A DNA stretch of 64,000 bases. Origin: Chara braunii. Taxonomy: Eukaryota > Plantae > Charophyceae. The stretch spans positions 4,788,502-4,852,501 of the forward strand of contig BFEA01000024.1 in NCBI GenBank assembly GCA_003427395.1. The letters are read 5' to 3'. Of the stretch, positions 1 through 64,000 are shown one piece after another. The notes beneath the pieces were generated by a model. That model saw only the letters and a list, made by a program, of their open reading frames with translations, was not told where the DNA came from and did no database searches. The position numbers and the translations under genes are program-made. Positions within the stretch are counted from its first letter, which is position 1; each line of letters begins with the position of its first letter.

Positions 1-110
1 CATGCAGCATGTCAGTGGTAGGAGCACAAGGGCAGGCGCTGACCTGCAACAAAAAGAAGAAGTAATTTTATCGAAATACACGAGTTTTTTCTTTTCAAAA
101 TCTGAATAGA
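1..110 (+). repeat. Dispersed repeat, second copy at 19908-20014
   Basis: 'atgcagcatg..gagcacaagggca..tgacct..agtaattttat..aatacacgagtttt..ttttcaaaat' occurs at both sites. Confidence 0.85.
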
Positions 111-384
111 AAGGTACATGTTGTATTCGAATACAACGTGTACGTTTTCTATTCGAGGAACTGTGCTATTCGAGAAAAGTGGGTCCACGCCGTTTTAATT
201 TCGAAAAAGGACTGCAGCCTCCTCGACCTCCTACGCACAGCTACCGGTCCTACTGTTTCAAATAAGATGTCACCACCCCCTAAACTGCCATGAATTGTTT
301 TTCCAGCCTTCCAACCACCTTATAAGGAAACGACGACGAAAAATGTTCTCAGGGCCATAAAAAACGCACCCCTGACGGGCTGCG

Positions 385-1400
385 AACAAAGCAAATGGAA
401 ACAACTTGATTCATAATAGTTCAGTTCAATGAAAACTTAAAACAATGATCCTGCAATCAGATAACAATTGAGACTTTCTTGAAATTGGGAATCTGGGTCA
501 TCCACCAATGCACCGAGGGCCTGGGGGGGCGGGCCGGATTTTCACGTTGTGAAACGCGAACCGGAAAATGAAAGTCTCACATTGTTTCTCCGCCGTTTGC
601 AGGTCCGAAGATCCGAGCATTCTCAACAAAGGCGCCGAAAATCCTTTGGAAGGAAAAACCCTAAGTTACCACTCCGTTCGGGAAGAAATACCCGTTTCTC
701 TTTCCTCCCGTCGGTACCATCCAGCAGCCCAGCGGCCTCAACATCGCTGGTTCCTCACAATGTACCTTGACCCCTTCATTTCTTCCGCACCTGGTTGGCT
801 CAACCGGTACCGAGGGCCCATATTTCATTGACACTGTTTATCTGGGGTCTGCTGCTATGGCTTGCTGCGAAAAACCTTTAGAAAAAATCTCCTTTTGGAC
901 TCCGCTTTCAGCTACCTATTTTATAGTCGTGGACCCCTTCTCTTCGGCCTCTCTTGCCCTTGGTGTGCCACGAAATCTCGAGGTCACAGTAAACACTGCT
1001 GAAGTAAATCCAGAGTGAGTGTCAGCATTTGTCTTATCTCCTGTCAGCCTTGCACGTCTTTGATTGCTCTTACCATTATGTCGTCGGTTTCCGCAGTTAG
1101 CGGTTCCACTGGCAGTCGCAAAAGTGGGGCCAATGGTAGAGGTCCATTCACGTCGTCTATGTGGTTTCGTGGTGCGTCTTTTCAGTCATAATGGCTTAAG
1201 GGGGTAAAAGTATCAGGGGTACCTGCCTATCAGACAATCCAAACTTATAAGGGGATAGTTGAACTTCACTAACAAAGCAAATGGAAACAACTTGATTCAT
1301 AATAATTCAGTTCAATGACAACTTAAAGCAATGATCCTGCAATCAGATAACAATTGAGACTTTCTTGAAATTGGGAATTTGGGCCATCCACCAATGTACC
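385..1400. repeat. 130-bp direct repeat pair (385-514 and 1271-1400)
   Basis: 'aacaaagcaaatggaaacaacttgattc...catccaccaatg(c/t)acc' occurs twice with few mismatches. Confidence 0.95.
535..1150 (+). repeat. About 600-bp repeat, second copy at 17007-17598
   Basis: Colinear match from 'ccggattttc' to 'caatggtagaggtccatt'. Confidence 0.95.
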
Positions 1401-2521
1401 TCCTGACAATTCCATCTTCCCCACCTTCATTAACCAAATGCAGTTCTGTCATTTGTGTAACAGGAGATGGTGGTTGGAAAGACTACTTCACCAAAACATA
1501 GATGTTGTTCAACATCAATCAAGAAGTCAAGTAGAAGGAAAGTATCAACAAGGTTTGAAGGACTCCATAGACTTGATTGCTGAATACGGACTTTTCAAGA
1601 ACAACGAGCGAGAGAGAGGGCGAATGTTGCTTTCCCTGAGCGAATGACTTACTTGCAATTGCGCTGGTCGTGGTATTGAGGATTGTAATGATTTAGACGT
1701 GCTAACTTTCTTCCAAGGACAGTGGCTTCCAGAATTGAGAATTCGTTGCCAAACCTTTGACAAATTTGACCAGCCTTTTCCTGCTTGCAGCACTGTTGAG
1801 TCTAACTTTAGTTGCCTGAGTCGTTGTTTCAAGATTCTTGGTCGAGAAGGAACACAGAATCCCTGCAGTAGTTCTAAAGTGAAGAACTATCGTCGAGCTT
1901 ATAAAAATTATGCTTTGAAAAATGGGGTAAACGAATTTCAAGCCCCTCCAATGATTGAGAAAAAGATGCAGTTGATTCACCAAGACTTAAGAGACAAGAT
2001 GAAAGAACAGAGTGGGTGTCGTTATATCGAGTCTTTTCTCGACTTGTGCATAATGAGTTACCTTTAGGAGAGTTGACAGAGGGGAGGTGAGGGATTACGG
2101 TTACGAGGGAAAGAAATTGATGAGGAAGTAAGACTGGTTTAACAAGCTCATACGAAAACTATGAGAAAGGAGCAACAGGGAGTGATAGCCTTACAGAAGC
2201 GAACTGGCGCCGGTACCTCATTCTTGGAACTCATGGAACAACTTCGTGTGGTTTACAACAGGCTTAATCCTCTTATAGATCTTCATGACGGCGTACCTCT
2301 CTTCCGAAGCACAAAGACGGAGGATATTATGTGGTTTTAATCGTCGATTAAAGGATTGCTTGATAAGACTGAAGATCTATGAGGGTGAAAGCAGTCATAA
2401 CTTCAGAGTGGGTGGAATGCGGAAGGGAACTAAGAGGGGGTGGAGTTTGAAAAAAATGTTGGGACATGGTACTTGGAGAACCTTCTCATCCTTCATACGG
2501 TATGGCTATGGCTGTCACTGA
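1280..2521 (+). pseudogene. Tyrosine recombinase of the DIRS element (frameshifted)
   Basis: ORF pieces 1438-1647, 1699-2067 and 2285-2521. N-terminal Cys motif (FCHLC), 'GREGTQNPCSSSKVKNY', catalytic-type 'SHNFRVGG' and 'GTWRT..FIRY' (HxxRxG...GxW...Y). Confidence 0.8.
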
Positions 2522-4600
2522 AAGATGAGGTAGAGATTCTGATTGCAACCAAGCCTGCTCCTCCTGGGTTAAAGGCTTCTTCCGGGACCCTGCTTGATGC
2601 AATGCAGGTTGAGTAGTGTTTTTTTAGGAAGATTTGCTTGACAGGCCTCAATCTCAGGAGGGCTGAAAACCAATTTGCTCTCTTGGAATCAAGGGTTATG
2701 AGTAGATATTCACCTCCGAATTTCGTGATTCTGGCGATAGTTTGCTGGATGAGACAAGTAGGAGGGAAAACCCATCTAAACAGAGATGCAGGTAGCTTTG
2801 ACCAATCTAAAGATAAGGCATCCACAACAAAGCACTTGGGCGAGAAAAATTCTGAGATGAAATTGTCACAGACATGCATTTCTTCAGATGTGAACAAGTC
2901 GATGACCGGTACACCAAAAATTTTGAAGAGTTTCTGCTACTCCTTTTCAATTAACCCCCAATCGGAAAAGTCAACTGCCTTGGATAACAAGTCAGCCTCA
3001 GTGTCGAATTCCCTTGGTAACCATGTTGGTTTATGCTGACAATCAGTTGTTAGCAGAATTTCCACTATTATTCTGAGTAGCTTGTTAAAAACCTCATCAC
3101 CCGATCTCAACTTCGATAGTAAGTAAAAAACCGTCTGGTTATCCCCCACACATTCGATAGAGGACGACATCAATTCCTGAGGAGCCTTCTTCTTTAAGAT
3201 GAGAAGTGACTCTGTGATTGCGATGAGTGCTTGATCTATGCAAAAAATCTAACGGTAACGCAAAACTGACTTAAACAGTTCTCCCGTACTTAGTGACAGG
3301 ATCGCCCCTACTCCTTTTGCAGAGGCATCGGTTTGAATCCTGACAGACGGAAGGCGCACTCTCCAGTGCCTTCCTGGAAGGCAGGGAAGGTGCTTCCCAA
3401 GAACAATTGGTTAAAGTTGCATACGGATTAGAGCAACACAAGGATGCTGACAAAAAAACTCTGCCAAGAGATACTAGTTTTTCTGTTAGAGAAACAATCT
3501 TCCTGGATGTGAGTTCAGATTCAGAGCAACAACTGTTTAGCAGGTGTGTTACTCTATCCACTTTGTCTTCAGGGATTTTTACTCTCTTTTCGTGAGAGTC
3601 AATAATAAGGTCCAAGACTCTATTTGTCAAGGCTGGGAAAACTTGACATTTGTTGAGGCTCAGAAAGAAACCAAGCTCATGAAAAACGAAAGTAATAAGA
3701 TAGGAGTTCCACAAACATTTAACAAAGTTGCTTTTTGTTGCCAAACTGTCATCGATGTAAGAAAAGATCATGATTCCATGACCTCTTGCATAATAGTCGT
3801 GCAAATCTAGCATGCCGACGAAATTCCAAAACACAATGTGTTAAAATGAAATTTTTTACCTCCCCATCTGAAGGCTAGGAAAGGTTTCGAGGACTCGTGC
3901 ACTAGAATGTGGTAGTAACCGTTCTTTATGTTAAAGGTGACTGTAAAATCTTCCAACGAGCCCCCATCCATAATTGTCACAACGTCATCAATAGACTCGT
4001 AGTGAAAGTCGGGAAAACTAATGAACAAGTTGACATATCTGAGATCAACAATGAAACGCAGTTTACTCGAACTTTCTATGACAAACACTGGATTGCAGAC
4101 TACTGGAGAATCAGTTTCAGAAATGACTCCTTGCCTTAACCACATTAGTGGTTACAAAATCAACAAACTGAGTTGGTAACTGATAGTTAGGGATGGTTAA
4201 CGGTGATGGTTCAATTTCCTTCAAAACTCTTATGAACTGTGTTGCCTTAAGTATCGGTTTTACCATCATGAGAACCTCATCCACCTTTGACTTATCCCGA
4301 TGTCTTGTTCCTTTGAAGTTCATCTTACCACCATCCTCTAACCAAGTGAGGACACTCCTTGAGTACTTCCTATTGGAAGATTTGAGCAGAGCTTTCTAGG
4401 CTTCTACACGAGTGGTAGTGGATACTGCCCTGAAGGATTCAGGGTCCTGAAGCCATGCTGCTTTGTCGTTTAACATCCTAAAAGGATAAGATATTTGCGT
4501 TGCGGATGGCTGAGTATTCAGGGTTTTGATTGCCTGGGAAATCTTGATCTCCTGCTCCATTCTTTGCCATGAGATGACGAATCCTATTTATTGAAGTTGT
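2493..4600 (-). pseudogene. DIRS pol: reverse transcriptase, RNase H and N6-adenine methylase-like domain (disrupted)
   Basis: 3807-4145 'NPVFVI..KLRFIVDLRYVN..KNGYYHI..FNTLCFGISSA'; 3271-3834 'FSYIDD'; 2937-3173 'DNQTV..WLPREFDTEADLLSK' (RNase H); 2493-2897 'VDALSLDW..WVFPP..W' (DIRS methylase-like). Confidence 0.9.
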
Positions 4601-5760
4601 GGCTATAGATCCTTGAAGGGTTACGTTGCCTTGAGTGTCTGGCTGAATCAGAGTTGTTGAACCTGTACAAAAAATTTAAGGACGTACCTGATAGTTACTT
4701 GCTCTGATCAGCCAGTAAGTCAATGGGGGACCACCGTGTTAAAGACGTGGGCACTTCAGTGAAGGTCCCTAAAGGTCCCTAAAGGTCCCCTTATTATAAT
4801 GGATGGTAAGATAATCCTCTCGTAGTTCTGAATTCTCTTGAGAACAGTGCTTCTTGAACATAGACTAGTTAGGAGTTTGATATCACCCCCCCCCCCTCTT
4901 TTTTTTTAAAAGATTCTGGCCGGCGTATACAACTGTCACTTACCCTTTGATTGCTGCCTTGTTTTCTTGGTCGTCCCACTCCTTGTTGATTTTTCACATT
5001 GCCAACACGAATGTTTTTAACTCCATGGCTTGTAGCGAGTTCTTCACTACCTCTGAGCATTTATCGCCGCATAAATCTTCTGTCAGATTTGCCACCGCAT
5101 TCCTGAATGCACTTTCCGATGGTCTGCCTCTCTCATAATGCTTATAGTTGAGTTCTATCTACTTTACTCTGATGTGAACCACTATGTGCCTTCGTCAGGG
5201 TGGCTGGTCAAAGTTGAGTTTGAGCGCATCCACCTCATTTTTCGCCTCTTTCGGTTTTCTGTAGAGAGACTCCTTCACCCTAGTGAAGACATCTCTTACT
5301 TTTGTCTCCTCCGTGTGATGTAGCTCAATTCTAAGCTGGAGCAGTTCCATCTCTTCTCTAGACACTATAGATGACTTGGATGTCAATGCTAGATTTGAGT
5401 GCTTTCCTATTATGCTACGTCTTTCTAAAGCTTGCAACGGCGGGCTGGTTGGCTTTGCGCTAAGAGGTGCAAGTTGCAAATATTCAATAGGCAGGGAAAC
5501 TCTAAGCAAGTGGAGGTTGACTGGATAAATAAGACCGCCATAAACGAGTATACAGTTCAGATTATGCGGATTCTGCTCTTGCGGGTTGTTACATTGTTGT
5601 ACGTAACCCTTGACTAGCCTTAATGATGAGTTGATTAGTGGCATAAACAGTTCTCTTCATACTAAAGACTTCGCTCTTCCTGGTTGGACTGCCTCCCAGA
5701 TTGCTGGGTCCATTATGATGTTCCTGCGGCACACAATACACACTTTTACTGATTGACGAA
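4600..5760 (-). pseudogene. Probable gag/ORF1 remnant of the DIRS element
   Basis: Lies upstream of pol on the same strand; ORF 5195-5644 has a coiled-coil-like stretch. No diagnostic motif. Confidence 0.4.
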
Positions 5761-6533
5761 TGATGATAATAACAAGACTAAATCAGAGAATAACACAGAG
5801 AGAGGTAGCGATCAGATCTTACCCCCAAATTCACTATTTTTTTTTTCTTTTATGGCTTCCCCCTTTCTCTTCCCCCCCCTTAAAAAAAAAAAAAAAAAAT
5901 GGCAGTTGATACTTTGTGAGTAGCAAAACCAAATCGTAGTTATCGTCCTTAGTAGATAGTTCTCATGATGACTGCCTTGTTGTTACATACTTCACATTTT
6001 TCGTTCTTCTCTCCTCCTTCACCTATCATTATGGTTGCTAACACTGCTAGCGTATCTGCCTAGTTACTTCCTACCATGGTTATACAAAAGTAATATTAAC
6101 GTTACTGGATGAAGGAATACTCCCTTTTTTTTTTTTTTTTAATGATTACCTTCCCCNNNNNNNNNNNNNNNNNNNNNNNNNNNNNNNNNNNNNNNNNNNN
6201 NNNNNNNNNNNNNNNNNNNNNNNNNNNNNNNNNNNNNNNNNNNNNNNNNNNNNNNNNNNNNNNNNNNNNNNNNNNNNNNNNNNNNNNNNNNNNNNNNNNN
6301 NNNNNNNNNNNNNNNNNNNNNNNNNNNNNNNNNNNNNNNNNNNNNNNNNNNNNNNNNNNNNNNNNNNNNNNNNNNNNNNNNNNNNNNNNNNNNNNNNNNN
6401 NNNNNNNNNNNNNNNNNNNNNNNNNNNNNNNNNNNNNNNNNNNNNNNNNNNNNNNNNNNNNNNNNNNNNNNNNNNNNNNNNNNNNNNNNNNNNNNNNNNN
6501 NNNNNNNNNNNNNNNNNNNNNNNNNNNNNNNNN

Positions 6534-6782
6534 TTTTACTCAGTCCTGCTGTGCTACTTCAACTAAGAATTATGAGTATATAAAAATCATCCGAAGTTAT
6601 AACCTACATGCCAAGTTCCTTTCAAAACTGACTACCGGAGCCTTTTGTCTTGGATAACTCCTCTATTTTACTCAGTCCTGCTGTGCTACTTCAACTAAGA
6701 ATTATGAGTATATAAAAATCATCCGAAGTTATAACCTACATGCCAAGTTCCTTCCAAAACTGACTACCTGAGCCTTTTGTCT
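6534..6782. repeat. About 133-bp tandem duplication next to a gap
   Basis: 'ttttactcagtcctgctg...gagccttttgtct' occurs twice; possibly a gap-edge artefact. Confidence 0.85.
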
Positions 6783-8170
6783 AAAGGAAAGTCTGAATAT
6801 TATCCATCGTAGATTCACTTGCTAAGAAACTTCATTTGGCTAAAGAAAACGTCAGTTTTAACTTAGTCCGGAATAAAAGTTTAGGTGCCTTAGAGCACCT
6901 GCCTCACACCTCTCCCTCTTGACTCCTTTTCTCTCTTTCAGTCAAAACACACACACCTTTTTTTTTTTTTCTTTTTTAACAGTTCTATTCATTCTCGCTG
7001 GAGTTGCCAAACTTGCTTATTGTCTTCCTTTCCTTACTAATCTTCGCTTGGATAGTATCTGGTCAAAAGTATAACTTCAAAACTCCTTGGCCCAACCCTT
7101 AGACTGATTTATGATTCTCGTTTATCCCTCCTGCATTCTACAAAGGTTAGCACAGAATTTCAATCGCCTCACTTACTATTTTCCCTGGTTTTCCTCTCCC
7201 TCATTCTTTCCCTTTCCTCTCTTAATTGTGAGTAAGTGACGCCGTTGGTTTCCTCGCCTGATCGCTTCCCTCTTTCTCTACCTCCACCCCCTTTTCCTTC
7301 CTCTTCTCTCTCCCCGCTTTGGACTAGGCTTGGTCTATTTCCTTCTCCTGCTTTCATCATCCTTTCCTTCAATGGTCGCGTTCTTTACTTGATTAACTAC
7401 TGGTTACATTGTCGAGGCAAATACTCTGACAAGGGTATTTGTCAGGGGTTTTCAACGTCGGACGCTATCTGACTCTCGCGCTGGATTGAAGGGCTTGATG
7501 AGATTCACGTTTGCCAAAAGTTATTCAGACCCGACCTATGACGTAGAGACTAAAAGTTTTCGAACTTTAGTCCGGACGCGTGTGGCATCCAAGAGTAACG
7601 AATGCGAACGGCAATGCTTCGCGTTTGTCGAAGCCGCATGAATGTGCGGACATGGGAACGGTAAAACTAGACCTATTCTACCTGAAATAAAGTCTCGCGG
7701 TTGCCGAGCCGCGCGATTCAGAGCCTAAGTAGGCTAAACGGATCCCGAATATAGGTGGTCTCTCAGGCTATCGATAAAAAGACGGCCACGGGAAAAGGGT
7801 GCCAACAGGCCGAACCCGAGGCCTATCCGTTGGACGACCCCTAAGCCATGGATGGGCAGCCATCCACGGGAAGGCCATAGGCAGGCAGGGCATGCGAGGC
7901 CACAGACACGTAGGGCCTGCAAGGCGACCAACAGGGGGGGATAACGACTGGGCAAGTTCTTCTTATAGAAGAACAGCTCCTATCACTGTCGTGAAGCAGC
8001 TAGCCCAGTAGGTTATAGTATCAAACTTTCACCTGACAGATATCCGGATCGAACTGCATGCGCCCCACTGGGGTAACTCCTTTTGGAGCAGCCCACCAAA
8101 GAAGCAGACGGATGCGGCCGATTTCGGCCGAACAATCGTCGAGATCGCACGGCGGAAATCCGCCACTTGC

Positions 8171-8193
8171 AGATTAGCATGGCCCCTGCACAA
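8171..8193 (+). pseudogene. U6 snRNA fragment (ISL region)
   Basis: agattagcatggcccctgcacaa versus U6 AGATTAGCATGGCCCCTGCGCAA. Confidence 0.7.
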
Positions 8194-8207
8194 AAATCGC
8201 ATTAACC

Positions 8208-8250
<43 letters not shown>

Positions 8251-8737
8251 CCAGCTACTNNNNNNNNNNNNNNNNNNNNNNNNNNNNNNNNNNNNNNNNN
8301 NNNNNNNNNNNNNNNNNNNNNNNNNNNNNNNNNNNNNNNNNNNNNNNNNNNNNNNNNNNNNNNNNNNNNNNNNNNNNNNNNNNNNNNNNNNNNNNNNNNN
8401 NNNNNNNNNNNNNNNNNNNNNNNNNNNNNNNNNNNNNNNNNNNNNNNNNNNNNNNNNNNNNNNNNNNNNNNNNNNNNNNNNNNNNNNNNNNNNNNNNNNN
8501 NNNNNNNNNNNNNNNNNNNNNNNNNNNNNNNNNNNNNNNNNNNNNNNNNNNNNNNNNNNNNNNNNNNNNNNNNNNNNNNNNNNNNNNNNNNNNNNNNNNN
8601 NNNNNNTATGAGATTTTGTTTTTCTTCTCGTGATTTTACCAAAGGTGCCCGTTCGTTTTCGACAGACGGGTTGGTTCCTGCAATTGCTGTAGGGGTCAAT
8701 CGAATGAATTTTCCCCTATAAAGGGAAACTATACACT

Positions 8738-8741
<4 letters not shown>

Positions 8742-8812
<71 letters not shown>
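8742..8812. repeat. (GA)n microsatellite
   Basis: Seen directly. Confidence 0.99.
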
Positions 8813-8818
<6 letters not shown>

Positions 8819-9197
8819 GGGGGGTCCTACTTGGCGATGACCCCTGCTACAGAACAGGCAGCGGACCTCAGAAGTGCTCGTACCTGGCGCTAAAGGCACC
8901 TAGGTACAGGCTCACTCATGGGAGGCATGATGAGGTGCTGATGGGGACTTGCAGTCCTCATGTGTTATGACAGGCGCCCGTGACAACGGACAACCATTTG
9001 TTTTGGATAAGTTTTAAGTTTTTTTTGCTGTTGTTTTTCCTAAATTTTATTTTCTATTTTCTTTTATTCCCCCCGTACTCGTTGGCACCAACATCAAAGG
9101 CTGCGCCCGTTCGCTTAGAAATGGGCCGCTGTCTGTTATTCAACGCCTGAATCGGGCGCGTGAAGTGTGCTAGATACAAGCGCAAATAGCATGTGGG

Positions 9198-9261
9198 AGC
9201 AGGGCGAGAAGACCCTGCTGGGCTTGACTCTAGTTCGGCCCTGTGAAATGACTGTGAGGGG
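9198..9261 (+). pseudogene. LSU (25/28S) rRNA fragment, 3' half
   Basis: agaagaccctgctgggcttgactctagttcggccctgtgaaatgact versus conserved AGAAGACCCTGTTGAGCTTGACTCTAGTCCGACTTTGTGAAATGACT. Confidence 0.8.
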
Positions 9262-9399
9262 TTGGCCGTTTGAGCTGCCCCTCACAGGGAAAAATGAGGG
9301 GGGGGAAAGCATGAGCGACGACCACGTATGTGGCCGCGGTAGGTGGTTAGGTGCAGGTGTGAATATGTGCTGCGCCTGTTTGATTTTTGAACAGGCTGC

Positions 9400-11310
9400 A
9401 TCAATTTTGGCTGGGTACAACCATTTCCTGAAGCATGGGGCTAGGGAAAATGGCCAGATGCTTCTAGAATTGGCAGACGCTGGTTCCCCTAGGGGCACAT
9501 CAATGATTCTGGCCCTTGATCGGAAATCCGGATCAAGGGCTCATGACAGTTACGTTTTTTGGTTAAGGGCAAAGTAATTGCCCGGATGCTTTCGGCTGGC
9601 TATAAAAGTCAGCACTCCACCCAGCAGCCTCACAATTGTGGCAGTGCCGCTGGGTCATTCACCTAAGTGAGTGCTGGTTGCTACTGTGGGGCGGTACTGC
9701 TGGAGTGAGGGAGTGCTGCTGGTGGAGGTGCCGATGGCTGGAGTGGAGACTGGAGGCAGACATAGCCACCACTTCACTTGGTGAAGTGTTGGGGAGATGC
9801 TGCGTAACCATCACGGCGAAGACAATCATTGTTGGAGAAGTAGGTAGAAGGATGCTTGCAAAGAAGATTGATTATGCTTATTTGAGATGAAGAAAAGTAT
9901 TGTCCTCTTTCTATCTTTCACCTGCCTGCACGACAAAAGTACTTGAATTTTGAAGTGAATAATTTCAATGGTGTCGTGAAGGACAACTTGTGAATATAAT
10001 GAAGAATAAAAATAAACGGACTTAGTCGTCTCCCAAGGGAAATACACTTTCTATCCCGAACGACCTTATCTACCTATATCTGTCCAAATGATTCTCGTTC
10101 TCTATCTCCTTCGATTCTTTTTGTCGACCTTATCTACCTATATCTGTCCAACTGAGAGCTACTTGCAGTGGATACATCTTCTATCCCTAGGAAGCATCTG
10201 GGGCGAGGGTTCGTTGCTTCAAGAGCCGACCCTGTTATCGACCCAGAGTGGACCGTTCTATGGGGGGGTTCTTGCCGATTCGTTGGAGACGGCCCGACTT
10301 ATGAGATTCGAGTCTTGTGCTCGGGCGAGGAGGAGTACTCCAGACCACTTCGTAGAGGGAGAGACATGCAACACTTCAAGCAATGCCCCTGATTAAGAAT
10401 CATTGCAAAATAGTATGTCATCCAATAAGATTGAGAAAGTATGGAGACGGGTGTGAGCGTGTTGAATCTTAGGTCGGCGTTAGGCAGAAATGAATGAATT
10501 TGACATTTTGTCTCTTCAGGCCAAAACCGAGGTTGTCCGACTACCATGTTGGCAGCATTAATGTTATTTTCGATAGCCAACTCCTTGTTGGCGGTTGTTT
10601 AATTTGATTTGTGGTGTTCGACCTGAGGCGGTCGGATTGTTTTTTTTTTATCTTGTGATATTGGATGTATTAAATGAAGATTTGGATTCTCTCTGTTATC
10701 ATTTCAGATTGGATATGTACCTATCGACAACGGTCGATTCCTTTCGATGTAACAATGTATGGTTGTTATAACTTTTTTTTTATTGTGTGTTAAAGGGACT
10801 AGGATTAATGTTGGGTTTCACGCTTGGTTGAGACCGTCCTAGTCAAACGACGTTTGCTCCATACCCAGGAGATAAGCGCCCTAGGAACGGACGGCGTTCG
10901 GGTTCGCTTGGCGTTAACCAAGCGTATGTATACTACAACGAACGAGTAAACGGCCTCGGCTGACCTACCTTTGCAATTGCATTTAAGAGCTTTCACATGT
11001 GGGTCAGTAGCTCGGTAGGGATACGCCCCTAAGGGTGGTGACAACCCCTTAGGGAAGAAAAGCTTATGCCTCGCGGGAGGCCGGGAGCCTATCCTGTCGT
11101 AGGGGACGGCGGGAGGTACAGCTGGCGCATCCGGCTAGAGCGGCGACGGAACGACGTTACCGCGATCGTCTCAGCAGCTCGAGGGATTATTTTGCGTCGT
11201 TCCCAAGTTGTAACTTGGTTTTGTTTTTGCTAAACTCCTGTATGACATGGCTGGGAGGGTTCCCGTGCTTTGCAAAAAGGTGGGAGTCGATGCGCTCAAC
11301 AACGTGATTG
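9400..11310 (+). mobile_element. Non-coding leader/LTR-like repeat (family X), homologous to 43000-43450 and 45020-46500
   Basis: Shared GCCYTTGATC..GATCAAGGGC hairpin, CTATAAAA box, and about 1.5 kb of colinear similarity (e.g. 'gaccctgttatcgacccagag', 'aagggtggtgacaaccccttagggaa'). Confidence 0.75.
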
Positions 11311-11366
11311 GTCCTCTCAGGTTGCAGTAGAATAGCTGCATCGGATTTGCTCAAGATCTTCTTGAT

Positions 11367-11897
11367 CTATTCTTCCAGTTCCTGGGATGCCCAGGTTTTC
11401 AACTCTGCAGTTGTCGACCCATCATCAGAAAGGCTCGCCAGTACCTCCAGCAGTACGTAAATAATAGCAGAGTGGAGCCCGCCAGAAAATCCAAGGTTAG
11501 AAAACAAGGTCCAGAGGGCCTTGATATCAACGATGTCCATTACCGGGTACCTCCTCATTCTCCCTGCTGCTGGCGGTGAGTCCGCCAGCGCCAATCCCAA
11601 AGCTAAGAATGCACCATTTCTGAAGTTCTTAGTTTCTTCATGGTGCTGTGCGTCCACAGTTAGAATCGTCTTTATGGAATTCTGGGGTAGTTGGTCCAGT
11701 TGAGTTGTAGATACCGTGTCATTTGAATGGCGCACAAAAGTCCGCGCCCGGTTCCTGTTGTGCAGTGTAGTTGCCCACCTTTCCACATTGACTAGCCAGA
11801 ATGCCACCTCCGACCTCCTTCCTATTGCTGGAATGTAACCAATCGCGTTCATGCGGAGGTAGGATACCAATCGTTCAATATCTAGGGGAGGTGGCAT
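11367..11897 (-). CDS. Hypothetical protein, 176 aa, probably transposon-associated
   Basis: ATG-started ORF with protein-like composition; no family recognised. Confidence 0.3.
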   Translation of the reverse strand: MPPPLDIERLVSYLRMNAIGYIPAIGRRSEVAFWLVNVERWATTLHNRNRARTFVRHSNDTVSTTQLDQLPQNSIKTILTVDAQHHEETKNFRNGAFLALGLALADSPPAAGRMRRYPVMDIVDIKALWTLFSNLGFSGGLHSAIIYVLLEVLASLSDDGSTTAELKTWASQELEE

Positions 11898-13039
11898 GAT
11901 TCGGTTACCATCGGTGACCGTAAAAACTGCTCTCTAGTTCACCCAACGCAACAAATTCGTTGATGTTGGGTCTGAGAAGGTTGCTTCTTTTTTATCCAGT
12001 ACCAATATATTCTTCAAGTTATGGTGAACCAGTATGCTTTTTCCCGACTCTTCACATTGTAACTTGAGCTGCCTGACTATTCTCACCATCTCACATCTGG
12101 CCGCCTAAAGAGTGAAAAGGGGTAGCGAAGGTGAATCCTCTCTGTCACCCGTGGTTATTGAGGAGGCGAAAAGGGGGGTCGGCTGACGCACTCGCCATCT
12201 GCATATGACATTTAGAATGGTAACTGCGCATTAGTCTTTTATCGTTTAAGGTTTAAGTTACGAAAATCAACCTAGCGTTGCGACTGAGATCGTTTAAAAG
12301 TAAGTTTAGTTTAGTTTCATTTCCTGTTCACTTCATCCTTCCCCTTCCTTCCCCCCTCCGTTTTTTTTTGGGGGGGGGGGTTCTNNNNNNNNNNNNNNNN
12401 NNNNNNNNNNNNNNNNNNNNNNNNNNNNNNNNNNNNNNNNNNNNNNNNNNNNNNNNNNNNNNNNNNNNNNNNNNNNNNNNNNNNNNNNNNNNNNNNNNNN
12501 NNNNNNNNNNNNNNNNNNNNNNNNNNNNNNNNNNNNNNNNNNNNNNNNNNNNNNNNNNNNNNNNNNNNNNNNNNNNNNNNNNNNNNNNNNNNNNNNNNNN
12601 NNNNNNNNNNNNNNNNNNNNNNNNNNNNNNNNNNNNNNNNNNNNNNNNNNNNNNNNNNNNNNNNNNNNNNNNNNNNNNNNNNNNNNNNNNNNNNNNNNNN
12701 NNNNNNNNNNNNNNNNNNNNNNNNNNNNNNNNNNNNNNNNNNNNNNNNNNNNNNNNNNNNNNNNNNNNNNNNNNNNNNNNNNNNNNNNNNNNNNNNNNNN
12801 NNNNNNNNNNNNNNNNNNNNNNNNNNNNNNNNNNNNNNNNNNNNNNNNNNNNNNNNNNNNNNNNNNNNNNNNNNNNNNNNNNNNNNNNNNNNNNNNNNNN
12901 NNNNNNNNNNNNNNNNNNNNNNNNNNNNNNNNNNNNNNNNNNNNNNNNNNNNNNNNNNNNNNNNNNNNNNNNNNNNNNNNNNNNNNNNNNNNNNNNNNNN
13001 NNNNNNNNNNNNNNNNNNNNNNNNNNNNNNNNNNNNNAA

Positions 13040-16000
13040 ACTTTTCCTAACTTCCCATGTTATATTGGGTAAGAAATTCATACTTAGAACTGTCTTCAGT
13101 TCCTTGGGTTTAAGGAGAACACATTTTTTTTTTTTTTTTTAAAGGGATCAATCATGCTTTTAGTACAACTAGATAGTATCGAACTAAGCAGATCCAACCC
13201 TGCTTTCAAAATAACACCGAGCAGATTGAAATTTAATCCTAATAAAGTAAGTCGAAGTGGGACCCGTCGGAGAAACACCTACTGACCGTGGTGGTCTGTT
13301 GGGGAACTTCTAATACCGAGCGGGACCAACCCTGCCTTTAGGAAGAAAGCAACACAAAAGTTCCTATTCCAGTTTTTTCTTTTTTTTTCTTTTTTTTTTT
13401 TACCGCTATTTTGATAAGACGGGACCAACCTTCCTAGAGCGGAACCAACGCCGCTTATGAGAAAAAAGCTAAGAGAGGACTCATCTTGACAATCCTTAAT
13501 ACAACCAGCCAAAGCAAGATCTTTCTTGAGAAATCCATAGTGACTTCGTAAAGTTGATCGAAAATTTCTCGAGCTAGAGCAGAACCAACCCCGCTTATGA
13601 GAAAAGTTCCGAGAAAACTAAATCTTAACAATCCTAGTACAGAAGGTCAAAGCAAGATCCATTGAGCATTTTATTAAGAGAACACAAGACCAACCTTGCT
13701 TTTCGCAAAAGAATAGAACGAAAGATTCACAACCCTAACACACAGTTACGTAAGCTTAAAATGAAACCAACCCTACTCATTGCTAAGACCTACTTTCCGA
13801 AGGCCGTTTGATTTCTTCTCATAAAAAATCTCATAAAGTTTCAAGATTAGGAAAGCTCATTTCATGGCATTGGATTTCTCACCCTCCCCCCCCCCCCCCC
13901 CCTTTTTTTTTTTTTTTAAATCGGGACTAACTCCGCAGAAAAGGATAAATTTCAATCTTGAGCAAAAAATCATCAAGGCCTGCGTATTTATTCCAGATCG
14001 GCTCCTATCGAATCGAAGTTGAGGGAAAAGTTTCCCTGGCAACTTGATTCCGTCAATCATGCTTGAATATTTTCTCCTTCCTCTTCGTTTTATTGCTTAA
14101 GAGTTCTTCTTCTTAGAACACATCTTTCCGTTAAACTTCTCTTCTCGGCAGTAAGTAAACAAAACTTTTCTTCTTCACCTTGCTTTCTTCCCTTTCTCTT
14201 TTGCCTTCCTTCTCCTTCCTCCCCTCTTCTCTATTTTTTTTTTTTTTTTGACTAGCTGTAAATCCCTTATTCTAATTCGTTCCTTCTCCTCCTTCTACCT
14301 TTGCCTTAATCCATCTACTCTGCCTTTTTTTTCCGTTTCCCTTTTTTTTTTTTTTTTTTTTTTTTTGCATGTCCAAGATAAAAAAGACTTCCACAGGTTG
14401 TATGCTATATTTTATACGTGCGATAGCCTAGGTTAAATAAAACCTACCCCAATCATTACACACACTAGATAGTTCTAATTTAAATGGATCGAACCCTGCT
14501 TTCAGAGCCGCACTAAGCAAAATCCGCTTCTCAATCTGTAATTAAGTAGGCCGAAATAGTATTCATCCCGAAAGCTATAGTGACTTTCGAAATTTCTAAT
14601 GCCAAGCGAGATCCGTCACCTCTCAGAACGCACAAAACAACACGAAAATTCCTACTCTGATGCCTACGGCTATGACATTAGGCGGACCCCACCTTGCTTC
14701 CAGAAGTAGCACGAAATTAAGTAAACCAAAATAGTATCCCTCTAAAAGCACATAATAACTTCTAGATCTTCTAATGCCAAGTGAGATCCTAAAGACTACG
14801 CAAATCTAACCCTGCTTCCGGAAGTAGCACTTAGCTGTTTCCGCTTCTCAATTCGTAAATTAAGTAAGCCAAAACAACATTCATCCTGAAAGCACATAGT
14901 GACTTCGAAAACTTCTAATGCCAAGCGAGTTCCTTCCCCTTTTTCGAAAGCACAAGAACTAACACAAAGTTTCTTTCTCTAATTCTTACAGTTACTATAG
15001 ACAAGACAGGGTCATTCCCTCTTGGATCTAACCAAACCCGTTCCTGAGAAATAGCTTAGAAAAGGTTCAGTTCCTCAACCCTAAGGTTCAGTAGGCCAAG
15101 AGTGAGACCTTCCTTGACAAATCACATACTGGCTTCGTAGAACAAATTAAAGATTTTCTCTCTCCTCTTTTTTTTTCTTTTTTTTTTAGCATTCCCTGTC
15201 TTTCTCCCTTCATCTCTTCCCTCTTTTTTTCCCCAGGTTTTTTCTTTTTTTTTTTAACGTGCAAAATCCATGTTGAAAAGTTGCCATAGTTATGGTCAAT
15301 AGTTTAAGTTCAAAACTTTTGTCCGATAGTTCTGCTGCATTCCGTGTCTGCTCTTCTGCTTGTACCTTTTTTTTTTTTTTTTTTTAAGCAGCGGTGCCAT
15401 AATAGGTCTGACTTTAAAGACAAAGATGCAAACAGCGATGTTATAATATGACTTATCTACTTCCGAGGCTATGCTTGGGTAGCCTCGGCGCTGCGTAGGC
15501 TAGCTATAAAACTAGAACACCTTTCCACGACCTTTTTTTTTTTTTTTTAACTTAAGATGAAGGGTAATGAGAGACAAAGTTAGGGTGGGCTTACTTGTCT
15601 GCGACGCTGCTCCATTCCCTCTTTCGAGAACATGAAAGGTTCTGGGAGTCCAAATACCCTTGGAGGTCTTGAACCTTTTACCTCCTTCCATACTTTTAGT
15701 TGTCAGTTGCAGGGATAAACCCCAAATTCCATTCCTTTGGGTACTAGAAGATGGAAAGGACATTCCTAGGCCGCTTCGAGGTTTGGTCCTTTCCATGTCC
15801 AGCCAGGTCTCTAGCAGGCCTTTGAAGCACCCCCTCTCCCACCCAGGCTGCTTCGCCGTCAACTTCCACTCCTTTTCCCATCTTTCAACACGTTCCCTGG
15901 CTTCTACGACAGTTGCTCTCCTATGAGAGGACATAGTGAATTCCAAAGTTTTTTTTTTTTTTTTTTTTTAGTATTCTTAACGACTATTATCTATTCTTCG

Positions 16001-17600
16001 TTCCACTACTCAAAGGTCCTAAGTCGGACGACCTTTGCAGATTAATCAACGATGCCCTATTTCCTGTAAACTACCGCTTTAATACCGCTAATCTTCCCTC
16101 CCTTCTTCTTTCAACCATTTCCTCGTTCTTTTTCTTTTCTTTTCCTTCTTTCTTCCTTTCTCCGCCCTTCCCCCCCCGCGCCCCCCTTAAAAAAATAAAA
16201 AAATGGCAGTTAGTTTTCTGATACTTTAACGCCTTCTCCGAGTGATCTGCTGAAATCGTTCCTCCGGGTCAATATGAATCTAACTCCTCTCTTCCTTCCT
16301 TGCTTAGTCAACCTTTACAACAACTAAGTACTCTTCTCCGCTAGTTTGCACTTCTCACTTCCTCCGTCCTTGCTATCTTTAAGTAGAGTCTTCACTTCTA
16401 CTCTCACCCCTTACTCTTCCTCCCACTACTATCGTTAAGGTTGTCACTCGTTTGGCTATGTTCCTGACTAAGTTTCCGAGACCAACACCGTGCTTCTATC
16501 GGGATGGTGGGACGAGGTGCGAGTTTCTGCCGAAGTGAACTAGCGCGAGAGGAGTAAAACGGTTGAGGGAATAGCATGCGGTACTTAACAACTCCTTCTG
16601 TTACTTTCCACCAAGGGGCACGGTTTGAAGGATAGAAAAATAAAGAAAATGAGGTGGTGACGACTTGACTTTTGTTTTTTCTTCAAAAGCACGAAATTGG
16701 TAGGCATAGGATGTCTGGTGATCGAGCCGAGTCGTTAAAAAACGGTACCTACGTAGCCTCCCCTGCCCTTCTATGTATTTCTGTAGAAGTTCGGATTAGA
16801 CTTTACCGAACAAGGCTATGTACATGGTGAGAATCTTGGTTACTATCCATAGTAAATTTGTGCTCACAAATTTTTCTCTATAATGGAACACGGAGTTACG
16901 GAAACATGATGCCGCATTCAATGAAGTCGGGTAAACGGAGATGGCGATTGCTATGGTCGAGTGTAAAACAAATACCTGATGGAAGAAAAAACCTTGTTAC
17001 TTTTGAACCGGATTTTCGCGCTATGAAACGTGAAACCGGAAAATAAAATTCTCACACTGTTTCTCCGCCGTTTGCAGGTCCGAAGATCTGAGCGTTCTCA
17101 ACAATGGTGTCGAAAATACTTTGGAAGGAAAGACACTAAGTTACGGCTCCGTTCGGGAAGAAATACCCGTTGCTCTTTCCAGCGGCCTCAACACCGCTGA
17201 TTTCTCACCATGTACCTTGGCCCCTTCATTTCTTCCGCACCTAGTTGGCTCAACCGGTACCGAGGGTCCAGATTTCACTGACACTGTTTATCTGGGGTCT
17301 GCTGCTATGCCTTGCTGCGAAAAACCTTTGGAAAAAGATCCCTTTTGGACTCCGCCTTCGGCTACCTATTTTCCAGTCGTGGACCGCTTCTCTTCGGCCT
17401 CTCTTGCCCGTGGTGTGCCACAAAATCTTGAGGTCATAGTAAACCCCGCTGCAGTAAATCCAGGGTGAGTGCTAACGTTTGCCTTACCTCCTGTCAGACT
17501 TTCACGTCTTTGATTGCTCTTACCATTCTGTCATCGGTTTCCGTGGTTAGCGGTTCCACTGGCAGCTGCAAAAGTGGGGCCAATGGTAGAGGTCCATTTT
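13040..17600 (-). mobile_element. Second, internally divergent member of the DIRS-like family, without pol or recombinase
   Basis: 17007-17598 matches 535-1150; about 16150-16450 resembles about 5850-6050 ('cccccttaaaaaa..atggcagtt..gatacttt'); ORF remnant at 15512-15946. Confidence 0.55.
13160..15130. repeat. Degenerate tandem repeats with a CCAACCCTGCTT core
   Basis: Recurring 'ccaaccctgctt', 'atagtgacttcg' and 'ttctaatgccaagcgag' at about 13195, 13326, 13424, 13585, 13690, 14490, 14688 and 14806. Confidence 0.75.
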
Positions 17601-17649
17601 CTTCGTTTATTGTACGTTCTCGCGCGTTGATGTGGTTGGGCAAGGGTAC

Positions 17650-19576
17650 GGGTCGGATCCCACAATACTTATAGTAAGTAAATCCGTAAAAGAAATAAAA
17701 AAAATGGAAGCGGGCGGGAATGAATGGAAAAGAAAAATTGCATCCTAGACACCCGTTTGTTTTGGCAAATCTAACATGCTGGCCACCTCACACTACCTAC
17801 CTACCATTGCTCCTTTTTTTTTTTTTTTTTTTTTCCCTATCTCATTAACTCGTTCCAAGGATTTAAAAACTGATAGTACATGTTAGAAAAACCATTCGGC
17901 GACAAAATCCAACCCTAAAACCAACACTCACTCAAATATTACAACCTCGCACATGCATCATCCTCACCATGCATGGGACACTGCCAACAAGTACACTACA
18001 AACAAGGAATCCGATAACCGAATATCATCATCCTTCCGTTCGGACACCACTCGCCAATCTCAAACAACCTTGTAATAAGGGCAATGAGCGGTTCTCATGG
18101 ACCCTCACAGTAGAATAAGTGATCAATTTCAGCGTACATCCTAAGCTAGACTGCAGTGGAGTACCACCATGGCACCACCAAATATATGACAAACGCGGAC
18201 GAATGTACAAACGAGGACAAACCGGCTGTTAAGCCTGTCCTTTTATTTTTATTTATTTTTATTATTATTTTATTTTTAGGCCCTTGAGCCTGTCATCACC
18301 CTTCCCTTCTCAAACCACTGTTAAGTTGTCATCACTCTTCCCTTCTCAAACCATTTGCGACTCTTGTACAACCTTGTAACACGAACCCTTACGGTGTAGA
18401 AGTCGTTGATTTCAGCGTGATTGGAAAGATAGCAAGCGCTCAAGCGATTGAAACCCAACGCGAGTAATCAAACAGCGAAGCTTTGCGCATCACAACACCA
18501 AATGAAAAGTCGAAAGCACAAATCGACTCCAGCATGTATTCTAAGCCTGACTGGAACATCACCACCGAATATGCTACAACCGAGAACAAACCAGTTGTCA
18601 TCATCCTTCCGATACCACTCAAGCATTTCTTACTCGCCATCATATATTCTCAATAAAGAAGCAATCAATTTCAACCAAAGTCAACGTGTATCCTTGGCTT
18701 GATTGGAAGCCCGCAATCAAGTACACTGTACAAAACGAAATGCATTTCCAGTCAAGACGATTGTTATCACCCTCCCCTTCTCGCAGCGCTCTCAACAGTC
18801 AATCTTACCGTCGTAGCCTAGTACGATACAAACTGTGGCCTGAGAGGTGCATTCTTGGTCAAAATACTACCGAAACACCACGTCAATCTGCGTATTGAAA
18901 GGACTTCTCGACTGAACGTCTATTCTCACGAATCTCATCCACCCACCCTTCCCCAACAACATACACATTGTTTCAGATACCCATCCTTCCCCAACAACAT
19001 GCCCATTGTGTCGAGAATCCCGCTTACTACGGTTCTTACACGTTCGCACTCCTCATTGTAGGCATACGGGGCACCCTATAGCAGCCAGAACCGTGTTCAC
19101 GAGAGAACATGCGGGGGCTGCTCCCGAACTGCAGGTGGGCGATACCTGATAGGGGACAACCGGTAGGATCGGAGACCATGCCAATAGGACCAAACTTTGT
19201 GCCTCCCCTCAGGTCCCCTCCCCTACGAACATCAACAGACTCTACTCAATGCCGATCGAGGGATCCAGTGGTCTATCTCTAGGCGGCGGGCGCCAAGCAT
19301 GCCCCGAAAGGTACATAAGGCGAATGTGGATTGATCCCACGACCTCCTGAATGCCACTTGCGAGCTTTACCAACTTAGTTAGGCCGCTGGATGCCTCTCT
19401 CACGATTTCCTTACTTCTGTCACGGGGACGTTTGCGAGCTAAGGGCAACAACTACAAACATTTCCACTTCCATACGATGGTAGTGCCGCCCCCTTACTCG
19501 TGCGAAAAATGGTGGCATCCCGAATTTTGCCAGAAAGTCAGAAAGTACTTACGGTAAGTACTGTGGGATCCGACCC
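17650..19576. mobile_element. Non-autonomous TIR DNA transposon, PIF/Harbinger-like
   Basis: 31-bp imperfect TIRs GGGTCGGATCCCACARTACTTAY.GTAAGTA (17650-17680 and 19546-19576); flanks TAC and TAA (imperfect 3-bp TSD); degenerate internal repeats at about 18000-18800; no transposase. Confidence 0.7.
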
Positions 19577-19797
19577 TAAGGTAGTGATTATGCTGTATGT
19601 TCTGTCATGTTCGGTATACACAACTCGAAGAGTTGTGTGTGTGGGGTTACACAACTAGAAGAGTGTGTGTGTGTGGGGTCATGGTTGGTGCTTTATTCAC
19701 GTGTGTGTGGGGTCCCAGTTGGTGCGTTATTCATGATGTTCATGGGAGGCTGGACCTAGTTTCCAGCAGGTGGCAGTCCCCATCAATAGACGAGAGA

Positions 19798-19798
<1 letters not shown>

Positions 19799-19886
<88 letters not shown>

Positions 19887-19930
19887 AAGAGAGAGAGAGA
19901 GAGAGAGATGCAGCATGAGAGAGAGAGAGA
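19799..19930. repeat. (GT)n(GA)n compound microsatellite
   Basis: Seen directly. Confidence 0.99.
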
Positions 19931-20879
19931 GCACAAGGGCACGCGATGACCTCCAAAAAAAAAAGAAGTAATTTTATTGGAATACACGAGTTTTCTCTTT
20001 TCAAAATTCGAATAAACGCCGCATTTTGGCTGTAGTGGTGAAACCACCAGTACCTTTCCCATGTATCAGCCATGGGCCCCTTGCCGCAGCTTTTGGAGGC
20101 CCAAAACAGAACACCGACCGCCAATTAACTATATCAATGGCGGTCTGGCCCTGAGAGTTGCCCANNNNNNNNNNNNNNNNNNNNNNNNNNNNNNNNNNNN
20201 NNNNNNNNNNNNNNNNNNNNNNNNNNNNNNNNNNNNNNNNNNNNNNNNNNNNNNNNNNNNNNNNNNNNNNNNNNNNNNNNNNNNNNNNNNNNNNNNNNNN
20301 NNNNNNNNNNNNNNNNNNNNNNNNNNNNNNNNNNNNNNNNNNNNNNNNNNNNNNNNNNNNNNNNNNNNNNNNNNNNNNNNNNNNNNNNNNNNNNNNNNNN
20401 NNNNNNNNNNNNNNNNNNNNNNNNNNNNNNNNNNNNNNNNNNNNNNNNNNNNNNNNNNNNNNNNNNNNNNNNNNNNNNNNNNNNNNNNNNNNNNNNNNNN
20501 NNNNNNNNNNNNNNNNNNNNNNNNNNNNNNNNNNNNNNNNNNNNNNNNNNNNNNNNNNNNNNNNNNNNNNNNNNNNNNNNNNNNNNNNNNNNNNNNNNNN
20601 NNNNNNNNNNNNNNNNNTTTTTTTTTTTTTTTTTTTTTTTTTTTTTCCTAACAAAGTCGAAAACCGAGCCCAACATCCCATATATTTCGAAGAGCCAGGA
20701 ATCGGGCCTGACGTTCCTCACAAAAGGTAGGTGGTCCCATCGGAGGGCGAGACATCACCGGTCAAGCCCAAGGATCGGACCACAAGCACTCACCAGTCCA
20801 AAAGGCAAAACACATAGAACGAATCCTAATTTTCAGGATAGTATACTAAGGAAGGACCATTTTTTTTCATAACTTCATG

Positions 20880-23480
20880 GACCCGTTGTCGGGATAGAAA
20901 CCCTGACAGGGGTATCTGCCCGGTGCTGTAGCAAACACCCTTACAACGGTGTTTGCCCTTGTTTTTTGAAGGTTGTGTTGGGTGCGACCTTGACAATAAG
21001 AGCGCATTGATGAGATAGATCTCGTTGGATTACACGCCTCGGCAACCTTGCCCATAGCGAGAGTCCAAGACGAATACAACTGAGTCAGAGAGTGAGTGGG
21101 GCACACATTATTACATGGCACGATAGGCGCCCGTTAATGGTCGGCGGGACTAGGCTGACACTGGAAGGCCTCGCGCAAAGACGAGGTCAGGGAAAAGGCT
21201 TAGCTAAAACTTGTCCCCCGAACATAGTGTGGTCAGTGGGTCCAGGATAAAAAATTACAGACGAACCTACGGTTGCAACGGGCGACATGCAAAACAGACA
21301 GACGGAAGGCGCCAAAGTAATGGGGTCCAACTTTCACCTTCTTTTGTTTTTTTTGGTTGGTAATATTTTTCTTTTTCTTTGTAGTCTCTTGCTTTCTTCG
21401 TGGACCGGCTCGGCCTTCTGACAGGGCCTATCGTGAAGGGGATAAAAATTTTACTTTGTATGCACACGGGAAAATTGTGTTTGAGGTCGCGTTGAAATGC
21501 ACAACTTTTCGGCCCTAGCGTGAGGTAAGCCAAGTGTTTTGACGGTGTGTATGGTGTGCGAGACGGCCAGGGTTCAAGACAACTACGAATCGAGAAACGC
21601 CGGCCAGGGTTCAACACAACTACGAACCGAGAAACGCACAATATCACCTGGCAATCGTGGGTCCAGTCGGTAGGCCGAGGTGAAGGCCTGGTGTGTGTTG
21701 GTGGGCCCAGTCACGGTGTCCAGACCCGTTTATATGAGAATTTGCGTCTGCTTGGTTCAGACTTGGGCTTAGCCCTATTGGTTACGTTGTTTGACTTTCA
21801 AGTTGCATAATGGGAAGCAAGGTCGGCAAACGACAACGTAGCGACGGAGAGTTATTGGAGGAGACCGAGGGGTCAAGGGTTGTGTGGGGCTATCCCCCTT
21901 GGTTTTGCCAACCGGATCCGAACACGAACCCGACTGGCAGAATCGAGAGGGTGTCAACAGACCCTCATCTTTTCCCCTCCCCCTTAGTTCCCCATTTTTA
22001 GTTTTATCTTTATTTTTAGTTTTTATCTTCATACCTTTCCGGGTCGATACCGGCGGCAACACCAATGGTGGAGCCGACATGCCTAGCCTAGTTCGTGCGT
22101 CCGTGAACTGTTGAAATTGCGGACGTGAATTTGAATCGAGGTGGAACTAGCTGAAGTAAGCATGTTTAAAGGCTAAACACATGCGAGAGACCGACAACGA
22201 AGAAGTACTGTAAGGGAAGGATAAAAATAACATTGAAAGAGGGTTAAAGAGTGCTTGAAATTGTTGAGCGAAAAGCAATTAGGGAAAAGTTGTGCCTCCC
22301 CATCTGGGCAGAGGTAAGTGGCGATTGCATTGTCACGCTCCCCATTGAACATGGGGTGCCTGCCGTCATGGGCTGGTGTGACCAGCATTGCCGTGGGGAG
22401 TCACTTAAACCACCACAGGTGGCCCCCACGACAGGCAAAGACTTTGAGCACGCACCTCTTTTTGTGTGGGTTATTCGAGTTCCCACGTTTTCGACATGCT
22501 GGTGAAATTCCACTATCTTGGTCGTCTTGAAGCGCGGGCCGAGGAGCTCAACGTGCGTATGAGCTAGGTGGGTGTTTAGCCCATGAGGCAGAAGAAGCCT
22601 GAGTGACGGGAACCCTTTATCGGGGAACCATCAGCCAACCACTATCTGCTGTGGCAGGTATGCGAGTGAGCATGCTTGATGGGAGCTGAAAGATGATGAG
22701 CTATGCCTTAGCTGGGATACTAGGCCAAAAGGAACTGGCCAGAGGGAACTCAAACGGTGGCTCGCAGCGATACTGACGTGCAAATTGTTCGTTGGACTTA
22801 GGTATAGGGGCGGAAGACTAATCGAATCGTATAGTAGTTAGTTCCCTCCGAACTTTCCCCGTTTGCAGCAATTCTGGCGTGCAAATCGTTTGTTGGACTT
22901 GGGTATAGGGGCGCAATTAATCAAATGTCTAGTAGTTGGTTCCCCCTGAAGTTTCCCGCAAGATAGCTGGAGCTGTTGAGCAGACCAGGCTGCGCTAAGC
23001 TCTGTCAAAGAACCGAAACGCAGGAGATAAAGACAATTGAGAGGGCGAAGAACGTGAGATGGAGGAAGGTTTCTCTCTCATTCCTTATTGGTTTTAAGCG
23101 GGGTGAGGATCGATTTAGGGCTCTTAGATGTGGGCGAGCGCGATAACAATGTTAGTTTTTGAGTTAAGGCTGCAAGAAGAGAGCTAAGAAAGAAAGTGTG
23201 TGTGAAAATGTTGAAGAAGAGGAAAAACGAAGGTGGGAAAACGTAGACCTCACCCATTTCTTAACGAGAACCGGTGAGGGAGGAGGGAAACTTGGGGTTT
23301 GGGGGCAGTACGAGGTGAATGGCAGTGTTAGTTTTAGCGATAGGTTAATGGTTTGATCAACACAAGTGTTAGATGTTGCGGGCAGACATAAAATCTTTTT
23401 TTGGTGTAAAAATAAAAATGTATCTTTCCATGTTCTAGCGGAAGATTCATTCTCATTTTGCATATTTGGTGTCAATCACT
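20880..23480 (+). mobile_element. ORF-less element, unit 1 (3' truncated)
   Basis: Start hairpins (20891-20956), GGGCTTAGCCC, GGGCTATCCCC, AATGGTGGAGCCGA, LSU remnant and GGAAGATTCATTC (about 23440), in the same order as the other units. Confidence 0.65.
22495..22975 (+). pseudogene. Decayed LSU rRNA segment with internal duplication
   Basis: Colinear with conserved LSU motifs CGTCTTGAAACACGGACCAAGGAG, GAAAGATGGTGAACTATGCC, GCAGCGATACTGACGTGCAAATCG, GGGTATAGGGGCGAAAGACTAATCGAA and GGTTCCCTCCGAAGTTTCCC..GATAGCTGGAGCT. The last ~100 nt are present twice. Confidence 0.9.
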
Positions 23481-23494
23481 GTGAGCAGTGGTAT

Positions 23495-23735
23495 GGAGCC
23501 CGCTCACGTTGTTGACATCATACATTGGATTGTTGGCCGCCTCCATGCTCGCGCCCGTGCCCTTCGTGGTGTGAGTGAGTCATCCCCTCATGGTTTTCGA
23601 CAAGCTTGGTGTGAGGCACTGTGAACAGTGGGATGAAGCCCGCTCACCTTGTCGAGATTGTACATTGGATTGGTTGCCGGCTCCTTCACACTCGCACCCT
23701 TGTCCGTCGTGGGGTGAGTGGGCCATCCCCTCAAG
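23495..23735. repeat. About 140-bp degenerate tandem duplication
   Basis: 'agcccgctcac..tacattggattg..gtgagtg..catcccctca' occurs twice. Confidence 0.8.
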
Positions 23736-24173
23736 GTTCTCGGCGAGTTTGAAGTCGTTATCTTCAGGATTCACGCTCAGCCCGTAACTTTGGGGTCATC
23801 TTTCCCCAACTTCGAGGATCGAACTTGCCCTGTTCATTGCTCGATCTCACCTTGTAAGCGTATCCGGTCGTTCCTTCAAGCCTGATATATGAATTCCACA
23901 TGGAGGGGACCACCCATGGCCGAGGCCCCGTCCACGGTCGGGGCCGCCACCCACGACCGAGGCCCCGTCCACGGTCGGGGCGACCATGGTTGCGTGGCCG
24001 CGGATTTTCAAGGCCGCATGGCGTCCAATGGGGGGGGGGGGGTGACGGGGTAGGGAGGTTTTGATTGGGAATGCAAAACCCCAAGACCACCCCCTCGCAG
24101 GAAAAAAAAAAAAAAAAATCAGGAGGGGTTGGGTTGAGAATGAAAATGAATTTTCAAAAGAGAAAAAAAAAAC

Positions 24174-24224
24174 TTGATTGATTGATTGATTGATTGGGAT
24201 TTGCTTTGTTGATTGATTGATTGG

Positions 24225-24255
<31 letters not shown>
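24174..24255. repeat. (GATT)n microsatellite
   Basis: Seen directly. Confidence 0.95.
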
Positions 24256-24258
24256 CAT

Positions 24259-24649
24259 AGTACCCCGACTTTGATCATTTTTAAAACAACATTCGCCAAA
24301 TAAAAACATTTGAAACAATTCACGAGCATGGCCTAGGTGCCTGAGTAGCTACATAAAAAAAATCAAGGTCGCCAAAATTATTTTACGCCACCAAAAACAT
24401 TTTGGCGCAAACCACAAAATATGGATTTAAAAAAAATCTGATTCCTTTTTCTCGTTTTCTTTTCTTTTCTTTTTCTTTTTTTCTTTTCTTTTCTTTTTCT
24501 TCTTCCCTCCCCCCGACAACGAGGAGGCAGTTGGCACGTTGGGAGGAGTAGGTCCTCCTCTCTCCCATCCTCTCATTTCTCTCTCTCTCCCTCTCCACTC
24601 AACTCTTACAGTTCCTCCTCCATGCGTTTGTCGTGAGCCACGAGATTCA
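24259..24649 (+). repeat. About 390-bp repeat, inverted copy at 42157-42544
   Basis: Reverse-complement colinear from AGTACCC to GAGATTCA (e.g. gcatggcctaggtgcctg and ttggcgcaaaccacaaaata). Confidence 0.9.
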
Positions 24650-27600
24650 AGATCTCGCAGTCACGAATATTCATTTGTTCTGAGTGAGGAGCTAAACATG
24701 CTCCCACACAGCCTGAAAAGGTTGTTCTTCTGCCTTTTGTTCCTACGAGGTTTTTGCCTCGTTTTCACTTTGTTTCATTTTTTTCTTTTATAGGATGTCG
24801 TTGGCATAAGCCAACGGCTACAACAGTCATTACCACGCCTTGCTGGCGCCTTCCCCCGTCCCATCCAATGAGCGGACCTGAGTTCGATTCCCGTAGGGGA
24901 ATCGAAAAACAATTGGGCCATTTGTCGATTTATGAGTGTCATCCTTCGCGCAGAGACCATGTTGTATCTGAGCGACCGTTTCGACCGTGAGATCTAAAGA
25001 TCTCGCGGCCGAAAAGAGCCTCGCTTCATGCTTGCACGGTGGGACGCTCCCAAAATGGAGCTAGCCCAGACAGCGTATCGCCGGGCTCGATCCCAGCATC
25101 TGTTGGGTGAAGGTTCAATGCGGTAACTACTCGGCCTATCACGGAAGGTATCCTGTCGCCCTTCTATTTGAAGGGTTGCAGCCCAGTAGGCCGCCTATTC
25201 TTTGGCCTAGGCAGGCGCAGTCATGCCTTCCCCTGGCCTGGGCAGATGCAGTCCGCCTATCCCCTCCAAAGGCAGGTCACCTTGCCATCCTGCCAACCGG
25301 GCTTGGTCCAGTAGGCCCAACAATCCCCCTTTTGTCATAGGCTTGCCCTCGGACCCTTAACAGTCCGTCCTTTTAGAAAACACACCGCACTCTGGCTGTG
25401 TTAGCCCTTCTCACCGTCGGTGCACCCCTGGCGCTGTCGGTGCGAATACCCTTACAAGGGTATCCGCCATGGTTTTTGCAAGCGATAGAAGATAAGTTTG
25501 GTTAAAAGTTTAAGTATACCGTTGTCGGTGCGAATACCCTTACAAGGGTATCCGCCCTGGTTTCTGCAAGTGACATAAGGGTCGTCTGTTCACACTTCTT
25601 TGAGTGCTCGCACTGGTCAGAATGGTCGTCTGCGTATGGGCCAAAGTTATCTAAGTAGATAGGGTGGGTGGGCACACAGCTTAAGGCGCGCGTGTGATTT
25701 TGCTCTTTTGATCGTATGTCGGCATAGATGTCCGACTTGACTTTGCATTTTTGATTAGACCAAGGGTTGGTAGATTGGCCCTCGTTCGTCGTGCTCGACC
25801 GGCGGCAGGGCTGGTATGTGGGATGGTACGTGGGGCGGCATGAATACTTGGCGGTCGCACGCTTGGTTGTAGGAGGAGGTGAGGCTCCAGGCATGTCCCC
25901 AGCATTAAGCACGGGACCGCACCATCTCATATGGGGCTCAACGCCTGTTAATCCCAGGCTTGGGCTTAGCCCTATAGGTTGCGGCATTGGACTTGTGATA
26001 TGGAGGTGTGGGGGTCGAGGCCAACGGGCGACGGCGCGGGAGTAGCGGAGCAGCATGGAGGAAACCAAGGGGTTGAGGGCCCGACAGGGCTATCCCCCTC
26101 GGTTTTGTTGATAGGCACGGCGAAGGGGCCGACCTACGAGACTGGCGAGATGCCAGTAGCTCACTCCTATAAGACCAAATTTTATATTGTTACTTTTTAT
26201 TATTATTTCCTTGTTTTGGTAATAATCCCGTTCTCCTTGGGGCATAGTACCGTGACTGGGGTTGGTACCTGAGAGCCTGGCTCAGTAGAGGCATCCATAA
26301 ACCGTTGGAATATAGGCTGAGTTCGGGCCCACGGGAGGGAATTACGGTGGAACAAAGGCCCGACACTCAGGTGTGCCAAAAGGGGGGGCCGTCATTATCC
26401 ATCCAGTCGGCCCGGTTCAAGGCCCGAATGGCCTTTGGCAGTTCCGACTTTTGGCACACCTTTCACGTATGCCATTCTCTGTACCGTTCCAACTTTCACG
26501 GTGAGCTATTTCGGACGTGGGGCACTGGCGGTACAAGGCCCGAACAAAGGCCCGACACTCAAGTGTGCCAAAAGGGAAAGTTCCGACTTTTGGCACACCT
26601 TTGGCAGTTCTCCTTCGTCGTAAAGTCCGACCGGGGTGAGCTATTTCGGACGTGGGGCACTAGTTCGGTTGAGAACAATACAGAGAGGAGGAAGACGGGG
26701 AGTAAGGTGAGGACGAAGTGATGAAGAAGAAGGGTGAGAGGACATAACTCACTCATTTTTTAACAGGTTTGAGTGAGGGAAGAGGCAGTTCCGGGGTTCT
26801 GGCGCGCTGCTGAGAGGTTGGTCGCGACAGATTGTCGATCCAGGCAACATTTCGGTTGGTACTGGCTACGGGCGCTGCGCGGCCCCTAAGAGAGGTCTCG
26901 GGATATGGCGATGTATCTTTCCATGTTCAGGTGGTAGGTTTATTTAGTTTCGCTCGTACTACAAGTGGGAGTAACGGAAGGATAGTCGTGGGGTTAGAGA
27001 TTACTTGTGGGCCGGTGCGTTGCTCGTACCTGCGACCAAAGTAGTCTCCACCTGTCTCGCTACGTGAATGGCTGGAAAGTAGCGTATATTTCCATACTGC
27101 GGTGGGAGATTCATGCCAACTTTTGCTCACCTGGTCGATGGGAGTAGCAACTCTCTCCCCTTGGCGCACGCGAAGACTTCCACGTCTAACAGCCCTTCAT
27201 TCGTACTCGCGCTGGGATTAGAAGAGGAAGGAAGGGGAGATAGGTGCTGACTGATGTTGGGGCCACCTACACTGCTCCTCCGAAGGTGATCGACTGTCGA
27301 CCCAGTCGCGGTTCCGACTGTGTTCGTCGCAGCAACAGAGGTTGAAGAGCGTATCGGGCAGATGAGTACGTGCAGGCCAGCAGGGGAGCGGGCATGAAAG
27401 CTGCAAACGGGTACATGTGCAAGAGGAAGAGAGAGAGGAAGGCATGACCATGGTTACGGTAGGTGTATGTGAAAAGTTGCAGGTACATACTTGCGACCGG
27501 GCATATCGGGCGTGAAAGTACTTTGACAGGTTATGGCAAGAGGGGTGAGGATGATGACGTGAGAATAGTTTAGACGGGGGGGGTTTATAAGATCATTAGT

Positions 27601-28494
27601 CGTCATGCACTTTGATCGTTGTTGCCGATGCTAGAAGGGTGCATTGTCAATTTGAAGGCTGTTGGTAATGGTGCAGTAGCAGTGGTAGTAGTCTGAGGCG
27701 CTGGACACAAAGTAGGAGAGCTCTGGGTACATACGTCTGTGGTAGCGAGAGTGCACCTTCATTGACATTCAGATTCAGTGCGTTGGCGCTTTGTGGGCCA
27801 GACATCAGTGCATTTCTGGCATGTGAGCGGCTTCAGGGCTGCTGGTTTTCAACGAGGATTTGCGTTTTGGAGGGAGACAGAGCAGACCTACCTGTTGATC
27901 AGTGACGCCGTGTGCTGTCGAACGGAGCAGCACAAGGCCAGTCGCGGAGGTGCAGATTGGGCAGTTGGCTAAAGTGCGGTTCGATCATACCAAGGAGAGT
28001 AGTACGAAGCTGCCACGAGGCTGTGTATTTGCCTGCAGAAGTGAAGCATTGCGCAGTCTGTTTTACGGTGGTTAAAGGCAGCAACGGGGCTGCAGACTTA
28101 TCTGATTAACCGAGGTGCCGCTCATTCTGCGGCGCGGGGTAACGAGCAGAGAGGAGCAGGCTATGAAGCGGCAGCCTTTAGTGTTGCTCCCATGCTGGAG
28201 TCCAGGCCACCCCATTTGCTGTAGGCTCCACAGTTCTGCCTCGACTGCGGTGCTACGGCAGCGATTGCTGAGACTACCACGGGCTACTGCGCTGCCTTGC
28301 GTACGGCTGTTCGTCGCCGTGTGACTACAGATTGACCGGCGGTCCGCAGGTTGGCACGTGCATACGTTGCGGTTGCTGCTACCGAGAGTGGTTAGTGTTG
28401 CTGTTGCTAGGGGTGGAGGTGTGATGTGGAAGGTGAGGTTGAACTGCCAGGGAGGTGTTGTGGCGAAGTGGTTGAGTCAACAGTCTAACTGAAG

Positions 28495-28790
28495 TTTGGC
28501 CAAGCAGTTGCTGTGTTTTGGCCGTCATTGCGGGGGCCTCAGGCGCTGAAGATATCAAGACCCTCTCTTGCGAGTCTGAGTGCACCCCTCTTGGATCTGA
28601 GAGTCTCAATTCTATCTCCTTCTGCCCTTCTTACTCTGACTCTAGTCCATTGGTTCTGAGAGGAAGGCGGCACGAGGGATTGCAACCCGTAATCCGCGCT
28701 AAGGCCTCTGTGGGAGGATTGCCCCAACGATTGCGGGAACTCTGCCGGAACTCAGGAGGAGTTCTAGAGGCAGGGAACTCAGAGGTAATT
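28495..28790 (+). ncRNA. Conserved structured block, copy 1
   Basis: Homologous to 32610-32910 and 37990-38280, with compensatory stem changes. Confidence 0.55.
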
Positions 28791-29046
28791 ATTGCTTTGC
28801 CTTATAAGCCCAGTATAACCCCTACCTATACGTCTCCCCATGTATTGGCTGAATATGTTGTATGCGGCCCTACTTTGACTTTGAGCTGACTTTCATGACA
28901 CAAATTAGGCTAAGTAAACAAATGCATGTATGATGGCAATTCCAGTTTCTTTGTTTGTCTGAAAGCAGATTGTAATAAAGGGTTGCATCAGGGGGAAGGT
29001 TGGGAGGAAGAGAGTTTTGCTTGTGTCTGAACGGGTTTCATAGGGT

Positions 29047-29865
29047 GGCATCGTTTATAAGATGAACGGCCTGACTGCTGTGTTATTTTTGTTTTTTGAA
29101 GGACCAAGCATTGTTTCTAAGATTAATGGCTTGGTTGCTGTGTTTATTTAATTGTGCCAGGCATTGTTTCTAAGATGAATGACCTGGCTACTTACTTTGA
29201 GGGGTATTAATTGCTTAAGTTTTGAGGACCAGACAATGTTTCTAAGACGAATGGTCTGGTTGCTGTTTACTTTGGGTGGTTTTTGAATAATCTCTGGGTC
29301 TTGACCCAGAGTACTCTGTTTTTTTGTGTATTGAGAAAAGGTGGGTTGAGCATTGTTTCTAAGACGAATGGCTCAACTCTCCTTGGTTGTTTCATTCTGA
29401 GGAAGGTTCAGGCCAAAGGACTAGACATCGTTTCTAAGACGAATGGTATGAGTCTGAGGCCAAAGGACTATAATGAGAACAAAGGAATATGATTCTCGAT
29501 AAATTATATATATATATATATGAGAACAAGGCTAGCCAGACATTGTTTCTACGACGAATGGTCTGACTATAACCTTATCACAAACTAAGAGAGTATAATT
29601 AAGAGTTATAACTGAAGGTAACTTGGGCAGGCTGAGCATTGTTTCTAAGACGAATGGCTCAGCCCTACGCCCACTTTCGAAGATTGAGTTCAAAGAAGTA
29701 TATACAACTTGGCTATTTAAACAGTTCAGGGCGACTAAGCATTGTTTCTAAGACAAATGACTTAGTCATATGCCCAATGAAGAAAAAAGTAGTTGTGCAA
29801 CTTGTTCGTGTATAACTAAGGCAGAGAGTTGACATTGTTTCTAAGACGAATGGTGAATCTCAATG
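29047..29865 (+). repeat. Interspaced stem-loop array 1 (10 units; loop GTTTCTAAGACG/GATG)
   Basis: Units start at about 29047, 29103, 29156, 29228, 29345, 29419, 29533, 29625, 29729 and 29824. Confidence 0.95.
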
Positions 29866-30179
29866 TCCTATGTAAGCAGGGTATAAGGGGTTAAATCATT
29901 GAAGGACTATGAACTATTGTTGCTCAAGGTAATTTGGGTTGGTGAGAGTACTTACCCTTGTGGTTTGGCTTGCATATGGCTGAATGAGGTCACTAATTGA
30001 TGTGCTTACCAATGGCTTGTGTGCCGGTCGGATTTTTGCTTTTGATTAGTCTAGGAGTAAGAAGATTTTTGTCTACTAATTGATGTGCTTACCAATGGCT
30101 TGTGTGTACGTGCGGTGGGTGCGGCACTAGAACCGCAGTGGTCAATGTGCAAGTGAGCCGTTGTGTGACTTAGCCTTAG

Positions 30180-30286
30180 GACGGGTGGGAAACCCCGGGG
30201 CATGGGTCCCCGGTAGGAGCACCGCCCGTCCGTTGTAGTCGGTTGCAAGAGGTTTGAGTGTGAGCCTGCCCGATTGGACCTGAAAC
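30180..30286 (+). pseudogene. LSU rRNA fragment (D3 region)
   Basis: 'gcaccgcccgtccg..ggtttgagtgtgagcctgcccgattggacctgaaa' versus GCACCGCCGACCG..GGTTCGAGTGTGAGCATGCCTGTCGGGACCCGAAA. Confidence 0.6.
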
Positions 30287-32609
30287 GGGGGGGCGAGTGC
30301 GCTAGGGTAGGGGCTGCCCACTTGAACCCCCGCCCCCCCCCCCCTAAATATCGGACTTCAGAGCTTTATTTTGAATGTTTGCTACCACTGACAAGACCTA
30401 CACCAAGACCCGTTTCGCCTAGGCGCATGCTACAGGATCGGGGGAAACCCGCGCCCTCGATCCCTCGATCTGCAACCTGTGTGGGAGCCGGCCCGCAGGA
30501 AATTCGAAGAGTGGGAATTGGGCCTTAGTGATGTGGGGTTAGGGGCAACTCAAGGCAGAGGTCGAAGGCAATACGGTCATGCAAGTCATTCGACGAAGCA
30601 GGGTATAGGATCGAGAGACTAGTCGAACAGTCCGGTCCCCTCCGGAGATTTTTGTTGAACTGTTGATGTCTACACTGCGGAGCGGGAAGCGTTGTTGCCA
30701 CGAACACGAAAATGGTGGAGCCGATGATGGCGGGAGGTAGACTGGGCGTCGTGAAAAAGGCGTAGCTCGCTCGACTCCTACTGAAAACGGTCGGGGGAAG
30801 AGGCGATTTGGAGGCTTAAAGCTAAAGCGAATTGAATGGCAGGGTTAGAACGGCAGGAGAATCAGTAGAAAGAGAGTTAGTGAAGAAACGAAATGCGCGA
30901 AAAAGGTTCAAAGAGGAGGATATTGTGTGGGAGGAAAGACGGGTCTCCTTCCAGTTCTGAGTTAGTTGAGAGAGGGGAGAGCTAGAGATAGGGGTTTTCA
31001 AGGGTTGCGAACTCAACGGTAGTGTTAGATCTAGAGTTTAGTTGTCTAGTTTTGAGCAGTGCTAATAACGAGTTGCGTGCAGGAGGACCGGTTTCGGAGC
31101 GAGACGCATACTATCGTATTATTTGTGGAAGATTCATTCTTATTTTCACTTACCTTGTCAAATGTTCACCCTATCGACGGAAAACTCCCTCTCTTCCACG
31201 CATATACTCACGCACGCGTGTATATTTCTGTGTTTTAATAGTAGGTCTGTTCGATTTGACCCACCTACTTGCTGGTAGAAAGCAGTGTATGGTTCCTTGT
31301 TTTAGCGGTAGGTTCATCGATTCTTATTCGTTTTGTGGACAAGAGTAGTGTGAGAATCGTTGTGGGGTTGAAGACTACCTATTTAGTGGTGCAAAGCTCG
31401 TACTATCGATGGGAGTAACGTGAAGACCTGCTGGTGGTTTGTTGTTCGTCTCAATCGTACCAATGGTCTGAGTGCTCGCTACTGATGAGCTTCTTCTGAT
31501 GATGCTTTTCGCGGCAGGCATTATCGCACTGGAGCGAGAGTGTGCGATAGCACTCGGTTTTGCTGAGTTACTTTGGGATCACCTACGCATCTGCGAGATT
31601 GCAACCCGATTTGATATGCATGGAGTATAGGCATCAGGCGGGGGAGGGTACTGGCGAAGAGCAGGTGGACCAGACACAGTATACCTTCCACGTTCGTGCG
31701 TCCTGACTCGATCGACTTATCGATAGGACGAACGTAAGGTGGGCTGCGGGGATTAGAGGCTCACCTGTTATCTAGGGTGCTGCCCAACGCACCGTATGAA
31801 GCAGTTGTAAAGCCAGTCGGCATGGTGCTCTCTCATTAAGCAGGGCAACAAGGGAAGGAGGCTGCGAGGCCGCAACCTTACTAACTGGTCAATACGTCGT
31901 ATAACCGGTCAAATCGAAAGGGCTTGAGGCCAGTTACGAGTTGGAAGCTTACCTGTGGGGCAGTGTACAGCCCGCCCCGTCATGCGAAGTACTAAGAGCC
32001 AGCCACTGGGGTACAAGCTTGCTGGTTAGCGACTGCGCAACTCGTTCTCCTACATAGGACTGCAAAAGAGAGGGAGTGAGCTGTAAGACTGAAGACTTAC
32101 CTGCTCACTGATGCGCTACCCGAACTGAGGAAATTGCAGGCCCTGCTGCTGACCAATGGACCACCTATCGCATTAGTCGAAGTGGTAAGGAGAGTCAGCC
32201 ACGGGTTGAAGACTTACCTCCCGACCACGTGTTGCCCATTGAGCCAGTGACAGTGAACTAAGATCAACCGTGAAGTTGTCGAATTTGCAGATTAACTGGT
32301 GCGTTGCCCTTCATACCACCCGGAGTAGTGTGAGTCCAGCCATGAACTGAGTACTTGTTATAGCTTGGTGAGGGCTACATAGCCCATATCTACGCACACT
32401 TTGATGCTGCAAAGCCAGCGAGATCACACTACCACTCTGATGCGGCGTGAGAGAGAGGGTTGTGTCTTCGGCCCATGGCCCGTGGCTCGAGCGGTGGCCA
32501 GGGTCTTTCCGGACCACAAACTTTTGTGGGGGGGGGCTGAACTTGTTGAAGGGGAATATTGTTGCGGATTGGAAGGTCACCAGGGAAGTCAACAGTTAGC
32601 AGTTGTGTT

Positions 32610-32910
32610 TAGTTGACCAAGCTGCAACTGCGTCACAGTTCTGGCGACCATTGCGGGGGCCTCAGGCGTATCAAGGAATCAAGGCCCTTTCATGCGAGTT
32701 TGAAAGCACCTTTCATGAATCTGAGAGTCTCAAACCTATCTCCTTCTGCTCTTTTGACTCTAAGTCTAATCCTGGTTACGAGAGGAAGGCGGCAGGCGGG
32801 ATTGCAACCCGTAGGACCACATCGAGACTCTGTGGGGAGTCCACCCACGGATTGCAAGATCTCTGCCAGAACTTGGGCGAGGTTCTAGAGGCAGGGAACT
32901 GACAGGTATA
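32610..32910 (+). ncRNA. Conserved structured block, copy 2
   Basis: As for copy 1. Confidence 0.55.
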
Positions 32911-33154
32911 TCGTTCTCTAGCAGTATGAAGCCCCTATACCCCTGTTTGACTATCTCCCTGTAGTTTGATTGATTGTATGCATGTGTTCCCCTATGATTT
33001 TGCTTTCTTTCGAGATTTAATCAGACTAAATAGAAGGAATGTGTGCGAAAAGCTTAAGTTTCTTATTTATTTTTGACTGAAAGTAGACTAAGGGATGAAC
33101 TGAGAAAGTGGGAGGAAGACAGTTTGCTTTCGTTTGATCGAGTCAACCAAGAAC

Positions 33155-33920
33155 TGGGCATTGTTTCTAAGCTGAATGACCCAACACTATATTTATTTGA
33201 CTGTTTTTCTGAAAGACCAGACATTGTTTCTAAGTTGAATGACCTGGTTGCTGTGTTTAATTCTGAGGGTTCACCTGGCTGATCTTTGAGACCAAGCATT
33301 GTTTCGAAGTGAATGGCTTGGTCTGTCTGTTTCTTTTGGGATTTCTGACTGAAGTTGGACTAAAGAATCCAACTTCATGCTTTGAATGGTTTGAGAAAGG
33401 TTTAACATTGTTTCTAAGCTCCATGGTTTAATCTTTTGTTTTATTTTTGAGGGAGGATTTTTTGTCTAAGGCTAAGCATTGTTTCTAAGTTGAATGGTTT
33501 AACCTAAAAACCACGCACACAAGTATAAATTGCGTATAACAGGAAGTATCTTTACTTATATTTGCATCTGAACTGGCAGTTGGACATTGTTTCTAAGTTG
33601 AATAGTCCAACACGAAGCCATATCATTAAGAAGAGAAAGAAAAATACTGAGTATAATTGGAAGTAATCTAGGCAAGCTGAGCATTGTTTCCAAGCTGAAT
33701 GGCTCAGTCCCCTGCCCATATTTTTATTTATTTTGAAAACAAAGTCAGGAAATTATTAAATTTTGGTTATTAAAATTTTCAGGGCGACTAGACATTGTTT
33801 CTAAGCTAAATGGTCTAGTCATATGCCCAAAGAATAGAAAAGTAGGTATGCAATCTGTTCGTTTATATTCTAAGGGCATGCAAGACATTGTTTCTAAGAT
33901 GAATGGTCTAGCTCCATGCC
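33155..33920 (+). repeat. Interspaced stem-loop array 2 (9 units; loop GTTTCTAAGYTG)
   Basis: Units start at about 33155, 33216, 33289, 33399, 33469, 33579, 33671, 33782 and 33875. Confidence 0.95.
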
Positions 33921-34199
33921 ATATGTAAGTTGGGTATAAGAATTAAATCATCTGCAAGTTCCATGAACTATCTATGAGGATTTTTACTTGGGGATGGTGA
34001 GATAACTTACCCTTATGGTTTGACCTGCATGTGACTGAGTTTGATTATTTAATTAGTCCGAGTTTCAGTTAGATAGGAAGTTGCTTTAGATGCTCACCAC
34101 GTGCTAGAGCGATAGCAGTTAGTTCAATTTCTGCATTTTCTGAGCTAAGTTTATTTAGGTCGATTTCTGCATTTTTTTGGAGAATTTATTATACTTGGT

Positions 34200-34506
34200 C
34201 TTGTATAAATCTTGGTAAGCCACTTTCTCTACGGGAAGCGCTGCCGAAATTTTTACAAAACTAAGGAGTTAGTTAGATTTTGTCTTTTCAAAGTTAAGCT
34301 TGTCTAACTTTTATACATCGTTTAGTAAAAATCTAAAAAGTCTTTTTTTCTAAAAAGAGTGTTGCCCAAATTTTTACTAATTCAAGGAGTCAGACAAAAT
34401 TGGAGCTTGAGAAGTCAAAGTTATTTCTAGATTTTTGAACTTAGCTATGTATAAATCTTGGAATAACACTTTTCTAAAAGAAGTGCTGCCGAAATTTTTA
34501 CAAAAC
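34200..34506 (+). repeat. About 125-bp tandem repeat, 3 units
   Basis: Core 'gtataaatcttgg..ttttcta..gtgctgcc.aaatttt'. Confidence 0.85.
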
Positions 34507-35402
34507 CGTCTCCACCGAACCGACAAAGTACCCACCCGTAGAAACTGTCCACCATGGGTCGATCATAGTACCGATGTCGGTGCGAATACCCTGACAAGGG
34601 TATCCGCCCTGGTTTTTGCAAGTGACAGAAAAATAGTTTTAATCTATAGTTTAGGTATACCGCGCTAGGCACGACTGCGTCTGTATTTTACGTTGATAGG
34701 ATGCTTGACTAGAGTAGAGAGTGTGTGGGCGCGCAGGTTTAAGGCACGCGTGATTCTTTTCTGCTGTCGATNATTGGTCGTTTGTTTAATANTATTATTA
34801 ATATCTACTTATATTTGANTAAGCAGGAAACAGGGATATTTTCGGTTGATTGGTACGCTTGATTAAGGCGAGAGCGCGTGCGGGGGGGGAAACCAAATAC
34901 GNCATCGGCAATAGGGGCGCGATTTTGTACGGTGAGCAGGATGTCGTAGGATGGCGCGCGGGGCAATTATGGCATGATATAAACAAGTCAACGCGGGCAC
35001 TGGGAGCCGCGCAGCNGGTTTGTTGGCCCAAAGCATCGCGCCGCACTGCCTACATGGTATTCTGCGGGATTCAGCCCCAGGCTTGGGCTTAGCCCATAAG
35101 TTACGGCATTGGGTTGACGTTACGAAGGTTTGGGGATCGAGGCCAGCAGGCGTCGGCGGGGCAACTGCAGGGGAGCGTCGCGGAAGGGACCGACAGGGTT
35201 GAGGGCCGTCAGGGCTATCCCCCTCGGGTTTGCTTACGGGCGCGGCGGCAGGGCCGACCCGCGGCGATAGAGTCACATGGGGTGTGTTGTATTCGCGGGG
35301 GTTGCCTGAAGTGCAATTACAGACCATTTTTCGTGGCTGCGTCGGAGTCGCGCCTCGTCTTGTCTNGGGACGCGGCGCGGTGGGTGTGCGGCAGGCCCTA
35401 AG

Positions 35403-35462
35403 GGCCTAGCTCAGTGGGTACGCCCATGAACTGGTGGGATACAGACCCGTGTTCGAACCCGG
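35403..35462 (+). promoter_or_regulatory. tRNA-like Pol III internal promoter (A and B boxes)
   Basis: TAGCTCAGTGG (35406-35416) and TGTTCGAACCC (about 35449-35460) at tRNA-like spacing; no complete cloverleaf. Confidence 0.55.
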
Positions 35463-35530
35463 AATGACGAAACTTGATAAGTAAAACCAAATATTTTAAA
35501 TTGTCGGGGGCTGGTTAGCCCGGGGACCGT

Positions 35531-35644
35531 GTCCTTCGGGACATTCGTCAAAAATTGGAAAGATACAGAGAAGTTTAACATGGCCTCTGCGTGAGGATAA
35601 CGCGCACAAATCAGGACGAGGTCCGACGGCTGGATGTTTTTTTT
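35531..35644 (+). pseudogene. Near full-length divergent U6 snRNA copy
   Basis: GTCCTTCGGGAC 5' stem, AAATTGGAA.GATACAGAGAAG, ATGGCC.CTGCG..AGGAT.AC, CACAAATC..GGTCC, then T8. The catalytic AGC reads AAC. Confidence 0.9.
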
Positions 35645-35851
35645 CTGAGTCTTGACATTTACGTGCCGTCGGGCCGACACTGCGCGGTATAGGGCGAACG
35701 GAGTAACAAGGATTGTCGGGTAATGAGACCAGGCCATTGCGGGTGTCGGGCGCTGCGCTAACAGTAGGAGGGGAGGGCAGGCAGTGCAGCACTAGAGAGA
35801 GTGAGGGAGCTTACCTGGCGGACGAACGGGGACGCGAACCTGTGTCAGGCG

Positions 35852-35959
35852 CTGTGGCAGAAGTTCGCAGCGGTGTTGCCGCGCACATCGGACTTTGGGT
35901 ATAGAGTCAAAGACTAATCGAACCGTCTAGTACCTGGTTCCCTCCGAAGGGCCCTCAGG
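35852..35959 (+). pseudogene. LSU rRNA fragment
   Basis: 'gggtatag..aaagactaatcgaaccgtctagtacctggttccctccgaag..ccctcagg'. Confidence 0.9.
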
Positions 35960-35979
35960 CGGGCGCTGGCTGGTACAAA

Positions 35980-36040
35980 GTCCTTCNGGACATTCGTAAA
36001 AATGGGAACGATACAGAGAAGATTAGCGCCGTCCGTGCGC
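35980..36040 (+). pseudogene. U6 snRNA 5' half
   Basis: gtccttcnggacattcgtaaaaatgggaacgatacagagaagattagc. Confidence 0.9.
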
Positions 36041-37245
36041 TCGCACTGGAATATAAGCCGCGGGATGGTCTGAGCCTCGCGGTTGCTCGTTTCAAGAGAC
36101 ATCTCTCCTCCACTCGGTACAGTATGGTCGGATGTACTGACGGGAAGCAGCGTTGCGGGATAGTAGAATTGGGCGTCGAGGTGGGGAGCGAAGCGACCGA
36201 TAGCNCGGGCGGACGGACCGTGGGGAAGGAAAGACGGACCTGGCGCGAATCCGCGCTGGGTACATATGAGCATTGGCAACAGAGGGAGAAGACGAAGTGC
36301 CGACAGCGGTGCGACGGGGGCAAAGGTAGGGGACCGGGCGCAAACCGGGCAAAAAAAAAAAGGGGGTTGATCCTGGCCGATGAAACGATCCAGGTGCACG
36401 CGCGGAAATGGTAGGTGGAGCGCAGGGAAGAACGGATAATTCGTGTGAAGTACAACAGGATCGGGCGGGGGAGGAGTCAGGTCTGACGTTTTGGGGTAAG
36501 ATGAGGAGGATGGCGAAGTTAGTTTTGGTGTTGGGTTAGTAGATTTAGAGGTTAGCGGAGAAAATCCGTGCGCTATAGCTATGGTAGAGATGGCGNGAGT
36601 GNNAATNGCCTAGCCCACCCGCTCCTCGACGAAAACGGGTGAACAAAGAGGCGTTTCAGGGGCTTTGGGGTGCGGCGAGTTGGATGGTGCGACCAGATTC
36701 GGCAATGAGGTTGCGAACTGTGTATGCTGTTGGTCGGAGGTTGCGCCTGGGGAGTGGCCGGTGAGTATGGAATGGATCTGACCATAGGCCAACGGTAGGT
36801 TCGTTCAACGTTTGAGTGTTTTATTGATGGAGTGAGCANGGGAGAGGGGTAGTTTCGTGAATGTACCATGAATACTTCCGCGTTTTAGTGGAAGATTCAT
36901 TCGATTNTTGCTTATTTNTAGAGGCAGTGCACGGCTGGCAGCGCCAAGGGAGACAAGACGGAGTGACAAAAGGGGTGAGTAGATGTGGATGGGGTGTCGT
37001 GCGGACACGTACGGAGTGAAGGGAAGAAAATCCTACCTACTCGGCCGNCGTTGAGCCAAAGGCTGGATGAACCCGGGCGCGTCACTGCGCCAGATTCATT
37101 CGAAGGAAGAAGTTACAGATAAGTAATGAAATAGACGAGCGGGTGGTGAGCAGATGGGCGAGGTAACAACAAGGAAGGGCCGGAGCTCGATGTGACAGCT
37201 GACGACTTACCTGCTAGCGGGTACTTTGACCCCCTACGAAGGATC

Positions 37246-37323
37246 GGCGGTGCATGGCCGTTCTTTGTTAGTGGAGTGATTTGTCGACTGAGAAGCTCTT
37301 TTCTTGATCCTATGGGTAGTGGT
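37246..37323 (+). pseudogene. 18S rRNA fragment in permuted order
   Basis: ggtgcatggccgttctt..gtggagtgatttgtc is followed by gactgagaagctcttttcttgatcctatgggtagtggt. Confidence 0.85.
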
Positions 37324-37989
37324 ACTGTGGATGCTGCAGTGTTCCGCGGTGCTTGCTGCTGACTGCGGAAGGAGCATAGAAGGCTGATGTGCACTACGGG
37401 ATACTACTGCTGCCCACATACACTTCGGCTGTGCCAGTGGACTGGGCACGAGAGCCGGCGGCTTGACATGGGTTGAGCATAGATTATTACTACGGGCGGC
37501 TGCTGACTGGGTGAAATTGTTGTTGTGACTGTGGACTGCGGATCTGTGGATTGTGGACTACCATTGCTGCTGCACAGTTACCGGGTATTACGACATTGCT
37601 GATAAGCACTGCTGGCCGCTGGGCTGACGGAGATCAAGTTGGCAGTGAATCATTGTACTCGACATCTGTGGGCAGGTACCTGCTGTGCGTATAGGCTTTT
37701 GCTGATACCTCCACTGCTGGTGTTGCCCGCTATAGTGTGATCCGGCCGCTGCGGCGCCTCCCTTGTGACTCCNTAACTGTGTGTCCTGCTGCACCTCTTT
37801 TCTTCAGCGGGGTTGCTGTAACAGCAGTTAAATGTGGACCACTGTGCCCTGGCTGAAGTTGCATGATCAAAGTTTCAGCAGGAGAGAACTGTTGTGGTAG
37901 TGCGATTGGACTGTGAGAAGGGAATTATAGCAANNATTGGGAGGTCGTCAGGGGGGGGGGGGTTGGTCTCAGCAAGTTGGCACTCATCA

Positions 37990-38280
37990 GTTTTGATCAA
38001 GCTGCCACAGTTGGCCGCCATTGCGGGGCCCTCAGGAGCATCAAGACTACAAGGCCCTCACCCGCGAGTCTGAGAGCATCATTCTTGGATATGAGAGTCT
38101 CACGCTTTTCTCCATCTGCCCTTCTCAGTCTAAGTCTAGTCCTTGGTTACGAGAGGAAGGCGGCAGGCGGGATTGCAACCCGTAAGTCCGCATCAAGACT
38201 CTGTGGGGAGTCCACCCACCGATTGAGGGAGGTCTGCCGGAACCTAGGCGAGGTTCTAGAGGCAGGGAATTGTCAGGTAA
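37990..38280 (+). ncRNA. Conserved structured block, copy 3
   Basis: As for copy 1. Confidence 0.55.
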
Positions 38281-38512
38281 ACCACTTCCACCTGTACAAC
38301 CTTCTACTACCCATGTTTGCCTATATCGCTACAGTATGACTGTTGTATGCATGCGTTTGTCCCTATGGTTTTGTTTTCTCTTCAGGACCTAATCAGATTG
38401 AATGGAAAGAATGTGTGTTCCTACTTTGTTCTGATCGAAAGCAGACTAAGGATGAACTGGGGGAAGGTGGGAGGAAGGCAGTTTTGCATGTGTTTGACCG
38501 GGTCAACCAAAG

Positions 38513-39212
38513 CCTGAGCATGGTTTCTACTGTGAATGGCTCAGGGATATGTTTATTTGACTGTTTTCTGAAGGACCAGGCATTGTTTCTACTGTGAATG
38601 GCCTGGTCGTTGTGTTTATTTGATTGTTTTCTGAGGAACCAGGCATTGTTTCTACTGTGAATGGCTTGGCTACCTTAGTTAACTCTGAGGGTTGCCTGAT
38701 TAAAAGGGGGGTTTAAATTCTTGTTTATTTCTTGAGGGAGAACTTTTGGTCCAAGGCTAAGCATTGTTTCCATGCTGAATGGTTTAGCCTGAAAACCGCG
38801 CACATAATTTAAACTAAGTATAAAAGAAAGTATTTTATGTATATTTGCATGTGAACTGGCACCTGGGCAGTGTTTCTACTGTGAATGGTCCANCGTTAAG
38901 CCATATCATTAAGAAGGGAAAAAGGAAAATACAAAGTATAAATGGAAATAGTTTGGGCAAGCTGAACATTGTTTCTACTGTGAATGGTTNAGTCCACTGC
39001 CCATATTTGCCTTTTCTTTTGAAAATAAAGTCAGAAAAATACAAAATTTTCTTGGATATTAAACAGCACAGGGCGACTAGGCATTGTTTCCATGGCGAAT
39101 GGCCTNGTCGTCTGCTCAAAGGAAGAGAGAAGTAGTTGTGAAACCTGTTCGTATATATTATAAAGACAAGCTGGACATTGTTTCCATGGCGAATGGTCCA
39201 GCTCTATGTCTT
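38513..39212 (+). repeat. Interspaced stem-loop array 3 (8 units; loops GTTTCTACTGTG, GTTTCCATGCTG and GTTTCCATGGCG)
   Basis: Units start at about 38513, 38574, 38639, 38754, 38864, 38955, 39071 and 39169. Confidence 0.95.
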
Positions 39213-39489
39213 ATGTAAGATGGGTATAAGGATTCAAGAACTTGAGGATTCATGAACTATCTACATGGAATAAACTTGGNATGGTGAGAGNACTTACACT
39301 GGTGGNTTGGCTTGCATGTGACTGGATGAGATGGCTAGTTTGTTTAAGTTTTATTACTATAGGTAGTTGCTTTAGTTGCTCGCCATNTGCTAGAGNCNTA
39401 GGAGTTAGTGTCAATTCCTGCATTTTATNTAATAACGTTTTTTTTTTTTACTTAGGTCATTTCCTGCATTTTCTGAGATTTTTTTTGGC

Positions 39490-40220
39490 TTTGTATAAAT
39501 CTTGGCAAGCTACTTTTCCTACGGGAAGCGCTGCCGAAANTTTTACAAATCCAAGAAGTTAGCCAACTTTTGACTTGTCAAAATTCAACTTGTCCTTTTT
39601 ATNTATCTGGCTTAGTTAAAATCTGGGAAGTCTCCTTTTCTAAAGGGAGTGCTGCCCAAATTTTTGCTAATTCGGGGAGTTAGACAAAAATTAAACTGAG
39701 GGAAGCCAAAGTTACTTTCAAAATCTGAACTTAGCCTTGTATAAGTTTTGGAATAACACTTTTCTAGAGGGAGTGCTGCCGAAATTTCTACAAAATTAAG
39801 GAGTTAGTTAAATTCAGTCTAAAAAGTTGAACTCGAGCTCTTGTTCGAGTTCATATCTAGAGTTAGACAGAATTTGATTATCCAGAGTTACAGATCGTTT
39901 CTGTTTTTGTATCCGACTTAGTATAAATCTGGGAAGTCTCCCTTTCTAAAGGGAGTGCTGCCCAAATTTCTACTAATTCAGAGAGTTAGACATAATTTGG
40001 TTTTCGAGGAGTTAGAGATTGTCTCCTGCTTTATATCTGACTTAGTATAAATTTGGAAAGTCTCATTTTCTAAAGGGAGTGCTGCCCAAATTTCTACTAA
40101 TTCAGGGGGTTAAACAAGATTTGGTTTTCCAGAGTTAGAATTTATTCATATTTTTCATATTTAGACTTGTATAAATTCTGGAAAGACAATTTTCCTATGG
40201 GAAGCGCTGGCAAATTTCTT
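39490..40220 (+). repeat. About 125-bp tandem repeat, about 6 units
   Basis: 'ttttctaaagggagtgctgcccaaattt..ctaattc..ggagttagac' recurs. Confidence 0.9.
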
Positions 40221-42156
40221 TGGTTTAGAGGAGATAGATTATATTTTGACAGGTGGTGATTCAGGCGATCCACCCAGAATAGGTGAGAGTCTGTAGTTGA
40301 TCTACCTTTAGCTTAAGCATTTGGTTTAAAAAGTAGACTTAGGTTTAGCTTGTAAGAAGATCTTGAGGAAGGATGTATTATGAAATTGTATTCTTAGCTT
40401 GGGAATTGGTCTGTCGTGTGTTACAGGTTCTTTTGATCTTTTGATTCGAGATCAGGATTAGATCCAGCTTGATCCCTNNNNNNNNNNNNNNNNNNNNNNN
40501 NNNNNNNNNNNNNNNNNNNNNNNNNNNNNNNNNNNNNNNNNNNNNNNNNNNNNNNNNNNNNNNNNNNNNNNNNNNNNNNNNNNNNNNNNNNNNNNNNNNN
40601 NNNNNNNNNNNNNNNNNNNNNNNNNNNNNNNNNNNNNNNNNNNNNNNNNNNNNNNNNNNNNNNNNNNNNNNNNNNNNNNNNNNNNNNNNNNNNNNNNNNN
40701 NNNNNNNNNNNNNNNNNNNNNNNNNNNNNNNNNNNNNNNNNNNNNNNNNNNNNNNNNNNNNNNNNNNNNNNNNNNNNNNNNNNNNNNNNNNNNNNNNNNN
40801 NNNNNNNNNNNNNNNNNNNNNNNNNNNNNNNNNNNNNNNNNNNNNNNNNNNNNNNNNNNNNNNNNNNNNNNNNNNNNNNNNNNNNNNNNNNNNNNNNNNN
40901 NNNNNNNATCATCTGTTATCACTGATAACAGGTCGGTTGCCGATTCGTCGGTTTACGACTCAATTTCAACTCACCCTCTACTCTCAACCTAAAAGGCTTT
41001 AGCCCTGGTGAATTTTATTGTTTTATTAAGGTTTCACCCGGACTTTTATTGAATGGCCATTTAACAAAGGTGCTGAGTATTTAATTAAGGTTGGTTGGAC
41101 AGGAGGTTTGGGGCTTGCATGGCTAAAGCGAGGGGTATGAGCGTCGAAGGTGGTTGGGGTTGACTCCGTGTAGTGTGTGGGCTGTTGATTTGTTTTTTCG
41201 TNGGTGTGATGGCAGGTATGTGCTGTGAATCAGATTTCTGGATTTGGTTGCCTGCGATCACACATATACGTATTATTGTGAGAAAACCCCAGCGAAACCA
41301 TGAGGAGCGATCGTCATATATTTGACCCTTATATATGTATAAATGGACATGCTTGGGATGAATGTTTGCATGGGTTGAAGAATCCCCATATTACAGCCCC
41401 ATCCAGAAGCTGGGACTGAAGAACTTAGGGGAGGCCCCTACTTCTATTTTTATTCTTGCTTTTTGGGGATCTTCTTAGTCGGACGTTTGGTCCTGGGCTG
41501 GCATTCGAGGTCCTTGTCCAGGACATCTCCAGCCCTAGGCTCTGCAGGGGAGGGGTTTTTTCCTCGCGCAAACCCTATTTGATTTGCCTACCGAGACGCT
41601 CAGGTTAAGAGCCTAAGGCGTCGCGGCGGCTGCACGACTATTTCTTTCAGCCGTGCAATGTCGTGAAGGGTTAGGCCCTCACGACACTTCAAGTCTGACA
41701 CTTGAATGTCATAAGCGGTACTCGGATCCACGAGGGACCGCTTGATTATGGGCACTTCATAGTACACCATCATTGCGACTGCTTGCGTACGTTTGCATTG
41801 CGAGTCGATATGAGTAGGCCCTGCGTCCGCGCGTTTTTATCCTAAAGTCTCGCGCGCGACAGCTAGTCGATTTTGCATCGGAAAGTTATGGGACGGCTAC
41901 CGAGGGGCTAGGAGCGTTGTCGCGTTGTTTGTGTCGTGTCGTTTCGTACGTGTGCGTGTACATGTTTTATGTTCTCGTGTTCGTAAAGTGGAGTGCGCGT
42001 GGTGTGTGGGAAGCGTCCTAGTCGACCGACGATGAGTCGCGCTTGGGACCTCAGCCCCCCAAGGTGTCGGTTCGCGTGCGGGTTCAATAGAGGCGTATTA
42101 CCGCGCGTACCCCCTATGCTACAGCGAACGAGAAACGCCCTCGGCTGGTTCACCTA

Positions 42157-42302
42157 TGAATCTCGCGGCTCACGACTCACGCGTGAAAGAGGAACTGTGG
42201 GAGTTGAGTGCAGAGGGAGAGAGAAAAATGGGAGGATGGGAGAGAGGAGGAAATACTCCTCCCGACCTGCAAGCTGCCTCCTCACTATCAACGGGGGGAA
42301 AG

Positions 42303-42334
<32 letters not shown>

Positions 42335-42544
42335 AGAAAACGAGAAAACGGGATCAATTCTTTTAAAAATCAGTATTTTGTGATTTGCGCCAGGATTGTT
42401 ATGCTGGCATAAAACAATTTTGGCGGCCTTGATATTTTTTTATGTAGGTAGCCACTGGCCAGGCACCTAGGCCATGCGTGTAAATTGTTTCAATTTTTTT
42501 AATTCGGCGAATGTTTTTTTTTAAATCATCAGAGTTAGGGTACT
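42157..42544 (-). repeat. Inverted copy of 24259-24649
   Basis: Direct reverse-complement comparison. Confidence 0.9.
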
Positions 42545-43781
42545 TTTCGCACCCCACTCTAAGCCTGTCGGGATTTGAACTCGTGAATTTTCACAAGTTG
42601 ACTCCCTACGTCTCCCAACCTGCAACTGCCCTCCCTGAGAGTAAATAGTGGGAGGGCTGATGGTTTCAACAACATGAACCTGGCCAAGGTAAGGGTCAGG
42701 TGCGTTATAGTTGAAGTTAGTTAGGGTCTTTTTTTTTTTTTTTTTTTTTTTGCATTCTGGTTAGGACACTTGTTTTTTTGAGGTGTTGCCTCTGGTAGAA
42801 GCTGCTAGAGGTANNNNNNNNNNNNNNNNNNNNNNNNNNNNNNNNNNNNNNNNNNNNNNNNNNNNNNNNTTTTTTTTTTTTTTTGCATTCTCGTGAGGAC
42901 ACTTGTCCTCACGAGTTGTTACCTCTGGTAGAAGCTGCCAGAGGTAACTGCCAGACTCTCGTTTTTAGAGGGAGCCTGGTAATTGAGGGGTTATAAAGGA
43001 AAAGGCTAAGTACAACCTTTTCCCCGATGCATCTGCCTGAAAAAAGGGTTTAGGTACATCAAACTGAAAGGGGTTATATCTTTCAAACTTTTTATCAAAA
43101 AAATAAAAGAAAAACAGATTTGGAAATGGCAAAACCTCAGCTCTCTCGTGAAATTCCGAGATAGTTGAGGGAACTGCCCCCACTAAGGTTATCGCTGTCG
43201 TGAGACCACAGTTAGCCTTTGATCTTGGAGAGATCAAGGGCTTACTGTGAGCCCGCGATTTTACCTGGGGGTTGGAGTGATGACCAACACTCCTCAGCCA
43301 CTATAAAAAAGGTAGTTGTTCCCAACTACCACACGGAAGCACTCGTGGTGCGAGTGTGTCACAACACACTTGAGTGTCGCCGGGCTGCTGGAGGAGCTGC
43401 TGGAGGCAGCACTGAAGGAGGCTGGAGGACTATAGAAGAGCGTCGGATGAGGAGGAGGACAACCATAGCCGAGGAAGGGAGCACTCCGCTCCATCATCAG
43501 GATGGTACTGGGTTTTTGGGACAGTACTTGGGACCACGATGCTGAACCGAGACTGTGCGGCAGGAACTGTACTTTGGGCCTAGATTTTATTCAAGTCCAA
43601 AGCTTTATTAATTTAACGGCGGGACTTCCTCTACAGTGGCAGGCTTCAAGGTCGCGCAGAATTGGACCACGGCAGGCTGCTTCCGCACTTTTGTGGGGGT
43701 ATGCTGCCGATTTTTTTTCTGCATCGACGGTGGATATTTTTGCAGCGTTACGCTGCGAGTCCGCTGACAATGAGCTGAAGG

Positions 43782-43910
43782 GAGGTGTTGTCCGCTTTGT
43801 GGTACGACGAGGTGTTGTCCGTTTTGCGGCAGGACAAGGTGCTGTTCATTTTGCTGCACGACGAGGTGTTGTCCATTTTGCGGTAGGACGAGGTGTTGTC
43901 CATTTTGCGA
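43782..43910. repeat. 27-bp minisatellite, about 5 copies
   Basis: gaggtgttgtccattttgcggtaggac-like units. Confidence 0.9.
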
Positions 43911-46841
43911 CATGGCGGAATTGACGTTCTGGTGGGAATATGCTGCCAAATTTTCCCGGCGTCAACGGAGGTAATTTTTGCAGCGTTATGCTGCCGAAAT
44001 TGGGGTTCATCAGGTGGCACTAAGAGGGGAGAAGGTGCTGGTTTTCTTTTGGTGTGTCGAGGGACACGCCGTCAAAGTCGGTGAATAGGTAAATTACAGT
44101 GAGACTGTTGTGGCGGTACGACGAGCGACATCAATAGTATTGACGACAGTCTGCGTGTGGAACCACGTCTATCAAGGTGGAACAACACGCCAATTTTTAT
44201 TTTGCACATGTCAGCGGCGGTGGGGCCATTTGACCTTGACCTAGTGAAACTTTGGGACCGACGGAGCGCGTGAGTGGGATTGGCGGTGCCGGTGAAGTGG
44301 GAACTTGAGTGTTCGATTTTCTTTTGAGAAGTGTGGTGAAGACTATTTTGGCAAGTGACCTCGTCAGATGCTGGAAGGAATAGTGCAGGACCACTTGGGA
44401 CCATCTGGGATCAGTTGGGACCGCCTAGGACCATTTGGGGCTAGGTGGGACATGAGTGGGCGGCGCAGTGACCATTGGGAGTACGTGGCACTTGCGGTTT
44501 TGACAGTAGGGAGTGTTATTATTTTTTTTTTTGTAGAGCATAGTGCATAACAGTTTCGGTAGTTGGGGCCATCCGATGCTATAGACCGTAGTGCGGGACC
44601 ACTTGGGATGACCTGGGATAAGTTGGGACCGACGCAGGACGCGGTGAATTTTTTTTTGGACGAGTGCGGCTCGCTACTCTCACACTTGAGACTCCCACGA
44701 GTGGGATTTGCGAGTCAAGAGTAAATTGGGACTAGCAGTTGACCCAAGACTTACCTCCGGACTGCGGTTTCTTCGGCGACACGTATATGTTACTTGACTT
44801 TCTTGAGTGAGCCACGACACGTTCGACACCACTTCACTCAAGGTCAATTGATTGACTCAGATTCTTTTTCACACCTGTGTGAACCCACACTTTGCTTTAC
44901 CATGTTTGTTTTGAATGTTCAGAAGAAAAGGTTGAGTAACGCGTGTGTGGTCATGCATGTGGAAAGTGGGAGTATGGGTTGCTGAATTTCTTGGACCTGT
45001 GGTTGTTTGCATGTTGTGAAGGTAGGTAGAAGAATATTATAAAGGACAAGTTTGATGGTGCTTACTTGAGAAGATGAAAAATATTGTCTTCTTTTTACTT
45101 CTCACCTACCTGCGTGTCAAGAAAGTTGCATTTGTTTTGAAAAATGTTAATTTAGTATGTGCTGTAAAATGAATTTGATTCAAAGAAAGAAGATAAGATC
45201 AAACACACTTGCTTTTTTTCCCGAGGATTTATCCTTTCTATCCCGAATGACCTTATTTACGTATACATGTCTAAATGATTCTCATTCTCTATCACCTCTG
45301 ACTCTTTTTCGTCTAAATTACCTTGAGCATGAGAAAAAATGAGAATAACTGAAGGAAAAAAAAATAATTGCGGTGAACACGTTCTCTTTTTCAAAGGAAG
45401 CATCCGAGACGGGGGTTCGTTGCTTTAGGAGCCGGCCCTGTTATCGACCCAGAGCGGACCGTTCTACCGGGGGGGTATTTTGCCGATTCGGTGGAGACAA
45501 CTCGACTTCTTAGATCCGAGTCTTGTGCTCGTGCGAGGAGGAGGATTACCCCAGACCACTTCCTAGAGGGAGAGATATGCAACACCTTAAGTAATGCACC
45601 TGATCAAGAATCATTCACAAAGCAGTGTGTCATCCAAGAAAACTAAGGATCTGTGAAGACGGATGTGCGGCCTAATCTTACGCCAGTGGTAGTTGGAATG
45701 AATGACTTTGGCGACGCATCTCATCAAGTCAAAACTAAGGTTATCCAACTATTTTGTCGGCTGCATTCAGGTTATTGGCGAAGCCAACTTTCAGTTGGCA
45801 GCTTAGTATAATATTTTGTTTTATCGATTGCGATTCGAAGTGGTCGAATTTTATTTTGATCTTGTGTTCATTGGATGTACCATATAATGATTTAGATTTT
45901 TTTAGACTGGATATGTATTCCCGTCGGCTTCGATCGACTCTTTTCTATAGAACTATGTGTGGTTGTTATAACTTTCTTTTGACGAGTATCTAAAAAGACT
46001 ATGATTGACTTGTGGGTTTCACGCTTGGTTGAGACTGTCCTAGTCGATCGGCGTACGCTTTGTTTTTAGGAGATCAACGTCCTAATGAACGAACATCGTT
46101 CGGGTTCAATAGGCGTTTTAATTGCTCGTACCTATACTACAGCGAGTGACCAAACGCCCTCGGCTGACCTACCTCTGCAATTGCATGTACAAGTTTTTTC
46201 ACGTGGGTCAGCAGCTCGGTAGGGGTACGCCGCTAAGGGTGGTGACAACCCCTTAGGGAAGCAAGTTGTGCCCCCCGGGAACCTATCTTGTTGAAGCGGA
46301 CCGCGAAATGTACAGTTGGCGTACCCGGCTAGAGTGGCGAAGGGACGACGCGACCTCACTCATCTCAGCGGTTCGCTGTGTTAATTATGCATTGTCCCTG
46401 AGTTGTCTCTTGATTTTGTTTTTGTTTAAACTTATGCGTAACATGACCTGGAGGGCTTCTGCCTCTTCGAGAGAAAAGGCGGGGGACGATGCACTAGACA
46501 GGTGGCGCCGTTGCCTAGGATAACGGCAAACTACCGTTGTCCCTGGTGGAACGACACTCAAATATTTTTATTGAGTTATTTTGATTTCAAACGAGCATCT
46601 CTTGAAAATAGGCATAACGACGCACTGTTGTGAAAGATACTTTTAAAAAGTAGATGCATCTTCTCTTATCAATGTTATTTCCTTAGAAGGCAAGGTATGA
46701 TCTGATCGTCTTCCGCTTACCTCGACGGAATAGTAGGAAAATCTTATATTATTTAGATGTTAACGATGATAGACTTTATAAGTCATTTTGACTTCTTACC
46801 TTTATGCCTTATTGCTTGCAGGTTAATCCTCTCATAGCGAG

Positions 46842-47814
46842 ATGGCGGATGGTAGCAAGCCGAATGACGGTCTTTCGCACAAAATAGAGAAATTGATCGA
46901 GATGCTTGGAGACAAGATCGAGAAAACAGCTATAGCTTCTAAGATCGACATTCCGGTTTTTAACGGGTATAATGTTTTGAAATTTCTTTTAGCATATGAA
47001 CAATCATTGGTTGTTGCTCATGAGTGGGATGAGCGGACAATGCATAAGAGGGTGATGGCATTGATACATATAGATGTGCGAGATGACGTAGCGAAGTTGG
47101 TTTCTGCAGCTTAAAGTTTGAGTGATTTCGATCAGGCAATGTTCGATACATTCCAACTTGGTAATGAAACTTTAACTCTTGACGATCTTCGGAAAGTATG
47201 TCGGAACAAGTTTCCTACGTTCGGAAAGTTCTTTGTTGTGTTTGAGCGAGTGGGCCCGTCTTGTTCCGGACCTCTCAGAAATTGATAAGAGTATTATATT
47301 TTTTGCAAACTTTTCTGAGGTAGAAATACGATTTTTATTGAAAGGTGTCAGATTTTCTTTTGTCTGGCAGAATATTCGCGAGAATGCCTTGAACGATGGT
47401 TTTGATCAAGTTCTTCATCCGGATTTGAAAAACATGCATCGGTAATTAGTCTCTAATAGCAGTTCATACCAGCATGATGGACGTATTTTGAAAGAACTTT
47501 CAGAGGTTAAAGAATATTTGAAAGCCATGACAGAAAACAATTTCGAAACGACAGTCGTTGTCCGGTTGTCGAAGGAATGTAATGAAATGAGGCGGAAGGG
47601 TACGGTTTACTCTTCAGTCATAAAAGTAAGGAATAGATGAGAAGAGGTTTACCTTAATCCTCGGGACGTATAAAAAGTCGCTAACGTTGATTATGCGGCC
47701 AATGACAATTATGGTCATCGTCACTCTCGACGAGCTGGGAATTGGTGGAAGAAAGTGAGGTGTCATTGTTGTGGTTTGATAGGACACACCCCACGTTATT
47801 GCCCATCTCGATAG
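46842..47814 (+). pseudogene. Retrotransposon gag with CCHC zinc knuckle (disrupted)
   Basis: 'KIDIPVFNGYNVLKFLLAYEQ' (gag capsid-like start); 47761-47802 encodes CHCCGLIGHTPRYC (C-x2-C-x4-H-x4-C). Confidence 0.75.
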
Positions 47815-48049
47815 AGGAATGATGTGAAAAAGTAATTAGCGAGACGCATCCAAGCGCGAAGTAAGGAGAGGTTTTGGCAGATTTATAAGTAAGCCATTGG
47901 TTGTTGGAATAAAAGGGTGTTCAATATTTGATTTTGGTAAATTGTGGTGGATTTGGTATTATCGCTGCCGACATTTTCTCTTTGGAGTTGTCATTCCTCA
48001 AACATTGACTGAATGTATAATAGACATATGTTTATTTCTCAGTCATGAT

Positions 48050-48440
48050 TGGATGTATGATGCAAAAGTGTGCAGTCATTTCCTAGGTAAGCCTGGATGT
48101 ATGATGCACTTGAGTTGTCCATTCCCTGACTAGAGTTGAATGTATGGTGGGGCCTATGTACTAATTTTCCAATTTATCTAGATGTATGGATTTCAGGTTA
48201 AACCCACATTTCTCAACAAAGGTCGGAAGTATGGTGTATGCTCGAGTTGTCCATTCCCTGGCTTGAGTTGAATGTATAGAGGGGCCTATGTATCTATTTC
48301 CCAGTTGTACTGGATGTATGAATTTAAGGTTAATCCCTTATTTCTCGACACAGGTCGGATGTATGGTGCACGATTGAGTTGTCCATTCCCTGACTTGAAT
48401 TGGATGTATGGTGTCCGACCTATGTAGCTATTTCCCAGTT
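48050..48440. repeat. About 131-bp tandem repeat, 3 units
   Basis: 'gagttgtccattccctg' in units starting at about 48095, 48225 and 48357. Confidence 0.9.
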
Positions 48441-51400
48441 TGGATTCCCATTCCCGAAGCTAACCATATATATGATATTTAGATATGACATATTTTTGTT
48501 TCTCAGCTTAAATCCGAATGTATGAATTTTGTCAGACCTTTTAGAAGAAAATGCTGCTTAAGGTGACACTGAGAGTAACTACAGGTCAATATCTTGAGTA
48601 TTTGGCAAGACAAGGATACGGACTTTTAAAATAATGGTTTCTCTCTGAATGGTTCGTTCAGACTACGTCTGAACAACACCAATAAGTTGATACATTTAGA
48701 AGACTTGTTAGGGGTTATTCCTGACTCACTTGAGTTCTACTCAGGTGCAACACAGGTATCGACCGAATGAATTTCGTTTTGGATTTAGTCGTAGGGCTTC
48801 TGATAACAGTCAGAGAGACAAAAACATTTTTGAGTGGCCGCCAGTGGGATGATGCTAGGACCATTCAAAAAAGATCCTCGTGTAAGTTTCAGGGGAAAAA
48901 AGTATAGCTCACGATTCAAGTTTCGATGGTATTGAAAAGTAAGGTTTTGCTGGATTGATGAAGAGTGTCGGCTTAGTTCCGGACGATTGCTTGAATTGTT
49001 ATGTATTGTGGTTGTTGCTTTTACATGGCAATTTCATTAGAATCCTGATTTTTATTTTTGATGATCAATAACGTGGAAGTCATTCAATGGGGTCCGGGAA
49101 TGCTATTCGAGCAGAAACCTTACAAAGGTATCTGCTCGGGTTTTTCAATGTCACAAGTTGTTCGACCTTTTCGTTAAATTGAGGGACTTGATGAGACTGA
49201 CGTCTGCCAGAAGTTTATTCGGACTAGCCTATAGCTTTTTTTGAACATTAGTCCGGACACATGTGGCGTCCGGAAATAATAGCGGTAGTCGACAGTTTTT
49301 GCCAAGGCCGCAGGGGCACGCGGACATGGAAATGGTAAAACTAAACCTATCCTGCTTAAAATCATGACGTGTGGCTGTTAAGTTGCGCGATTCAGGACTA
49401 GAAAAACAAAAAATTAGTCGCACTGTCGAGCACATCGGTCCAGCACCGCACAAGCTGAGCGGGACCCTCCCAGTTGCGTGACGCAGCAGTTGGTCTGATC
49501 CTCGTCTTAATGCACATGGAGCTTCCGCAAGCCGCTTCGCCAAGTGTGTTAGTCACACCGGTAGCGAGCCCCTACGACAGGATAGGGCCTACGTGAGGCA
49601 CGACATAGCTCCACTTTACGAGAGTTGTCATCTCCCTTCGGTGGGCGTATCCCCGTTGAGCTACCAGTCCACAGTACGAAAGTTAATCAGCTGCAATCGA
49701 AGAGGTGGACCAGTCGAGGGCGTTTCTCGTTCGCTATAGCATAGGCGGTACACGCGGTCTTACACCTCTATCAGACCCGCACGCAAACCGACGCCTTGGG
49801 GGGGCTGAGGTCCCAAGCGCGAATCGTCGTCGGTCGACTAGGACATATCCCACACACCACATGTACACCAATATAAAGACATAAATCTTAAAACACGCAC
49901 CTACACATATATATACAGAACAACACGGTGTTAGGCGGCCACAAGGGATGGGCCGCCTGAAATCCGCGGCTTTAGGACTTAGGCATAAAAACAAGTCCGT
50001 GTTTTGACAGTACTCTGGTATGACCACGCAGCAAAAATTAGGGGACCTCAGGGCACCCCTGATTTTGGGCGCACTGAACCTTACGAGTAACCCTCAAAGA
50101 TGGCGGAATGGGTAGCCGCTCTCGGCATATCTAGGGGCCGTCATTTCAGCCCGTTCCGAGGCTAGGCCTGGAATGGGCGGCCGCAAGAGGGCATCGCGGG
50201 GACCAACCCCGCCGCGACGTTTTTTGCAGCATATGATCGGGGTCAAAATTGCGCCTCGAATTTTTGCCATTTTTGGTACCTAAATTAAAGATGGGAGAAA
50301 AGATTGAGAACAGTAGGAGGGACGAGAAAAACGTAATATTCCTTAATTTCCTTATTTTTTCGCAGCATTTAAATAGTGGGAAAAATACCCCGTTATTTTA
50401 TGTTTTCCGGCAATGGAATCGAAAACAAAGAAAAAAATTAAAAATGATAAAGGACAAATGAAACAAAGAATTTCAACAATTTAATTAAGACCCTCTCGAA
50501 ATTTATTTTTGATAAGTTTACGGTTATTTTACTGTTTCGAGTAATACAATGAAGGAAAGGGGGGAATGATTAAGAATGAAGGAACGAACAGGGACTATTG
50601 ATTATTCGATGCCTGGCCTGATTTTTCTTGGATTAACCGTCGTCAGCTCAGAACCCTGATTTGATCAAATTCTCTGGACTTAAGCCTTTTTTTACTATCC
50701 CCTGAGGATCGAGGTTTTCCGTGTCGCCTTCTCGACTCATCTGATTACTAACCTCACTGAGTCAGTCCGTAGTCGCCTGGATGGCGTGGGATGGTGCTAC
50801 CATGGACCGACAGTATGGTATTTGGCTCGGTACGGATACGTGGTTCGGTATTGTTACGGCGTGGTTGCACCCTACGGTATGCGACGGGCTGCTGGTTCGA
50901 TATGAGTTCGAGGTCGGTTGTTTCGGGCGTTCAGGTCTACAGCCACTGCAGCGGTATATTTTTTTCAGGTTCGAAACCGTTGCGGTGATCTATTTTCGGG
51001 TCCGAGGCCTGTACGGTATATTATTCCAGCCTGGGAACCGCTGGGACAATTTATTTCAGGTTCGGTTTGGGATCGGCAACGACACGGTGTGAGCCACGGC
51101 AACCCGAGCGACTATAGGAGGTTCGTCGTGTGTATTTTCTAGGCTCGGTGGAATCCGAACTGGCTTGAGGCTGGTATGGAGTGGCAAAGTTGGCCAGAGA
51201 ACAGGGCGACACATTCTTGACATTGGTACTGCAATAGTCTGATGGGATCCGCGGCGTACTGATTCGGCTCGACTGCGGCACTTGATCAGCATTCGGCTCT
51301 CTAATTGGGGAGCTAGGTACGATCCGAGATGACCCATGCGATGGTTTGAGCGCAGTATTCTGTGGCGGGCCCTAATTCACGGATTTGACCATTGTTACGG

Positions 51401-51541
51401 GTCTGGTACGGCAAGCGGTGAAATGGCTATGCTGGGTCACCGGTCTCGCAGTGAGTCTGGGGTATCTTGGTCCCCCTGCTGGGGTTGATTGCTCAGGCCA
51501 TCTGCGGATCTGATGCTATGCCTACTGCGTCCCTGAGTGAG

Positions 51542-51579
51542 CTGTCTCTTATACACATCTAGATGTGTATAAGAGACAG
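51542..51579. other. Nextera mate-pair junction adapter (assembly contaminant)
   Basis: Exact CTGTCTCTTATACACATCT + AGATGTGTATAAGAGACAG, flanked by a perfect 66-bp duplication. Confidence 0.99.
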
Positions 51580-54500
51580 CTGCTGGGGTTGATTGCTCAG
51601 GCCATCTGCGGATCTGATGCTATGCCTACTGCGTCCCTGAGTGAGAACCCCGAAGCATGGGCATTTCGGCACTGGTGCGGACCAAATTTTTGCCTTATCA
51701 ACCCGTGTTCCTGCAATCGCAGACCCGAGCGTGTAGTCTGAGGCAGCAAAAAGCCGGTGTACCTGGGTCACATCGTAGGGAGATACAGGCGGGGACAGTG
51801 GTCCGAATACACGGTGGGCTCAACTCGCCAAACGGTTAAAGGAAGCGGGGCGGGAGCCACGAATCGAGACGAGAAGGAAGTACTGGGTCGGGGAACGGAG
51901 GATATAGGAGTGGGACCAGGCATTTCGGGGATCGCATGCCAGGTGTACCCAGCGATCCCCTGACTCGAGCTGCAGTGAGCCGGGAGGAGTACGGCGCGAG
52001 GTAATACCAGGAGAGGCAAGGCGGGCGAGCAAGGCGAAAACGCAGCAGACATTGGCGAAAGTTAGTTGGGGGGAGGAGCGTACAAGGCATGCTCGCTACA
52101 CGAGAGCTGTGGTTTAGGGGTGAAGTACATGACGAATATACTTACACAAGAGGAGCCGATGTGCACTGCTCTGACGTGCTGATCAGGTTACGAGGCTACT
52201 TGACTGTTTACGGAGGCTTCCGTAAGCGTGCCAGGTGTACCTGAAATCGCACTGAAAGTGAGCTGGAGCACGCCCGTTCAGAAGGCGAACAGCGGGAGAA
52301 TCGTGCTCGCCAGAGAAACAGATGATTGAGCAGTAGCCAAGATAAATCGAGAGAGAAAGGAGTCTGGCGAGTACAGCGCTCGGCTGACAGACTCGGACCG
52401 CCGGTCCCTCCTGGCAACGGAGACTGCATCCCAGGAGCGTAGTGTGGACATCGTCGGAGGACCGTTCATAGCGTTGTGGCTCAGCACAGCCTGTTTCAGA
52501 AGGAGGCGATCAGAGAAGGGCAGTGGGTAATGGAGGATGGCGGAGTGTTAGGCGTTCGCCGCGCATAGTGAATAGCACTCTCTCGTGTGCGACACGTGCA
52601 GCGAACGTGTGTCAAGAATGAGCTGGTTGGGATATTCGAACTATATGAGTGGACTGGAACATGCCGCTACTGTCAACAGGGAGATTGTGAGTGAAGTGCC
52701 CGTGTGGTAGACAATCAACCATTCCCTCTACTCGAGATGATTGGCGAACCGAGTCTTCCCACAACGGTGAAATCAGTTATTTCGCTATCCTGATTGAGTA
52801 ATCGGGAATAGCCGCAGGAGGACGAACCAATTAAGTTTTCACAGGTCGGTCAATTGGGCAAGTTCTGCTAGTCAGCCAATCTCGCTGTTCGGGCAACTGA
52901 GCTTTCTCGCCGCTGGCCGGACCAATCATCTTTTTGTGACAAGTGAATGATCAAACCTCCCGTTGGGAGCGAGCCAGAGGAATCACTTTCATTGTTTTGT
53001 CAAACGGGCGAGTTACTTTGATTGGCCAAACAAAGTTGTTATTGATCAGAAAACCATCCATTTTCATATCACGCCGTCGGTTGGGCTTCTTATACTTCAC
53101 TGCTAGGATCGGTTATTCGCTCTTATGGGTGCGACAACTGCTATCGCGGCACTACTGAGACAGAGAAAGAGGTAAGAGTTAAGGACTTGGGCTGCAGCGC
53201 AGGTCTGGTTGGTCCTTTCCAGGTTCCTGGATGTAACTTACCCAGACAAGGGGAGCGGGGCCGACACGTATGGGTAAACCACTTAATTATTTTAGATTTA
53301 TTTTATTGTAATCTCAACCGCGAACAACTGTATAGTGAGGATGAAGGGTTGGACTTGGGTTTGGATGGAGAAGTAGAGGGAGGGTGAGAATGAGAGCTCA
53401 GACTGAAGGAAACGGAGAGGAAGAAAGAGAGAGGGATTACCTTGCAAGTGCGCGGTAGGAGGGCGCTGATGCGGGGTTTCCCTAGTCGACTTGATTACTC
53501 ACCTTTGGTTGTATGCAGGATACTCAAAGCTCGGCAATTATCTTGTCGAATAAGAAATGGGTCTTTTGGGTCTGTTGCTGGGAAAATTTTGGGTTTGAGC
53601 ATCAGCAGAACACCCTGTTGTTCTCGAGAGCCATGTCCATTCAAGGAACCGCTCGTCGTTTTGCTGCAAACAATGTCGTTCCTGCCTTCTGTTCGCCTAG
53701 TTTATTTGAAACCCCTTTTGTCCTTTTGCTAAGAACTGTGGCGTGGAAGGACTGAACAACGATCCAGTCGAGGTTCATCAGAGAGAGAAAGTCAGAAAAG
53801 AGGGCGAGAGAAAGAGAAAGAGGAAAATAGGGAGTTAGAGAGAGAGGACAGAGGGAAGTGAATACAAGCCAGGCTAGTGACGCACAGTGTGAGAAAGAGA
53901 GAGAGAGTGAGGGAGGAAAAAAAAGAAAGAGCTCGTATCGGGAAAAGGAGGAAGAGAAGGGGGTTGTCGTCGAAAGTGCCGCACTGAAGGTCCTGGAGTG
54001 GTTCCGCAGAACAGATCAGAGAGCTACGAGAGAGTTACGATAGGGGTACCGCAACCCGGGTTACCTGATAGACCCACGGCTACAGTGAAGGGGAACTGAT
54101 GAAATTGCCCCTGAATTACCCTATTGATTGATTGCCTAACATTTTGCTCTTGCTATCAAACTCGTGTGTGAGGGATAAAGTGCCTTAGGACAGTTTGAGC
54201 TGGTGATTTGAGTTTGTGAAAGAAAAGGAAAGATACTCTGACCTAGTGACGGTGTAAAGACCTCCCGTGAGTAGGAAGTTTGACAGGCGGGACAAGCACA
54301 CATACCCTGCTGGTCGCTGAGGACCTCTGAAGCGAGCGAGGCGAGGTGACAGGCGTCATGGCCCCTGGCTTCAGCGAACAGTAGGTAGCCCCTCCGCGGG
54401 TTTCCCCCACAACTTTGGCGCCGTTGCTGGGGAGGGGATTGCACCCCCAAGGCCGCGGCCTTCCCCAATCAACGGGGTGCGCGGGCTGATCAGAGCAAGC

Positions 54501-56238
54501 ACTAATTAGCTCGTTACTTTGATTAGTTTGTTTATTGATATTTTTTTGAATTAGTTTTTTTTTCGATATCTCCCGATCCGTGCGCTTTTAGGCGAGCCGC
54601 GCGGGGAGCAAAGTTCGTCCTCTCGTCGAGGCGAACGTTTTGACACGTTTCCCGAAAAATTCTAACGGTAAAATTTTGAAGAAAACAAATTTTCTTAATT
54701 TTTTTTTTATTAATTGGAAATTTTTCAGTTTTCTTTTTTTTAATTTTCCCGTGATTTTGATACCCTGGACGGGACGAACGGAGTTAGTTAGAGGTAAAAG
54801 CAACCAGTAACAGCGAAGAAAATAAACGAAAATAAAAAAGAATATTTATTTTCTTCAGAATTTTGTGTAAAATAGAAAAAAGGGGAGGTAAGAGAAAGTA
54901 ATCCGTCGAAATTTTTGCAAACATCGAGGGGAGTTAATGGAGAGATTTTGGAAAAATGCGTGTGCTGGAAGAGAGCGTGCGGTTGCGCGCTAAGCTCCAA
55001 AACCCTAGTTAGTTAAGCCGTAATTAGGGGAAACTTTAGTTAGGGAAAAAATTATCTAGGGTTAACTGAAAGAAAATACTTAAAATATCGAAAATGAATT
55101 AATTAAAGTTTGTTATATTTTGGTAAAAATTCGCCCATTGTTTCTTTTGAACCGTTGCACTAGGGGCGACAGTCCCTAACCCCATCCCAACGGAGGGAGG
55201 GTGAATGCTGTAGAAATTTTCTGGAATTTTGTGTTTTTTAAGAATTAATTACCAAATAATTAAAGAAATACTTAAAAATCAATTAAAAATTCAAAACACT
55301 GTTTCGAAAATTATATCTTTTTTATATACCCCTTCGGCGACGTTTTTGAGACCTTCGGCCGAGCCCCATCCCAACGGGGGAAAACGAAGTGTTGCCGAAA
55401 TTTTCGAAAATCCGTAAAAATTTGTCGGGGTCTTCATAAATCAGGAAATTTTGCATAAAGACACATATAAGGAATATATATATAAGTAAAATAGGAAAGG
55501 AATTTTATCTTGCACGAGTGAATTTTCTGTAAATTAAAAACAGTAAATATAGAAAAATTTCCTAGATAGCAAACCAAAAGGAGAATCGGAGCAGTGAAGA
55601 AACGAGGTTGATCACCTTACCCCTCTTAGGGGTTGAGTCGAGCGAAATGAATTTTCTTTAATTAAATCTATTTATTCGCTATTTATATACTATAAATTAA
55701 AAATAAATAGCTAGGGTGTGTCAAATTGAGAGGTGCGACTGCCGCGCTACTCCCTAAGGGTCACCTAGCCTACCCCTAGTCAGTACTGTAGAGCTAGCCG
55801 ATTTCCTCTACCTAAAAGAGATTTTTTATTAAATTTAACCTATTAAAATTCCTTAAAAATATAAATATGGCTTATCAAATAGCCAAAGAGTGCGGGAGAA
55901 CCTTTTAGTCCTTTTCTTAGCCAGGGAGGGGCTTCTTACTCCAAAGAGGTGACTGGAGCGGCCGCAGGCAGCGTTCCCTCGAACAGAGCACACGCTTTGT
56001 ATTCGAGGGAACTTGATTATAGGGCCTGTTTGCTTTGTTTAGGGTCAGGATTCCGCCCTTTGATACCTTAAAGGACTCTTGGGGTAGATTGGAGATAGAT
56101 CGACAGCGTATTATCGGGGCTCCCAACGAAGGGAGGCGAAGCGCTGCTAAAATTTTCTAGGAATCGCCAGTCTGTTTCTACTATCCTTCACTTTCTCTAC
56201 CCATTTCTCTTACTACGTCCTCTCTAGCCATCAGTTGG

Positions 56239-57062
56239 ATGTGGCCGCTAGCGCAAGTAGAGGTCTACGAGGCCAGTAGCGCTTGGGACGTGGAGCCCCC
56301 AGAGCTCATAGAGGGGGATCTGGTGGAGCTCACGATTCCCACGCGCAGTGCCCGATATACTGACGGCCAGTTTGCGTGGAGGTCCATTGTCTTGTCTGCG
56401 GACGTGTGGCTCTGGACGCACAGAGAGCACCGGCTTGACAAGGGGTGGGCGTAGTGATAGCCTACCTGTACTTAGGACCGGACGCGGTCAAGGAGGCCGC
56501 GCTGAGCCTCGCGACGATAGAGACCAGTGACGCGGTTAGCAGGGCTTTATGCTACCTGAGGGACGAGGTCGCCGCCTTCCGACCGAAGGACTCGAGCGAC
56601 CTGCTGACGCTATTTCAAGGACGCCCTCCTCTTGATATCACAAGTGAGCTTGTGATAGCGCGAGACCGGTTTTTCCCGTACAACGTTTTGAGTCTGCGGG
56701 CGATAGTCCCTGCGTTCGTTGTAGAGAGCATCTTTGGAGGTATAGGCAGAGTGGTCGAGGCATACTTAGCCTATCAGGATCTCAAGGTCCTTGCTAGAGG
56801 GCGCGGTGACCTCGACTACCTCTATTATTCGCTTGCGACCGGTGGGCCTCGTTGGGGGGACGAGAGAGTTCAACTTATAGAGCTGATCCTTTCGATAGAC
56901 GACGAGTGGCCCCAGTCTCCGTGCGTTTGGGATTGGCTGGACCGTGAGCTCCGAGCAGGCCCCGAGTACGTGACCTGCATCGGGAGACTCTTCTCTGGTA
57001 TGCCATTCTGTTGGTGGGGCTCTACTGCCGCTCTAGTATTTTCAGTGCCCCTTCCTCTTTAG
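56239..57062 (+). CDS. Hypothetical protein, probably one frameshifted ORF
   Basis: Overlapping ORFs 56239-56454 and 56445-57062 form a GC-rich island after AT-rich DNA; no family recognised. Confidence 0.3.
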
Positions 57063-57159
57063 GGAAGGTAACTTCTCCCACACTACTTTTGAGAAAAAAA
57101 ATGTGTTATTCCTTCCCGTATGATTCCATAGTAATTTTATTGTCGCTTTCTTGATTCAA

Positions 57160-57475
57160 CATGTGTACAACCAATACAAACTATAATACTAAGAACGCGG
57201 CTGAAGATATAACCAAGGCTCTTCCCACCAGCGAAAGATGTCTTCTATTATTCCACGAGGCTAAGTCTGCACATCAACTTTTGTTCCAACAAGTCTTGAA
57301 AGTCTGCATTCGCACAGAGTGACACTTGGACACCAAGAAAACGGTCAGAAGCCACAGGTACAGACTTCAAACCCAAGTTAACCTGCAACCTGTGGTTACT
57401 TGGGAGAAAATAAACTGATTTATTCCAGTTAATAGCGGCCTCAACAGTTCATAGTACGTGTTCATCGTTTTCCTA
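57160..57475 (-). pseudogene. Fragment of a second LINE (RT C-terminal/thumb region)
   Basis: Translates 'AINWNKSVYFLP..SDRFLGVQVS..HLSLVGRALVI', paralogous to about 59650-59920. Confidence 0.85.
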
Positions 57476-57499
57476 CAAATCACAGGGTAGGGCGGGGGA

Positions 57500-60400
57500 T
57501 TTTTTTTTTTTTTTACTTGTAACATTTATTTCACAAATCATAGGAATGAGGCTAGGGACCTCACAATTCGATCCAAAGTTATATTGGCAGTGTTAGTCAG
57601 TTTAGCTTACGAGCATAGCTCAGAAGAAAACTGACTACTTTAACTATGAAGCACAACTGGAAACCGGGTTCAGTACCTCATTCATGAAACCTTACTCTCC
57701 AAAAGTTAATCTTGAAGCTCTGTAAGAAGGAGCGAGTATACCACACAAAGGTAGGTCTCTCTACTTCCGCCATAATAAATTCTTCCAAATGAAACCATGA
57801 AGCTTAGAAATAGGGCAAAATCCTAATGCTAACGCAAACTAGACTTCCTGAAGAGTGTCATTGGCAAAGAAGATCAAGTCTTCACCATGCAAGGCATCTC
57901 TCTCAACATGTTTCTCGGGCTGTGTTGTCAAGCATCAACACTGAAAATGCCTAACCTAGCAGTCTAGGTGGTTGGTATAGCCACGAAGCCAACTTCAAGT
58001 TACCGGATAAAGACAGAGGGGCAAAACTTTCATCCTTAACTCATGTTTTGATGAACCAGATCATGTTTTTCGCCTGCCATTCAGAGTGGATCACGAAGTG
58101 GATCTCATATAGAATGCGGTTAATCAGATGTGGACAACCGTGTCGTTCTGATTCTAAGAGTAGCTCATTGCGCTTGTACCATATGAATTTCATGATGATA
58201 CCTCGGCATGTAAGACCAAGATAATATACGGACCAAATGATATAGACCCTTTGATTGCAGTATTGTTGTACAACACAAAATCCTCTAACCATTCTAAGGG
58301 CATAAACCCTATCGCCCTCCATCGTTCGCCCTCCACCTTTCCGTCTACAATTCCCGGATAGAAGATGAGATAGGGCAGTACAACCACAAATGTGGCGTCG
58401 TCTCCCATGCCCACTCACAACATACACAGTTATCTGGGATTTTCATACGTCTTGATATTAACCATGTTCAAGTTGCTAACATTGTTACTTGTAATGACTG
58501 CAGCCAGAGTATACCAACATGTTTTCTAAGAAGTCATCTTCTTTGAGGTCTTCCATATTCTGAGTAAATCTGCATGTTTCACTGTTGAGACACGCAAATC
58601 AGAAAGCCTCTTCTTAACAGTAAAGATCGTTCATTTTTTTTTCCTTGCCTTAACAATCTGGACCCCTGTCTTAGGCTTGTGCCCAATCAAGGGTATGACC
58701 GAACTATGAGAGGATGGGACTTTCCATCCCAACAAGTTTAACAACAGAGGTTCAATTTTGAGATTCTCCACCTCATAAGGAAGGAGTACACAAACAAGCT
58801 TGTTTCGAGGTCGTGTTTCCACCATTCTTACTTTTTGCCACTCGTTGGTGAGAGGTAGTACCATTTTCTCCAGCGGTTTTAGACAAGTATCCTTTCCTGG
58901 CTATGCTTGAACCTTCCACCGCTGAGCCTTAGGTCTGGGCCCATGACCTTCCAACAAATCAACTTATTGGTTGGGTTCTGCAGCCAAGTGCCCTGTGAGA
59001 CTATTTCCTCAACTTGTAAAACTGTGATATAGTGGCAGAGAATTGCCTCTTTTATTTTCTGGAAGTTTGTTTGGACATTATGAAGTCTGGGAAGCAGGCC
59101 CCTCAGGTGTTCTCGTATAAACCATTCATTAACCTGATAATCCCACATGTCTCTAAGTTGAATTACGCATTTCCCCACCCAAGCGCTACCGAAGGTGTCT
59201 GGATTCTCATCTGCCATAATGTAGTGATCGTCTAAGCACTCAATCAAAGGATTTTTTAATATTATTTGATTACCTAGGATCTGGTCGTAGGCTCCTCCAC
59301 CTTTTGGGGCTTCAACTTGTTCCATGCGTAAAAAAAGTTCCTCGATGTTTTCGATTTAAGCTGCCTGTGGTTGTATGAATCAATCAACAAACATTATCAG
59401 AAATGTTCTGGTTGAGACATGGACCATTCCTCTATTAATATATATTACGCCATTATGGCCAAATTTTGTTGATGAGGGTCTAAGATCCTCAAACCCCCTT
59501 GGTCCCTTGGAAAGGCAATGGTTTCCTACGCGACTTTTACCAACAAAACATTGTTGATCAGACGCTGAGGGTTTTCATAAGTACCTCCCAACAACCTCCT
59601 CTATTCTAAAGTAGGCTTCGTCTCCCAACAAGTGGACCATTAATGGTAACCAAAACACTAATAAGGCAGCAGATGTGAGAACCAAAGTTCTCCCAAACAC
59701 AGAGAGTTTGAAGTTCCTAGCCCAGCTCCTGATGCGTGCAATAACCTTCTCCATAAGGACGACATCTTAAGTACTAGAACAATCCGAGAAAGACACTTGA
59801 ACTCCGAGGAACCGATCCGAACTGTTGGTGGGGATCTGACGCAGGCCCCGATCCAGACACAACTTATGAGGCATTGGAAGGAAAAACACAATTTTATTAT
59901 AATTAATTGACGAATTTGACGCCTCCAACAACTTACAATACTCCTCTAAGACATTCATAAGTTCTGAAAATGACTCTACAGTGTTTTTACAGGGGACCGT
60001 AAAATCGTCCGCCAAGGCACCCTTTTCCAATGCAGGTTAGGGGGTATGCTTAGACCAACTATCATATCATTCATTTTAATGTTGTGAAGTCAGACTTTTA
60101 ATTGTAACACAAACAAGAGGAGGCTAGTGGACAACCTTACTACAAGGATCTCGTGAGGGGAAATTGCTCAAATAAACTCTCATTTGCTACCACCACTGAG
60201 ATGGCCTCTGAACACATGGCCCAAACCCAGGCATACAACCCTTTCCCAAAACTCATCTAGGATAAGGTGGTGAACATAAATGCCCAACCCACCTCGTCGT
60301 ATGTCTTTTCCATGTCTAGCAACAACATGGCCACATCTCTTCTTTCGAAGCTTACAATTTTCAAGGCATGGATAGTCGATTGGATGTTGTCAAAAATAGA

Positions 60401-63330
60401 TATTCCTTTGACAAAGGCCCCTTGATCCATTCCCACTAGATCCGGTAGGACCTCTACAAGTTTGATTGCTAGTGCCTTCACCAATATTTTGTAAGCCACA
60501 TTGAGAACCGAGATTGATCTGTAATTTCTCACATCCCCTTTTTTATGTAATAATAATATCACTCATACTAACCACCATTTGGAAAGATGACAAGAGGAAA
60601 TAGTACTATTTAAAATTTGGTACAAAACGGGGCAGCTTTATGTATTTCATCCTTTGAAAATGGGTCACCTATGTGCTCTCTGGCAGTTGTTGGGACGTAT
60701 GCTCTCAGTCTATTTAAAAATTTAGAATCCTTCGAGAGGTATGTGTCTGTGGAATCAAAGGGCCTCCTCGTTGAGACTCTATTTCTAAAATAGTATAGTG
60801 CATATCTACAAATATTTTATGTGCTTGTGGCTAACTGGGTCTTTAAATTAAACAGATGATCCAAATCCCTCAGGGGGTGTTTCGCCTGCCTTAAGATCAG
60901 GGACCGAAAGGTAATCTTGGACATTATGTCATAACCCACCAAACCTTTGAGTTTCGGTCAGTCTAACGACTCTTGCTGAGTTTGAACTTCCAAAGGTACT
61001 GATTAAGTGAGTCCGGTTTTGCGTTCCTCAGACCAAAAAAGATGTGAGAAGATATCCTTGCCCATATTCCTTTCAGCCTCTTGAATAGCCTGTTCGACAT
61101 GCTTCCCTTTCCAATTCTTGTTTGTTGCTTTCATGCGGGAAAAGTTCTTTAACGCTACGGTAATGATCCTTAGGCCTGTTTTTACCCACTCATGGTATTG
61201 CACGAACAAATATTTACCTTGCATCCACAAGGTCATTTGTTTTTTCACCCAGTTTGAGATGCCTTTATCTTTCAAAATGTTCACATTCAATCTAAACATA
61301 GGGTGGATCTTTCAAATTGGTCCTTGGTCAGGATGTTTATGTAGACCGGATAGTGGTCAGACATGTAGTCCATCATATTGTAGTTGCACTATGTACACCA
61401 ATCCCATACTATACCCCATGCTAGGATAAAGTCCAACCTTTTCCTGGGCCCGCGAGTCATATGGGCTGGTCTGGGGCCATACCATATGTAGCTTTGGGAG
61501 TCCGAGTTCACTATCTTAAAGATATCTTCTAGGCATTGAAGTTTTAGGAATGACGAGATCATTGAAGTGTCTGATGGAAGCGGTGTTGGATCCGGGGAGT
61601 CCAGACCTGGGTTAAACACAACGTTTCAGTCCCCGACCAGAATGATGTTCTCTATGTCCGTGAGGGCTGTCGGTAGGATCACAATAAATTAGCGTAATTT
61701 ACGTAGTCCACTGGAGCATACACGGAGTCCTCATTCCCCACGATTATTTTTACTCAGACCCATCTCCCCCTTGGGTCACTAAACTAGTCCAGCACTTCGA
61801 CCTCCAGATCCTTATTAATCAAGACCGCCACGCCCCCCTTTGAGCTACCTGTCGGCGCCCAAATCTGAGGCTTTGGCCACCAGTTACGGATTTGGTTGAT
61901 CTTTTTCGTTTTCAATTTTGTTTCTTGGATGCATAAAACATAAACATCCTCGTTGAGTACCCAAGATGTTAATCTATGTTTTTTTTTTCTTCTATGGGTT
62001 GTATCTCCCAAGCCCCTTACATTCCAACTTGCGACCCTAATCTTATTTAACAGGACCATTAGCATGACCGCTACCACCGTATATTTGGATGGGGGTTGGA
62101 GATGCATTTTGAGGGAGAGAGGATATTTCTTTCACAAGGACGTTAACACATAGTTCATGAGTAAAAACATTTCCTCCGATGATGTTTTGAGCTTCTGCCA
62201 GGACCAGTCAGTCGACCACATCCTTGGCTGATAAATTTGAGCCCACTCGGATTCCTTAACTGGTCTCATCCAGGAATAAGGAATGGGGTATAGGGACAAC
62301 CATTATATTAGCAACTGATCCCACTGTTCCCGTAAGCCTAACATTAAGATTAAGTGTAGAAAGGCAATGTATATAATAGCCTTGCCATTGGAGCTCATGT
62401 CCACTATATGCCTACCCATTTGAGCAAGAGTAGGATAGAGACAGTTTCAGAGTCCATAAGCACTGGGGAGCGGATCAGGTTCGCTGCATGTGGTTCTTAT
62501 GGGGGCCCTTTGATGGATAAAGATGGTAGTTCCAATGTCCCGTCTGACCCAGTTCTGACCAGCAGGACCGTACCAGACTGAGTCATCGAGCAGGCTACTG
62601 GGATAAAAAGTTCCACTGATTTCTTTCCCAACTTATCTTTACCGGACAAGGTCCGTATTGCAGGATTGAGGCTCATTACCTTTTTCACGGGCATGGGTGC
62701 AGTAGGGCGTACCTTCCGTTCGGGAGACCTAGAGCATACGTTCGTCATGACCTTATTAATGTGTTTGCTTGGAACAACTTGCCAATTATTTGTTAGAATT
62801 TTCTTTGTCGGGAGACCTTCTCCCCGGGCCGTCTCTCAGTCTTTCTTCTGCCCTATCTTCTCCTTGAACAGTAGGATGGAAACCTCTAATACCTCCACGG
62901 ATTTCACTCTCCTCTTCCTTTCGCCGTACCTCTTCCTGAGGGGTGAAGCGCACTGGTTAGGGTAGGAGCGTTGATGTAAGGGGTTGACCTGTCTGCTGGT
63001 TAGGCTGATATAACCTCATAGTTACACTATCGTTTTGTCAGTCAGACCCCTCAAAGGGGCATCGGGAGATAATTGTCCTTCCCTTTCACCCGCTCCATCC
63101 CTACCTCCTCTTTCTCGTGCTCCTTCATATTCTCCTTTACCTTCTCATTTTCCTTCTCCTTCTCATTCGTCCGTTCTTTCTATCTGATCAGAGCATTTTT
63201 ATATTCGCTCTTCTTAAATGCATGTTCCGCCTGTCACATATTTGTTGGGTAGGAGGAGTCCTCCTCTGAGTGAAAATACTTCCTGCATTTCCTACACCAA
63301 GAGGAGTCCGCAAAGACCACTTCTATCTTC
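57500..63330 (-). mobile_element. Decayed L1/Tx1-type LINE (ORF1 remnant, APE endonuclease, RT, poly-A tail)
   Basis: APE 'ASWNVRGL..LCIQETK..GGVAVL', 'ILVGD*N', 'SDHYP'; RT 'NYRSISVLNVAYKIL..QGAFVKG..LLDMEKTYD', 'LADD', 'RFLGV'; AATAAA and poly(A) at 57500-57530 (-); CxxC knuckle remnant at about 63290. Confidence 0.92.
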
Positions 63331-64000
63331 AACAGAAAAACAATCGGCAAGATTGACACGTTTATAATTTGACACAATCGTTGATTTATAGGGAACATGA
63401 TTTTATGTGATTACAAACATATTAAATTATGTTTAAAAACATAGGGGAAAATATTTAAATGTTTATCAATATGTTTCAACATGTTTCAACAACTTGTCTT
63501 ATTTGGTTTCTATTGTGTAAGCATTGTTCAACCGCATTTAAAAAAAAATAAAGAATATATTATTTTGTTTTCCTATTATAAAAACAATATATGTAACTTT
63601 TGATTTGGTGGTGGTGGGGGGGGGATCATGAGGTGAGAAACACACAAAATGTTTATTTTTAATTCGTGGAAGTATAGCAACATCAAAACAGGTTTAGGGT
63701 AAGAGGTTTTGTGTATGTTCATTTTTTTGACCGGTCGCTACCCTTGCTCTTTGTTGTCGTTGACCAACATTTCTTCACCATGGAAATAAATATTTGCAGT
63801 GACATTATATCAAGCCTCCTCTCCTTTAGCTCCTGTCCTCTCTAAGCGTATAGATATTTACATATCCCCCTCCCCCTCCATTATTTTTATTTTCCAACAA
63901 TCACACTGACTTCAACAATGCTCTTGTAGTCAGTAGGTGCCTAACACTTTTGGCCTAACCACATTCCTTCGGCTTAAACAATAGGCACCTACCGACATCA

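Follow-up and report, generated by a model that had tools for sequence, protein, structure and literature searches.

The window analysed here, a 64-kb stretch of the Chara braunii genome, holds 27 hairpin units, all on the + strand, in three arrays of 10, 9 and 8 units. A preliminary description made from the letters alone had reported three arrays and 27 units in this region, and that count is exactly right. The hairpins are about 37 nt long, with arms of 7 bp, and a covariance model built from the 27 units finds zero additional units within the window. The arrays sit in three copies of one module (65-77% identical, two of them truncated), in which a conserved block is followed by splice-like sites, the hairpin array and then a second array of long hairpins. 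The features are listed below, with a slash at each splice-like boundary.

25523-25580, + strand: 5' terminus of element copy 1; starts TGTCGG, then a hairpin; 93% identity to 34569-34630 over 62 nt
28518-28784, + strand: conserved block of about 270 nt, copy 1 (from alignments); ends in a conserved hairpin and donor-like G/GTA (GT at 28785)
28864-28908, + strand: candidate acceptor, a U-rich tract and AATYAG 119-128 nt past the first donor; AG ends also at 33024 and 38396
29041-29861, + strand: hairpin array 1, 10 units; loops TAAGAT/TAAGAC, one TACGAC
29940-29957, + strand: donor-like TG/GTGAGA (GT at 29942), then ACTTAC; possible small hairpin; GT also at 33997 and 39284
32640-32905, + strand: conserved block, copy 2 (from alignments and RNA reads); donor-like CAG/GTA, GT at 32906
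33151-33914, + strand: hairpin array 2, 9 units; loops mostly TAAGTT/TAAGCT
34194-34510, + strand: second array, copy 2; three repeats of about 124 nt, long imperfect hairpins with a U-A-N-R apical loop
34575-40930, + strand: whole element copy 3, putative giant LTR; 6.36-kb TG...CA unit with TGTCGG start and ...GATAACA end
38011-38276, + strand: conserved block, copy 3 (from alignments); donor-like CAG/GTA, GT at 38277
38511-39204, + strand: hairpin array 3, 8 units; TACTGT in units 1, 2, 3, 5 and 6, CATGGC/CATGCT in units 4, 7 and 8
39484-40231, + strand: second array, copy 3; six repeats of about 124 nt, long hairpins with cUACGg, cUAAAg and cUAGAg loops
40386-40426, + strand: candidate 3' splice acceptor ttacag/G, conserved in scaffold L014
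40914-40930, + strand: terminal palindrome ending ...ACA; possibly a degenerate primer-binding site after it

Because the three arrays are copies of one module, with orthologous arms and flanks, the units are not independent. The spacers between units are indeed AT-rich (55-81% AT) and close to the length first given (16-81 nt, as against about 20-85). They are not non-repeated, as had been thought, but recur between arrays, and a 63-nt tandem repeat lies within the array 3 region (38518-38666). Units have been gained and lost, and loop deletions have left arm remnants behind.

The arrays belong to a high-copy mobile repeat. Summed DNA depth is 7,000-150,000 over most of the module and 290,000 on downstream repeats, compared with 25-135 on the low-copy stretch 30370-32536. 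The module is thus covered 100 to 3,000 times as deeply as the low-copy stretch, a rough ratio and not a copy number. This depth, together with three further scaffolds (BFBZ01) that carry the module, directly supports a dispersed repeat of high copy number, a feature, like the TG...CA termini of copy 3, of the LTR of a Ty3/Gypsy retrotransposon. The 6.36-kb TG...CA unit of copy 3 is probably, to judge from its sequence, a decayed giant LTR of a retrotransposon. Scaffold L014 terminates one base past the copy 3 end boundary. The sequence after 40930 resembles the primer-binding site at 46503 only if a 4-nt deletion and one mismatch are allowed. The 5' half of copy 3 carries U6, tRNA-box-like and rRNA fragments, and a second TGTCGG-type start lies in the copy 1 region at 25435. 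No paired LTRs were found for the three copies in the window, copy 3 has no target-site duplication (its flanks, ACCGA and GGTCG, differ) and no polypurine tract precedes 34575. Neither gag nor pol is adjacent to the three copies within the window, and no transposase is found among the inspected ORFs of the window. The three copies in this stretch are proposed to be decayed insertions.

One line of evidence for structure comes from the arms. The arms of a unit form 5.41 of 7 possible Watson-Crick pairs with each other, whereas arms permuted between units form 3.28±0.27 (maximum 4.30 in 10,000). Double-sided arm changes occupy 61 cells, compared with 25.7 in shuffles (0/500) and at most 12 with slid partners, although these controls ignore phylogeny. 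Pairing is therefore directly supported, and the claim that the arms stay mostly paired while their sequence varies holds up. The description of the stems as freely covarying is only half right. They covary, but keep to the pattern 5'-RRCYRRR / YYYRGYY-3', and where both sides of a pair have changed to compensate, the exchange is almost always a transition, G-C/A-U or C-G/U-A. Transitions are the commonest mutations anyway, which weakens the covariation case. The G-U pairs once taken to favour the + strand carry no such preference. Arm mismatches are G-T in 15 cases and A-C in 10 (p=0.42), and are therefore uninformative on strand.

Another line of evidence comes from the core. Its 14 constant positions are off-consensus in 3.6% of cells (96% conserved), while the modules differ by 23-35% overall. 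To this extent the core is fixed, as first described, but its hexamer is array-specific, and in the related scaffold L001 the remainder of the core has been replaced, with a gradient from new to old core running 5'-to-3'. The proposed 4-bp upper helix, 12-nt loop and single purine bulge fare less well, since they show zero covariation signal among the 27 units. Two folds of the core are near-equal: a C-G pair, 5x2 internal loop, UUC/GAA stem and hexaloop at -7.7 kcal/mol, and the 12-nt-loop fold at -7.2 kcal/mol. Scaffold L001 favours the hexaloop, which is carried there on a closing stem with 29/30 pairs in five stem variants (p=5e-5). A selected single-stranded structure with 8-10 similar sites is supported, as far as these alignments go, because the arms covary, the closing stem covaries in L001 and the core is conserved in diverged copies.

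As read from the alignments, the main feature of the arrays is one that the preliminary description overlooked, a concerted and subfamily-specific change of the loop. Hexamer similarity is 76% within an array and 52% between orthologous units (p=5e-5), which supports the concerted change directly. For arms and flanks the order is reversed, with 62% identity between orthologous units and 42% and 30% within an array. In other words, loop resemblance tracks the array, whereas arm and flank resemblance tracks position. Block duplication alone, on these comparisons, cannot yield such a combination. Nor was the core simply copied whole, because L001 shares one hexaloop across differing closing stems. 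The subfamilies have a loop consensus in common (Y-A-N-K-N-Y), and the array 3 loop types recur at matching positions in scaffolds L014 and L021. A loop that changes together by subfamily looks like a recognition code for a putative partner protein.

The second array covaries as well, with U-G, C-G and U-A pairs interchanging on the + strand; that of copy 2 is interrupted by another repeat at about 34507. The conserved block shows few compensatory changes between copies and no excess of stability over shuffles (z between -0.3 and -1.9). A coding role for it was rejected, as the reading frames do not stay open from copy to copy and Pfam gives no match. The candidate acceptor (U-rich tract and AATYAG) is present in 4/4 blocks having that region, and the TG/GTGAGA site is kept in 5/5 copies, three of which keep the hairpin fold. 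A possible pairing between the ACTTAC motif and the first donor shows no covariation by inspection. Given the conserved acceptor-like site on its upstream side, the array could be exonic; there are no GT-AG junction reads among the read joints listed. In related copies the conserved block is covered by stranded poly(A) RNA of the + strand, the orientation having been calibrated with a sense rRNA fragment. This shows directly that the block next to the array is transcribed in other copies, and it makes a minus-strand gene, as suggested by ACTTACC motifs, less likely. The arrays are nearly without reads in two of three RNA runs, and in the third minus-strand RNA exceeds plus-strand RNA there. 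In runs X5 and X7 the block is covered and the arrays are not, a gap that divergence of the expressed copy could explain. The locus in this stretch looks nearly silent.

Searches of Rfam over the arrays return zero matches at the gathering threshold or at E up to 5. This agrees with the earlier statement that the motif is not an IRE, SECIS, histone stem-loop or hammerhead, and the CsrB, TAR, RRE and CTE models are likewise unmatched over the arrays. The only Rfam matches in the window are U6 and LSU rRNA fragments, all outside the arrays, and the window has no tRNA genes. Exact-pattern scans of viral contigs and prokaryotic genomes are blank. A metagenome pattern scan gives 33 matches, namely the three BFBZ01 scaffolds with the module and 30 single matches that lack a second unit; the latter are taken as chance and not as family members. 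Some of these single-match sequences bear gut-metagenome labels. A CRISPR array was also discarded, given that the flanks are orthologous between arrays, the window is eukaryotic and viral contigs hold no exact match. In protein searches, a neighbouring gag-like remnant, the block 3 ORF and a fragment of LINE RT gave no relatives that could be used, and no partner protein was identified; these searches were length-limited and have little weight. The literature searched contains no account of such hairpin arrays.

The preliminary description had proposed a multivalent scaffold presenting 8-10 sites. Its selected structure is upheld by the covariation and the conserved core, but the mobile-repeat context was missed. 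Since the arrays lie within a high-copy mobile repeat, they more likely act in cis, as a signal on the RNA of the element that carries them, than as a free-standing scaffold or sponge. What might such a signal do? The explanation preferred here, at about an even chance, is a multivalent RNA binding site that co-evolves with a putative element-encoded protein in packaging, export or elongation. The arrays would be cis-acting RNA structures, folded as RNA rather than ssDNA, in the + strand leader (R/U5) of a giant-LTR retroelement family of C. braunii. In each unit a stem would present, by way of a short closing stem, a loop of 6 nt (Y-A-N-K-N-Y). For the stems it would be enough to pair. The sequence of the loop would be what a partner recognises, and this partner would most likely be an RNA-binding protein encoded by the element, such as Gag nucleocapsid or a Rev/Tat-like accessory protein. 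The 8-10 copies per array may give avidity. Loop and protein would co-evolve, so that the RNA of a subfamily is recognised as its own in packaging, nuclear export or elongation. An observation that counts against this is that array 3 has two loop types at fixed positions, for which one protein would need two specificities.

Perhaps the loops are instead bound by a host RNA-binding protein (an export, stability, localisation or silencing factor) in a CTE-like manner, and turn over by a host arms race or by drift within a tolerant consensus. The Y-A-N-K-N-Y loop common to subfamilies and the two loop types side by side in array 3 would fit, and a site bound by a host protein has a precedent in the MPMV CTE (PMC12789967). 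However, copy-specific concerted switching at orthologous units has no obvious reason under a single host protein, and this explanation is considered unlikely. Less probable again is a non-adaptive origin, in which units arise by tandem duplication, loops become alike when short gene-conversion tracts, or template switches of the reverse transcriptase, span the constant core, and pairing results from quasi-palindrome-templated mutation. The gain and loss of units, the arm remnants, the predominance of transitions and the core gradient in L001 are all as expected from such processes. What speaks against them is that one L001 hexaloop sits on five different paired closing stems, that core conservation is far above that of the surroundings and that the second, independent array likewise covaries. 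Moreover, conversion tracts would need ends within a few bases, on both sides, in every unit.

About as credible, and if anything slightly less so, is a signal at the DNA level, either a VANC-like dsDNA motif array for an element anti-silencing or activator protein or ssDNA hairpins in reverse transcription or integration. VANC motifs form subfamily-specific non-coding arrays that evolve together (PMC5735166), RNA coverage of the Chara arrays is poor and their arm mismatches have no strand preference. Yet double-stranded recognition has no need of compensatory stems, the adjoining second array uses many U-G pairs on one strand, and the array is flanked by splice-like sites and + strand RNA. 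The arrays do not match a VANC-type dsDNA motif in a Mutator-like element, given the stems and the lack of a transposase among inspected ORFs. The least probable explanation is that the loops pair with RNA, either in kissing-loop dimers of the two genome copies or with a guide or target in another part of the element, or that the hairpins are processed into small RNAs. Concerted change would fit a pairing code, and CATGG (-3.8 kcal/mol) and TAAGCT (-3.1 kcal/mol) are self-complementary. In contrast, the commonest loops (TAAGAC, TAAGAT, TAAGTT and TACTGT) are not, and no loop reverse complement is found at a homologous place within the module; the analysis of loop complementarity leaves general kissing-loop and loop-target pairing unsupported. 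The processed small-RNA array once offered as an alternative also finds no support in the hairpins, as the constant part of the hairpins is the loop rather than the duplex. Hairpins of about 37 nt are too short for plant pre-miRNAs.

For the preferred explanation, an element-encoded protein that reads its own RNA, there are parallels. TAR is likewise a hexaloop on a short stem. Retroviral cis-RNA elements have been proposed to mark the element's own RNA, and pairs of element protein and cognate RNA include Tat/TAR, Rev/RRE, Rex/RexRE, Rem/RmRE and Gag/Psi (PMC12789967). Those of HIV (TAR and RRE), HTLV (RexRE) and MMTV (RmRE), along with Psi, are similar in being stem-loops in or near the LTR and leader, by a splice donor. 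The Chara arrays, which come from a green alga, differ in that they have 8-10 copies at regular spacing, stems that are specific to position and a loop that changes in concert; their protein partner and splicing are putative. The VANC targets of Arabidopsis VANDAL (Mutator-like) transposons are subfamily-specific non-coding arrays with a proposed co-evolution with the element protein (PMC5735166), and resemble the Chara arrays in that short arrayed motifs change together. However, VANC binds dsDNA and its motifs spread by tandem duplication, whereas in Chara only the loop is concerted, inside orthologous compensating stems of a probable retroelement. CsrB/RsmY sponges and engineered MS2/PP7 arrays are alike in offering many small hairpins with one loop motif for multivalent protein binding. 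Unlike these, the Chara arrays have no GGA loop, are eukaryotic, lie within a high-copy mobile repeat and differ in loop by subfamily. LARDs, which are non-autonomous LTR elements, and elements with captured ncRNA such as the Cassandra TRIM (5S rRNA) are long ORF-less units with structured RNA and captured Pol III/rRNA fragments. The Chara copy, with its U6 and LSU pieces, is similar in this respect, and the LARD and Cassandra literature searched describes no hairpin arrays of this interspaced kind with a loop code that changes in concert.

A more far-reaching proposal, possible but doubtful, is that this is a green-algal retrotransposon lineage with complex-retrovirus-like RNA sorting. The loop code of an MS2-style array would be rewritten in all units per subfamily, in step with the element's own RNA-binding protein, and would separate related elements and non-autonomous parasites. 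The rewriting may use an unrecognised short-tract templated conversion. In plants and algae, little is known of the way in which an LTR retrotransposon picks out its own RNA from that of thousands of related elements. Here the array is modular and its subfamily-specific loop is visible, and swapping loops would put this selection directly to the test. If cognate proteins exist, they would form a set of orthogonal pairs of RNA tag and protein that occurs in nature. That 6 nt change in concert, while the rest of each unit stays specific to its position, is also an evolutionary puzzle in itself.

The hairpin units have 7-bp variable arms around a constant core. A relaxed motif scan of both strands of the window found 27 of them, all on the plus strand and forming three arrays: 10 at 29041-29861, 9 at 33151-33914 and 8 at 38511-39204. 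Searching the window with a covariance model of these units, the kind of model that the preliminary description had proposed, returned the same 27 and no others, so that description's count of units stands. Arms pair within their own unit at 5.41 of 7 positions, against 3.28 ± 0.27 when arms are permuted. Double-sided changes number 61, where shuffles give 25.7 (none of 500 reaches 61) and slid pairing partners at most 12, all of these controls treating the units without modelling relatedness. When orthologous units are compared across arrays, 20 of 32 double changes preserve the pair. On either strand, predicted folds of the arrays are more stable than those of dinucleotide shuffles (z -1.7 to -4.8). 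The stems had been called freely covarying. Covariation is borne out by these counts, but free it is not: the arms retain a purine/pyrimidine pattern and vary almost solely by transitions. Nor do G-U pairs favour the plus strand as had been suggested, since arm mismatches (G-T 15, A-C 10) indicate neither strand.

The constant core is off consensus in just 3.6% of cells, though the three modules (the repeat copies bearing the arrays) are only 65-77% identical. Within the window the inner core varies too little to reveal its fold, and the 4-bp upper helix with a 12-nt loop drawn originally has an energy similar to that of a 3-bp stem with a hexaloop. What decides for the hexaloop is L001, a scaffold outside the window with the same conserved block and orthologous arms. 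In its units the hexaloop is UAAGUU or UAAGAU and sits on differing, paired closing stems (CCA/UGG, CUA/UAG, CAA/UUG, CUG/CAG and UUC/GAA). Of the 30 closing pairs, 29 are Watson-Crick, where permutation gives 16.5. These new stems around the same hexaloop lie on the minus strand of L001, from about 850 down to 30. Units 1-8 all have the new kind of core and unit 9 is transitional; unit 10 has the core seen in the window, and the last unit lacks the loop. The cores thus grade from new to old, 5' to 3'.

The window is eukaryotic and rich in repeats, and the modules share an anatomy:

Window: plant-type U6 and rRNA fragments
Before every array: conserved block of about 270 nt, ending in a hairpin and a donor-like G|GTA site
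About 120 nt beyond the donor-like G|GTA: conserved acceptor-like AG
3' of the array: conserved TG|GTGAGA site
34194-34510 and 39484-40231 (copies 2 and 3), after the TG|GTGAGA site: second array type, repeats of about 124 nt
34575 (TGTCGG) to 40930 (...GATAACA): copy 3

Second-array repeats form long imperfect hairpins with UANR loops (cUACGg/cUAAAg/cUAGAg) and many U-G pairs on the plus strand. They show 26 double-sided cells against 9.9 (0 of 500), counts that lean towards the structure because it was predicted from the same alignment. Copy 1 starts as copy 3 does, and L014, another scaffold with a related module, terminates one base past the 3' end of copy 3. The copies are probably giant LTRs, and just probably, because no target-site duplication, clear primer-binding site or linked gag/pol was found for them. 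The N run at 40479-40908 probably overstates the true gap, since only about a dozen bases separate the corresponding flanks in L014. Fragments of LSU rRNA, U6 and SSU rRNA (identified by eye) at 22107-22960, 30248-30285, 35530-35641, 35980-36040 and about 37240-37320 lie in the 5' halves of elements and are apparently captured cellular RNA. Several ACTTACC motifs in the low-copy 5' parts (31148-32220 and 37205) are donor-like on the minus strand, or resemble the U1 5' end.

Other repeats surround the modules. Broken minus-strand frames at 2496-4400 look by eye like fragments of a DIRS-type element (reverse transcriptase, RNase H and methyltransferase); Pfam was blank for the pieces tested. A LINE remnant on the minus strand at 60260-62131 matches Pfam RVT_1 and Exo_endo_phos. 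A separate element at 45400-47900 combines an LTR-like end with a primer-binding site (TGGCGCCGTTGCC) at 46503 and with a gag-like frame that is broken; protein searches gave it no relatives. A short interspersed family occurs in both orientations (24259-24649, 41984-42544 and 49703-49875). Tandem repeats of 27 nt and 132 nt (43782-43909 and 48095-48441) contain GTTGTCC, whose likeness to the VANC6 motif is probably coincidental.

Is the module transcribed? Stranded RNA runs were mapped onto 28400-34300 at 80% likeness, 6-13% of each run being read. The module is a family of very many copies: summed DNA contig depth, which is not itself copy number, is about 95,000-150,000 on blocks and 7,000-72,000 on arrays, far above the 25-135 of 30370-32536. 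In the poly(A) runs X5 and X7, block coverage is almost only minus-strand first mates (block 1, 28 vs 0 and 46 vs 0.3). The rRNA fragment at 30248-30285, which lies in sense orientation, shows the same bias, so block RNA is plus strand. Nearly all reads are less than 95% alike to the window; they therefore come from other copies, and the window locus looks close to silent. The stranded mapping once proposed thus bears out transcription for the blocks of other copies, whereas array depth is 0-2 in X5 and X7. Unlike these, a third run (X6) has both strands, with antisense (minus-strand) RNA in excess over arrays. Reads exiting block 1 at 28777 run on into sequence absent from the window, consistent either with splicing to an exon or with a divergent copy left unspliced; the joints displayed from the portion read included no GT-AG junction.

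One clue to function is that loops and stems change differently. At the seven positions that are orthologous across all three arrays, loop hexamers are 76% identical inside one array and 52% identical from one orthologous unit to another (p=5e-5 by permutation). Arms and flanks do the opposite (42% vs 62% and 30% vs 62%). In array 3 the loops are of two types, each keeping to its own positions, an arrangement repeated in L014 and in a further scaffold, L021. Loops uniform inside an element and different between elements, on stems that merely need pairing, would be expected of a multivalent site co-evolving with a subfamily-specific protein. Non-adaptive homogenisation of the loops is a rather unlikely reading of the same pattern. 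RNA-RNA pairing or processing is the least probable, because loop complements are missing from homologous places in the module and the majority of hexamers are not self-complementary.

The compensatory stems suggest a folded single strand. Splice-like sites, plus-strand RNA and the U-G-rich neighbouring array would favour RNA over DNA. A DNA-level signal is accordingly unlikely, about as much so as homogenisation, though VANDAL transposons offer a precedent for motif-protein co-evolution at just that level (PMC5735166). A host protein as the binding partner is also unlikely, if less so than these. We put at about even chances the reading that the arrays are a multivalent site co-evolving with a putative subfamily-specific protein. 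Retroviral RNA site/protein pairs, which serve elongation, export and packaging (PMC12789967), are alike in joining a site to a cognate protein; here the partner is putative. No Rfam family matches the arrays, in keeping with the early impression that the motif is not an IRE, SECIS, histone stem-loop or hammerhead, and no description of such arrays was found in the literature, where subscription papers were thinly covered. The arrays may function like known retroelement cis-RNA signals, yet no test assigned them to any named one.
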